This document shows positions 1 through 64,000 of a DNA stretch of 64,000 bases, piece after piece. Numbering within the stretch: the stretch's first letter is position 1; every line of letters starts with the position of its first letter. The position numbers and the translations under genes were made by a program. The stretch comes from Azolla caroliniana (lineage: Eukaryota; Plantae; Polypodiophyta). Under the pieces are notes generated by a model. The model was not told the DNA's origin. It did no database searches and saw nothing but the letters and a program-made list of their open reading frames with translations. The DNA is taken from positions 9,424,001 through 9,488,000 of the forward strand of contig JBHGNT010000002.1 in assembly GCA_043228905.1 (NCBI GenBank), read 5' to 3'.

Positions 1-564
1 AGTGATCAACATTCTTTTTCTCAAATACATCCTTGAAGTCTTCATACTTGGACGGTAGTGAATCAGTAGCTGTCCTCATTGGATTGCTTCATGAGGCACT
101 ATGCACTATTTTCCTTGTTGTGACTAGGATGTGAGCATCTGCCTTCGAGCTGATTCCTGCATTAATGGGAGGGTGAGCGCCTGCAACAACATGAGATATT
201 GCTTGCACCTTCGAACTAGTTTGGGAGAAAGTAATCAAGACTTGATTGTGCCAATCAACAAGTGGATTCTGTGCCTTCAGCCAAGAGAAACCGAGGATGC
301 CTGGATGTCACGGTGAAGTGATAACATAAAACATTAAGGCCTCCTGTGTCAAGATTCGAACTCTTGACACGACCATGTTATAATCTACTATTATGAGTTA
401 ACCAAGATATCTAGTACTAGTTATGTATGTAATTGGTCCTTATTATTTTGCTAGCATCATGTGCATAGTTGCTCCCTTGTAGTATTTACACTTGGCACAT
501 GCATGCATACCTACACGCTCTATTGTAGATTCACATGCGTGCAACAAGTGTGCATGCCATGTAG

Positions 565-572
565 TATAAATA
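565..572 (+). promoter_or_regulatory. TATA box of the 5' LTR
   Basis: TATAAATA about 32 nt upstream of the predicted self-primer start (597). Confidence 0.7.
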
Positions 573-701
573 GAGGAGTTCACCTTGAAGGAATTCAAGG
601 TGAACAACACCAGTTATGGAGTCTTTCCTTTAGTACTATCTTCTTTCTTGTCCATTTGGTTATCTTCTTGGTTGTCTCTTGAGTTTATGATCCGTGACAG
701 T

Positions 702-712
702 TTGTTCACCTT
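702..712 (+). promoter_or_regulatory. Self-priming primer-binding site (non-tRNA PBS)
   Basis: TTGTTCACCTT is the exact reverse complement of AAGGTGAACAA (597-607) in the LTR; no TGG tRNA-type PBS follows the LTR. Confidence 0.8.
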
Positions 713-749
713 CCCATCCTCATAGCTCTCCCTCTCATAAGCCATAGCT

Positions 750-1766
750 ATGTCCGACTCAACTAGTGAGTTAGGCCAAATAATGGTAGCCTTACGACAA
801 CTACAGCTTGAAAATGAAGCTCTTCGAAATTCTTTACAAGAACTTCAAGTCGGTACCTCCGTATCCTCACAACCCCCGAACCCTAGTCTCCCACAACAAC
901 CTAGCCTAGAGCCCGATCTTCTACCAACATCTAGCCTAGCTTCGTCACAGTTTCTTGAGCCTAAGGTTAGCCTCCCAGAAAAATTTGATGGAACGAGGTC
1001 GCGTTTCCGAGGGTTCATCAACCAAGTTCGACTTATCATTCGGCTACAACCTCAACGTTATGGAGATGGTCTTCGACAAGTCGGTCTTGTGGGCACCCTT
1101 CTCTCCGGTCCGGCCCAAGCTTGGTTTGCACCATTGGTAGAAACCTCATCACCTTTATTGGAGGACTTTCCCGCCTTCCTCGCCGAGTTAGAGGCCACAT
1201 TTGGAGAGACGGACCGACGACGTACAGCTCTTAACAAGATTTATGCACTCGAACAAGGTTCACGTGCAGCTTCGGTCTATGCTTCCGAATTTCGACAACT
1301 AGCATGCGACGTCAATTGGGATGATCAAGCTTTAGTTGATCACTTTCGGCGCGGTCTTCGAAGCAATGTCAAGAATCTTCTCTTAAACTTTCCGGAGCCC
1401 ACCTCGTTATCCCAAGCGATTTCACAAGCAGTCCATTGTGACAATCGTCTTTTCGAATTTCGCCAAGAAGAGCGCCGAACTTGGGTTCCACCTCATTCAC
1501 TTCCACGCCACGCCCCAGTCATACAACCCCAAGCATCCTCACACTCCCCTACTTCGGCAGATGCTCCTGTCCCCATGGAAATTGATCAAGCCCGATTTCG
1601 GCCATTGACTGATGCTGAACGACAATTTCGGCGGGCTAATGGCTTGTGCATGTATTGTGGCGCCTCCGGTCATGTCGTTCACCATTGTCCTAGGAGTACT
1701 CGCCCACAATTCCATCGAGCTAACGGACCCCAACATCCGGAAAACGACATCGTTCGGTTGCAGTAG
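750..1766 (+). CDS. gag: Gag (retrotransposon capsid plus CCHC zinc knuckle)
   Basis: 338-aa ORF with PEKFDG, LEQGSR..YASEF, PVPMEID and CMYCGASGHVVHHC motifs. Confidence 0.95.
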   Translation: MSDSTSELGQIMVALRQLQLENEALRNSLQELQVGTSVSSQPPNPSLPQQPSLEPDLLPTSSLASSQFLEPKVSLPEKFDGTRSRFRGFINQVRLIIRLQPQRYGDGLRQVGLVGTLLSGPAQAWFAPLVETSSPLLEDFPAFLAELEATFGETDRRRTALNKIYALEQGSRAASVYASEFRQLACDVNWDDQALVDHFRRGLRSNVKNLLLNFPEPTSLSQAISQAVHCDNRLFEFRQEERRTWVPPHSLPRHAPVIQPQASSHSPTSADAPVPMEIDQARFRPLTDAERQFRRANGLCMYCGASGHVVHHCPRSTRPQFHRANGPQHPENDIVRLQ

Positions 1767-4700
1767 GAGCCATGCAACTGGACATCTCCCGTCGCCCACA
1801 TTCTCTTGGTTCCATTGCCGGACCATCAGGCAATTTCACATTGGAGGTATGGCTTTCGTTTAACTCTAGTTCCATTCAATCTGTTGCTTTACTTGATTCT
1901 GGGGCATCTTCTTGCTTCATCGACGTCGCGTTTGCCCAAGCACATGGCGTACCTGTCGTTGGCCTCTCAAAACCCATTCCAGTTGAAGCCATCGACGGGT
2001 GCGTCCTCTCGTCAGGTGCAATTACTCAAGCTACAATCCCATTAGGGCTTCGGGTGGGCTCACACCAAGAGGAGCTCACCTTTTACCTCATCGCATCTCC
2101 TCGACATCCGATCGTCTTAGGACTAACGTGGTTGGAGGCGCACAATCCAATAGTAGATTGGTGCAACCGCTCGATCACATTTAGCAAGCCAAGATGCTCG
2201 TGCAAAAGTATGAAGGTAAATTCAGTTTCCTATCCTTCGGAGACGGTCGACTCCGAATTGACTACCCCATCATCCGTCCAGGATGGGTTTGTTTGTGGCG
2301 CCATTTCTAACACACTCCATGTTATTCCCGAAAAATACCAACACTTCTCCGACGTATTTGAAAAATGTAATGCTGATCGGTTGCCTGAACACCGGCTCTA
2401 CGACTGTCCGATTGATCTTCAAGAAGGTGCGTGTCCACCCTTTGGTCCTCTATATGCGTTGTCTGCACCAGAGTTGAAGGCCCTTCGTGTGTATCTTGAT
2501 GAGAACCTCGCGAAAGGCTTTATTCAACCTTCTAAGTCACCAGCCGGGGCCCCCATTTTATTTGTGAAGAAGAAGGACGGCTCTCTACGCTTATGCGTCG
2601 ACTACCGAGGTCTCAACAAACTCACTGTGCGCAACCGCTATCCGCTACCTCTGATCCCCGAACTCCTTGATCGGCTCCGAGTTGCGCGTGTCTTCTCCAA
2701 AGTTGATCTGCGTGGCGCGTACAATCTAGTACGCATCAAGCCAGGGGATGAATGGAAAACTGCATTTCGAACACGGTATGGGCATTTCGAATACAAGGTA
2801 ATGCCTTTTGGTCTTACTAACGCTCCCGCAGTTTTTCAACATATGATGAACGATATTTTCCGGGAATATCTTGATCTTTTTGTTGTCATTTACCTCGATG
2901 ATATTCTCATTTTCTCGCCAAACATGGAGGAGCACACTCGCCAAGTCCGATTAGTTCTGGCCAAACTTCGCAAGCATGGCCTTTATGCCAAAAGCGAGAA
3001 ATGCGAGTTCGACCGTACCTCGATCGAATTTCTGGGCTACATCATCTCGCCCACTGGCATCACCATGGATATGAAGAAGGTCTCTGTCATTCAGGCGTGG
3101 ACGACTCCAAGGCGACTTAAAGATGTGCAATCCTTCCTCGGCTTCGCAAATTTTTACCGTCGCTTCATCAAGGGGTTTTCCACCCTAGCACAACCTCTTA
3201 TCGCTCTCACCCATAAGGGCACTCCATTTTTATGGACCTCGGAGGCACAAAATGCGTTCGACTCACTCAAACACGCATTCATCACTGCCCCGGTGCTGCT
3301 ACATGCCGACCCCACAAAACCCTTCCAAGTCGAAACCGATGCCTCTGACTTTGCCATCGGCGCCATCTTATCCCAAGCAGACGACAACAACCTAATGCAC
3401 CCAGTGGCTTACTATTCCCGAAAATTTACGGCATCCGAAATCAATTATCCCATTTACGACAAGGAGCTTGCTGCTATCATTGCTGCCTTTGAAGAATGGC
3501 GACCCTACTTGGCCGGCGCACAACATCGTGTCCAGGTAGTGACTGATCATAAAAATTTAGTTTATTTTTCCACCACTCGTACTTTGAATCGAAGGCAGGC
3601 CCGTTGTTCTACATTTCTCGCTGACTACGATTTTGAGATTGTATTTCGACCTGGTGGCCAACATGGGAAGGCTGATGCCCTTTCTCGCCGAGCTGACCTT
3701 GCACTCCGCCCTGGGGATGTTGCTTATGCTCAACAATCTAGACGTTTGTTGAAACCCGACCAATTGCATATGTTTGCCACTTGTATGTTGCAGGATGATT
3801 CTTTACTCCAACAAATCACTGATGCATCCAAGACCGATGCGTTCGCCAACGAGATTCGAGATAGTCTGCAAAACCCCTCCAAGGCGACCAAAAGGAAGGA
3901 TCTTGACACCTTCACCATACAAGAGGGTTTGTTGTTCCGAGATCATCTCTTATACGTCCCAGAGGGCCCATGTCGCACCCGGGTGTTGCGGGAATGCCAC
4001 GATGACCCACTTGCAGGTCATTTCGGGGTCGCGAAAACCCTCGAGCTAATCTCTCGGGGGTATTGGTGGCCACAACCATGGAAGCTGGTCAAAGAATACA
4101 TAAAGAGTTGTGAGGTTTGTGCTCGCTCCAAAGCCATTCATCATCGGCCATACGGCTTACTACAGCCGCTTCCATGTCCTCGTCGTCCTTGGGCCTCTAT
4201 CTCTATGGACCTGATAACTGATCTACCCTTGGTCAATAGCTATGACTCGGTGTTGGTCGTTGTCGATCGGTTTACGAAGATGGCTCACTTCACTCCATGC
4301 TCCAAAACCATTTCCGGAGAAGGAATGGTGCATCTCCTACTCAACAATGTAGTACGCTTGCATGGACTCCCCGATGATGTCATCTCGGATCGCGGACCCC
4401 AGTTTGTCTCTCACTTCTGGCAACGCCTGCTACAAACTTTAGGCATCTCTGTCAAGTTGTCCTCCGCTTATCACCCCCAAACTGACGGGCAAACGGAGCG
4501 TGTCAACCAAATCCTTGAGCAGTATCTTCGGTGCTCGGTTAGTTACCAACAAGATGATTGGGTCAACTTACTTTCGCTCGCGGAATTCGCCTACAATAAT
4601 TCTCTCCATGCATCGACTGGCGTCACTCCCTTCTTTGCCAACTATGGTTTACATCCTCGCTTCAACATTTCCCTTCCTACCACTTCTGTGAACCCTTCGG

Positions 4701-5320
4701 CGGAGGATCGTGCCCGCATTTTGGAAGAAGTACATCATGATTTATCCTTGGAGCTTAGTCTTGCTAATGAACGATACAAGAAGCAGGCTGATCGCCATCG
4801 ATCTTCCACTCCACACTTTGTCGTTGGAGACATGGTCTGGTTGTTACGTCGACACATCTCTACTACTCGTCCATGTGCGAAACTTGATTACAAGAAGTTG
4901 GGACCATTCCGTATCATCGAGTGCATCAATCCCGTCGCCTTCCGGCTCGCCCTTCCATCCCACTTCCGGATTCACGATGTTTTTCATGTCTCCCTCCTCG
5001 AACCCCATTATGCTTCACAACTCCCAGGACGTCAAGCCCCACCACCACCACCTGTGCAATTGACGACAGGGGAGGAATACGAGGTCGACCAAATCCTTGA
5101 CTCGCGTTGGCACCGTCGACACTTGCAATACCTCGTCCTATGGAGGGGTTACCCCATGTCTGAGGCCACATGGGAACCATCGGCAAATTTACAAAATGCC
5201 CCAGAGGTCGTCCAAGATTTTCATCACCGATATCCCCACAAACCAGCGGCCGATTTGGGAAGGCGGCGTAAGAGGGGGGATAATGTCAAGATTCGAACTC
5301 TTGACACGACCATGTTATAA
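1724..5320 (+). CDS. pol: Pol (PR-RT-RH-IN-chromodomain), in the -1 frame relative to gag
   Basis: LLDSGAS protease, YLDD RT, TDASDFAIG RNase H, HHCC and DRGPQF integrase, GPF motif, EYEVDQIL..WEP chromodomain. The frame is open from 1724 (stop at 1721-1723) and overlaps the end of gag. Confidence 0.95.
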   Translation, partial: RTPTSGKRHRSVAVGAMQLDISRRPHSLGSIAGPSGNFTLEVWLSFNSSSIQSVALLDSGASSCFIDVAFAQAHGVPVVGLSKPIPVEAIDGCVLSSGAITQATIPLGLRVGSHQEELTFYLIASPRHPIVLGLTWLEAHNPIVDWCNRSITFSKPRCSCKSMKVNSVSYPSETVDSELTTPSSVQDGFVCGAISNTLHVIPEKYQHFSDVFEKCNADRLPEHRLYDCPIDLQEGACPPFGPLYALSAPELKALRVYLDENLAKGFIQPSKSPAGAPILFVKKKDGSLRLCVDYRGLNKLTVRNRYPLPLIPELLDRLRVARVFSKVDLRGAYNLVRIKPGDEWKTAFRTRYGHFEYKVMPFGLTNAPAVFQHMMNDIFREYLDLFVVIYLDDILIFSPNMEEHTRQVRLVLAKLRKHGLYAKSEKCEFDRTSIEFLGYIISPTGITMDMKKVSVIQAWTTPRRLKDVQSFLGFANFYRRFIKGFSTLAQPLIALTHKGTPFLWTSEAQNAFDSLKHAFITAPVLLHADPTKPFQVETDASDFAIGAILSQADDNNLMHPVAYYSRKFTASEINYPIYDKELAAIIAAFEEWRPYLAGAQHRVQVVTDHKNLVYFSTTRTLNRRQARCSTFLADYDFEIVFRPGGQHGKADALSRRADLALRPGDVAYAQQSRRLLKPDQLHMFATCMLQDDSLLQQITDASKTDAFANEIRDSLQNPSKATKRKDLDTFTIQEGLLFRDHLLYVPEGPCRTRVLRECHDDPLAGHFGVAKTLELISRGYWWPQPWKLVKEYIKSCEVCARSKAIHHRPYGLLQPLPCPRRPWASISMDLITDLPLVNSYDSVLVVVDRFTKMAHFTPCSKTISGEGMVHLLLNNVVRLHGLPDDVISDRGPQFVSHFWQRLLQTLGISVKLSSAYHPQTDGQTERVNQILEQYLRCSVSYQQDDWVNLLSLAEFAYNNSLHASTGVTPFFANYGLHPRFNISLPTTSVNPSAEDRARILEEVHHDLSLELSLANERYKKQADRHRSSTPHFVVGDMVWLLRRHISTTRPCAKLDYKKLGPFRIIECINPVAFRLALPSHFRIHDVFHVSLLEPHYASQLPGRQAPPPPPVQLTTGEEYEVDQILDSRWHRRHLQYLVLWRGYPMSEATWEPSANLQNAPEVVQDFHHRYPHKPAADLGRRRKRGDNVKIRTLDTTML
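1739..1790 (+). promoter_or_regulatory. -1 ribosomal frameshift signal (G GAA AAC plus stem/pseudoknot)
   Basis: Heptamer 1739-1745 in the gag/pol overlap, 6-nt spacer, 11-bp stem GTTCGGTTGCA/TGCAACTGGAC (with G-U pairs), loop GGAG complementary to downstream CTCC. Confidence 0.75.
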
Positions 5321-8225
5321 TCTACTATTATGAGTTAACCAAGATATCTAGTACTAGTTATGTATGTAATTGGTCCTTATTATTTTGCTAGCATCATGTG
5401 CATAGTTGCTCCCTTGTAGTATTTACACTTGGCACATGCATGCATACCTACATGCTCTATTGTAGATTCACATGCGTGCAACAAGTGTGCATGCCATGTA
5501 GTATAAATAGAGGAGTTCACCTTGAAGGAATTCAAGGTGAACAACACCAGTTATGGAGTCTTTCCTTTAGTACTATCTTCTTTCTTGTCCATTTGGTTAT
5601 CTTCTTGGTTGTCTCTTGAGTTTATGATCCGTGACATCCTGGTGGTCCCTGAGCTGTAAGATAAGTGGGACAGTGGCTTCGGTTACTGCTCCCAAAGAAA
5701 GCATGCGTCCATCGATAGCATCCACTAGGATTGGCTTGGACAAACGGACAATCGGGAATTTGTGTTTACGAACAAACCTTTCGTCCGTAAGACACATTGT
5801 TGCCCCGGAATCTAGAAGTGTTATGGATCCAATTGAAATCAACTTGAAATGGATTCTTACCGGAAAGGAGAAATCTTCTGTCGATGTAGCCGAACTATGG
5901 GAGCGACACAAATGTGGATTGTCCAACCACATGGCTCCTACTATAGTTGGACACCATCGTTTTCCCGTTGTTTGGGCCGTCTTGTCATATTGTTTGTAGA
6001 TATTTGTCGTTGACTATTCTTGATTGGGCAAAAACGAATGAGATGGGTGGATGCACCACAATATAAACATAGTCCGTTGGCTCGGCGATACCTCCGTTCA
6101 CCCTCGGTGAGTAACGGGGTGCGAGCTCGATCAATTTCCATCAGCACGGGGTCATCATACGATGATGATGGAGAAGATCTCGAAGAGGTTTTCAACCTTG
6201 AAGTTGCTCGTTCCTCTTGATGAAGCTCAAACAACCGATTGTTACAACTAATTGCTTGCATGATGGCTTGCGACAATGACGTAGGCTCTGGAAAGTTGAG
6301 TAGTAAATTTTTAATCCCGCTTCGAAGGCCCCAAAGAAAATGGTGGCAGAGAGCTTGGCCATCCGACTGAACATCACATGTTAATTGTCTAAATTCATAG
6401 GCATAAATGGATATCGGACGCATACCTTGATGTAATGAATAGAGTTTGGTGATGGCAGTTCGGCGTCGGTCCGTATCCCTAAATGTTGCCTCAAACTCTG
6501 CTAGAAAGGCAGGAAAAGTTTGAAGAAGTGGTGATGAAGTTTCAACTAATGGTGCAAACTAGGCTTCTGCAACTCCGGACAGAAGGGTTCCGATGAGACC
6601 AACTTGACGAAAATCACCCGCATACCGTTGAGGCTGTAGTTGGATAATAAGCTTGATCTAATTTATGAACACTCGAAAGTGCTTCCTCGTGCCATTGAAC
6701 TTGTCAAGTAAACTAATATTGGGCTCCAAACTTGTAGTGGGATGGGAAGTAGTCAGAGAAAGCATAGACGAGGAACCAGGCTCTATAGGTTGAACATTTG
6801 TTGATGTAGGAGGAGAGTTGTTTTTTTCTTCGAGTTCTATTGGTGTTCCACCTTGAAGCTTCCGTAACGATTCCCGAAGGTTGTCATTCTCAAGTTGAAG
6901 TTGAAGCATGGCTTCCATGATGTGATTTATTCTCTCGATAAGATCCAACATATTGACGCTTAGAAAATGGGAAGGTGAGTAAACTGTCACGAACGAGTGG
7001 AATGAGGCTAAGTACTAAGACAGAGCGAGAGCATAAGTAAGATCACAAGATTGTCAAGGACAAGTAGACGAGGCTCAATATTAAGAGATAGCGGGAGAGA
7101 GAGCATTAGACAAGAGAACAAGCAAGAGAGACAATAGACAAATAAACAAGAACTGTATATGCTTTCGTAACTAGTGTTGTTCACCTTAATTGTAATCAAG
7201 GTGCACCCCAATATTTATACAAGAATGTGGAGCTATGCATGAAAGCTAGAAGACTTCTAGAGAGTGCATGGAATCTTCTAGAGAGTGCATGAAGATGCAT
7301 TCTCTAGAAGGTTCTTGAAAGTTCTAGTGATCAATCTATAATGAAATAAGTTGAGTCTTACACAATATAATAATGTATAGATTGATGTAGCTCAATTGGT
7401 AAGGTTACCCAATTGACACATTAGATAGTGGAATGATCTATATACCCAATTCGTATACATATTGGCACATTAGATAGTGGACTTATCTGCTCTATACAGG
7501 GTGTAGGGCTCTTCGTCAGAACTAGTAATAGGCTTGACTCGCGATTTGAAGGGTAGGGGGGGTTCTTTGTGTAGAAGCGGTATAACACTTAGTTTCATAC
7601 GTGATGTAGAAAACAAATCTAAAACCCATTGAAAATTTTGAAAAAAAATACAAAATCTTGGGTTTTCAACTGGAATCCAATGCAATGCACTAGATTCCAG
7701 TTGAAATCCAAGATTTTTTTTAATTTTGTAATTTAAAAAAAAATCCATAAAAAAATAAAAACTGGATTTTCAACTAAAATCCGATGCACTACATTGTATT
7801 TTAGTCTATACAGGTAGAATCCAATGCAATGCATTAGATTAAAGTCGAAAATCCATTTTTCTTTTTTCTTTTATCAATGTATTTTTATTTATTTATTTCC
7901 ATATAAATAATAATAATAAATGGTTTTTCAACTAAAATCTGATGCACTACATCGGATTATAGTCTATATAGCTAGACATTGATGTAGTGCATCGGATTTT
8001 AGCTGACAATCCTTTTTCTTTTCAATTGTTTTTCATCTTTTTGACAAATAAATAAAAATATTTTAAAAAATGGATTTTTGATGCAGTGCACAAACTTCGA
8101 TGCACTACATTAGATTTCAATTAAAAATCCAAATTTCTTTTAGGTTTTTTATAAAACAATGAAAAAAAAAATTTGCATTTTCAAAGGAACTCTGATGCAC
8201 TACATGTGTTTAATATAGTAATGTA

Positions 8226-8520
8226 TTAATAAATAAATGCAACTTCAGTTGGATTTGCCAATCCAAAAGTCAGTTGTACATTTTCAGTTCCTCTTAGATA
8301 CCTGAAGATGTGCTTGACGGCCTCCCAATGGTTCCGTCTTGGGTTCGACATGTAACTGTTGATGACCCCTACAACATATGCAAGGTCGGGTCGGGTCGCC
8401 ACCATCACGTACATGATACTTCCTATGGCCAATGCATATGGTACCTTTTCATTGAGCTTTCTCTCCTCTTTCGTTGAGGGAGGGTCTTTGGTCGATAGTC
8501 AGATTGACGTTAGAAGCGAT
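8226..8520 (-). pseudogene. Ty1/Copia reverse transcriptase fragment (Tnt1/Tork-like)
   Basis: AIGSIMYVMVATRPDLAYVVG..HWEAVKHIFRYLRGT. Confidence 0.85.
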
Positions 8521-8606
8521 GTTGGTGCTGGTTTGTTATCCGTGGGATTGTAAGTGTATGAGTGAGTGTATAAGTGTCGATACATGGATAGATAAGTGAA
8601 GTCTTT

Positions 8607-9068
8607 CTTAGGAATTTGGTCCCTTCTGATGGGATCCGAATGAGATCTGGAAACCGGATCAGATGGATCCGATATGAACCGGACCCAGGGACATATCTAT
8701 AAATATGTTTCTGATGTGCCTGCCATGGCTATATTTGTAAATAGTGCTAAAGTCATATAAGTATAAATATGACTTAGGGAAATCACTTTATGTAGTTGTT
8801 GATTGTTTGTGTAGAGTTTTTGTTGTACAAAGTTTGTAGAGAAAGAGACATACAAAAAGCATTTTTGTTGTAACTGCATGTTGGCGAAGGTATAAAGCTT
8901 GAGGTCGTTGCCTCTATGTTACCTATTGTACCCCTATCTCTTATAGTGATAGTTGGAGTATGTGGGCTGCCGTGGTTTTTTCCCTGTTAGGGTTTTCCAC
9001 GTAAGCATCTTGTGTCCTCTCTGTTGTCTATGTAAGTGTATTAATCTCCATTTTTGTTTTGTTCTTCA
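8607..9068 (+). mobile_element. Degenerate Copia LTR (same family as 26170-26622); ends approximate
   Basis: Shares GCTATATTTGTAAATAG..AAGTATAAATATGACTTAGGG and CCGTGGTTTT..GGGTTTTCCACGTAA with the reverse complement of 26170-26622. Confidence 0.7.
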
Positions 9069-10808
9069 ATTGACTTTAAGAATCAGTTGATGCGAAATGC
9101 TATTCCGCACAGTCTTTGCATTAAAAGTCATGTGTAAGTGTATGTACAAATGTGCACATAGTTGTGAGCATATTAATATATTAATAATAAAAAATATTGC
9201 ATTTTCAGTTAAAAATCCATGATAAATGAAAAAACTAAAAAACAAAACTTGGACTTTCAACACAAAACCGATGCAGTGCATCGGATTTCCGTTGAAAATA
9301 CATCATTTTAAATGGCAAAAATCCATGATTTTTTATTTTTAACATTTTTTTCATGGAAAAAATAAGAAAATTGGAAGAAAAAAAAAGAAAAAGGGGATTT
9401 TCAATTTTTATTTATTTATTTATGGGAAAAATAAAAAAATTTAAAAAGAAAAAAAAAACCAAAAAAAACAGAAAAAGTGGACTTTCAATCAAAATCCTAT
9501 GTAGTGCATTGGATTTCCATTGAAAATCAATTTTTTCATTATTTATTTATTTATTTATGGGAAATATAAAACAAATTCAAAAGAAAATACAAAATAATTC
9601 AAAAAATAAGAAAATTTTCAAAACAAAAAGAAAAAGTGGATTTTCGACTGAAATCTGATGCACTGCATTGGATTTGCATTGAAAATCCATATTTTCAATT
9701 TGTTTTTATTTATTTATGAAAAAAATAAAAAACATTTAAAAAATTTTAAATTTCTTTTTAAAAATAAGAACATTTTAAAACAAATAAGAAAAAGTGGGCT
9801 TTCAACTGAAATCTGATTCATGTATCTGATTTCCGTTGAAAATCCATTTTCTAAAGATATTTTGAAAGTGGATTATATTTTAGTCTATATGGTTAGAATT
9901 TGATGCAATGCGTTATGTCTCAGTTGAAAATGCAAGAGTATTTTTTTAATGGGAAATTTAAAAAAAATTCTAAGACTTACAACAAGAATCAGATGCACTA
10001 CATCCAATTCTAGATGTATAGAGTAAAATTCGACATAGTGCATCAAATCTAGAGGGAATTAATCTGATTTCTGTTTGACATCAAAGGCTTACTATGAGAA
10101 TCTATGAAAAACGAAAAAACATCTTTATGACATTTTTTAGATTCTAATGATTTTGGTAGAAGGTTTCTCTCACATATTCAAATATCGTAAGTAGAAAGTA
10201 CATAATTAAATATCATAACCAAAAAGTGAAGAAGAAGGAATGCATCAAGCACATCTACTCTTACATTGGATAATGTTTATATACTAGTGTATGACTTATC
10301 TTTGACCAAAACAAGTTATCTGCGATAGACCACAATGAAGATACTAAGAGCAAATCTAGAATGTGGCTTCAGACACAACACAAAGATAAACAAGAAGCAT
10401 GACTCATAACCTCGATGAGGTTGGATTGCAATTGGATGAAGACAATGCATTACTTACCATTGATGATGAGGGTGAGACCTCATAAACTCTTACTAGTTCA
10501 TCTAATGGGTATGAAGATGATGACATAAACTTGGAAAACGATTGTCCTGATATGTTAACTATAAATATTGTATTGTACATCAAGATTTGGATTCATGAAT
10601 TTCTATAAATATTGGTGTTAGTCATTTTGGACATTCATTTGTAAGTTTGACATGTCCATTATTTAGGAATTTTTTTGAACACCTAAATTTTCGTACATGC
10701 TAGAAATCAATATATTTTTGGGCCATTTTTTAAAATCCTTTACACATGTGGCGCCCCTTTTTGTGAATCACCCTAATTTGTGTCATTTTTTGATGGACAG
10801 TTCTCAAA

Positions 10809-11583
10809 ATGCGTCGTCATTACTTGTTTCAATGGGTTGATGACACTGACTTGGTAGGATTGAGCGGGGAGAAAACGAAACAACCAAAAGTGGTTGAGCT
10901 ACCCAAACAAAGCGACCTGGATGAAAAGAAGATTGATGATGACATCATTAAAGAATTAGCAAAGAAGTTCGAGATGGTCATGTTAGCAAACATGAATCGT
11001 TGGGTCCCAAAAGGAAAGGAACCCTTCAGATGTGTGTGGTGTGATAGCTTGGGCCACATGAGAAGGGATTGTATGAGCCTTCGAGAGGCCGTCCGACAAA
11101 ATATCGTATACATGAATGACCACATGATCTACTCAAGTGAAACTAAACGACCCCTGCGGGTGAATTTTGGAAGCGGGGGAATGACGAAAGCTATGGAAGA
11201 TGTCGAGACGACTCATGTGGATGTGATGCACTATGTTGCATCAGCCGAAATAAGAGTCAGGCAAAACAAAAATGAAGCTGCTAGAACAGGAACAAAGTTT
11301 TGGTCTACTGTTCTCGAGTATGAGAAGAAGGGGAAAGTCACTTCGGACGAGGTAGAGCTTGCGGACCGAAGTGTGCAAAGTATAACCGAATAGTCGGATC
11401 CAGTAGATGACAATACCATACTTGTGGAAGTTATGTGCGACATCCATGAGGTGCTCGTGGATGAAAAGAGGAAAAGAATGGAGGGGCAAGACGACCCATC
11501 AAAAAGAAGTGAAACAAGGAGCATGAAACAGAAAGACGATGAGGAAGCTAGTCGAGCTTTACGGAGGGTGGAGACTCAAGCCG
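10809..11583 (+). pseudogene. Gypsy gag C-terminal fragment with zinc knuckle (outer element of the nest)
   Basis: CVWCDSLGHMRRDC; in-frame stop at 11391-11393. Confidence 0.7.
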
Positions 11584-12765
11584 TGTCAAAGTTAACATGT
11601 GGAAGCTTTGACAAACCGGTTTATCCGGATAGAAACATAAGATAGAGAATGAAGGTTTAATGGAAGCTTAAGAATATAGAATACACAGGAGAGACAGAGA
11701 GAGCAGAAAGCATAAACTCAATTCAAAATAATAACACTATGTACATAGGATGTGCTTAGTGAGCACTCTTTATACAAGTCCACAAGGGACTGATAGAAGT
11801 ACTATGTACCTCAATTCTCATACAAGCGGCTAACATGAACTACAAGGACCATGACTACCAAGTAGTCTAGAAGCGTAGACCTCTAAACGGCCTACTGGTA
11901 CACACGTGGGTCCGGCTCCCCGATCCTGATCTAACTTCTTGTTACGGATACTATCTGGACATCGATCGAGATATGATCTGGCTCTGTCTTATCCAGCCGA
12001 TCTGGATCTGGTTGAGTGTGCTTGCTCAACACTCCCCCTCAAGCTCAACCTGAAGTCGGATCGTGGTGTTAGTGCTTGGGACAGCCAGTTCTTTTATCTG
12101 GCTTCTTCTGGCGTCCTCCTGCCTCGCTCGCGCTCCTCATCTGGTCCGGTTCCTCCTTCTGTAATCCATCAAGTTCTGCACTCCTCGACCTCCTCGGTCA
12201 CCTTGTCTGCTCAACATGCCCATCTCAACTCCTTTGCTGTTGCGACTTCGGCGCTTCTCGACCTGTCGGTTCCTCCGTGTTCGTGTCAACTTCCGTTGCC
12301 TTCTTGTCTGTTTTGCCTCAAGTTGATTTAGCTCCTCCGAATCAAACTCCTCTCGCGAATCAGTTGCCTTCGATTCGTTCCAGCTCTTATCCGAATTGGT
12401 TGTCTCCAATTCCTCTTCAACCATCAAGCCCTTCACCACGTCGGACCATGTCATGTTCTTGGCCTTCTCCTTCCGGTCAGCTCTGCCCTTCTTGACTCTG
12501 CCGCCATCGCCATTTTTTCTGACTTTATCATATGTGCCAACTTCTTCAGTCGACTTGGCTCCCTTTGTCTTCTTGTCTCCACCTATCTCGGTTCCCTCTT
12601 TCTCTCCGGTTCCTTGTCCGATACCATTACCTGGCTCCATTCTCCCTCTCAAGTGCGGCACGCCGAGATGCTAGAGATTGAGCATCTCTAAGAAGTGTTG
12701 CAACTTGGCCGATCCGAGTGGCTTGGTGAAGATGTCGGCAACCTGCTAATCCGCATGAACATACC
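11584..12765 (-). mobile_element. 5'-truncated Copia: RNase H end, ~600-bp 3' extension, PPT and 3' LTR (11584-12031)
   Basis: Minus strand QVADIFTKPLG at ~12710-12745; PPT TTGAGGGGGAG next to TGTTGAG at 12031; LTR resembles solo LTR 30982-31384. Confidence 0.8.
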
Positions 12766-13000
12766 AAAGTTTAATGGGGAAGTGATAGTCCGAGAAGCTC
12801 TAATACCCCACACAGGAAGAAAACTCTCGGAGCGAAACAAGTACAAATTAGTCAGGATGGGGCATCTACGTTGTCATAAAGATTGTGGTTGTGTGTCGCA
12901 ACCGTTGAGGTTCTGTGACTCAGGGATGATCGAGATGACAAGGCGTAATCGCAGACTATGCGATGACAAGAAGCCGAGAAAGAAAGAAAAGATGTGACGT

Positions 13001-13428
13001 TGTCACGAAAAGAATTTTATTTGTAAAACACCACTTACAATATTTATTTGCCAAAAGTTACTTGGTAGCACTTGAACTCACAACCTCTATTTGAGAAGAA
13101 GCGTTTTAGATAGTCCACTTTAACCTCTTTGTTTTCTCTATTAATTTACTTTCTCTTTATATATACCAAATTTATCTTACAAAATTTGCTTCCAATTCAA
13201 CCGTTTGAGATACACCACTTCAACTTCTTCCTTTCCATGCTTTCCTTTTCTTTTCTTTAACTTTGGTCTTTGTTTATGTAGGCCACCATCTTTTTGGGCA
13301 AGCTTCTTCACTCGCTTTTTTCTTCCTCTTCTCTCTTCTTCTTCTCCCTTCTTTCCCTCCTCTTTAGCCACTATGGGGATGGCTTTTATAGGGGGGTCAA
13401 CCGCCTCATGCAGACGGTTTATTTTTAT

Positions 13429-13460
<32 letters not shown>

Positions 13461-13705
13461 TTGATAAATTCTATAAATTCGATTTTGTAATTGTACATTT
13501 GAGAAATTACAAAATTTCCTCTTATTTAATTTCGAATCCCCCTTTTGACATAATTACATTTGTATCCCGAGTAGCATTAATCCTTCTAAAGATTGTATCT
13601 TGGGCTTTTGAACTCCAATTCACGAACCAAAAATTCCTACATTCTCCTTGTCATAAGATCTAGATGGGAAATGTACTTATATAGACTTTTAACATTGTTT
13701 TGACA
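13001..13705. mobile_element. Probable solo LTR (TGTCA..TGACA)
   Basis: Inverted TGTCA termini; flanks ACGT/TCGT (4-bp TSD with one mismatch); carries the same tRNA-like module as the LTRs at 17744 and 21419. Confidence 0.55.
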
Positions 13706-14318
13706 TCGTGAAGTGTTATCTTCACAACAACATACATGGCCGTAACCGGAGAAATGAAGAAACAACTCGGGAAGATGCAAGATGAGTGACATTCGGCATC
13801 AATCATAAAAGAAGACGAAAAAATCATGGGAGTAGTCAAAGAAGTGTTCTATGGTATTAATCCTTGGGCCGGACAACAGTCTAACACAGGGTGTCCACTC
13901 AAGACACTTCACCAAAGGGTGGTACGACAGAATGACTTACGGCACAACGCTTAATTAAACCTTAATTGGTTACTTCGCAATCCGTAATTAACACGCGTAA
14001 GATATAACAATGAATACAGAACGGTAATCAAAACTGGAATATTAAGACAATACGCTCTATTAATTATCCGCTCCTGATTACATTGTAACCGGGCCTTTAT
14101 ATAGGTCTCCGGTGCGAAATACAAAACGGTGCCAACCGGCACCTTTTCGGGATCGGTTTGGATCCGGATCGGCATACCGATTCTGGTCCATCCGTCCACA
14201 TCTTCTGATATATTACTATATATTTTAAGACTACTAATTACAACAGTTCCCGAATAAACTATTCCTTTTCACACTCTAGTTTGGACCTCCTTAAGCCTTC
14301 TTGCCCGTCGGTAACACA

Positions 14319-14357
14319 TGGCACGCCCGTGGGACAGTACCTTGTACGTCGAACCCA
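14319..14357 (+). promoter_or_regulatory. tRNA-Arg-type PBS with extended T-arm complementarity
   Basis: TGGCACGCCCGTGGGAC starts 2 nt after the LTR and resembles the Tat-type tRNA-Arg PBS TGGCACGCCCGGTGGGAC minus one base; TCGAACCCA at 14349-14357. Confidence 0.75.
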
Positions 14358-14370
14358 TTATCTAGCCCTT

Positions 14371-17138
14371 TTACGCTTCATCCAAAATGTCCAGAATGCT
14401 TTGCTCCAAAATTTCCAATGGCTCGTCAAGAATCTGTTGTTGCTGTTGTTCCGTTTGTGGCTGTGGCTGCTTCGTTTGTGCCTTCTTCGTTTGGGGTTGT
14501 GGCTCCGTTTGTTGCTCTGGCACCGGCGTTTCCTGCATTGGTTCCTCTGTCGGAGTTGTCTCTAGCTGACTGACCCCGGCTTGGTCCCCGTCTGGTCCTA
14601 GTACCAGCGACGGTTCCTCATCACTAAGGTTGACTGTTGCCGCCTTCCTCGCTTTTTCTTCCCGAAGTCGGCACCGCTCATAGCTTTCAAACTGGATTTG
14701 AGCCTCCAGCCGATCGTCGTCCAGTTGAGCTACGAGCTGCCAGACCTGTACCAATTGTTCATCCGCCAGGGCTATGAAATCTTCAGCCAGCTCATCCCTT
14801 ATGGCGGTGAAGTCCTCCGATGTCAGTGTATAATAGTCATCACCCTCCTTCGGCCGGTTTTCCACGTCCGCCCTGAGCAATTGGAGTTCCGCCGTATTCT
14901 ACGCCCATTTCGCCCACCAACGCACAGAGCTATCATCAATCAAGCTTTTGGTCTTAGTGAGCCATGACCGGAGGATGCACTGGATCCGTTCGGCTCCCAT
15001 CTGTGATTTTTTTTCTGCGGCTTGTTGCTCCTCTTTCAATTGCTTGATGATTCGGACCGTGTCCGCCTCCTGCTCCCTATAATGCGACAATTGATTTTGA
15101 TAGGTTGTTTGCAACCTCTATAATACCATTGTCGCTCTTTCCTTGTCTTCATGGTTCTGTTTGTGGAGCTCCATCCGGTCATTCGCCGCTTCCTCCAATA
15201 GCTTGGAACTCTCAACTCATTCTTCGGCGAGTGCCGTTGTGGCCCTATCAACTTCTTGCCGGAGCTCGGCCATCTGTTCCTGTTGTTGCTTATACTCCGT
15301 CTCCAGCTGCTTGTAGTCCCGATGCAGATGATCAAAATCATCAGTCTTCTGCTTCAGCCTCTGGTTGATCTGCCGGTGTGCGCAGTCCTCCCGGTCCTTC
15401 TGTTGACGGAGCTCTTCCTTCAGCCTCTCGATTTCCGTCTCCGCCATCCGTCGCAGCTTGTCTTTTTCCTACAGCAATTTCTCTTTTTCCTCCTTCAGCC
15501 GGTCGTAAGCATGATGTCCTTTACGCAGGTTTTCCTCTGCCCGGCGAAGGTTCTCAGCAGTCTTTTTTAATTCTTCTTCGGCCGACTTCTTCAAGTCGCA
15601 TTCGCGGCTCCGTAATGCTTCTTGTGCGGCAAGTTCATCTCGTAATTCCACAAGTTCTTCGGCTTGCGCCGCATCTTTCTCCGGGACAGTTTGTGTCTCC
15701 GGGGTCTTATTCCTCTGTACATCAACCTGAGTCACCGGTGCTTGGATCTGCGTTGCTGTTAAGGCCATTTTGGCCATGTCTCCTGTGATCCGATCCAAGT
15801 CTTGTTCGAGGCACCGGATCCTTGACCGGGTCGTCTCCAGTTCATCGGTTGTGATGATCAACCGTTCCGTTTGCGCTCTTTCTTCCACCTCTATGCATTC
15901 GACTACTCCGGCAATTTGTTCTCCTATCCACCGGAGCCATTGGCTGCCGGTGCATTATTGTTGCGCTTGCACGGAGAGTTGGCTGATGGGTTCACTCGCC
16001 GGTGGCTGGTCCCACCTTCTTGCGTCGAGTTGTGCTTCCGGTGACCACTTTGCCGTTCTGGCTCTGAGTGTGTTTCGGCTAGCCGCCCCTTGTCTGCTTG
16101 TTCTTGGCCGGTTGGGACGGTTGGTCTTTGTATATCCGGCTCTTGAGTTACAGAGCTTGCCGGTGCTGCCTGTTGTGCCGGGACTTCTGTGACCGTTTCC
16201 CGTACCTCCCTTGGCGTGGGATGCTCAGCGTGAGTTGCGGGCGTTCCATCCTTCTGTGGGTCCGAACGCTTCCCGGCTGATTCAACGGTGCTCTTCACCG
16301 GCCGCCGCTGGAGGTGCTCCGTGGGTTCTTCCTCCATTTCTTCCGCCTGAGCCCCGACATTCATTCTTGCTGCTAGGGTGTCCGTTTCCTGTTGCACCGG
16401 TCGGTGGAGTGGGCTCTTCAGGGGTCAGGCCGGTGTCTCCTCACTTGCATCCGTCGGCCGCTTCCGGCTGGCGCGCTCTTTTGCCGCCTTCTCTGCGTCG
16501 GCCGTCTTCCCTTTAGTGGCCTTGGAGGCCAATAGTTGTTGCGGTTTCGAAGCAGGTTTTGGGGTGCCGTCTGTTGCTCTTCCCCGCTTCTTGGTTTGGA
16601 CGGGCTCAACCAGTGGCGCCAACAGGGTGAGCCATTGTGTCACCGCATGCCATATTTTCCAGCCTTCCTTGCCGTCCTTTCCTCTTACTATATCAATGGT
16701 CGTACACAACCCATCGGCGATCAGCACTGGCCAATCTACCTTGACCCCTTCGTACGTTGTGATGATCAAGCCTGCTCGGTTCTGAGGCATGACGGGGGGT
16801 TGAGGGTACACGTGGCCGAACTCATGGAGCACACGGGCAATTTCGCGGAATAGCATATCTTCGCCGCCCTGTGTCCTGTAGCCCTTGCTAGCTAGAGAGT
16901 AGTCACCGAAATATTTGATGAGTTGCTCGGAGGTAGGATTGTCGATCGTGTAGATGCCTCCCTCCGGAAGGCCTATTAACGCACGGATCGCCTCCTCCGT
17001 GATCACCTTTGTGTCGATTTCTTTGATGATCTTTTCGGCCTCCTTGTGTGGCCCCGCCTCCATGATCGTTAAGAAACCCTCCAGTCCGTGTTGTCGTAGC
17101 CATTTCTTGGCGGCTTCAGACAGTGTTTGGCAGTCCAT
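14371..17138 (-). pseudogene. Disrupted ~900-aa accessory ORF: plant-transposon/PMD-like N-terminal domain, low-complexity linker, long coiled coil, acidic Q/P/E tail
   Basis: Collinear ORF pieces 17390-16425 and 16397-15924 in one frame; 15888-15469, 15447-15217, 15114-14899 and 14880-14371 in a second frame. Motifs ITEEAIRALIGLPEGG and GVKVDWPVLIADGL resemble retrotransposon extra-ORF domains. Confidence 0.7.
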
Positions 17139-17743
17139 CTCTGTGTCGCGGTCGGAGAGCGTTGGCGAGGTTTGGTGGTGGGGAGAGTGTGAGAGAGAAA
17201 GTTCTGAGGGAGGGGGTTCTCTGTGTGCGAGCTCTCTGCGATTAATCTTCACGCGTCTGTCTGCGTCTGTTCTCCTTGGTTCGCGATAGGAGAAGGTCTC
17301 GATGCGTGGGGGTTTTTCTCTCTGCATCTTGGCGCCTTTTTCGATCCTCCGCGTGCGCAGGTCATGTACTATAATAGCATTGTGTGCCATGTGGCGGTGG
17401 TTTCATGTCCTATTCATAGCCCCTCGTACCTTTTTTACGTGCCTCTTTACTCCTCGTTTGCATGGCCGTTTCCACCACTCCTTTCCATGATTTATTTGAT
17501 TCACTCCTTTATTTTATTTATTTATTTATTTATTTATATTTTTTTGTTTTGTAAAGTAAATCGTGTGCTTAATTTTTCTCCGGTCCTGTCGCCAAAAACT
17601 GTGTTAATCCTAGGGCCGGACAACAGCCTAACACAGGGTGTCCACTCAAGACATTTCACCAAAGGGTGGTACGGCAGAATGACTTACGGCACAACGCTTA
17701 ATTAAACCTTAATTGGTTACTTAGCAATTCGTAATTAACACGT

Positions 17744-20700
17744 TGTCAGGGTAGTTGTGGTTTGTGCGGCGAAGTCGCAGGGACTAAGGTTAAGGGGGAG
17801 TTGAAGGAACTTTTAAAAGGCTTTGCACACAAATGTTAGGAAGATTAAGGATAAGAAGAATAAGAGTTTAAAGTAATGTATGAGAGAGAGACGAGCATAG
17901 ATAAAAGATAGAGAGAATGTATGATTTAAGAAGGAAGAGTATAAGATATGAACATGATTTATATTAAGAGAACAAGTTTTTACCAACATTACAATGCTTT
18001 ATAACAAGATGAACCCTTTCTCTACCAAATCTTGATTTGAACCCTTGACTCGAACTTGGAAACACGAGCCTCTTCACCAACAGGCTAACTTGTTTATTTC
18101 ATTAACTATGTTCTAACTTTCTCTTGATTGATTCCATTACCCTGTTTTCCCTTTCCCCTGTTTATATAAGTGTTGTCATGCATATGGTAATGTATGGGAG
18201 CATGGCATGCATGTAATGCATGAGTTACATGTAATGCATGATCGCCATTTGGCGCACATGCATTGCATGTGATGAATGATGGGTATGTATGAAAATAGAT
18301 ATGGGATAAGTATAATGATGAAAATGTATTCTAAAATAATTAACCTAGCTTAGTGGTGTATGCTTGGTGCTTGGTATACAAGGTTGAGGGTTCAAGTTCC
18401 TCAATTTTACTTAATACAATATATAGCTTCATTCTTATATCATGAAGCACATTTATTACACACTTTTACAAATAAATAGCCTAGCCTAGTGGTATGTACA
18501 TTGTACATCGTATATAAGGATGTGGGTTCAAGTCTCTCAAATATTATTAAATACAACATTTAAGCTCATTTTTATATCATGAAGCACATTCTTCACGACA
18601 CCCACCCCCTCTGAACTTGCACATTGGTTGTGCAAAGTTCATCCAACACTTCTTCTGATTCTTTTAATTCTTCTACTTCTTCATAAAATTCAGGCTCTAA
18701 TGACTCCCTCCTTTTAAATATTTTAATCCTTTTTCCTGCAATTGGGATACGAATTTCTGTCCCATCTAATTCATTGAGGAAATATGTGGCTTTATCTGTC
18801 ATTTTCCAAACTTCATAAGGTCCAAACCATCTTTTTGAAAACTTCCGAATAGTACTGTATTGATTATCTAGGCTATTATCATATACTAATACCCAATCTC
18901 CCTCTTGCACCTTTCTTGGTCGTATTCTTTTCATCTTGTCAAATCTGTCCTTATTCTTGATTCTTGCCTCTTTCAATCTAGTAGCTGCTTTTTCTATGTC
19001 TTCTATCCTGGATTGAAGTTGTCGTATTCGAACCGCAAGTAAATCTTCCCTACTCATTTCCGATTCCCAAGGCAACACAGCCCATGTAGTTATCTTTTCT
19101 TCAATTGGCATTATTGGCTTCTGTCCTGTGATTAATTCTGCAGGCATATATCCAATAACAGTGTTGTGAGTTGTCCTATCAGCCCATAGTGCATAGGGTA
19201 AGGTTTTTGGCCAATCACTGACCCGTCCTCTACATGCCTTTGCCAAAGCTTTGACTATTGGCCCATGTCCCCTTTCTACCTTTCCATTAGCTTCTGGATT
19301 GTACGTCGTTGTCAAAGAAAGCCGAATTCCTATTTTGTCGAAAAAATCTTGAGCTTCCGTAGAATTTAGTTCTCCCCTATCTGCCACTATCTTCCCGATA
19401 CATCCATATCTACAAACAATGCCCTCCAAGATAAATTGACATACTCCTAATGTCCCTTTTCTTCGGAATGAATGGCCTTCCACTTGATTTGTTAGATCTT
19501 CTCTAGCAAGAACCAAGTATCTCTTTTGTCCTACTCCAAGTGGCATTGATACCAAATCTATCATCCACTTGTAATGCACCCCCGGTGAGTATGTTGGGTG
19601 TAATTCATCACAAAATTTTACGTTTGAATAATATTGATAAGTGGGACAAGTTTCCGCATACTTTTTTATTTCCTCATAGTATCGAGGCCACCAAAATCAT
19701 TCTTTAATCTTACTGAAAGTGGCCCACACTCCTCGATGACCAGCCCATTCTTTGTCATGCAACTCTCTGATAATCTCCTTTCTTTGCCCTTCAGAACCTA
19801 TTACTCTTTGCGGGTTTCCAGTCTTGGTTTTCGGATGTCGCCATAGATATCCTTCATGCATGAAGAACTTATGGGCTTTCTTGCGAAACTATGTGAACTC
19901 TTTTCCAGATCGACCTTTGTACTTGTCAGGGGTTTGTAGGTATTTACCTATTTCCTTGAATTCTTCTTCATACTCCTCTTCTAGAAACTGCATTCCTCCT
20001 TCCCGGGTAATGCTTGTGGTAAGGACTGTTTGTTCTTTGTCCTCATCGTTCGAGTCTGGAATCTCCTCTTCCTCATACCTTGCTCTTGATAACATATCTG
20101 CTACTACATTTCTATTCCCAGAGATATGTCGAACTTCAGGGTTGACTGATCTAATATAGATACACCATCTTAACATGGCTTGATCTGGAATATCACAATT
20201 AGCTATGATACCAAGAATAGGCAAACAATCTGTTTCTACTATTACTTCAGCACCAATTAAGTAATCTCTGTTTGTCTTTACTACTGTTACTATCCCCCAT
20301 AGCTCTCTTTTCACCTGTGCATATTTTCTTTGTCGATCACTAAAAACCTTTGCTCCGAATCGGACTGGATACCTTTCTTCCCCATCTTGTTGGCTTATCA
20401 CCCATCCAATTCCAATGGGACTAGAGTCTACTGTGAGATATATGGGTCGGGTGTAGCCAGGTTGCTTTAATGGTGGAGCTTGTGCTAAGTAGTACTTCAA
20501 TTTCTTCATTGCCTCTGAATGCTCTTCACTCCATTCAAATATCTCTCCTTTTCTTAGGAGTCTATATAAAGGTTCAGATAAATGGGCATAATGCGGAATG
20601 CATTTACAGTAAAAAACACATACCCCCAGAAACCTTCGTACTTCTGAGACGGATGTACATTCCTCTTGCATATTTTGAATTGCATTAACCTTGGTTGGGG

Positions 20701-21563
20701 ATGGCTTTCTCCCGTATGGGCCACACATATGGCCAACTATTAATATCTCTTTTGCCCCAAATATTGACTTCACCCCTGATAAGGTCAAATGCACTTCTTC
20801 CATCCTTGATAGCACCTTCTCACAATCCTTGATATGATCAGCAACAAATTGATGGCAACCACTTTCGTCCAATTCCTCGTTCTTCTCTTCCTCCTTGCAT
20901 CCCTTAATTGGAACATCATCTAGAAAAGGCATTGTAATATGAGGAATAAAATAACGAAGTACCTTGTTCATTCCATTCATCATATGCGCCACTGAGTTGG
21001 TCGCTCCTTGCGGCAAGGTGCACATCCGTACTAACCCTATTGGTGTCTTGATAGAAGTTATATCTCGACTTTTGATAGCAAGTTGAAATTGATCATACCC
21101 AGAATAAAGGTCTCCCATTGAATATATAGCTCTTCCTACAAACATCGCAACAAACTCATCCACAATTGGCCCTACTCCCGAGTTTCGGATTGTTACCTTA
21201 TTCATGGGTTGCATATCTTGGATAAATCGGAGTCGCCCATCTTTCTTTAACACAGTGAACCATCGACTCGAGTAAGGAGCGTTCGATGGTTTCAAGATAC
21301 CCATCCTTATCTTTTCTTTCAAAAGTTCTAATAGTTGAGGGATTCTAGCCCTAGGCATGGGTATTGGCTTAAAGTTCCATGGAATATGGTTGTTGGTGAA
21401 AAAAAAAAAAAACAAATGTGTCGGGGTAGTTGTGGTTCGTGCGGCGAAGTCGCAGGGACTAAGGTTAAGGGGAGTTAAAGAAACTTAACTTTTAATAAGG
21501 CTTGTATGGTGATGATAGAATGGTTAAGGATAGTAAGACGAAGAGTTACGAGTAATGTGTGTA

Positions 21564-21596
<33 letters not shown>

Positions 21597-22203
21597 CGAG
21601 CATAGATAAAAGATAGAGACAATGTATGATTCAAGAAAGAAGATTGAGACAAAATATGATTCAAAGAACAAGAGTATATGATATAAACATGATGTATATT
21701 AAAAATATAATATTTTACCAACTTTACAATACTGACCCTTGATTTGAACCCACGACTTCCACTTTGAAACGTGAGGCTCTTCACTGAATAAGATATCTTC
21801 AATACTTGCTTAAATTCTTTTCTCCCACTATCTCTTGATTGATTGATTGCCCTCTTTTCCCTTGATTCATCCCTTAATTCCTTACCTCTCTTTATAGGTT
21901 CTCTCATGCATATGATGATATGGGGGTGCATGGCATGCATGTAATGCATGTGATGCATGATCGCCATTTGGCGCACATGCTTTACATGTGATGCATGATA
22001 GCCATCATGCTCATCTAAGCTCTAATGTATGAAGATACACATGTCATAAGTATGGTGATAAAAGTATAACTATAGAAAATAACTTATCCTAATGGTATAT
22101 GCTTCGTCCTTGGTGTGTGAGGTTACGGGTTCATGTCTCTCAAATGTTACTTAATACAATATTCAAGTTTATTTTTATATCGTGAAGCAAATCCTTCACG
22201 ACA
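17744..22203 (-). mobile_element. Internally deleted non-chromoviral Gypsy element nested in an LTR
   Basis: LTRs 17744-18599 and 21419-22203; PPT AGAGGGGGTGGG on minus at 18600-18611; 4-bp TSD ACGT/ACGC; PBS, gag and PR missing at the poly-A junction 21399-21412. Confidence 0.88.
18593..21400 (-). pseudogene. pol: Gypsy pol RT-RH-IN (Phygy/fungal-like type), disrupted
   Basis: GDLYSGYDQ, LPQGATNSVAH, PFLDD, VDSSPIGIGW, IVADRGEL, WFGPY. Confidence 0.9.
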
Positions 22204-22532
22204 ACGCGTAAGATATAACAATGAATACAGAACGGTAATCAAAATTGGAAGATTAAGACAATAAGCTCTATTAATTATCCACTCCTGATTACATTGTAAC
22301 TGGGCCTTTATATAGGTCTCCGGTGCGAAATACAAAACGGTGCCAACCGGCACCTTTTCGGGATCGGTCCAGATCCGGATCGGCATACCGATTCCGGTCC
22401 GTCCGTCCACATCTTCTCATATATTACTATATATTTTAAGACTACTAATTACAACAGTTCCCGAATAAACTATTCCTTTTCACACTTTGGTTTGGACCTC
22501 CTTAAGCCTTCTTGCCCACCGGTAACATATGG

Positions 22533-24205
22533 AAGCACGCTACAACGGCTTGAAGAGCTTGCAGAAGAGATTAGCCAAGGAGACTGAGATGTACAAGATC
22601 ATTGCGGAAATGGGGCCGAATGTGCTTGGCAAAGAAGAAGCAATGGTATGTACGAAATACAAGACATTGGGAAAAGAAGGTGAAACCTTCTATGGGACCG
22701 TTACCTGCCAATAGTGAACAAAAGACGAAAGTAGTCTTGGGAGATCCGACACTTTGAAGTTCCATGGATATCGGACATACCGAAAAGCATTCGCATTCAC
22801 ATCAAAAGAGATAGGGTGCATTGATCCAAAGATAGTGGAGGTGATGGTGATCTTCACGATTGAACATGTGACGTGGAACTTGAAGCCGATCAATGGTTTA
22901 TAGTTCCAAAGAAGAATGGGTCACTCCGGTTCGTTCAAGATTTGCAACCGGTGAGCAAGGTCACGATCCAGAACTCCAGAGATGGTCCGATAGTGGATGA
23001 ATTTGCGGAAGCATTTTCCGGATGCATGATATACTCCATCGGAGACTGATAGGGTTAGTTCGGATGTGTACGCTATCACAAGGAGCAATGAACTTGATCA
23101 CACATATGATGAATGCAATGAACAAGGTGCTTCAGGACTACATTCTGGAGATAACAATGTCGTTCCTAGATGACATTCCGATGAAAGGATGTGCGATGGA
23201 AGAAAAGGATGAGAATATGGATGATCGGGGATGTCGAAAGTTTGTAGTCGACCATATTCGCGACTGGGAGAAAGTGATATAGAAGTTACAAGATGTGCAC
23301 TTAACACTCTTTGGAGAGAAATCGACATTCGGACAAGAAGAGATACTGGTAGTAGGACATCTGTGTGGTCCCTACGGACAAAGACCATCACCAGTCAAGA
23401 TCAATGCGATTCAAGCCATGAAAGAAATATGAAAGTAGCAATCCAAGGTTCGTAGGTTCCTTTGGGCATGTGTGTTCTATCATATATGGATTCCACACTA
23501 TCCACACATTGCGGACCCACTCTATCACCTGTTGCGGAAGGGGAAGAAGTTCGAATGGAATCTGGAGCACATCAAAGCTATGAGGAAGCTGAAGGAAGCG
23601 CTACGGAGGGCAATTGCACTTAAGAAGCCGAACTATGACAAACGGTCATAGTAACGGTTGATACAAGTCCAACCGGGATTGGATGGGTCATCAACCAAGC
23701 CGACTCGGATGGTTCACGATATCCGATTTGATTTAGAGCAAAGTTTCTCAACGAAAGGCAATGAGGATATGCACAAGTTAAAAGACAATTATGGGGAGTC
23801 ATATCAGCAATAAAATCGGATCAGAATTATTTGATCTTAGCCGAAGTAGTGATCGAAACGAATTGGCTTCCGATACTCGGGATGATGCGATGTTGCATGA
23901 TACCGGATGTGTCTATGCTAAGATGGATTGCATATGTAAAGTCACTTAATCCGGACGTTTGACACATCTCAGGAAAAGACAACGTAGTAGCGGATATGTT
24001 ATCAAGGGTTCAGTTTGAAGATGACATAGTCGAATCGGATAATGAAGAAGTTTCCGAAGATTACTTTACTTCGGGGCACATATGCCGGGTAAACGTAATT
24101 CGGGAGTTCTGGGAAGACGAATACGAGGGAGAAAGCTTGCTAATTGGGAAAGTGCTACAAGAAATCAAGGAATCATCGGACAACAAAGAAAACAAAGCCG
24201 AGAAG
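22533..24205 (+). pseudogene. pol: Degenerate Gypsy pol RT-RH of the outer element, same family as 18593-21400
   Basis: LVRMCTLSQGAMN, SFLDDIPMKG, VDTSPTGIGW, with many stops and frameshifts. Confidence 0.85.
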
Positions 24206-26622
24206 ACTATGCCCCAACTCCGGAACACCTTCTTCTCGACCAGATCCTACACCTAGTAACTGAACTCATCATTGCTGTATTCAAGGAATATACATGGCAG
24301 GACTTCGGATCCAGTTTTTCTCTCTTGTCCTTCGCAACATGCACATATGTGAGACACTTGAACACCTTCAGATGCTGGTAAGATACATCTTTACCAATGC
24401 TTATTTTCTGAGGTGAGTCTCCTTCCAAGGGTGCTGAGGGTGGTTTGTTTATCACATAGGTCGCCATCGTCAGCGCCTCAGCCCAAAATGTCTTTGGTAA
24501 TTTTGCATGTGCCAGCATGCTCCGGACTCTCTCCATTATGGTCCAGTTCATCCATTCAGCCAACCCGTTCAATTCCGGCGTCTTCAGCATGGTGAATTCG
24601 AGCTGGATTCCCTTCGACCAACAGTACTCCTCGAACTACCCCTGGTATTCTCCTCCGTTGTCCGCTCGAACCGCTTTCAGCTGCCGGCTGGTTTCTCTTT
24701 CCAATCTCGCGTGGATTTCCTTGAAGACGGATAGCACCTGATCCTTCATCTTCAACGGTGAGACCCACAGCTTCCAGATGTGGTCATCTATGAACGTCGC
24801 GAAGTATTGCTATCCGGCATGTGAATTCGTGTCCACTTGACACACATCGATATGGACCAGCTCCAGTGGTACATTCCGTCTCATCCGTGGTCTTGATCGG
24901 AACAAGGTTGACCTTCCAGGTTCGAGCCACTATTAGGCTCCCTTTGTGAACTTCATAATGAGGTTGACCTTCCGGATGCTACCTGTGTAGCCTTCATCAA
25001 CTCGCCTACCGGCTGATATCAGGTTCAATCAGACCTCCAGAATGTGTCGGACATCCTTCATCAACAACTTGCATCCGGTTATTGTCATCAACAACACATC
25101 TCCTATGTTGATAATTCGGCATGTTCCTTTATTCCCCATCCCAACGCAACCATGATCACTGGCTGTGTAGGATGAGAAGCATTTCTGATCTGGTGTAAGG
25201 TGGAATGACGCTCCGGAATCAACAACCCACGTTGTCTCATCGCCGACAAGGTTTAACTCATTCTCCTCGGTAATGAGCATTAGTTCCTCTTCACTTGCCA
25301 CGATTGCACACGTTCCTTTCCGATCCGATCCGAACTGTTTTGGTTTGAACTCTTCTTCGAATTGGTGGTGCCGGTGTCTTTCTCTTTCCGGAAATGCCGA
25401 CAGTTCTTCTGGAAGTGCCCTGGCCTCCCACAGTAGAAGCAAGTAGGCCTCTCCCTTGACATCGACCTCGTCCCCGATTTGTCCCGGTTTTGGGGACTCC
25501 GATACCGGCCTCTTCCCCAGTTGTGGTCATCTTTCGTGACTAAGGCCTTCGAATCAGTTCCGGACTCCCGGTCCTTCCAGCGAGCTTCTTTATCTAGCAG
25601 GTTTAACTTGACTCTTGCTAGGGACAACTGTTTTCCTTACAGCCTGGCGTTGCCCAACGTGACAACTAGCATCTCCCAATTATCCAGGAGGGAACCGAGC
25701 AGTAGTAATGCGAGTACCTCATCGGTGAGAGGTACTTCCAATGAGTTTTCTTGGTGTATTAGCCCCTAGAAGGCATTCATGTGCTCCGCCATACTAGAGC
25801 TGTCCTGGTACCGGAGCCTCACTAGCTTCCGGAATACCGAAACCCGATTAACGTCATTCTTGTTCTGGAACATGATGTCGATCTTCTCCCAGAGTTCATG
25901 CGCCTTGCTCTCGTCATTGAAGTTGTTGTACAAGCTCATGTAGATGAAGCATCTGATGTATGTCGCCATCTTCATGTGCATCACCTCCCACACTATGGCG
26001 TCGATCTTATCCGGTTTCTTGTCCCCGAACTGAACCAGCAACCAAAGATCTTTAACCACTAGCATATCCCTCATCTTCGACTTCCACATTGAGTAGTTGG
26101 AGCCGGTGAGCTTGAACATGCTGTTGAACGATTCTTCCATTTCCGGTGTTGTTCACTTTGATACGAGATTGTAGAGAATGGCACGGAATATTGCTCAGCC
26201 ACAACCGAGTCTTGAATCACTTCGATTACGTGGAAAACCCTGAATGGGTAAAACCACGGGAGCCCACAAACTCCAACTATCACTATATGAGAACAATACA
26301 ATCAGAGGCTCGATGGCAACTACCTCGAGCTCTGTATCTTCGCCATGCGGTGGTTACAACAGAGTATCGCACTATATCTCTTCTCTCGCTCTCTCTCTAT
26401 ACAAGAACAATTATGCACACTCCACAATATGACAACATTTGTCCACACACCTAAAGTGATTGCCCTAAGTCATATTTATACTTATGTGAACTTAGGGCTA
26501 TTTACAAATATAGCCTCAATAGGCTTGCTCAACACATTTACAAGTATGTCTTCTCTTCCGGTTCTCACCGGGGCCTCTTTTTTCATAACCGGATCCCATC
26601 CTAAGGGACCGATTTCCCAACA
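24205..26622 (-). mobile_element. 3'-truncated Ty1/Copia (Tnt1/Tork-like): 5' LTR 26170-26622, degenerate iMet PBS, gag-PR-IN
   Basis: KLTGSNYSMWKSKMRDML, CFYCGRPGHFQKNC, WVVDSGASFHLT, TPELNGLAE..FWAEAL. Confidence 0.88.
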
Positions 26623-28965
26623 TTTTTTAAATCACCTTTGAGGGAAATACCTCTCCCTTAAAGATGATTTAAAAGATTAGATTTTATTTCTGTGAAGCTA
26701 AGCATGTTGATGAAAGCCAAACCTGATTTAGGGGTGATCTTTTAGATAACCTTTGACGGAAATACCTTCATGACATTTATTTTTCGAAATACTAAACGAA
26801 AGTTGAATCTGGTTTATATGTCATTACTAGCAACCTACCCTCGAAGGTGACCTTTCACATTACAAACGGTTTCCTATACCATGTAGTGGAAATGTCTGTG
26901 TTCTAGATTTACCAAACTTGACACAAAACATTCTTCACGAATCTCATGATGCACCATCTACTAGTAATCATGGAATACAAAGAACACTCGTACTCATCGC
27001 AAGTACATTTTTTTGGCTTAAGATGCACTCTAACATACATAAATACATGACTTAATGCTTCAAATGTTAGGTTAACATGTTAGAATCACTTAAAGTTGTT
27101 TGTCATTTGCTAGTTTATCTTGTATATAGAGGGGTCATGATGTCATTTGGCTTGTCGTTGAGAGACTCATGAAATTGGCTAGATTTATTCCTACCAAAAT
27201 CATAGTAACCACTCAACAATTGGTTCATCAATTTGTTGATGAGTTATTTCTTTTTTATGGCTTACTGATGGATATGGCTTTTCTTGCTAGTTTATATCGT
27301 ATACAACGGGGTCACGATGTCATTTGGATTGTCATTGAGAGACTCATAATATTGGCAAGATTTATCCCTACTAAGACCACAGTAACCACTCAATAATTGG
27401 TTCATCAATTTGTTGATGAGTTATTTCTTTTTTATGGCTTGCCGATGGATATTGTTAATGATCGAGTTTCCAAGTTTTCTAGTGACTTTTGGACTCGGGT
27501 CTTTAAGAAACAAGAAACTAATTTGAGTAGGAGTTCCACAAATCATCCTTAGTATAATGGACAAACTGAACGAGTTAATCAAATTATTGTGGACATGCTT
27601 CAAGCTTATGTACCAAAAACCCCTTCTAAGTGGGAGTAATACCTTCCTATTTTAGAATCTACCTATAATAGCTCCAAATATACATCCATTGGATATAATT
27701 CTTTGATGTTGATGTATGGTTTTCAGCCACGTGCCCTAGTAGATGTCACAAATTATTGTGATACATTAGGCAATACATGAAATTATTTCCAAGACATGAA
27801 CCAAATTTTGCATATTGTAAAGGAAAGTGTTAAGACAACTCAAGATCATGCTAATTTGAGTAGACATCCTCATCCATTTACTATTGGTCAAAACATTTAC
27901 TGTGTGCACCTACTGACTCTACGTCATTGTCTATGGCCAAGTGTGCTAAGTGAGCGCCATGATATTCTGGCCCCTTTTAATTTCTTAAACGGGTTGGATC
28001 ATCTTGCCTGACCCCACAACGTTGTTATTCCTCTTATTTTTCACGTTAGTCATTTAAAACCATTTTTACGGTCTCGTGATAATGCCATGATCGTGAAGGA
28101 TCTTGTAACATAAGAGGATTTTTCTTACATACGTCCTCATGTTGTTGAACAAATTCTTGTTTCTCATACTACACTTTTACGTTCTAAAGACATTCGGATA
28201 TTTAAGATCAAATGCATGGATAAACCTATTGTTGAGAATCGAACTCAACTTCCCATAGATAGGCTTCACACTAGCTCATGGACATACCAAGCTAGTTTTG
28301 TAAATAGTAGAAAGGGCACTTTCCCTAGCTCAGTTGGTATTTAAACCAACCCCTTGTAACTTAGTTATTGTTGGACGTTTTATGTTTTGATGTATTTTAG
28401 GTTAATACACAGTTTAGTTTTTCGATCTCTGTCTCAAGAGCTCTCTCTCTCTCTCTCCCTTTGTTGCCACACACACACTCTCTCTCTCTTAATAATCTTC
28501 CGCTACATTGCAATCACTGTTGCCTTCATTTTGTTGCATGGTATCAGAGTGTGTGGTTGCTTGATCAAGCATTTCCGACTTTGTTGTGTTGCATGCCGAC
28601 GATCAACAGAACCGGCCCATCGACAGAGAAGAAATCACCATGAATACTCAAATGGGAAGCGCTCTTCCTACCAGGAAGCTCGACAGAACGAACTTTGCAT
28701 CTTGGGAATACAAAGATGCATCAATACCTTGTCGGACAAGGCTACTAGAGCTACATCAAAGGAGTTCACAAATCACACCCCAACCCAACACACGCCAACT
28801 ATCCCTCTTGGGAGCAAGCCGCAAGCCGTGTGTTGTATTGCCTCGCATCATGCGTTCATGATCATATGCTTGGCTACGTTCGAGAGGCTAAAACGTTGAA
28901 GCAGGCGTGGGAAAACCTCAAGAAGATTTTCGCAGCCAATACGGCCGTACGAAAGCTCCAACTTC

Positions 28966-30200
28966 GACAAGAGCTGAACAATCTTCAACAAAGGGACATG
29001 TCAATCGACAACTACACCTTAAAGATCAAAGAGTTGTGTGATGCCCTTGGATCGATCAATGTTAGCATTGACGACGAAGAAATGGTGCAGATATGCCTTG
29101 GTGGCTTGGCACCGCATTTTGGCGCAATAAGATCGGCCGTTCTCGCGAGAGAGAATCCTCCCTCCTTTTTTGATCTCCAATCATTGTTGCTAGTTGAAGA
29201 GAATCACATGCGTCAAAGGAACAACGCGCATGACGGACAAATGCTATGTTCGAGCTTTGATGGAGGAAGAGGACAAAGTCGCGGGACAAGAGCTGAACAA
29301 TCTTCAACAAAGGGACATGTCAATCGACAACTACACCTTAAAGATCAAAGAGTTGTGTGATGCCCTTGGATCGATCAATGTTAGCATTGACGACGAAGAA
29401 ATGGTGCAGATATGCCTTGGTGGCTTGGCACCGCATTTTGGCGCAATAAGATCGGCCGTTCTCGCGAGAGAGAATCCTCCCTCCTTTTTTGATCTCCAAT
29501 CATTGTTGCTAGTTGAAGAGAATCACATGCGTCAAAGGAACAACGCGCATGACGGACAAATGCTATGTTCGAGCTTTGATGGAGGAAGAGGACAAAGTCG
29601 CGGGACAAGAGCTGAACAATCTTCAACAAAGGGACATGTCAATCGACAACTACACCTTAAAGATCAAAGAGTTGTGTGATGCCCTTGGATCGATCAATGT
29701 TAGCATTGACGACGAAGAAATGGTGCAGATATGCCTTGGTGGCTTGGCACCGCATTTTGGCGCAATAAGATCTCCAATCATTGTTGCTAGTTGAAGAGAA
29801 TCACATGCGTCAAAGGAACAACGCACATGACGGACAAATGCTATGTTCGAGCTTTGATGGAGGAAGAGGACAAAGTCGCGGGACAAGAGCTGAACAATCT
29901 TCAACAAAGGGACATGTCAATCGACAACTACACCTTAAAGATCAAAGAGTTGTGTGATGCCCTTGGATCGATCAATGTTAGCATTGACGACGAAGAAATG
30001 GTGCAGATATGCCTTGGTGGCTTGGCACCGCATTTTGGCGCAATAAGATCGGCCGTTCTCGCGAGAGAGAATCCTCCCTCCTTTTTTGATCTCCAATCAT
30101 TGTTGCTAGTTGAAGAGAATCACATGCGTCAAAGGAACAACGCGCATGACGGACAAATGCTATGTTCGAGCTTTGATGGAGGAAGAGGACAAAGTCGCGG
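28966..30200 (+). repeat. Four-copy tandem amplification of a 319-bp gag segment
   Basis: Units start at about 28966, 29285, 29604 (278 bp, 41-bp deletion) and 29882; ORF track repeats with periods 319/278/319. Confidence 0.95.
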
Positions 30201-30981
30201 AAGGAGAGGTCGATTTGGCCAAGGCCGACATAACCAAGAGCGTAACTCCCACCAATGGCAAGCGGATAGAAACGGCCCCTGAGAGTTCGGCGGAAGGGGG
30301 AGTCATCACGCCGGACCAAGCAACCTTAGGAACCCAGTTGACTGCGGGTACTGCGGAAAACCCAGCCACTACGAAGAGCAGTGTCGGAAGAAGAAGCGTG
30401 AGCAAGTCCGACAACTAACAAATTACGCCACGAACTCCGACTACGGAGACCGCGGCGGAATGTTCATAATGAAGCACGAAGCGCACTCAATGTCCGCACT
30501 TGTGTCAACTACCGCTTCCACTCCGAACAACATATGGTTTGTCGATTTGGGAGCATCCAATCACATGACATCCCATGAAGATTGGTTTCGGGAACTAAGG
30601 AAGCCCGAACTTCCTGGATATGTCGAAACTGGAGATGACACGACACACCCCATATAGCATATTGGGAACGTCCCATTCGGAAACGACGGCAAACAAACCT
30701 ACCTCAAGAACGTGTTGCATGTCCCCACCATTACGAAAAACCTGGTCTCAGTCGGCTAGATTGTTGAACAAGGAATGCAAGTATGCTTCAATAATGACGG
30801 ATGCTTCATCGAAAAAGGCGATCAAGTCATAGCTCACGGCCGACGAGAAGGCCATATGTTCATCCTTGAATCGAGCGAGGTAAAGTCGGCCATGTATGCA
30901 AAGGGCCAGAAAGTCGAAACCGACTTGAAACTGTGGCACAAGAGAATCGGCCACATCAATCTCCAGAAGCTCTAGAATATG

Positions 30982-31384
30982 TGTTGAGTGACAAGCTCAA
31001 CATTGAGTGCGCAATACGGTACGTAACCTAGTGCGTAGATAGGGTGCGTAAAACAGTACGCATAACGTGGCCATATCGGTGCATAAACCGGAAGGCCGTT
31101 AGTATGGTATTCCTCGTAAGGAATAATTTTGGGAGTAGTGTAGTAGGCTCATTTATGAGCATTCACGTGATGTCAGTACTTGTGTTAGCCCGATAGTCAA
31201 GGCTTGTATAAAAGTGGTCACTGAGCACATCCTATGTACAGATTGAGTATTATTTTGAATTGAGTTTTCAGTGTGTCTTCTCTCTCTCTGTGTCTCTCCC
31301 GCGTACTGTGTATATTCAAGCTCTCCATTAAACCTGCATTTCTGTGTTCAGTTTTCTACTTGCTTCCGCACGCTATTCTTTACA
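30982..31384 (+). mobile_element. Copia solo LTR
   Basis: TG..CA ends, perfect TSD ATATG (30977-30981 and 31385-31389); host reading frame resumes after it. Confidence 0.92.
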
Positions 31385-34300
31385 ATATGCAATCGAAAGG
31401 AGTTGTAATCGGACTCCCGAACTTTACGGTGAAGGAGATTACAAGCGTATGCGACGCATGTCAGTTCGGAAAGCAACGTCGTCACCCATTCCCTAAAGAG
31501 CGGAATGTGATCAAAGGAATCCTGGATGTCATACATTCACATGTGTGGGGACCAACCCAAACAGCAACATTCGGCGAACGCTGATACTATGTCACCTTCA
31601 TCGATGACTTCTCCAAGAACACCTACATCTATCTGATGAAGCAAAAGAGTGAAGTGTTCAAACACTTCCACACATTCAAGAATGAAGTCGAAAAAACTAC
31701 GGGTTGGCATGTACGCTGTCTTCGATCAGATGTAGGCAAAGAATATTTTTCGGATGAATTTACCATGTATCTCCGAAAAGAAGGAATCCGACGAGAGTTC
31801 TCGTGTCAACACACGCCTCAGAAAAACTATGCTTTTATGATGAAAGTAGCATCAGTACGGGAACCGGAAACGCTTTCCGAAGCCACAAAGGATGGGTCGA
31901 CGGGATGAATGAAGAGATGGAAGCTTTATGCAAAAATGAGACATGGGATCTCGTTCCTCTCCCCCCAAACAAGAAAGCGTTTGGTTGCAGATGGATATAC
32001 AAAGTAAAATACAATGCCGACGAATCCGTAAATCACTTCAAAGCATGACTCGTTGCGAAAGGCTACACGCAAACGCATGGCATAGACTACGAAGAAACCT
32101 TTGCCCTGGTGGCAAAGATGACAACAGTACGGAAAATAATTGCACTCGCCACAGTGAAGGGATGGCACCTCCACCAGATGGATGTGAAAAATGCTTTCCT
32201 CCAAGGAGAGTTAGAAGAAGAGATATACATGATACAACTACCCAGATTCGAATCGCATAAACATCCGCACGCCGTATGCCGACTCAAGAAGCCACTCTAC
32301 GGCCTGAAACAAGCACCACGTGCTTGACATTTGAAGATCACGCAGTATCTTCACCAAGTTGGATTTTGGATGTCAAAATCCGATACTTCTCTGTAGATCC
32401 GAAATGAGTCAGATAGCCCGATCATCATCATCTTATACGTGAATGACTTGGTCATCGGAGGAAAGGATCTCGCCGAGACCAACAAAGTCAAAACACTTCT
32501 CTCCGGCAAATTCGAAATGAAAGACCTGCACGAATTCCATTACTTCCTAGGCATTGAAGTAATTCGGACACCAATCGGGATAATGCTCTCACAACAGCAC
32601 TACATCCTCAACTTACTCTACAAGTTCGGAATGACCGAATGCAAGGCTTTGTCTAACCCTCTCGATCGTAACCTAAAGATTGATGCCACTTTCGGAACCG
32701 CTGAGAACGAGCCAACTTAGTATCGACAACTAATTGGTAGTTTGATCTATCTAACCATTACGCGACCCGACCTCAATTATTAGGTCGGCCTACTTAGCCA
32801 ATTCATGCAGAATCCGCGAAACTTTCACCTTGATTGTGCTAAAAGGATACTATGGTATGTCAGTACGACAATGGCTTACGACATCATGTATAAGTTGAAC
32901 ACGACTATTCGACTCAAAGGGTACACCGACGCGGACTAGGCAGGCTATAAAGCGGATAGGCGATCCACCTTCGGATTGGTCTTCTCCCTCGGCAGTGGAG
33001 CAATCTCTTGGAGCAGCAAGAAACAGCCGACAATCGCACTGTCGAGCAAGAAAGTCGAATATAGGGGCGTTGTAGTCGCCGCATGCGAAGCCGTATGGCT
33101 TAAACGCATACTAAAGGATCTCAGCGTTCCCATCAAGGATCCAATTCATCTCTACTGCGACAAAATGAGCAGTATCTACCTGGTGTGGAACCCCGTATTC
33201 CACGCACGGACGAAACATATCGAAGTGCATTACCACTTCATCCGCGAGCGCGTACAGGCCGACGAGATCAATCTACAACATACTAGTACGCACCTCCAAG
33301 TTGCTGATATATTTACGAAGGCCTTAGGAGTCGACAAGCTCGGGCAATTTGCATTGGACCTTGGTCTCACGACATCTACATTGCCGAGCTTGAGGGGGAG
33401 TACGCAACATACGCAACACGGATAGACTACGCAACATGCAATTAGAAGCGTAAAGCAAGCCAGAATCCGATTCCTTAAATCGAGGTACTCTAAAGACCGA
33501 AACAACTTTTTGACATATGGAAGTTGTGTTTGAAAGGGCGTGTTGAGAATCGAACCCAACTTCTCATAGATAGGCTTCACACTAGCTCATGGACATACTA
33601 GGCTAGTTTTGTAAATAGTAGAAAGGGCACTTGCCCTAGCTCAGTTGATATTTAAACCAACCCCTTGTAACTTAGTTACTGTTGGACGTTTTATGTTTTG
33701 ATGTATTTTTGGTTAATACACAGTTTAGTTTTTCCATCTCTGTCTCAAGAGCTCTCTCTCTCTCTCTCTCCCTTTGTTGGCACACACACTCAATCATCTT
33801 CCGTTGCATTGCAATCACTCTTGCCTTCATTTTGTTACACCTATTGATGATGCCACATTGGAACGCAAGCATACTCTTAAGGCACAATTTGCAATCTTTT
33901 CAAGCATGGGGGTATGTTATGCATACATAACGAAGGTGAGGGTAGGTCACTAATATTTACATAAGTGAAGGGTATGTTCACTAATGTTAGAAAGGGGCGA
34001 ATGTGATTGGATAGAACGAATGGTAGGTGCATGCACTATCATGATCATAACAACCAATGAATGGAGAGTGTTTTAGAAGGCAAATCTATTCAAGGGGTCT
34101 AGGTAGAGGTATAAGTATGAGGCCTAGCTACCCTCATAAAACACATTAGATTGGAAGGTCGTGGTCTTAAGACACCAGTGGTGCGGGCTAAGCTTTTTTC
34201 ACTATAATCATATTATCTCATCTTAGGTATTAGTCATCCTAATATCTATTGGTATGGGATGTTAGTATTTGATTGGATATTTCTTGATCATAGCTCTGGG

Positions 34301-34802
34301 GTGTTCAGGTGGAACAAGTTCTTCTATCCAATCTATCTAATAATGAAATCAAAGAGCATTGCAAGGAGATAGTTGTATTTAGAACCTATCTCATGCATGT
34401 AGATTTAGAAATATAGGACATAAATTTGATGTACATAACCATGAAGGACTCATTATAGGTTGGAAGTATCTTCATCGAGGTAAATTGCACACACCCAAGC
34501 ACTTGAAGACATCAGGATCCAAGATAAACTTAGCAATGTTCAAGACAATATTGTGGGAAAACAACTCATGCGAAACCAAAACTTGGTCTTTGGTGTGCTA
34601 CCTATGTATCTAAGGATTGGATCCGGTGGTCACACTCATGAACTATTCAAGGATGCATATTGCCCCAACAAAATGCTTGGAGGAACATTTGCTCAAAAGG
34701 ATGTGTGTGCAAAGTATGAGGTCAATATGTGCTCATGATCTGATTTCCAATGTGTGGATGGACAACACCAACATGATAGATGCAAAGGAAATAGTAAAAG
34801 GG

Positions 34803-35870
34803 TGGATGTGGACATGAGGAAGTTGGTTTTCTATTTTGTGATTAGGATGAGTGATGATGGTGTGGGGACTGAAGCAGATATTATGAGAAGGTGAGGATTT
34901 TTTTGAGTCATTTTTTGGTTGTCAGTACAGGATTTCTACGGTAAGTGGCGGAAATCATGAGATAATCGGAGATAGCAAGATGGTGGATGTGGACATGAGA
35001 AAGCTGGTTTTCTATTTTGTGATCAGGATGAGTGATGTTGGTGTTGGGGTTGAAGTAGATTACTATGAGAAGGTGAGGATTTTTTTGACTCATTTCCTGG
35101 CTATCAATACAGGATTTTAGCGGTAAGCGGCTAAAATCTTGAGATAATCAGAGATAGCGAGATGGTGGAAGTCGACATGAGGAAGCTGGTTTTCTGTTTT
35201 GTGATCAGGATGAGGGATGTTGGTGTGGGGGTTGAAGTAGATTATTATAAGGGGAGGAACATCTTGACAGTACAGGATTTTCGTGGTAATAGGACAGATG
35301 GCACGATGGTCGACGAGATGCTGATTTAGACTGAATTAAGAAGATGTTATGGTTCTCATAGGATGAGTGATGATGGTGATGTGGATTGAAGTAGATTTTT
35401 CAGGACGAGAGGATCAGTGGTGATGGTGTGGGGGCTGAAGCAGATCATGAGGGGATGAGGAAGCATCCTATACTCATTTTGTTGTTATTTGCACAGGACT
35501 TTGGTGGTAAGTGGTGAGATGGTTGATGCGGACCGAAGGAAGTAGAATTTTGTTTGGTGATAAGGATGAGCGAAGATGTTGTGGGGTTCGAAGCATAAGA
35601 CCTCGGCGAGATGGTTGATGCAAACTGAAGGAAGTAGTTTGTCTGTGTTTTATGAGTGATGATGGTGGGGAAGGCTGAAGCAGATCATGAGGGGATGAGG
35701 AAACATACTAGGCTTATTTTGTTGTTATTTGTATAGGACCTTGGGGGTAAGCGGTGAGATGGTTGATGCGAACCAAAGGAAGTAGAATTTTGTTTGGTGA
35801 TAAGGATGAGCGAAGATGTTGTGGGGGTCGAAGCATATTTGTTTGAGGTGATGAGGACATAGATATTTTT
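34803..35870 (+). repeat. Diverged G-rich tandem repeat, ~180-240-bp units, about 5-6 copies
   Basis: Recurring GGATGAGTGATGATGGTGTGGGG..TGAAG(C/T)AGAT and GGTGGATGTGGACATGAG. Confidence 0.8.
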
Positions 35871-36419
35871 GTTTTATAGGTAGATGATTGTGGTGTTACC
35901 GGCGCGTGGCTTTTGTGAGAACATGAAGGTTGGGATAAACCGGAGTGTTGATGTTATGGACATTCAATACAAGTACATTTTCAATGGTCGTGAATATGAA
36001 GGACGTGTAAATGGGGGGTCTATCCAAGGTGGCATTCCAACGGTTTACCCCAAGAGGCATGTGCATCATGGACTGTTTTCGTGTCTTCAACTGCAGCAGT
36101 TGAAGAAGGTCTTGATGGACAAAAATTTCCCAAGCGGCTTGAGTGATTGGGCCAATACAAATGCATTCTATGATGGGTTGGCTACATGTTCAAATTATTG
36201 AAGAAGGTTTTGATGGGCAATAATGTTGGTTATATGTTGAGTATGGTCTTTAGTACATGCAAAACCAAATGCAAACATGAAGTTTTCAGACTACCAGTCA
36301 AGGTGGACAGCCAGGAGCTTTAATATATGCAGAATCAAGTTCCACCAACTTTGTCTGCAACATGAAGTTTTTAAAGACCCTGACAAGAGCCAAAGGAAGA
36401 TTTGTTTTAGACGCTTCTA

Positions 36420-36700
36420 ACTACAGATGTGGTCTCATGGAATGCAATGATGATAGAATGGATGTTTCGATGAAACACTAACTTGTTTTCATATGCTGGA
36501 GATTGATGGTATGGTCCCCGATTCTATCACCTTTATATGTGCTCTCCTAGCTTGTCGTAGCAAAGGTGCTATTAGGAAAGGCTGAGAGTTGTATTCATGG
36601 ATTATAATTATCTTTATCTTCCCAAATGCCATTGCTTATATTTGGTCTTTTCTTTGATGATATATACTTGTGGAGTTGAAACAATATTATATACTGTTTG
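36420..36700 (+). pseudogene. PPR (PLS-type) repeat remnant
   Basis: MLEIDGMVPDSITFICALLACRSKGAIRKG*ELYSWI, a typical PPR P/L motif containing a stop. Confidence 0.65.
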
Positions 36701-37477
36701 TATAGTGCCTCTGGCCAAGTTTTTAATTTTAATACCAATGAAGCATATGTTTTTAGGAAAAAAAAAGGCAATAGTAAAAGGGGTCTATATGAAAGTTTAG
36801 AGGTTGTATTCATGGCTAGCTTAGTCATGTGCCCATAGAAGGCATGGTGTTCCTAGGGGGAACATGGCTAAGGGCTTTCAAAATCAAATATCGTCAACAC
36901 AATCATTGGCATCCATTCACAAGACAAGACATACACTAACCTAGGCTTGAAAATTAAATTGAAAGTGGATAGTAGATCATATATTATATTCCAAAACTGA
37001 CTCTTAATTATTTGTTGCAAGATTGGCTATTAATGAAGTGTTTAGTGTTGCAATTCTAGAATATTGGTTCATCCCTTACCCATATCCATCATTTTGAGGT
37101 AGATGGGCATGATGAATTTCAAGGTTTGGTAGATTTTGAAGTTTTGCCAATGTTCATATATCTTGTTTGATTTTAGGAAAAGGATTTTGTAGTTTTGTGC
37201 TCATAAGTGACTATAAATACATATAAATGTTATGATTGTGTGTGAAGGGATCTTTACCTATGTGCACATGACCGAATAGACACACATATAAATGTTATGA
37301 TTGTATGTAAAGGAAATTGTAGCTATGTGCTCATAGCCGAGTAGAGAAACAAACATATAAATGTTACTATACGGCATTTTGGAAATTTTTTGTATTTAAA
37401 TGTCTGCGAGGATTGTTTTCTTATGTGGGTAGACTTAGCATTGTCGAGACGTAACATCGTTTTCTTCACCATATTGT

Positions 37478-38960
37478 ATGCATTAGAAATGAGTTGATGT
37501 CATTGTTGGTCCAAAGCCATCTTATGTTTAGAGCGTGTTCTCGAAAGCATCGATAACCTTTTCCGTTGTTTACAATTTAGATGTTTTGACATACACGGAA
37601 GCATACATTAATTGAATACTCTCATCTTTTTTCATTGACTTGTGTTTCCGTTTAAATTATGATCGAAATTCGATATCGCATTAGAAATTAATTGATGTGA
37701 TTGTTGGTTAGAAGCCATCTTGTGCTTATTACCTGTAATCTCGAAAGCATCGAAAACCTTTTCCATTGTTCAAGGTTTAGATGTTTGGACATACAAGGAA
37801 GCATACATTAATTTAATACTCTCATCTTTCTTCATTGACTTGCGTTTCTGTTTAAAGGATGAGTGAAAGTCGATATCGCATTAGAAATGAGTTGTTCTGA
37901 TTATTGATCCTAACCCATGTTGTGTTTACAACTTGTGATCTCGAAAGCATGGATAACCTTTTCCGTTGTTCAAGGTTTAGATGTTTGAACATACATGGAA
38001 GCATACACTAATTCAATACTCTCATCTTTCTTCATTGACTTGCGTTTCCATTTAAATTATGAGGGAAAGTCGATATTGCATTAGAAATGAGTTGTGGTGA
38101 TTATTGGTCCTAAACCATGTGTTTACAATTTGTGAAAGCATCAATAACATTTTCCATTGTTCATAGTTTAGATGTTTGGGGATACACAAAAGCATATATT
38201 AATTGAATACTCTCATCTTTCTCCATTGACTTGCATTTCTGTTTAAATTATGAGCGAAAGTCAATATCACATTAGAAATGAGTTGATGTGATTATTTGTC
38301 CTTAGCCATGTTGTGTTTAGAACTTGTGATTTCGAAAGCATCGATAACCTTTTCCGTTGTTCAAGGTTTACATGTTTGAACATACATGGAAGCATACATT
38401 AGTTGAATACTCTCATCTTTCTTCATTGACTTGCGTTTCCATTTAAATTATGAGGGAAAGTCGATATTGCATTAGAAATGAGTTGTTGTGATCCTAAACC
38501 GTGTTTACAACCTGTAATCTCGAAAGCATCGATAACATTTTTCATTGTTCATAGTTTAGATGTTTGGGGATACACAAAAGCATATATTAATTGAATACTC
38601 TCATCTTTCTCGATTGACTTGCGTTTCTGTTTAAATTATGAGCGAAAGTCGATATCACATTAGAAATGAGTTGATGTGATTATTGGTCCTTAGCCATGTT
38701 GTGTTTACAGCTTGTGATTTCGAAAGCATCGATAATCTTTTCCATTGTTCATAGGTTAGATGTTTGGAAATACACGGAAGCATACATTGATTGAATAGTC
38801 TCAGTGATTATTCCGTTTTAATTGTCAGTGATTATTGGTCCTAATCAGTGTTGTGTTTACAAATTGCAATCTCGAAAGCATTGATGATCTTTTTCATTGT
38901 TCACAGTTTAGAGGTTTGAATATACTCGGAAGCATACATTAATTGAATATTGTCATCTAT
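37478..38960. repeat. Tandem satellite-like array, ~190-200-bp unit, about 7.5 copies, directly upstream of AOC copy 1
   Basis: CATTAGAAAT recurs at about 37481, 37679, 37879, 38079, 38270, 38470 and 38658, plus a partial unit; the paralogous site (~50580-50790) has one unit. Confidence 0.93.
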
Positions 38961-39062
38961 TTGACTTTTTGTCCGGAAAAGTAATATGCATTTATAAGGA
39001 ACCTACCCCTCTCTTCTTCTCTGCACAACCTGTTTAGATTTCATACTCCAGGAGCTTCGACC

Positions 39063-40035
39063 ATGACAAGATCTGGTGAGTAAAAGTTTGGATTTAAATG
39101 AAAGAAAGGGAAGGTCATTGTCATTAAGGTTAGAATTTATTATGTAAATCACTTGATAAAAGGAAAGAGAGGGAAAGGTTATGTCACATCAAGGATCTAA
39201 AATTGCTGATATAAATCCATGATCTGACTAGATGAGCGAGTTCAAGAGATGTATATTTATGAGCTCAACGAGAAAGACAGAGGGAGCCCTGTCTATCTAC
39301 CTTTCAGCTTCAAGTTCGATTTCTTCAAATTTCTCCCCAAGGGTGCCTTGGGCGATTTGGTTCCTTTCACAAATAAGGTAACTAACTGTGTACAAACATT
39401 GGACTGTTAGTTATAAGGCTATTACAATTCAAACTTACTGCAGATCCCCGTTTGTATGGAGTGCATGACCTAGATCTAAGCTTACAGAATCTAGTGTGCA
39501 TTTACGTGCAGGTATACGATGGGTCCTTGGAAATCAGATTAGGAATCACAGCCGGCCTATGCGTCCTCATCAAGAACTATCCGGAGAAAGGCGGGAATCG
39601 CTACGAGGCCACCTATAGCTTCTACTTTGGTGACTATGGCCACATCTCGGTGCAGGTAAACAAACCAAACATGTCTATGTGTTGTTTTTTCCCTCTCCTC
39701 CTACTCAATGGAGGAAGGATCTGTGCAGAATTTCAATAGCTTTGTAACTTAGGGGTCAGAGTTTTCATTGATGCAAGGGATCATATTTGACGTTCGAGGA
39801 TTCTTATTTGGCGGTCACGGGAGGCTCCGGAATATTCACGGGAGTGTATGGCAAAGTGAAGTTGCATCAGATCCAGTTCCCCTACAAGATCTTCTACACA
39901 TTCTACTTGCAGGGAATCGATAGCCTCCCGGAGCAGCTCACGAGGCCACACGTACCTCCGTCCGTGTCCGTCAAGGCTTCGGATGCAGCCGCCCAATGCC
40001 TGCCCGGTGCCATTGCCCCTAACTTCACCAATTGA
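39063..40035 (+). CDS. AOC: Allene oxide cyclase copy 1, lacking a transit peptide (186 aa); exons 39063-39075, 39232-39377, 39512-39655, 39778-40035
   Basis: [61 protein letters not shown]; GT-AG introns give an open 561-nt frame from ACCATG. Confidence 0.85.
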
Positions 40036-40629
40036 TCGAAATGAAACGAGAAGAAAATCAAATAATGCTCAGACTGGTGGGTGGGATCTAGTCCCCCTAA
40101 ACCATGTACCTTTCATTCGCATCATGCATGCTGGACTAATTATCTCCACCCTCCCCCAATTCTGTGGGTGGTGGGGGCTTAGTTTAATTACCTTTTCGGA
40201 AAGCTCATATTGTCTATGATTTTTATCTGCATCTCATATGGCTCGTCTCCTTCTTTTAGGATTGACGCCAAGTCAAGTTGTGAGTTTTGTGATTTTACAG
40301 CAAGTCATTGTTTGATGCATGCGTGTGTTCATTGTGAAAATTCTTCCATTTTACATTTGCGAGAGGAGGGGATCCAATTTGGAAGTCTACATTAGTGGAT
40401 CTTTCATACCATTAAAGTCAACATTCATGCCAAGGCCACAATTGAGACTGTCATTTTTAGAGTCTAATACTAAGCAATAGATCAGGTAAAATAAAGGTAA
40501 TTCGATTAGATAGAAGAACCTGTTTCACTTGATCATGCTCTAGTTATGATCAAGACATAGCCAACTACTGCCAACCTCCCATACCGATAGATATTAGGAT
40601 GACTAATACCTTAGAAGAGATAACACGAT

Positions 40630-43520
40630 TGTCACGAACCTTCCAGCAACCTTCCTATGTAATGTGTCTTATAAGCCTTCAAAATGAGGCATAAAATTAG
40701 GGTAGTTATACCTCATTTTATGCCTCTTCCTAGGCTCCTTGAATGAATGGATGTGCCTTTTTAAAAGACTCTCCATTCATTTCTTGTCCAGATTATGATA
40801 GTGCATGCACCTACATTCCTTCTATCCAGTCACATTAGTTCCTTCTATCTTGTCAAGATTATGATACTATTCACTTAGTTAAATATTAGTGACGTACCCT
40901 CACATACATTATGTGTGCATAACATACTCCCCTACTTCAAAAGATTGCACTCTGGCATTATAAAGTGAGGAAATTGTGATCTCATTCCCATGTGAATCAT
41001 CCAACTCCTTAGAACGTAAAAGTTTAGTACGAGAATCAGGAATTTGTTTCGGAATGTGAGTTCTGTTAGAAAACTACTTTTATGTTACAAGATCCTTCAT
41101 TGTTATGGTGTTATCACCAAACCCTAAGAATGGTTTTAGATGACTGATGTGCGAAACAAGGTGAATACAACGTTCTGGGGTAAGCCAAGATGATAAGTAG
41201 ATGATCCAACTTGCTTAAGGATTTCAAAGGGGCGACAAAATCATGGGGCTAACATAAGACAGTTGACTGTAGACAATGATGTAGAGTCAGTTGGTATAGT
41301 AAATGTTTTGACCAACAGTAAATGCGCAAGGACGTCTATTCTTATCACCATAAAATCGGGTAAGATCTTGGGCTATCTTAACATTTTCCTTAGTAGTACA
41401 CGCCATTTCATTCATTTCTTGCAAAAAATGGTGTGCATTGTCTAATGCATCACAATGAATTGTGGTATCTAATAGGGCACGTGGCTGAAAACCATATACC
41501 AACATAAAAGGACTATATCTAGTGGATGTATGCTTGGAGCTATTATAGGCAAACTCTAAGATAGGAAGGTATTGCTCCCACTATGAAGGGGTTTGTGCTA
41601 CACAAGCTCGAAGCATGTCCCCAATAATTTGATTAACTCATTCAATTTCTCCATCAGACTAAGGATGATTTGTGGAACTAATCATTAAATTAGTTCGTGG
41701 CTTCTTAAAAACTTGAGCCCAAATGAAGGACTGACGGAACCTTCACTAATTCCTCGAGATTGAAGTGATCCAAACCCCAGAAGGCATATTGATCAACCAA
41801 CACCATTATGTGTTGAATATGCTCTTCAAATTTGGCATGACAGATTGCAAATCCATCTCAACTCCTTCGGACAAGAACGTTAAGATTTGCCTCGGATCGG
41901 GAATGGCTTGCAACCCAACACAGTGTCGACAGATTGTCGGAAGCCTCATTTACCTTACAATTACCTAGTCGAACCTCAGTTATCCGGTCCGCTTGATCAA
42001 TTAATTCATGTCGCAACCGACATTTGATCGCCTTCAGAGCATGCATCGGATATTTTGTTATGTGAGCCGCACGAAGGCTTCTCTTTGTATTTTCCATCTT
42101 TGTGTTTACCTAACCATCTTCTAGTGTCCGGTTGTAGCCGGCTGTGTCTATTGTTAGCTTCCGCATATGTAACTCTTTTCATATTCAAACTGAGATAGTT
42201 AATACATATTCACCATGAACCTTCCTTCTTCTTAATTAAAAGAATTGGCACACCCCAAGGTGATTTACTATACATAATGTGTTCAATACTCAAGGATTCC
42301 TTAAATGTTTTACCGATCTCATCTTCTTCTAATAGACTAAGTTGATAAGGTGGAATGCTCATAGGAGCAACACCGGTAATGAGTGCAATGTAATGGTCCA
42401 CATTACATTTTGGTGGTAAAGTACGCGACAATTTGTTAGGAAATACATCTTGAAAATCATCTAAAATAGAATCAAGTAATTGTCGCTCATTGTGTGGTTT
42501 GTGTGGCTCCAATATTAAAAAAATAAAATTGAAGCATGGGATCAATTACACACAAAAAAATTGATGAGCTAGAATATTCACTTAAAGATTTGTAAGAGAC
42601 TAGTGAACGAAAAGGAAGTTTGAAACAATGAATAAAATGCGTACAATTATTAAGTTCAAATGTGATTGAATGATTCAGTCAATCTATGGATAAAGAAGGG
42701 TTATTAAAATCCAAGAGTATCCTAAAATGACATCTACAGAAGTGTAGTTTCGTAACGTAAAAGTCAAGTTTCTCCATATAGGTGTCTATTTGAATTGGTA
42801 GCTGACAACAATGCTACTAATGTATTGGACACCTCCATTTTCCATGTGAACTTGATAGATAGATCACTTGTGTTAATGTGGAGTTTCATTTGTTGCATCA
42901 AGTGATCATTAAGAAAATTATGGGAACTATTGGAATCAAACAAGAAATGTGCTTGTGATTAATTGATATACCTGAGTGCTTGGAGTACACCATTAGATCC
43001 AAGTTAATGTGAAGGAAAAGTGCCTTCACATGAACTTAAGTGGTTGGAATGAACTTCAATGACATCAAATGACTACTTGCGTGACTCATCGATTTGTCTC
43101 GAGGGGTGTGCATTGACTTCTTCTCAACATGATGATAAGTGTCCTTTGTGTTGCCCCGCTTTTCCAATGCACACAAAAGAGCTCCGGTTTCTTTAAGTCG
43201 CGCTAGATTGTTTATGTTTCCCAATGAGCTTGACATTTGGAGTTTTGGCGAACTCGAGTTTATTGTGGTCTTTCTTGGATGTCTGATGGTACTGACGGAC
43301 AATGTTAACAACTTCCTTGAAAATGCATTCACATGAACTTAAGTGGTTTGTATGCACTTCAATAACATCAAAAGACTCACCTATGTGACTCGTAGATTTT
43401 TCTTGAGGAGGGATGTGCATTCATTTATTCTCAAGACAACGATAGGTGTCCTTCATGTGGTTGACCTTCTTGTAATATGCACAGAAGAGGTTCAGTTTCT
43501 TTTACTTCTATCTAGTTCAA
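40630..43520 (-). mobile_element. Highly degenerate chromovirus (LTR 40630-40924; IN, RT, PR and gag debris), same family as 26625-34165
   Basis: LTR start TGTTATGCA.ACATAA shared with 33915; MLVYGFQPRAL, SKSPWGVPILLIKKKEGSW; ~303-bp duplication at 43025/43328. Confidence 0.75.
41745..42070 (+). pseudogene. Copia RT fragment embedded in the chromovirus remnant
   Basis: IEVIQTPEGILINQHHYVLNMLFKFGMTDCKS..IVGSLIYLTIT. Confidence 0.8.
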
Positions 43521-44554
43521 TACTAGCATCAAACATTTTCAAAAGTGGTATAAGAGCATTTACTAACAATTTTCTTTTGTGTTGTTTTGATGTTTTTAGT
43601 GTGAGCGATAAGGATCTAAGATGGCCCATCATGCTTTTCTCAGCTTCAAAACAATATTCAAACCCTAGTATTTTTTCTTTCTCAGTCTCTCTTCTTTTCG
43701 ATGATGCCTTATTTTCGGTCGAATAAAAATTGTTATTACCATTTCTTTTCTTTCTTTCTTCTATGTGTTTGCATGACATGTTTTGTATTGTGTGAGATGA
43801 TACATGCGAAAATCATTACAATAGTGCATGGGGTCAATCATGTTTGCACTCATCACACGCTCAACTCATTGCCCTTTTGCATATTGCCTTATGTATACCA
43901 CTCTCCCTTTTTGAGCCATTTCTTGCCTAATTCTATGGGACATAGTAGTCTTGATAAGATGCATGTGTACTGCCCTAGAGCTTCATAACTTAGGGAAAAT
44001 GAATCTTTTACACACACCTATTTGATTATTATTATTATTATTATTTTCTAATTACACAATTTGTCTCCCAACGTTCTTATTAAGATTTTCTTGTAATTGC
44101 ATCTACCCACCACACTTAACTCTCTTTTTTACCCATAATTTTCATGTTTAAAATATTGGCATGCGTTTACCTAGGGTATATTACTCTCTAAGGAGATCAC
44201 ACTCATGAACTATTCAAGGATGCATATTGCCCCAACAAAATGCTTGGAGGAACATTTGCACAAAAAGATGTGTGCGCAAAGTATGAGGTCAATATGTGCT
44301 CACGATCTGATTTCCAATTTGTGGATAGACAACACCACCATGATAGATGCAAAGGCAATAGTAAAAGGGGTCTATATCAAAGTTTCGAGGTTGTATTCAT
44401 GGGTAGCTTAGTCATGTCCCTATAGAAGAGAAGGTGCATACAAGGTGCTCCTAGGGAGACCAATGTGCCTAAGAGGTCCCAAAATCAAATGTTGTAAGCA
44501 CAATGATTGGCATCCATTCATACAGAGAAGACGTACACTAACCTAGGGTTGAAG

Positions 44555-47500
44555 TGTAAAGAATCAGGTATGATTCTTGTGTAGTGGAAGAGATGTGTGG
44601 TATGTGTATGTGTGAGAGGAATTAGAGGAGAGATGAGAGAACACAAGATAGATAGAAAAAGGAATACTCAAGAAGAAGGTGTATATTTCACAAGTAGAAT
44701 AAGAATTACAAAATGTAGCATAATAAAGAGTCACAACCGACTTAGTATGAAGTGTGAGGAGGGTGTTTTATATATAATCACCCTCTCTCTTCATTAACTA
44801 ACTACAACAACCACTCTCTCTCTCTTTGGGAATATGAAGACTCATAGTCATGGGGAATATGTAACTCATTAGTTATGCGTCATAGAATATGATTTTATGA
44901 CACATAGTTAATGTGTAGAGAGTAGTGGTGTGACTCTTGACCTTTGAGTAATCATGGATTCTCACACATGTTGTACTATGTTGAGCTTGATTCTCAACAC
45001 GCCCCCTCAAGCTCAACTCGAGTTGATTCCTTTCGGTTGATGTCCGCTTCAGCTGGTATCCGGTTCAGATGATCTCGGTGTCCGCTTCGGCTCATACCCA
45101 GTTCGGACGGTATCCGGTTCTTGCTTGTACTCCCCCTCAATCTTGGCAAGTCAGGGATCGTCAATCCGAGGTTTGACATGAATTGTTGAAGCTTGTTGGC
45201 TCCTAGGGCCTTGGTGAAGATGTCGACTGTCTGAAGATTCGTGTTGATGTGTAGAAGATCGACATCTCCAGCCTGAACACGCTCTCAAATGAAGTGGTAG
45301 TGCACTTCGATATGCTTTGTGCATGCGTGGAACACCGGGTTCCGAGTTAGATATATACTGCTCATGTTGTCGCAGTAAATGGGAGTCGGATCCTTGATGG
45401 GAACGCCTAGATCCTTCAAAATCCTCTTGAGCCATACGGCTTCACATGCAGCTACGAATGCGCCCCTGTATTCATCCTCCGTACTCAAAAGTGCAACGGT
45501 AGGCTGCTTCTTACTACTCCAAGATATTGCTCCACTACCGAGCAAGAAGACAAATCCAGAGGTCGATCGTCAATCGGCTTTGTAGCCTACCCAGTCCGCG
45601 TCTATGTACACTTCGAGTCGTATTGATGTGGTCGATGCATAGAGAACGTCATAATCCATTATGCCGCTCACGTATCATAATACTTGCTTAGCGCAATCGA
45701 AATGGATATCTCACGGATTTTTCATGAATTGGCTAAGGAGTCCGACTGGATAGCTAAGGTCGGGTTGAGTGATCGTGAGATAGATGAGGCTCCCGATCAG
45801 TTGACGATATTGGGTCAACTCGCACTCGTCTATGCCGGAGTCAGCATCTAGTTTGAGGTTTCGATCGAGAGGTGTAGCCACTGATTTGCACTCAGTCATC
45901 CCGAACTTGTATAACAAGTTGAGGATGTAGTGTCGTTGAGAGATCATAATGCCAGTCGGAATCCGAATTACTTCGATGCCCAGGAAGTAATGGAGCTCCT
46001 TCATGTCCATCATCTTGAATTTTCTGGAGAGGAGGGACTTGACCTTGTTGATGTCGACTAGACTTTCACCTCCAATGAACAGATCATCCACATATAGGAT
46101 GATGACAATTAAGCTTCTAGAGTCGTGTCATACGTAGAGGGAGTTCTCGGATTTCGACATTTGAAAGCCGATTTGATGAAGATATTGCGTAATCTTCAAA
46201 TGCCAAGCATGCAGTGCTTGCTTGAGACCGTAGAGTGGCTTCTTGAGTCGGCACACAGCTTTCGGATGAATACGTGATTCGAAGCCGGGAGGTTGTACCA
46301 CGTACACCTCTTCTAATTCGCCTTGGAGGAAAGCGTTCTTGACGTCCATCTAGTGGAGGTGCCACCCTTTCGCCGCTGCGAGTGCAATTACGGTTCGCAC
46401 CGTCGTCATCTTTGCCACCGGTGCAAAGGTCTCTTCACAGTCGACTCCATGTGTTTATGCGTATCCTTTCGCTACGAGTTGAGCTTTGTAATGGTTTACT
46501 TAGCCAACATTATACTTCACCTTGTAGATCCATCTGCAGCCAATTGCCTTCTTGTGCGGTGAGTGGGGAACGAGATCCCATGTCTTGTTCTTGTGTAATG
46601 CACGCATCTCATCGTTCATATATTCGATCCATCGTGGGTCCTTCGCAGCTTCGGAAAAGGTTTCCGGATCCCGTACTGTTGTCACCTTCATCATAAATGT
46701 GTAATGGTACGCCATGTACTCATCATAGCGGAATCGTCTTATGGGGTTCTTTTCACTGGTGGATCGGCAAAGCTTCTCGTTTGCGGATTCTAAGGCTTTC
46801 TTCACTCCATTTGTCTGGATGTCAAGGCCTTCGAACTCAGTATCAAGGGAGTGAGTCAATTCGATGCCGTCGAAATGATTGTCTTCATACTCCGGCATTT
46901 TCGCCTTCCCTTTGTCCAACTTCGAACTCGGCCGAGATGTGCTTTGATCACTTGGGGGCTCTTGTGGCCCACTAAGCCTTGTCATGATTGGGCTTTCTTT
47001 GAACATGCGTGTGAGCCGATCTTTGGCTTCAATCTCTATTTCGGCGGAATCCGGGCTGAGTGGAATCGAAGTCAAAGTTGTCTCTAGTGCGTACCAAGAT
47101 GCGGACTCGTCGAAAACGACGTCTCGATTTACTCGAGATTTTCGAGTTGAGGGGTTATAGCACTTGTACCCCTTTTGCTCTAGTGAGTATCCTACGAGGA
47201 TACATTTCTCCAACTTCAGATCGATCTTTTGTCGCTTCTCGTCGGGGATGTGCACGTACACAACGAAGCCGAATATCCGAACATGCGACAGGTCTGGCTT
47301 CTTTCCGAAAAACTTCTCGTGCGGAGTAAGTTCGTGCACACCCGATGTTGTACACTGATTCATGAGGTATACGGCCGTGTTAGCCGCTTCTGCTCAGTAC
47401 GACTTCGGCACGTGCTTTTCATTCATCATGGCCCGTGCTACTTCGAGGATGTGCCGATTCTTTCGTTCGGTCACTCCGTTTTGTTGTGGCGTATGTCGAC

Positions 47501-49987
47501 ACAAAAACTCTCGCTGAATGCCTTCTTTCCGTAGATACACCGTAAACTCATCCGAGAAATACTCCTTGCCTCCATCCGATCGAAGGCACCATACGTGTCG
47601 ACTCATAGCTTTCTCAACTCCACTCTTGAATTTTTGGAAGTGTCCGAACAGTTCGCTCTTTTGCCGCATCAGGTAGATCCAAGTGTGCCTAGAGAAATCG
47701 TCGATAAAGGTCACATAGTATCGGCATCTGTCGAATGTCGCCGTTTGAGCCGATCCCCATACATCGGAATGAATTATGTCAAGTACGCCTTTGCTTACAT
47801 TCCTCTCCTTCGGAAATGGATGCCGATGTTGCTTGCCGAATTGGCAAGCTACACATACGCCTTCAATCTCTCTCTCTCTTTGAAGGTCGGGAGTCTGATG
47901 ATGACTCCTTTCGATTGCATTGCCTTGAGCTTTTGAAGGTTGATATGGCCAATCCGCTTGTGCCATAACTCTATGTCGGACTCGGCTTTCGTGCCTTTTG
48001 CGAACATGGCCAATTTCATCTCATGCGAGTTGAGAATGAACATTCGACCCTCTCTTCGTCTGCGCGCGATGAGTCGGCCCTCTTTTTCGATGAAGCAACC
48101 GCCCTGATTAAATTGAACTTGCATTCCTTGCTCTACAATTTGGCCGACGGAGACCAAATTCTTCGTGATAGTTAGTACATGCAAGACATTTTTAAGGCAA
48201 GTTTGCTTATCTTCTTCTCCGAACGGAACATTGCCGATGTGCCGAATCGGATGTGTAGTGTCGTCTCCAGTTTTGACATAGCCGGGTCGTTCCAGCTCTC
48301 GAAGTTCTCGAAACCATTCTTGATGAGACGTCATATGGTTGGAAGCACCGGAGTCGACGAACCATACGTCTTCCGGACCCGAGGCACTAGTTGAAGAAGA
48401 AGTCGACATAGAATTTGCTTTATGTCTCATCACGAACATTCCGCCACAATCGTCATAGTCGGAGTTGGTGGCGTAGTTGGTGAGTTGTCGGCTAGTGGAA
48501 GCCGACTCGCGTATCTTCTTACGACATTCTTCTTTGTGGTGACCGATTTTTCCGCAATATCCGCATTCGACCGAGTTTTGTCGACGCGGACTGGAATGGA
48601 AGCACCCCCTTCTTCCAAAGGTTCCTCAATGGCTTCCGTCTTGATACCGAAATTGCGAGTTGTTTTCGTAAGTCCGGCCTCGTCTACCTCGTCCTTGGCC
48701 GAATCAGCCTCTTCTTGCATGGCCGCGTCTTCTTCCTCTGTTCAAATGCGTGTAGAGCATGTGGCCTTCCGAGGCATTGCTCCTTGTTCGAAACATGATT
48801 CTCTTCGACCAACAACATGGATTGAAGATCAAAGAAGGAGGGTGGATTCTCCCGTGCTGGTACGGCGGTCCGCATCGCGCCGAACCGTGGTGCAAGGCCG
48901 CCGAAGCATATTTGCACCATTTCGTCATCGTCCACATTGACGCTTATCGAGCCAAGTGCATCACAAAGCTCCTTGATCTTCAAGGTGTAGCTTGTAATGG
49001 ACATATCCCGTTGTTGGATGTTGTTCAACTCTTAGTGGAGTTGAAACTTTCTCGCGGTCCTGTTGGCGGCGAAAATCTTTCGTAGGTTCTCCTACGCTTC
49101 CTTCGACGTCTCGGCTTCTCGAATGTAGCCGAGCATGTGGTCATGAACACATGTCACCAAGCAGTACATCACTCGGCTTGCCGCTTGCTCCCAAGTTGCA
49201 TAGTCAGCATCTTTCGGGTCAAGTCAGTTTCTTGTGCTCCCTTGATGTAACTCCAATAGCCTTGGCCGACAAGGTATTGGTGCATCTTCTACTCCCAAGA
49301 TGCAAAGTTGTCGCGATCCAACTTCTCACTAGGGAGAGCGCTCCCCATTTGAGTATTCATTGTCGATTAAGCTTCCTTTCTTCTTTTCCTTCTCTCTCGA
49401 ACACGAGCTATGTAGTGGTACTACGATAGCGATGAGCCGATTCTTCTTGAACGTCGGCGTAGAGCACAACACACAATCACGATGAGGCGAATGGGTTAGA
49501 TCAAGCTACCAAATCGCTCTGATACCATGTAAAGAATCGGGTATGATTCTTGTCTAGCGGAAGAGATGTGTGGTATGTGTATGTGTGAGAGGAATTAGAG
49601 GAGAGATGAGAGAACACAAGATAGATAGAAAAAGGAATACTCAAGAAGAAGGTGTATATTTCACAAGTAGAATAAGAATTACAAAATGTAGCATAATAAG
49701 GAGTCACAACTGACTTAGTATGAAGTGTGAGGAGGGTGCTTTATATATAGTCACCCTCTCTCTTCATTAACTAACTACAACAACCACTCTCTCTCTCTCT
49801 CTTGGGGAATGTGAAGACTCATAGTCATGTGGAATATATAACTCATTAGTTATGTGTCATAGAATATAATACTATGACACATAGTTAATGTGTAGAGAGT
49901 AGTGGTGTGACTCTTGCCCTTTGAGTAATCATGGATTCTCAAAAGGTGTGTTCACAAGTTGTAATATGTTGAGCTTGATTCTCAACA
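44555..49987 (-). mobile_element. Full-length decayed Ty1/Copia element, related to 28230-33839
   Basis: LTRs 44555-44999 and 49528-49987; TSD TGAAG at 44550-44554 and 49988-49992; PBS TGGTATCAGAGC at 49527-49516; PPT TTGAGGGGGCG; gag, [37 protein letters not shown]. Confidence 0.96.
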
Positions 49988-51118
49988 TGAAGATTAAAGT
50001 TAAAGTGGACAATAGATCATATATTATGTCCCAAAAACAAAGTAGTTGTCATTTCCAAGGACTGACTCATAATTATTTGTTGCAAAATTGGCTTTTGGTC
50101 AAGTGTTTAGCATTGCAATTCTAGAATTTTAGTTCATCCCTCACCCACATCCATCATTTTGAGGTAGATGGGCATGATGAATTTTGAGGTTTGGTATATT
50201 TTGAACTTTTGTCAATGTTCGCATCTCTTTGTTGATTGTATGAAAAGGATTTTGTAGTTTTGTGCTCATAACCAAGTATAGCTACCTATAAATGTTATGA
50301 TTTTATGTGAACGGATCTGTAGCTATGTGCTCATAACCGAATAGACGTATACATATAAATTCTATGATTGTATGTAAAGGAATTTGTAGCTATGTGGTCA
50401 TAGCTGAGTAGAGAAACAAACATATAAATGTTACTATACGACATTTTGGAGAGTTGTATTTAAAAGTATGCGAGGATGTTTTTCTTATGTCTATTGTCTT
50501 GATTCTTAACATTGTAGAGACTATAGGAATGGTGATGTACCATTTTAAAGTCAATAAAATTTTCCTTCACCATATACTATGCATTAGAAATGAGTTGATA
50601 CAATTGTTGGTCCGAAGCCATGTTGTGTTTACAACCTATGATCTCGAAAGCATTGAGAATCTTTTCCATTGTTCACAGTTTAGATGTTTGGACGTATATA
50701 GAAGCATAAGTTAATTGAATACTCTCATCTTTCTTCATTGACTTGCGTTTCCATTTAAATTATGTATGCTCAAGAGTTGATATCGATATGTATTTCACAA
50801 AAGAACCTCATTTGTTTTTTACTTTTTGCTACATTTCTTGAGCGATCAAACATGAAAGGTTTTGTGAAATCGGGTAATCTCTTTTTATCTTTTCTCTAGA
50901 AAAGTAATATGTATTTAAATAGAACCTATCCCTCTCTTCTTCTCTCATTGCAATTTGCCATTCCATCCCCTCTATACAATCCCATGTTAAGTGTCTCATG
51001 TAAACACCCCATTCACTAATAATGAAAACCAAACTCGCCCTTCAATGAATTGACTTTCATAAAGATTCCTTTCCCTAATGCTTACGCCATCTTACCTGTT
51101 ACTCCCACTCGATCCTCC

Positions 51119-52314
51119 ATGTTATCAATTAATGCATCCTCATCCATCCTTAATCGTAAGATTAATTATAGCTCGAGTGTTAATTATTCTTCGAGAATCG
51201 AATCATTGAGTGGAATTGGTCACGCGTCTGCGAGGACTTTATTTAATCATGGGTCAATCCATCATCGATACAACCACAAACAGCATGTTCATATTGAGGC
51301 TCAACTCAATGACCAAGATGGAGGAGCTTCGACCATGACAAGATCCGGTGAGTAAAAGTTTGGATCTAAATGAAAGAAAGGAAAGATCATTGTGTCATTA
51401 AGCTTAGAATTTATTATATAAATCACTTGATCAAAGGAAAGAGAGAGAGGGAAGGGTTATGTCACATTAAGGATCTAAAGTTGCTGATATAAATCCATGA
51501 TTTGACTAGATGAGCGAGTTCAAGTGATGCATGTTTATGAGCTCAACGAGAAAGACAGAGGGAGCCCGGCCTATCTACCTTTCAGCTTCAAGTTCGATTT
51601 CTTCAAATTTCTCCCCAAGGGTGCCTTGGGCGATTTGGTTCCTTTCACAAATAAGGTAACTAACTGTGTACAAATATTGGACTGTTAGTTATAAGGCTAT
51701 TACAATTCAAACTTACTGCAGATCCCCGTTTGTATGGAGTACATGACCTAGATCTAAGCTTACAGAATCTAGTGTGCATTTACGTGCAGGTATACGATGG
51801 GTCCTTGGAAATCAGATTAGGAATCACGGCCGGCCTATGCGTCCTCATCAAGAACTATCCGGAGAAAGGCGGGAATCGCTACGAGGCCACCTATAGCTTC
51901 TACTTTGGTGACTATGGCCACATCTCGGTGCAGGTAAAAAAACCAAACATGTCTATGTGTTGTTTTCTCCCCCTCCCCCTACTCAATGGAGGAAGGATCT
52001 GTGCAGAATTGCATTAGTTTTGTAACTTAGGGACCAGAAGTTTTCATTGATGCAAGGGATCATATTTGACATTCGAGGATTCTTATTTGGCGGTCACGGG
52101 AGGCTCCGGAATATTCACGGGAGTGTATGGCAAAGTGAAGTTGCATCAGATCCAGTTCCCTTACAAGATCTTCTACACATTCTACTTGCAGGGAATCGAT
52201 AGCCTCCCGGAGCAGCTCACGAGGCCACACGTACCTCCGTCCGTGTCCGTCAAGGCTTCGGATGCAGCCGCCCAATGCCTGCCCGGTGCCATTGCCCCTA
52301 ACTTCACCGATTGA
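51119..52314 (+). CDS. AOC: Allene oxide cyclase copy 2, plastid precursor (258 aa); exons 51119-51347, 51510-51655, 51790-51933, 52057-52314
   Basis: Same AOC motifs and intron positions as copy 1; Ser-rich N-terminal extension [14 protein letters not shown].. from the first in-frame ATG; 777-nt open frame. Confidence 0.92.
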
Positions 52315-54959
52315 TCGAAATGAAACGAGAAGAAAATCAAATAATGCTCAGACTGGTGGGTGGGATCTAGTCCCCCTAAACCATACTTAGTTAAATTAAT
52401 TATCTTTTCGAAAAGCTCATATTGACGATGATTTTGATCTGCTTCATCTCGTATGGCTCTTGTATCTCCTTGTAGGATACAAAGCCAAAGTTAAGGTTGT
52501 GGGTTTCGTGATTTTATAGCAAGCCACTGTTTGATGCATGGGTGTTTTCATTGTGAAAATTCTTCATTAAGTTTAAGTTTGAGGTGCACATCTACTAAAA
52601 CAAGGTAACAACATTTTGGAGATTAGAGAGAAGAGGGGATCCAATCTCCAATCCCCATATTATTAATGCTTAATAGCCCATCATGAAGCCCGGATCTTTC
52701 ACACCATCTAATGGATTACATATATCCATCTACATGCAACCAAGGCTAGAATCCAAACTGTCAAGTCCATTTGAGTTCTTATGGGGACAAGCACACAACG
52801 AAATGAAATCTTTCCTTTTATTTCCTTGTTTTTTTTTGTTTGAAAGATTTTCTTTTATTTCAATTTTTTTCTCTAAAGTTTCGTTGATTAGAAATATGGG
52901 AATGAAATTTGGAAAAAAAAATGTATTACAAAAATATTGACAATATCAAGATCCAAAATTTCTTCACCATTGTTGTCATGTGCTAGACCTACGATAATAA
53001 ATAGAGAAAAAGCACATGTGAAACAGTAAGAGAGAAAATATGTAGAGTGTGAAAAAAGGGGCAAGGAAAGGGGAGTCATAAACGTAAATATTTAAATAAT
53101 AGAATTATTAAAGAAATGAATGGTCGAGTGGTTAGGGTCATTTAATGTGTGTCGGAGGTCTAGACTTTAATTCATTGTTAGAGCGAGTCGCAACCATATT
53201 AAAGTATATATATATATTCTTTTATATGGGGAAAGGGACATTTGCATTTAATACACATGAGGTGTCTCCTCAGGGACGAAGGGCTTATTTCAATTTTTTT
53301 CTTTTTTTGGGGTGATCTTCTTCGATGTTTTTGGGAGCTCGAGAGTGTTCATCGTCATTTTCTTCAGTTTTCTTTTCTTCTTTGACTCTTCTTTGTCTAG
53401 TTTTCGGCACATGCATGCGTATTTACGCGACATTGTCATGGTGGAATCACTAAACCATCAAGTTTATAACAAATTTGGTTCCAAATGGAAAACATTTTCA
53501 CTATACACATGGAAACAAAAGGGAATTGGCATCGGTGGATGTTTGGAGCATGTCTCCTTATTACATCAAAATCAAACCACCCTCGAATATCTTTTGTTAG
53601 TTGTTATTGTAGAAAATAGTACAAAGAACAAGGTAAGAAGATTTACATCTATGTGTGAGTAGTGCGTGAGATCCATGGAGAAGAGAACTCTTCCACAGAT
53701 GACAAAAGTAAGTTGTAGTGCCAGTTGAGATCAACGTTATCTCAAGCTTCATCTACTTTGCGCCATATATTGAAAAGATTAATCCTTGAATTTGAGCATT
53801 ATAAATAGGTCAATCACATAGATAACTAGACATGCAACAATTGAAGGAAACTAGGATTATGTTGAGGGGAAACAACCTAAACCCATACATGGATGTGATG
53901 GTGGAAGAAAGATTAGATAAACTCATGGAAGTGTTAGCAAAGAATGTGTGGGAACCCCATGTTAGAAGAGAGAGGCCCTTGCAATGATGACAAAGTTACC
54001 AAAATGAAAGAAGAGTGAAGACATGGGAGGGTCATAGTTAAGAGGATTGGGGGAGGTGAAGAGGACTTTGAGACCTCAAGGGTTCTAATGATCTTCGAGT
54101 GACAAAAGAATGTCTAGAACAAGTGGTTCAACATTGGTCATGGTAACGATAGTGAAGTCGTGGACACAAAAGGCTAACACCAAGCCGACTATACAGCTCA
54201 TGGGAACTCCTTTTTAGTTCTACCTTCAAGAACATGGACCCCACAATCATGACTTCCTCGCAACGACACTAGTAATGGGGTAGAAATGAACTCTTCTTCT
54301 AAGTGTCAAGCAAATTGGGTAGGCTAGTTATCAAGTTTGCCATCCCCCCTTGATGGTCTTTCACACGAGGTTAACCAAAGATGTCATGGGAGAACACTTG
54401 TGCGTGCAAAATGTCAAGCACAACCACCAAGGACCTGAACTTGGGGAGATGCTTTGTTGATGAAGGGTTGCAGGAGTTAGTAGACTAGAGGACTAAAAAA
54501 CACACTCTATGTGTGGGATAGTTTGTTTGCACTCAGTGATTGTGTGCATTGGAGTGTGTAAGTGCATTGTTAAGTGTTTTTGAGTAGATATGTGTTTGGT
54601 GAATGTGAACAGTGAAGGGGCAATGTGGGCTATGTATGTGCGACCATTCATTTTTATGTGTATAAGTGTGTGCATGGATGTGTCTTTGAGTTTACATTTA
54701 TATATGTGTGGTCTGTGTATATATGTGCCATGCAAGTGCCAAGGCCACCAAATCCTTCAAAATGCGGAGGGGTAGGTCCAAATGTGACCACTCGACAATT
54801 TTTAACATAAAGAGGGGTTAGGGTTTCCACCAAAAACTTTGACACAGAACGCGAGTCTCACAGATGGAATCCAATCCCTCAATGTCTCAGCTAGAATATA
54901 CAGCCCAAGTTTTCGAACAAGTTGCAATGAATTGAGATTCTAGTATATTCTTCGTGCCT

Positions 54960-55085
54960 ATTGTCACTTCCACATGTCCCATGCACGATCCAACGCTAAA
55001 TTAGTTGTAGTAACAATTGTATTTATCGTCACTTCAACATGTCTCGTGCACAATCCAACACTAAATTAATTGTAGTAACAACAGT
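54960..55085. repeat. Two-copy ~65-bp tandem duplication
   Basis: GTCACTTC.ACATGTC..TGCAC.ATCCAAC.CTAAATTA.TTGTAGTAACAA occurs twice. Confidence 0.75.
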
Positions 55086-56894
55086 GCCGTTTCTTCACAT
55101 GCTATTAATATAATTGTGTGTTTTAACGTAATAACAAAGAGACATTGTTGGCTAATCTATAGGGAAAGTATGTATGTATGTATATTTTATAGGCATATTA
55201 TATATATGTAGACATTTTGATGCCATCATGGGGATGTCCATTGTCCACGTTATAAAAATTAGTGTTGAAATGTTTTGAGAAATATATTGAGAATCATGAT
55301 GGGACATGTTAGTAGCTAAAGACAGAGAGACAGACAGAGAGTCATAGTTAAACAATAATAATGTATGTACATATACAAATATTAGTCATAGGTAGATTGA
55401 TGGTTGGGTCAATTTGAAAGTAGGGGGGCGTTATGGCCACATTTGTTTGCAATAAATAACAGATTCTAACTTCTTTATGTACTTTTTTGCTTTTGGATAT
55501 TTGTTTTACGTACATATGTAGATGATATATTCATCTCTTTACTACGCATTTCTTTCTTTTCTTTAGTTTATTTATGTATATACTATACACCACATGGAAA
55601 ATCATTAATTAAAAAGCATTACATATATTACCCAGCAAACATTAAAAACAGCATAGATACAATAATTATACATATATGGTCCAGAAATGTGCAGTTTTGA
55701 AGTGCCATTGCAGCATATGTTATATATGTATGTATAATGAAGACAGACTGTGTCTGGATTGAAAATTACATCTTATTGTATACAGAATCCTTAAGGGAAA
55801 GTTTTCTGGCCAAATATTCTTTGATATGCTTTCTTAATTCAAAATGAACACGCGACAGCTTCATATTTAACTTTAGAATTTGTTAGTGCTACTCACATGT
55901 GAAATAGGGGACGATTAATCTATTAATTGTGTGGATTAAGAAAGAGATTAAAAGAAGCATAATTTTTTTTTAACTTTGTTGGCAGCAGCTACATGGAAAC
56001 TAAGACCACGAATTAACTTTTAAATGAATTAAGAGGAGGTTAATGTAAGCATATTAAAGTATGACAAATGGATATTTCAACAAGAAATTTTGGCACAACG
56101 AGAGTTTATTTGCTAGTTTTTTGAGAATCGCCCACACATGCATGCTTGTTAAGCGGATCTAATAATCTCATGGAAACCAAGAGTAGGCATGCAACTGAGA
56201 GCACTTAATGAGGCCAAATAACAATAATTAAGGATTTCTAAAGACATTAGCTTAATCTGTCAGAATAAAAACTTCAATGAATGTAACTACGCCCTAATGG
56301 TAGCAAAAAAATTATGATTCTTTAAATAGAAGAATAATCTTCTGGAAAAGAAAGATTAAAGATTGTAACTATTTAATTTGGACAAATATAGATACCTAGT
56401 ATTAGTTCAGATTATTTTAGTCATGTTTTGGATTAATCTAATTTCTGTTATGTCAAGACAGAGAGACAAGAGTGTAATGTGTACACTCTGTTCTCCATAG
56501 AAAGCAGAAGGGGAGCTACGGCGATGGCGACCCACTAGCGAAAACGGATACCATTCGGTTAGGTTTCAAGAACCCATGTTCCATTCTTGCCATCAACCAC
56601 TTCTACTTGAAAAAAAATAGAATAAACAAAGATATTAGTGTTTCTCAGCTTGCCTGTCTGTCGCGAGAGAAAGGTGAAACCCTAAATCTTGCAGGTCATC
56701 CATCCCCTCTGCCTCATAAAAAGGACCGATCCCCCCCCCCCCCCCCCCCCCCCCTTTTTATGTTGGGGAACAAAATCAGAAGATATAAAACGCTCTTCTC
56801 CGAGATTTTAGATCTTCTGTGGATCTGAGATACAGAGACAATGTGCTTTTGACCTAAGTCTTTCTCTGCTTTTTTGTGTTCGCATACAAATACC

Positions 56895-59219
56895 ATGACT
56901 AAAAGGCTGATTGAATATATCGAAGAAGAAGAGAATGACAGTAGGATTGCAGAGCCACTGAAACTGAATATTTATGATCTCACATGTATCAATGGATACT
57001 TGTATTGGGCCGGTCTTGGTGCTTACCACTCTGCAATTGAAGGTAAGATCAATCAATCATAACTACTTTGCTTTTTTCTGTTTGAGAATCGTGTCTAAGT
57101 TTAGCGGATTTTTTTTGTAAAGCTGCTACCTTAATCGAGTATGAATCTTCCTTACATGGACTCTTTACTTTACATACATGGGAGTTGAATGGAGATAGTT
57201 TGAATGATCTAGAATTCTAATCAATTGTGATTTTATGAGAAAGAAGTATCACTAAAAATGGTAGTTTAACGGTACACAGCCAAAGGATTGAGAGATTACC
57301 TTCATGATGGATTATTAGAGTGGGATTCATATGGTGTAAACATTATGTAAACTTGTCTTAAAATCTAGGAATTTTTCCATGGGTTTAACTGATGTCGAAC
57401 AAGGACTGTTCCTTGAGCTTTAAGCTAATGAAGGCCGCATCAGCTTAAATCGATAGATTGTTAAATGATCTCTGGGAAGAGGGATAGTTTAATGGGAGAA
57501 ATGTTAAGTATCTAAGGGCTTAATATCGATCCATCATGAATTGTTACATGAGCATACATTGATCAATCAAGGATTGTTACATGAGAAGTTGTTTAGACGG
57601 GTTAAAGGTGGAATAAAACTGTGGAAAAGTGAGAAGATCCATTATAATCCTCAAATGGCTTGATGATCTGGGATTGTTACTTTTCAAGTTTAGAAAGGGG
57701 TAACTGTTATAGAGACAGCTTAAATCAAGTATGGTTGGTGTCCATGGACTCTTGAAAGAATAGTTCTATGGAGATGTTTGAAGGATGTAGACATAACTTA
57801 AGGTCACATATAATGGGTAGCACCCTCTGTCCCATGGCTTAAGTTATGGCTCCTTAACATCCCTCCAAGTAGCAGTGTCTGTTCACACCATACGGGTCAT
57901 ACCGCAAATTATCTTCGACTTTTTTTGGCTATTTACTAGAAACTACCCCTCGGTTCTTGGAATTTTACAGAAGTATACTCGCTTGGTTTTTTGAAAATAT
58001 AACACTCCATTGTGTTATTCAAGTAATGTTTTTAGAATCAAAGGGGCTTGCAGGTCTAATAAATACTCTAAAAGTAATGTTGGTCTACGTGTGTGTGTGT
58101 GTTCATGATGTATAAAATACCTGATACTACTGTAAAATATATGACAACTAATATATGTTGTAAGGTCATTAGATTCCATTTGTTAAAGTTTTAACTTTTC
58201 TTTTCGATATTATCTTGGTTTTGGCTTTAGCTTATGGTACTGAGTATACATATGGTGCACATGATTATCCAACCAGTGGAGTTTTCGAAGTCAAGCCGAG
58301 ACAATGCCCGAGCTTCCAGTTCCGTAGGTCTATAATCGTGGGAACAATTTGGATAGATGTCCAAACTCTCCAAGATTTCATCGAGGAATTGGCATGTGAA
58401 TACACTGGAGAATCGTATAACTTGATATACAAAAATTGTAACCACTTCTGCAATGATGTTTGCATGCGTCTAGTCGGCGTGCCTTTGCCGAGTTGGGTAA
58501 ACCGTCTTGCCAAATTAGGTAAGTGTTGGTGTGGGAATCCCTATCTCTTTAGGGAGAGTTTTATAACTACCATAAATGGTTTGCTACTCCTTGGTTCTAT
58601 GTGTTTTGCTGCTTTCCTTGTATGGGATATGAACATGCCAAGATCAAGATTTTGGGCGTCTTTAATTAAACTATGCACCTCTAATTAATCAAATTCTCTT
58701 TACTAAATACACCCTTAATTAATTAGATCAAACAACACCCCACCAATGAATTGTTTACTTACTCAACACCACTAATAAATCGAGTAACTAACGAATGCAG
58801 CATTATGTATCAGCTAGCTAGTTAAGCAAAATGAGTGGCATTTTCATCAAATATAAAAGTGTAGCATCCTCACAGATTCTAGCGAATGCTTTGGCATTAT
58901 GTTGTGTACCCTCATTGAGTTGTTTCCGATAATAACAGTTGTGGACATTGAACTTGTTGGTGATATAGGCTCAATTTGTACCTGCCTCATTCCTGATTCA
59001 TTCCACCGGGATGGGTCGATTAGATGCCTTGATTATGAATCTTACAATGACAGTGACAGTGATAGTGATGATATGGAAACCATTCAAAGTCGAAGAAGAA
59101 GGTCGTTCCGGGGCCTCATGGACAGCTTAGTGACTGTTGTGGCGAAGAGAAATTTGCTTCGGTCTGTATTGAGTGATACCATGGTTCTCTCTCGATTGCG
59201 AAGAAGATGGAAAGTGTGA
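56895..59219 (+). CDS. DeSI-like / PPPDE peptidase (desumoylating isopeptidase family), 228 aa; exons 56895-57042, 58231-58518, 58969-59219
   Basis: LNIYDL..GAYHSAIEAYGTEYTYGAH (catalytic His), YNLIYKNCNHF (catalytic Cys), PSWVNRLAKLG; GT-AG phase-1 introns; 687-nt open frame. Confidence 0.93.
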
Positions 59220-60666
59220 TGCATTAAAAGGATTGCAAAAAACTTATGCTGAATGAAGCTCAAGAGATGTGCAGTCCCCCTCATGCAAAAGATTGAAACC
59301 AGAGTCGATCCTAGTGTCGAAGTTTTGTGAGTTCACCATTCGGAATACATCAGAGAAGAATCATTGATTGAACCCATCCATTAAAAGTGTGTATGGTTTG
59401 CTATTTGAATTTCCTGGTCTCGTCTTAATTTGCACTTCTAATGTACATTAAAGTCACCAAAAACCATAACACCTGAAGCATAGACTATAAATTCCAGCTT
59501 CTCATTCCTGCTCACATGGAGAAATATACTATGGTGTGCACACAATGATATGAACGGTAATACCTAATTCACACCAACTTGGCTTCAATTCACACAACCA
59601 TTATTTCCTACATATACTTTGTAATTTAGATGGTTGGATTGCCAGAACATATCAAATCGTATATATAACTTCAACAAGTTAGTTTGCTTGCACAACATTT
59701 CTATGAGCATGCATTTTCAAGACAAGTTGATCAATAGACATGCATTCCAGTTTAATGGTAGTGCCCTATTTTCTTTTGATGGCCAAGTATTTGCCTTTTG
59801 ACACCATACATTATTGAGCAACACATGCCTAACAACCATTTCCATGAATGTTTTTTGTGATTGATAATTAGCACAATTTCTTGCAAGAGAATTGGAAATT
59901 TAGTTTAGTTTGATGACATTACCAAAATGAATCAAGACACATTTCAAATCTTGTTTCATTTAGATATCTAAAAGACTACATTGTTGTAAGTTAACTTAAC
60001 TAAAGGTAGTTGAATTGAGGTTATATGTCATTGAACCTTAGCTTCTATCATTTCTACAACAACATTATTATCAACCAAGTTAATGTATATGGAGTTTGGT
60101 AAAAACATGAAATCATGCCAATGACAACAAACTTATATTAAATTCTTGTTGCTTGAACATAAGTTACATGACATAAACACTCATAATGATATTTTATTTG
60201 TGTTCATGTATTTGTAGAAAATTGTCGAGTAAAACTACCTTGCTTTATTTTTGTTGTCGGAACATAATTTACTTGATATAAATACTTACGACTATATTGT
60301 TTATGTATGTGTTGTCGAGTTTTTGATAAGAGTCTTCCTTTTAGTAAAATGTTGATAGTCTAGGATTTACCTTGAAGGAAGTCGAGAACCATTGCTTTGT
60401 ACAGAGTTGCCTGCTCCTTGCACCTAGGAAACTTAAACATATCAAAGGCTTGCTAATTACTTGAATCTATTGTGAATTTCTTGTAAGGCGATGACCCTTA
60501 CCTGGGGATTGCAATGTGCAACATCCTTATTTATTGTTGTCATTAAGATCATTGAATATGCAACTAGCTCTTATACTAATACAACACATTACCTCTATCA
60601 TACAAGAGCAATGCATCACAAATGTTCCTACAATAGCTTGTCGTGAACCCTACACTTCAGTGTGCC

Positions 60667-61884
60667 TCATGGACTACAACATTTATGTAAACCTTTTTTA
60701 CAATTCCTCACTTTGCTCATGTAGTTTTTGAACACACGGACTTCATCCAAATCTTGAATCTCACAATCTTTGATTGTTATTGTTTTATTTCTATAAGCTT
60801 TGTTATCAAGATTTCGAGCCTTATCCTCCATCCATTCATTGATCCTCACTCTACTACTATCCATTGAGAATGCATTATTATCTCTATATGCAAAAGTTGT
60901 CTTATTTGGTGCTTTATAGCCATACGTATCATTAAGGTCATCAACTCTTCCTATATTACTTTTGTCTACAGATGTAAGCCCAATCTCATTGGGTGATGTT
61001 GAAGATATCTCTATTTTGAATTTGCCATTTGGATCCTCTTCAGAGTTATTTAAATATGCAAAAGAGAAGTCTGTAAAAGATGGGGGATTGTCCATATCAT
61101 CGTGAGATTTGTTTCCACCTAAACCAAGATCAAATTGGATATCTTCACCATCACAATCCATGTGACATTTGATAAGGGGGTCAGGGTGGTCAGGGTCATC
61201 TCCATGATCGTAATGGAGTTGAAAAGACGAGGTAGAAGGGGAAATCGAAGAAGGGTCCTCGCTAGGGAAGTTTGGAGGGGTAGTAGGCTCATTGTTGGTG
61301 TCATTAAAGTCTGAGCTAGAGGAGAAAGTTCTGGGGAGGGAGCCATGGATAGATTCCAACGTGTCTAAGCTAGAATTCTCATGGGTACTATAGTTAGATC
61401 CATCTTTTTTTATAGGAGTTTCATGCATTCCGATATAACGGGCACCGACAAGGGTGCCATTAATAGGGCTATTGCTAGGGACATTGGCATGATATGTATG
61501 GTTTTTAAGGTAGTAGTTACAATGGGTGATGGTAGCAGTAAGGTGTTTTGGATGCTTGGGTGAATGAAGAAGGGTGGTGATGTAGCATGATGGACGGTGG
61601 AGATTGGAGGCGACTTTGGAGCACGTGCAACACGTGAGACGTGGTTTCATGACTGAGGTGATGGTGATGGCTCCATTCCTTGACCTTCCTTCATCAAATC
61701 CCTTCTTCTTCTTCTTCTTCTTCTTCAATCCTTCTTCCTCTTCCTCTTCCTTTTCTTCTTCTTCATCTCTCCTCATCATTCCGTCTTCTTCTTCTTCTTC
61801 TTCTTCTTCTCCTTCTTCTCTTCCTACTTTTTTCTTCTTCTTTTCATGACATCTATACAATGGACGTGACCCCTCGCTATACAT
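60667..61884 (-). other. Unassigned 405-codon ORF (E/K microsatellite N-terminus, S/D/P/N-rich body)
   Basis: Long open frame in AT-rich DNA; no family motif recognised. Confidence 0.35.
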
Positions 61885-62299
61885 ACATATATATGTACAT
61901 TCATTATATGTCTATATACATATTTAATTCATCATATGCATCTCTCGTTTCCCTTTATTTTTCCAAAAAATGCCCTCCCGCTTGCTTTTCAACTATTTCC
62001 CAAAATGCCCCCCCCCCCCCTTTTTTCATTTTTAAGCAATTTATAGATGCTCAAATCATTCCCCTTCTCCACTAATGTCGTACTGTTACACTTGTTTTTT
62101 TCCGTCTTTTCTCTTTCACATGTCACCTTGGACATGGGCATTTGGGGAAATAACAAAAGCATAGGTGTATTTGGGGAAATAAAGAAACCCTTGAAGGAAA
62201 CTTTGGAGATTCCTCGGTCATTTATCTTATACATTCTACATATCATAAAGCATTGCCATCATGTGGAAGGGGGAATTCACAACTAATCTAGGTCAATGG

Positions 62300-64000
62300 T
62301 CCCTCGGTGATTGTTGAGATTATCTATAGGTTGGCTTCTCTTTGTAATAAAGTTGCTTTATGAAAGTGAATTTGTGTCGCCACACTTGTCCATCATCCCA
62401 ATGCATTGCATAAAGCTCAAGCAGTGTTGCCTTTTGACGGCTAACATTGCCTATCATGAGAACAGTATTCCAAAAAATTTGCTCGTCAAATGACGGTTTG
62501 TCAAAAAAATTGCCCTTCAAAAAGTAAATACATCGAATATTTGTAGTAAACAATTATACCTTTTTGTCCTTTGCATCTTTCCAAATTTCATATACACGAT
62601 CCCATTGTATTTCTTCAATGTGTGGCCCATTCAATGAGACTCATATTAAATCATCTGAATGTTCTATATTCAATCGATTTCTTTTCATCTCTTTGGGGGG
62701 TGTTTGTGTGTTGAAAATACCCTGGTACACCTTGTTGTCCATACATATCGTAATGGGGGCAAGCAACATCCAAAAATCTCCAAGGTTTTGATTATGTGTA
62801 CAAGTTGTAGGTACCCTGTTGTCAGTGATCAACCACATAATGCCATTCTCCCTTTTGTACTTAGCATCGCATGTGCTATCGTATTTCACCACATCATCCT
62901 CAAGAAAAATCCAACAAGCATGTCCCCAGTTGAGGGTGAACAAACTAGAGGCATGGCAAAGCAAACATAGTGCCCTTCTCCATACAGCCACTGGCTCACG
63001 ACATTCCCATAGACAATGGGAAATGCTTTGTATCTGTCCACATGCAATACATCTAAGGTCTACATTGGGGCCTTTACCCCACGTCCCTATCGGCAAGGCT
63101 CTATGTGCAATAAGTCATAAACACATCATTATCTTGGGGTCATATTTGTCATGCCATATCATTTTCCAGAATTGATCTAGTCTCATTTCACTAATGCCCT
63201 CATGTATCTAAAATTTCCTTGTTGCAATCTTGTCGTGTTCTTGTTCGAGAATAATTTGCCTCCCAATCTTCATGTTATACCTGAAAAATTGAACCAACTT
63301 TTCCCCATCAGTTCGTCCTTGAGTTCTCCAACAATACATCGCTGGGTCCCATGATAACTTATCCAAATGCCCTTGTATAGGCCAACACATTGTCGCCAGT
63401 GTGATCTCCGTTGGTTTAGGGTCAATAATCCTATTCTTGCCATTTTTTGTGATTAGCCTAATCGGCCTTTCTCTTTGAAAGGCTGGTTGCTCAACTCTTA
63501 CCATCCCGTGCTCTAGTTTGTAGTAGAATACCTCATTTGATTCTACTTTCATTCCCTTAATGCCAATTAAACAGTTCTCGACATCTATAAGTTCTATCCC
63601 CGCAATTTCAGAGGTTGTTACTTCTTCCTCTTCCACGGTATTCCTGTAGCATGCAATGGCATCTATAATTCTCTTGAGCATGCCTTTACCCCTGCTTATT
63701 CTCCATATTCTAGCCTTTTGAGTGCCCACCTCATTGGACAAAAACCTCTCCCACTCCACTAATGCATTCCCTTGGGCATTGATTAACTTAGCCCATTTGA
63801 AACCTGCTTTTTGGCCTATCATCAGCCCATCCATATCTCTAATCAATGGGTTCCATACAATTGGCATGCACATCCGCGCATATGCATCATTTCTCCACCT
63901 ACATGTGATCTCCTTTATGATTTCTTGCCATCCTTTCATAATTCCAATAGCACAACGACTCTACATACTTCCCTAATATTTGGGTCTCATTTCTGGCATA
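62300..64000 (-). mobile_element. LINE (L1/Tx1-like) ORF2 C-terminal remnant, continuing off the right edge
   Basis: zf-RVT-like LRCIACGQIQSISHCLWEC and upstream PIVWNPLI; frameshifts and stops. Confidence 0.78.

Follow-up and report, generated by a model that had tools for sequence, protein, structure and literature searches.

RESULTS

A family of LTR retrotransposons without a polypurine tract (PPT) probably primes its plus strand with host tRNA-Arg(UCU), which, judging from sequence comparison, would pair with a reversed site split by a hairpin. Priming by a second tRNA annealed to the cDNA, one of two possibilities raised in a sequence-only reading of this DNA, is well supported by the comparison of sister loci. 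The copy described here lies at 13855–22527 of the window, the whole stretch of 64,000 nucleotides that was analysed; its sense is on the minus strand, and its gag-pol region is deleted.

Layout of the element in the window

The outer LTR element is flanked by the target-site duplication TATGG (13850–13854 and 22528–22532), and the empty target site was found in contigs of three of the four runs (X1, X2, and X5), inside a repeated host element. The left LTR (13855–14316, 462 bases), which is the 3' LTR on the minus strand, begins with TA instead of TG and ends with AACA. The right, 5' LTR is in direct orientation; it opens at 17602, is interrupted by a nested Ty3 insert, and continues to 22527. 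LTR comparison gave 134/142 and 305/320 identical columns (95%) for its inner part (17602–17743, minus strand) and its outer part (22204–22527, minus strand), respectively, the first four bases of the latter (22204–22207) being the duplication of the nested insert. The direct LTRs and the perfect TATGG duplication described earlier were thus both present. The earlier reading had also found a TATA readable both ways. The sequence TTTATATAGG does lie at 14096–14105, but the canonical TATATAAA box (14096–14103) exists on the minus strand only, and the motif CCTATA[TA]AA was found in three of the four relatives checked, all in the same sense as in the window copy.

The nested insert (17744–22203, minus strand, 4,460 bases) is an unrelated, Phygy-like Ty3 element with RT-RNaseH-integrase, its own purine tract, and no gag; it splits one LTR of the outer element and has a 4-base NCGN target duplication (ACGT/ACGC). 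The statement that the element has no gag or pol holds for the outer element, but reading frames for RT-RNaseH-integrase do lie within its coordinates (18593–21484); they are those of the nested Ty3 and foreign to the machinery of the outer element. Clear purine tracts were seen in the nested Ty3 and in a chromovirus at 347–5583, unlike in the outer element.

A tRNA site in the position of the polypurine tract

No PPT precedes the 3' LTR in the window copy or in any of 10 related loci. In the 40 bases before the LTR, the longest purine run of the window copy is 4 (minus reading) or 5 (plus reading), and that of the loci is 4, in line with the absence of a PPT at both LTRs noted from the window. 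The expected position is occupied by a site at 14319–14358, reversed and two bases from the 3' LTR. The spacer (14317–14318, minus strand) measures two bases at all 12 LTR-side sites, a count that excludes a one-mismatch match in L004 not adjoining an LTR, while its letters vary (CA, TT, CC).

The site matches approximately 27 bases of tRNA-Arg(UCU), CCA included. Compared by eye, it corresponds to the rice tRNA-Arg(UCU) 3' end with CCA added, except that one base is missing and a 13-base insertion is present; the CCA is not encoded in the rice tRNA-Arg(UCU) gene sequences. Based on the rice tRNA list, the duplex with a proxy tRNA, and the alignment, the plus strand of the window, which corresponds to the minus-strand cDNA, was divided into segments. 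Positions 14319–14335 are complementary to the 3'-terminal 18 bases of the tRNA, CCA among them, if one tRNA base is bulged out, and positions 14349–14358 are complementary to the T-loop and the 5' strand of the T-stem. Between them, the insertion (14336–14348, plus strand) forms a hairpin of 4–5 pairs with a 3-base loop, two pairs of which change on both sides among relatives. The conserved bulge was considered as proof that the site was never copied from a tRNA, and this argument was dropped, as the primer-binding site (PBS) of Ty1/Ty3 is not inherited from the tRNA either.

The end motif of an extra ORF that precedes the site was found in 11 of 56 loci. In each of the 10 that extend beyond it, the site is present and a purine tract is absent, so that no sister copy had a normal PPT; the sequence of the 11th, L029, ends inside the site. 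Between the window copy and L022, the site is identical at 35/40 positions, against 37/63 and 38/69 in the 60-base flanks, and the extra ORFs of their two groups share 37% identity. In run X12, 44 contigs join the window sequence at 14313 and 55 leave it at 14357; therefore, many unlike flanks share this stretch alone. A 10-mer of the site occurs once in the window. The site pattern had no match in viral or prokaryote genome contigs. When the hairpin was left out of the pattern, one of the two matches in viral contigs was a tRNA-Arg(TCT) gene. ARAGORN reported no tRNA in the window or in nine element loci, and Rfam gave one chance match (E 1.4) across 13800–17800.

Rice tRNAs and the tRNA-Arg(TCT) from viral contigs stood in for host tRNAs. 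With the latter as partner, and with RNA:RNA parameters applied to an RNA:DNA hybrid, the predicted duplex energy lay between −52 and −58 kcal/mol for 8 of the 10 sites. In nine of the 10, no tail shuffle out of 200 attained the duplex energy, and 3/200 did for L015b. In the hairpin, 97.7% of 44 cells were paired and two of four pairs had changed on both sides, compared with 4–70% paired in slid controls; this covariation amounts to about three lineage-level changes, with a score inflated by the relatedness of the loci, and the pair count was equalled by 37 of 500 shuffles. In the RNA sense, the site folds on itself at −9 to −21 kcal/mol.

The minus-strand primer-binding site

The sequence-only reading quoted two sites, one after the left LTR (plus strand, 14319) and one at 17594 (minus strand), and regarded the latter as a weaker second site that matched tRNA-Arg over TGGCGAC. 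Both strings and this match are as quoted, but the relatives reverse the roles: the 17594 site is, by comparison, the true minus-strand PBS of an ordinary kind, and the 14319 site is the unusual one. The full PBS has the same 13 bases, matching rice tRNA-Arg(CCG), in 6/6 loci, and these bases recur as loose ends in 4/4 runs. An AT-rich spacer of seven bases (17595–17601, minus strand; 6–7 bases in relatives) separates the PBS from the 5' LTR. Only 7 of the 13 bases remain in the window copy (17588–17594, minus strand) because the gag-pol deletion, whose junction adjoins them, cut the site there, and the bases that follow weakly resemble the end of pol.

A match over all 17 bases of 17578–17594 was rejected, since no such rice tRNA end exists beyond the first seven bases. 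TGGCGAC occurs nine times in the window, counting the two strands together; therefore, the 17594 site is not significant on its own, and its reality comes from the relatives, in which it is conserved and fits a plant tRNA-Arg. The persistence of a 7-base PBS can be understood because a PBS of the Ty1/Ty3 type is not re-copied from the tRNA (PMC5371799). The converse assignment, with the plus-strand site as the PBS and an antisense ORF as in Retand, was overturned by the layout of the relatives.

The autonomous family and its extra ORF

The window copy is best classified as a copy that descends from an autonomous plant non-chromovirus Ty3/gypsy family and has lost gag-pol by deletion. On the minus strand of the window, the family order is LTR, PBS, gag-pol, extra ORF, tRNA site, and LTR, and autonomous relatives in metagenome loci show LTR, PBS, a 1,940-aa gag-pol, extra ORF, and LTR. 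The autonomous partner sought on the basis of the earlier reading was found in L004 and L027, where the PBS, a single gag-pol ORF (gag, zinc knuckle, RT, RNase H, and integrase), and the extra ORF follow one another in one sense. Both have the Ty3/gypsy domain order; a weak protease match (E 0.013) was obtained in L027 only. Neither a chromodomain nor the archaeal-type extra RNase H of Tat elements (Ogre, Retand, and TatI–III) had a Pfam match in L004 or L027 at E 0.05. L001, L002, L003, and L009 read extra ORF, site, LTR, PBS, and gag; L001–L003 and L009 are collapsed repeat assemblies rather than single genomic copies. L001–L003 are nearly identical and most loci come from one assembly series, indicating that the loci are not independent.

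In a quick RT-RNase H tree of 54 rows without curated references, with P0287 left out as too short, the partner grouped with Athila-like and non-seed-plant elements (support 98); it was placed with unnamed sequences and with those of liverworts and ferns, not in the seed-plant cluster. Neither the extra ORF nor pol had relatives in viral contigs.

The extra ORF of the window copy (14371–17402, minus strand) is broken by one frameshift and six stops in the aligned part, and it encodes 917–1,003 aa in intact relatives. It had no Pfam match in the window copy, L004, or L027, and the 339 matches from a 1.8-billion search included none with a name. For its N-terminal domain, the leading Atlas candidates were Transposase_32 (0.86) and ATHILA (0.85), both below the 0.9 bar, and a PMD-like one also appeared. 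The C-terminal part is long and coiled-coil-like. In L007, the tRNA site is present with the extra ORF pointing away from it.

DISCUSSION

Following the standard cycle, tRNA-Arg(CCG) would prime the minus strand at the PBS, with proteins supplied in trans by an autonomous copy. After strand transfer, the 3' site would be copied into minus-strand cDNA and RNase H would clear the RNA. The cDNA would then offer approximately 27 bases complementary to tRNA-Arg(UCU), including 17 pairs with its last 18 bases; the hairpin would be looped out at the T-loop, adjoining position 58, and 9–11 further pairs would reach into the T-arm. Position 58 of tRNAs usually carries m1A. From the CCA end, RT would synthesise DNA through the 2-base spacer and on into U3; RNase H would remove the tRNA, and integrase would trim two bases at the U3 end and 6–7 at the other end. 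We lean, by a modest step, towards a lineage without a PPT in which two different intact host tRNAs prime the two strands, the second docked on single-stranded cDNA via a three-way junction at the T-loop. Plus-strand priming would then not require that an RNA escape RNase H, and a 7-base PBS would suffice for short derivatives to spread.

Whether a host tRNA acts at all can be questioned, as the element's own tRNA-like RNA might survive RNase H, be cut after CCA, and serve as an atypical PPT in plus-strand priming. The position, the spacer, and the absence of a purine tract would fit this equally. Folded in the RNA sense, the site gives a stem resembling a T-arm with the hairpin at its tip, at up to −21 kcal/mol, and variants lengthen this stem: L001, L009, and L015 have one extra base, and L019, L021, L022, and L026 have one lost pair, changes that suit a cis-acting primer equally because tRNA pairing is traded for a longer internal stem. 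Ty3 RT fits its own PPT specifically (PMC5371799), so that an RT adapted to an unusual primer is conceivable. However, a primer must pair with the cDNA, with which self-folding competes, and there is no acceptor 5' strand upstream to complete a tRNA fold, nor did ARAGORN find one. The exact letters of the acceptor end are nearly invariant across families 37% alike in the extra ORF, which pairing with a host tRNA requires and for which a cis-acting RNA gives no clear reason. We consider this explanation doubtful. Still less probable is a role other than priming, in which the site would hold a tRNA for packaging, dimer formation, or strand transfer, or would pause RT, and the plus strand would start from a non-purine RNA remnant or elsewhere. 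Extended, split tRNA contacts do serve initiation and dimer formation in Ty1/Ty3 (PMC5371799), and priming by the 14319 site is deduced from sequence. Yet the site in genomic RNA is identical, not complementary, to the tRNA and cannot hold it in particle RNA; its CCA end faces U3 at a fixed two bases, where a primer end must lie for the observed LTR start; and no other primer candidate was seen.

Two further explanations are very improbable. Replication from either transcript, the other possibility in the sequence-only reading, would have sense and antisense RNAs packaged and each site serve as an ordinary PBS in turn. The layout looks symmetric at first sight, and in L007 the extra ORF runs in the other direction after the site; but the TATA box is oriented in the same direction as gag-pol and the extra ORF, which argues against it, and each way would still need a plus-strand primer, which leads back to a second tRNA. 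The site might instead be an inverted PBS or a tRNA/SINE piece, acquired in a single capture, that has persisted passively or been retained as an RNA polymerase III B box; Helenus LTRs, whose tRNA-derived pieces are likely Pol III promoters, offer a parallel (PMC10886601). This origin is already largely refuted by site conservation far above both flanks, paired hairpin changes, and the fixed spacer. The 14319 site also lies outside the LTR, contains CCA, and lacks any A box part, and its insertion is located within the B-box region; Helenus, for its part, retains a PPT.

Priming by a second tRNA, if correct, would break the rule of PPT priming in a natural element. Plant LTR elements have three recognised kinds of minus-strand primer, but the accounts available to us all describe plus-strand priming from a PPT. 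A literature search, with thin coverage of subscription journals and Repbase reports, returned no precedent for a tRNA-primed plus strand, and searches by motif gave unrelated papers; the site motifs are absent from the supplements of Neumann et al. 2019 (PMC6317226) as available, which may lack the full element table, and the supplement of PMC5389709 contained nothing relevant. The family would make it possible to test directly which requirements RT and RNase H impose on the start of the second strand and on the definition of LTR ends, and would present a second point where host tRNA fragments could block an element. A high-copy family of this kind would be overlooked or read in the wrong orientation by annotation tools whose scoring includes a PPT or which assign the PBS to the stronger tRNA match; the window copy is a case in point.

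The canonical cycle of yeast Ty3 resembles that of the family in having a tRNA at the minus-strand PBS and a plus-strand primer just upstream of U3 (PMC5371799). Ty1 and Ty3 also have split tRNA contacts that extend to the T-arm, with a small internal loop in Ty1 and a 5'-3' bipartite PBS in Ty3 (PMC5371799). Unlike Ty3, the family has no purine tract, and its 3' site is identical to the tRNA in RNA and complementary in cDNA only; the 3' PBS half of Ty3 binds the same primer tRNA on RNA (PMC5371799), whereas the 3' site of the family fits a different isoacceptor from the PBS. Helenus TRIMs (PMC10886601) are, like the window copy, non-autonomous LTR elements with tRNA-derived sequence. In Helenus/TRIMp3, however, the tRNA-like piece lies inside the LTR, probably as a Pol III promoter, and both PBS and PPT are kept, and the author, in the text available, found no priming role for it (PMC10886601); in the window copy, the site is outside the LTR and the PPT is missing. 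Athila/OTA non-chromovirus Ty3/gypsy elements share with the family the lack of a chromodomain and extra RNase H, the 5-base duplication, a sense extra ORF after pol, an AT-rich spacer before the PBS, and non-autonomous deletion derivatives (PMC6317226; 10.64898/2026.03.20.713144). By contrast, Brassicaceae ATHILA have a PBS for tRNA-Asp/Asn and a PPT junction that is conserved (97%) (PMC6317226; ATHILAfinder, 10.64898/2026.03.20.713144), where the family has a tRNA-Arg(CCG) PBS and no PPT.

Structure and sense of the outer element

The left LTR of the outer element (13855-14316) matched the two joined parts of its right LTR in 439 of 462 columns. The right LTR spans 17602-22527, with a nested Ty3 element inserted at 17744-22203. 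TATGG stood on both sides of the unit, and the host repeat without the whole unit was present in contigs from three of the four sequencing runs compared. The coordinates and letters reported by the sequence-only reading were correct when checked in the window sequence, as was the absence of a polypurine tract (PPT): at neither end did a purine run within 40 bases before an LTR exceed 5. Its statement that gag and pol are missing holds for the outer element but not for the whole interval, where the nested insert supplies frames for RT, RNase H and integrase. The outer element itself lies in an older, repeated Ty3 pol (13500-13854 and 22533-24006), with 66% DNA identity to the nested one over 970 bases.

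The nested insert has a purine tract of its own and lies between 4-base duplications of the form NCGN, NCGN being the target preference reported for Phygy. The LTRs of this Phygy-like insert were 81% alike over ungapped columns (565/701) and 68% by blastn, and the enclosing LTR pair was 95% alike. After one of its LTRs came a T-run and then mid-pol, with gag and PBS absent there. The insert looks chimeric, as if built from two families that shared a single NCGN target.

The 3.3 kb internal region of the outer element held a single, broken minus-strand frame, with one frameshift and six stops relative to the metagenome locus L001. A search with the N-terminal part of this extra ORF returned 43 unnamed proteins. 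The query was aligned with 22 of these (23 sequences in all), and this alignment was used to fetch 56 metagenome loci. In L004 and L027, the order was LTR end, 6-base spacer, primer-binding site (PBS), single gag-pol frame (~1,940 codons) and extra ORF, all in one sense. L001, L002, L003 and L009, which are probably collapsed assemblies of repeats, read extra ORF, reversed tRNA site, 2 bases, LTR and PBS, and L001 continued into gag. These layouts indicate that the sense of the outer element is the minus strand of the window and that the window copy is without any gag-pol. The TATA motif of the LTR was canonical in the minus-strand sense only. One locus of the family, L053, ended in TTTAGGG-type repeats as in plant telomeres.

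A shortened PBS complementary to tRNA-Arg(CCG)

The same 13 bases followed the LTR in all six loci having the LTR-to-internal junction, and contigs of all four runs diverged from the window at 17588 into this 13-base continuation. It is complementary to the 3' end plus CCA of rice tRNA-Arg(CCG), as read by eye from four of its genes (PMC5492330, supplementary figure 1). The window PBS stops after 7 bases. The sequence that follows bears a weak likeness to the last pol codons and gives way to the extra ORF's A-rich leader. Of 17578-17594, the first 7 bases fit tRNA-Arg(CCG); the full stretch matched no rice tRNA end.

Across 17555-17594, where the deletion abuts the 7-base PBS, the summed contig depth was ~5,000 in run X1, 500 in X2, 26 in X14 and 0 in X12; no alternative letters were listed, and among the pieces listed none was shown to span the junction with 31 letters per side. 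The depths hint, without giving a copy number, that both organism A and organism B have the truncated form in repeated copies. By analogy with Ty1 and Ty3, a shortened PBS may be inherited, because the PBS of those elements is not re-copied from the tRNA, according to PMC5371799. The window copy is a deletion derivative with its 40-base 3' site whole and its PBS cut to 7 bases.

A site complementary to tRNA-Arg(UCU) at the PPT position

The plus strand of the window is the minus-strand cDNA sense for the 3' site. On this strand, complementarity to rice tRNA-Arg(UCU) comes in two blocks: 14319-14335 covers the last 18 bases of the tRNA, CCA included, with one tRNA base bulged, and 14349-14358 covers the T-loop and the 5' strand of the T-stem. 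The blocks are separated by a 13-base insertion (14336-14348). Without the insertion, the site pattern matched a tRNA-Arg(TCT) gene in viral contigs, which was used as the proxy tRNA. Of the 10 sites, eight gave predicted duplex energies of -52 to -58 kcal/mol, and the other two, which are decayed, gave -43 and -44. In these duplexes the insertion forms a looped-out hairpin. For nine of the sites, none of 200 tail shuffles reached the energy of the site itself.

The end motif of the extra ORF was found in 11 of the 56 loci. Ten extended beyond the site, and all ten carried the site and no purine tract, which extends to relatives both the PPT absence and the 3' tRNA site first read in the window; the eleventh, L029, stopped inside the site, as did L027. 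Further copies occurred in L019, L007 and a second place in L015. The window and L022 agreed at 35 of 40 positions within the site, compared with 37/63 and 38/69 in the adjoining sequence. All 12 LTR-side sites lay 2 bases from the LTR. In the hairpin, 97.7% of 44 cells were paired, and two-sided changes at two of the four pairs perhaps represent about three independent changes, the sequences being related. Dozens of contigs of run X12 were common with the window only over 14313-14357.

A second LTR family (L007, 1850-2430; L015, 2167-2242) bore the same 3' tRNA site. In L007, the other end held a minus-strand frame with no Pfam match and a decayed PBS-like sequence that fits tRNA-Arg(UCU) itself, and an extra ORF 84% like that of the window began right behind the site and read away from the LTR. 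This arrangement may be a rearranged copy, another architecture or a misassembly.

Possible priming of the plus strand

Layout, orientation, conservation, purine-tract absence and complementarity to two different plant tRNA-Arg species are directly supported. From these features, we consider it fairly probable that a second tRNA, tRNA-Arg(UCU), bound at the 3' site primes the plus strand. tRNA-Arg(CCG) would begin the minus strand; once the cDNA had passed the 3' site and RNase H had cleared it, tRNA-Arg(UCU) would bind so that 2 bases separate its CCA end from U3, and RT would extend it. The hairpin would mark the point at which an 18-base PBS usually stops, adjacent to tRNA position 58 (our own numbering), which we take to carry m1A, and the additional 9-11 pairs would aid opening of the T-arm.

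The 3' site can also fold on itself, and two family variants lengthen the internal stem at the expense of tRNA pairing. This would suit a primer made from the element's own tRNA-like RNA, a reading that we regard as doubtful but worth weighing. Three others fit the data worse than priming by either a tRNA or such an RNA: a non-priming role of the site is unlikely, and replication from either transcript, one of the options first proposed, is highly improbable, as is a relic or Pol III promoter. Priming by tRNA-Arg(UCU) had no precedent as a tRNA-primed plus strand among the titles and abstract openings of the literature covered, most subscription journals excluded. The split PBS of Ty1 and Ty3, unlike the 3' site, binds the minus-strand primer on RNA (PMC5371799). 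Helenus (PMC10886601) has a tRNA-derived sequence inside the LTR and retains a PPT, whereas the window family has its site at the PPT position and no purine tract.

Classification

A quick RT-RH tree (54 rows) put the partner, an autonomous family member, in a non-chromovirus group with good support (98) that also contains Athila-like seed-plant elements; within this group it sat on the branch holding unnamed, Riccia, Adiantum and Marchantia sequences. The host is a land plant, probably a seedless one. Its nearest named matches were ~50% identical, and neither an extra RNase H nor a chromodomain was found in it. The outer element is Ty3/gypsy, on the OTA side, with an Athila-like build. It is not assigned to Athila, because the family has neither the PPT junction nor the tRNA-Asp/Asn PBS that the ATHILAfinder preprint gives for Brassicaceae ATHILA and because the quick tree gave the partner no clear placement in Athila.

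Other features of the window

A young, intact-looking chromovirus (347-5583; gag 741-1766, pol with chromodomain 1724-5320) had an LTR stretch 100% identical. Its purine tract was normal, whereas a tRNA-type PBS was not seen after the LTR; it is possibly Tcn1-like and self-priming. Two decayed copia-type elements (27488-34263 and 40573-49429) lay in opposite orientation and were 70-90% alike. Tandem arrays at 37478-38992, 34844-35838 and 28853-30208 had periods near 200, 182 and 319 bases, respectively. A frame at 58173-58688 with a PPPDE peptidase domain (PF05903, E 9e-34) is probably a host gene exon.
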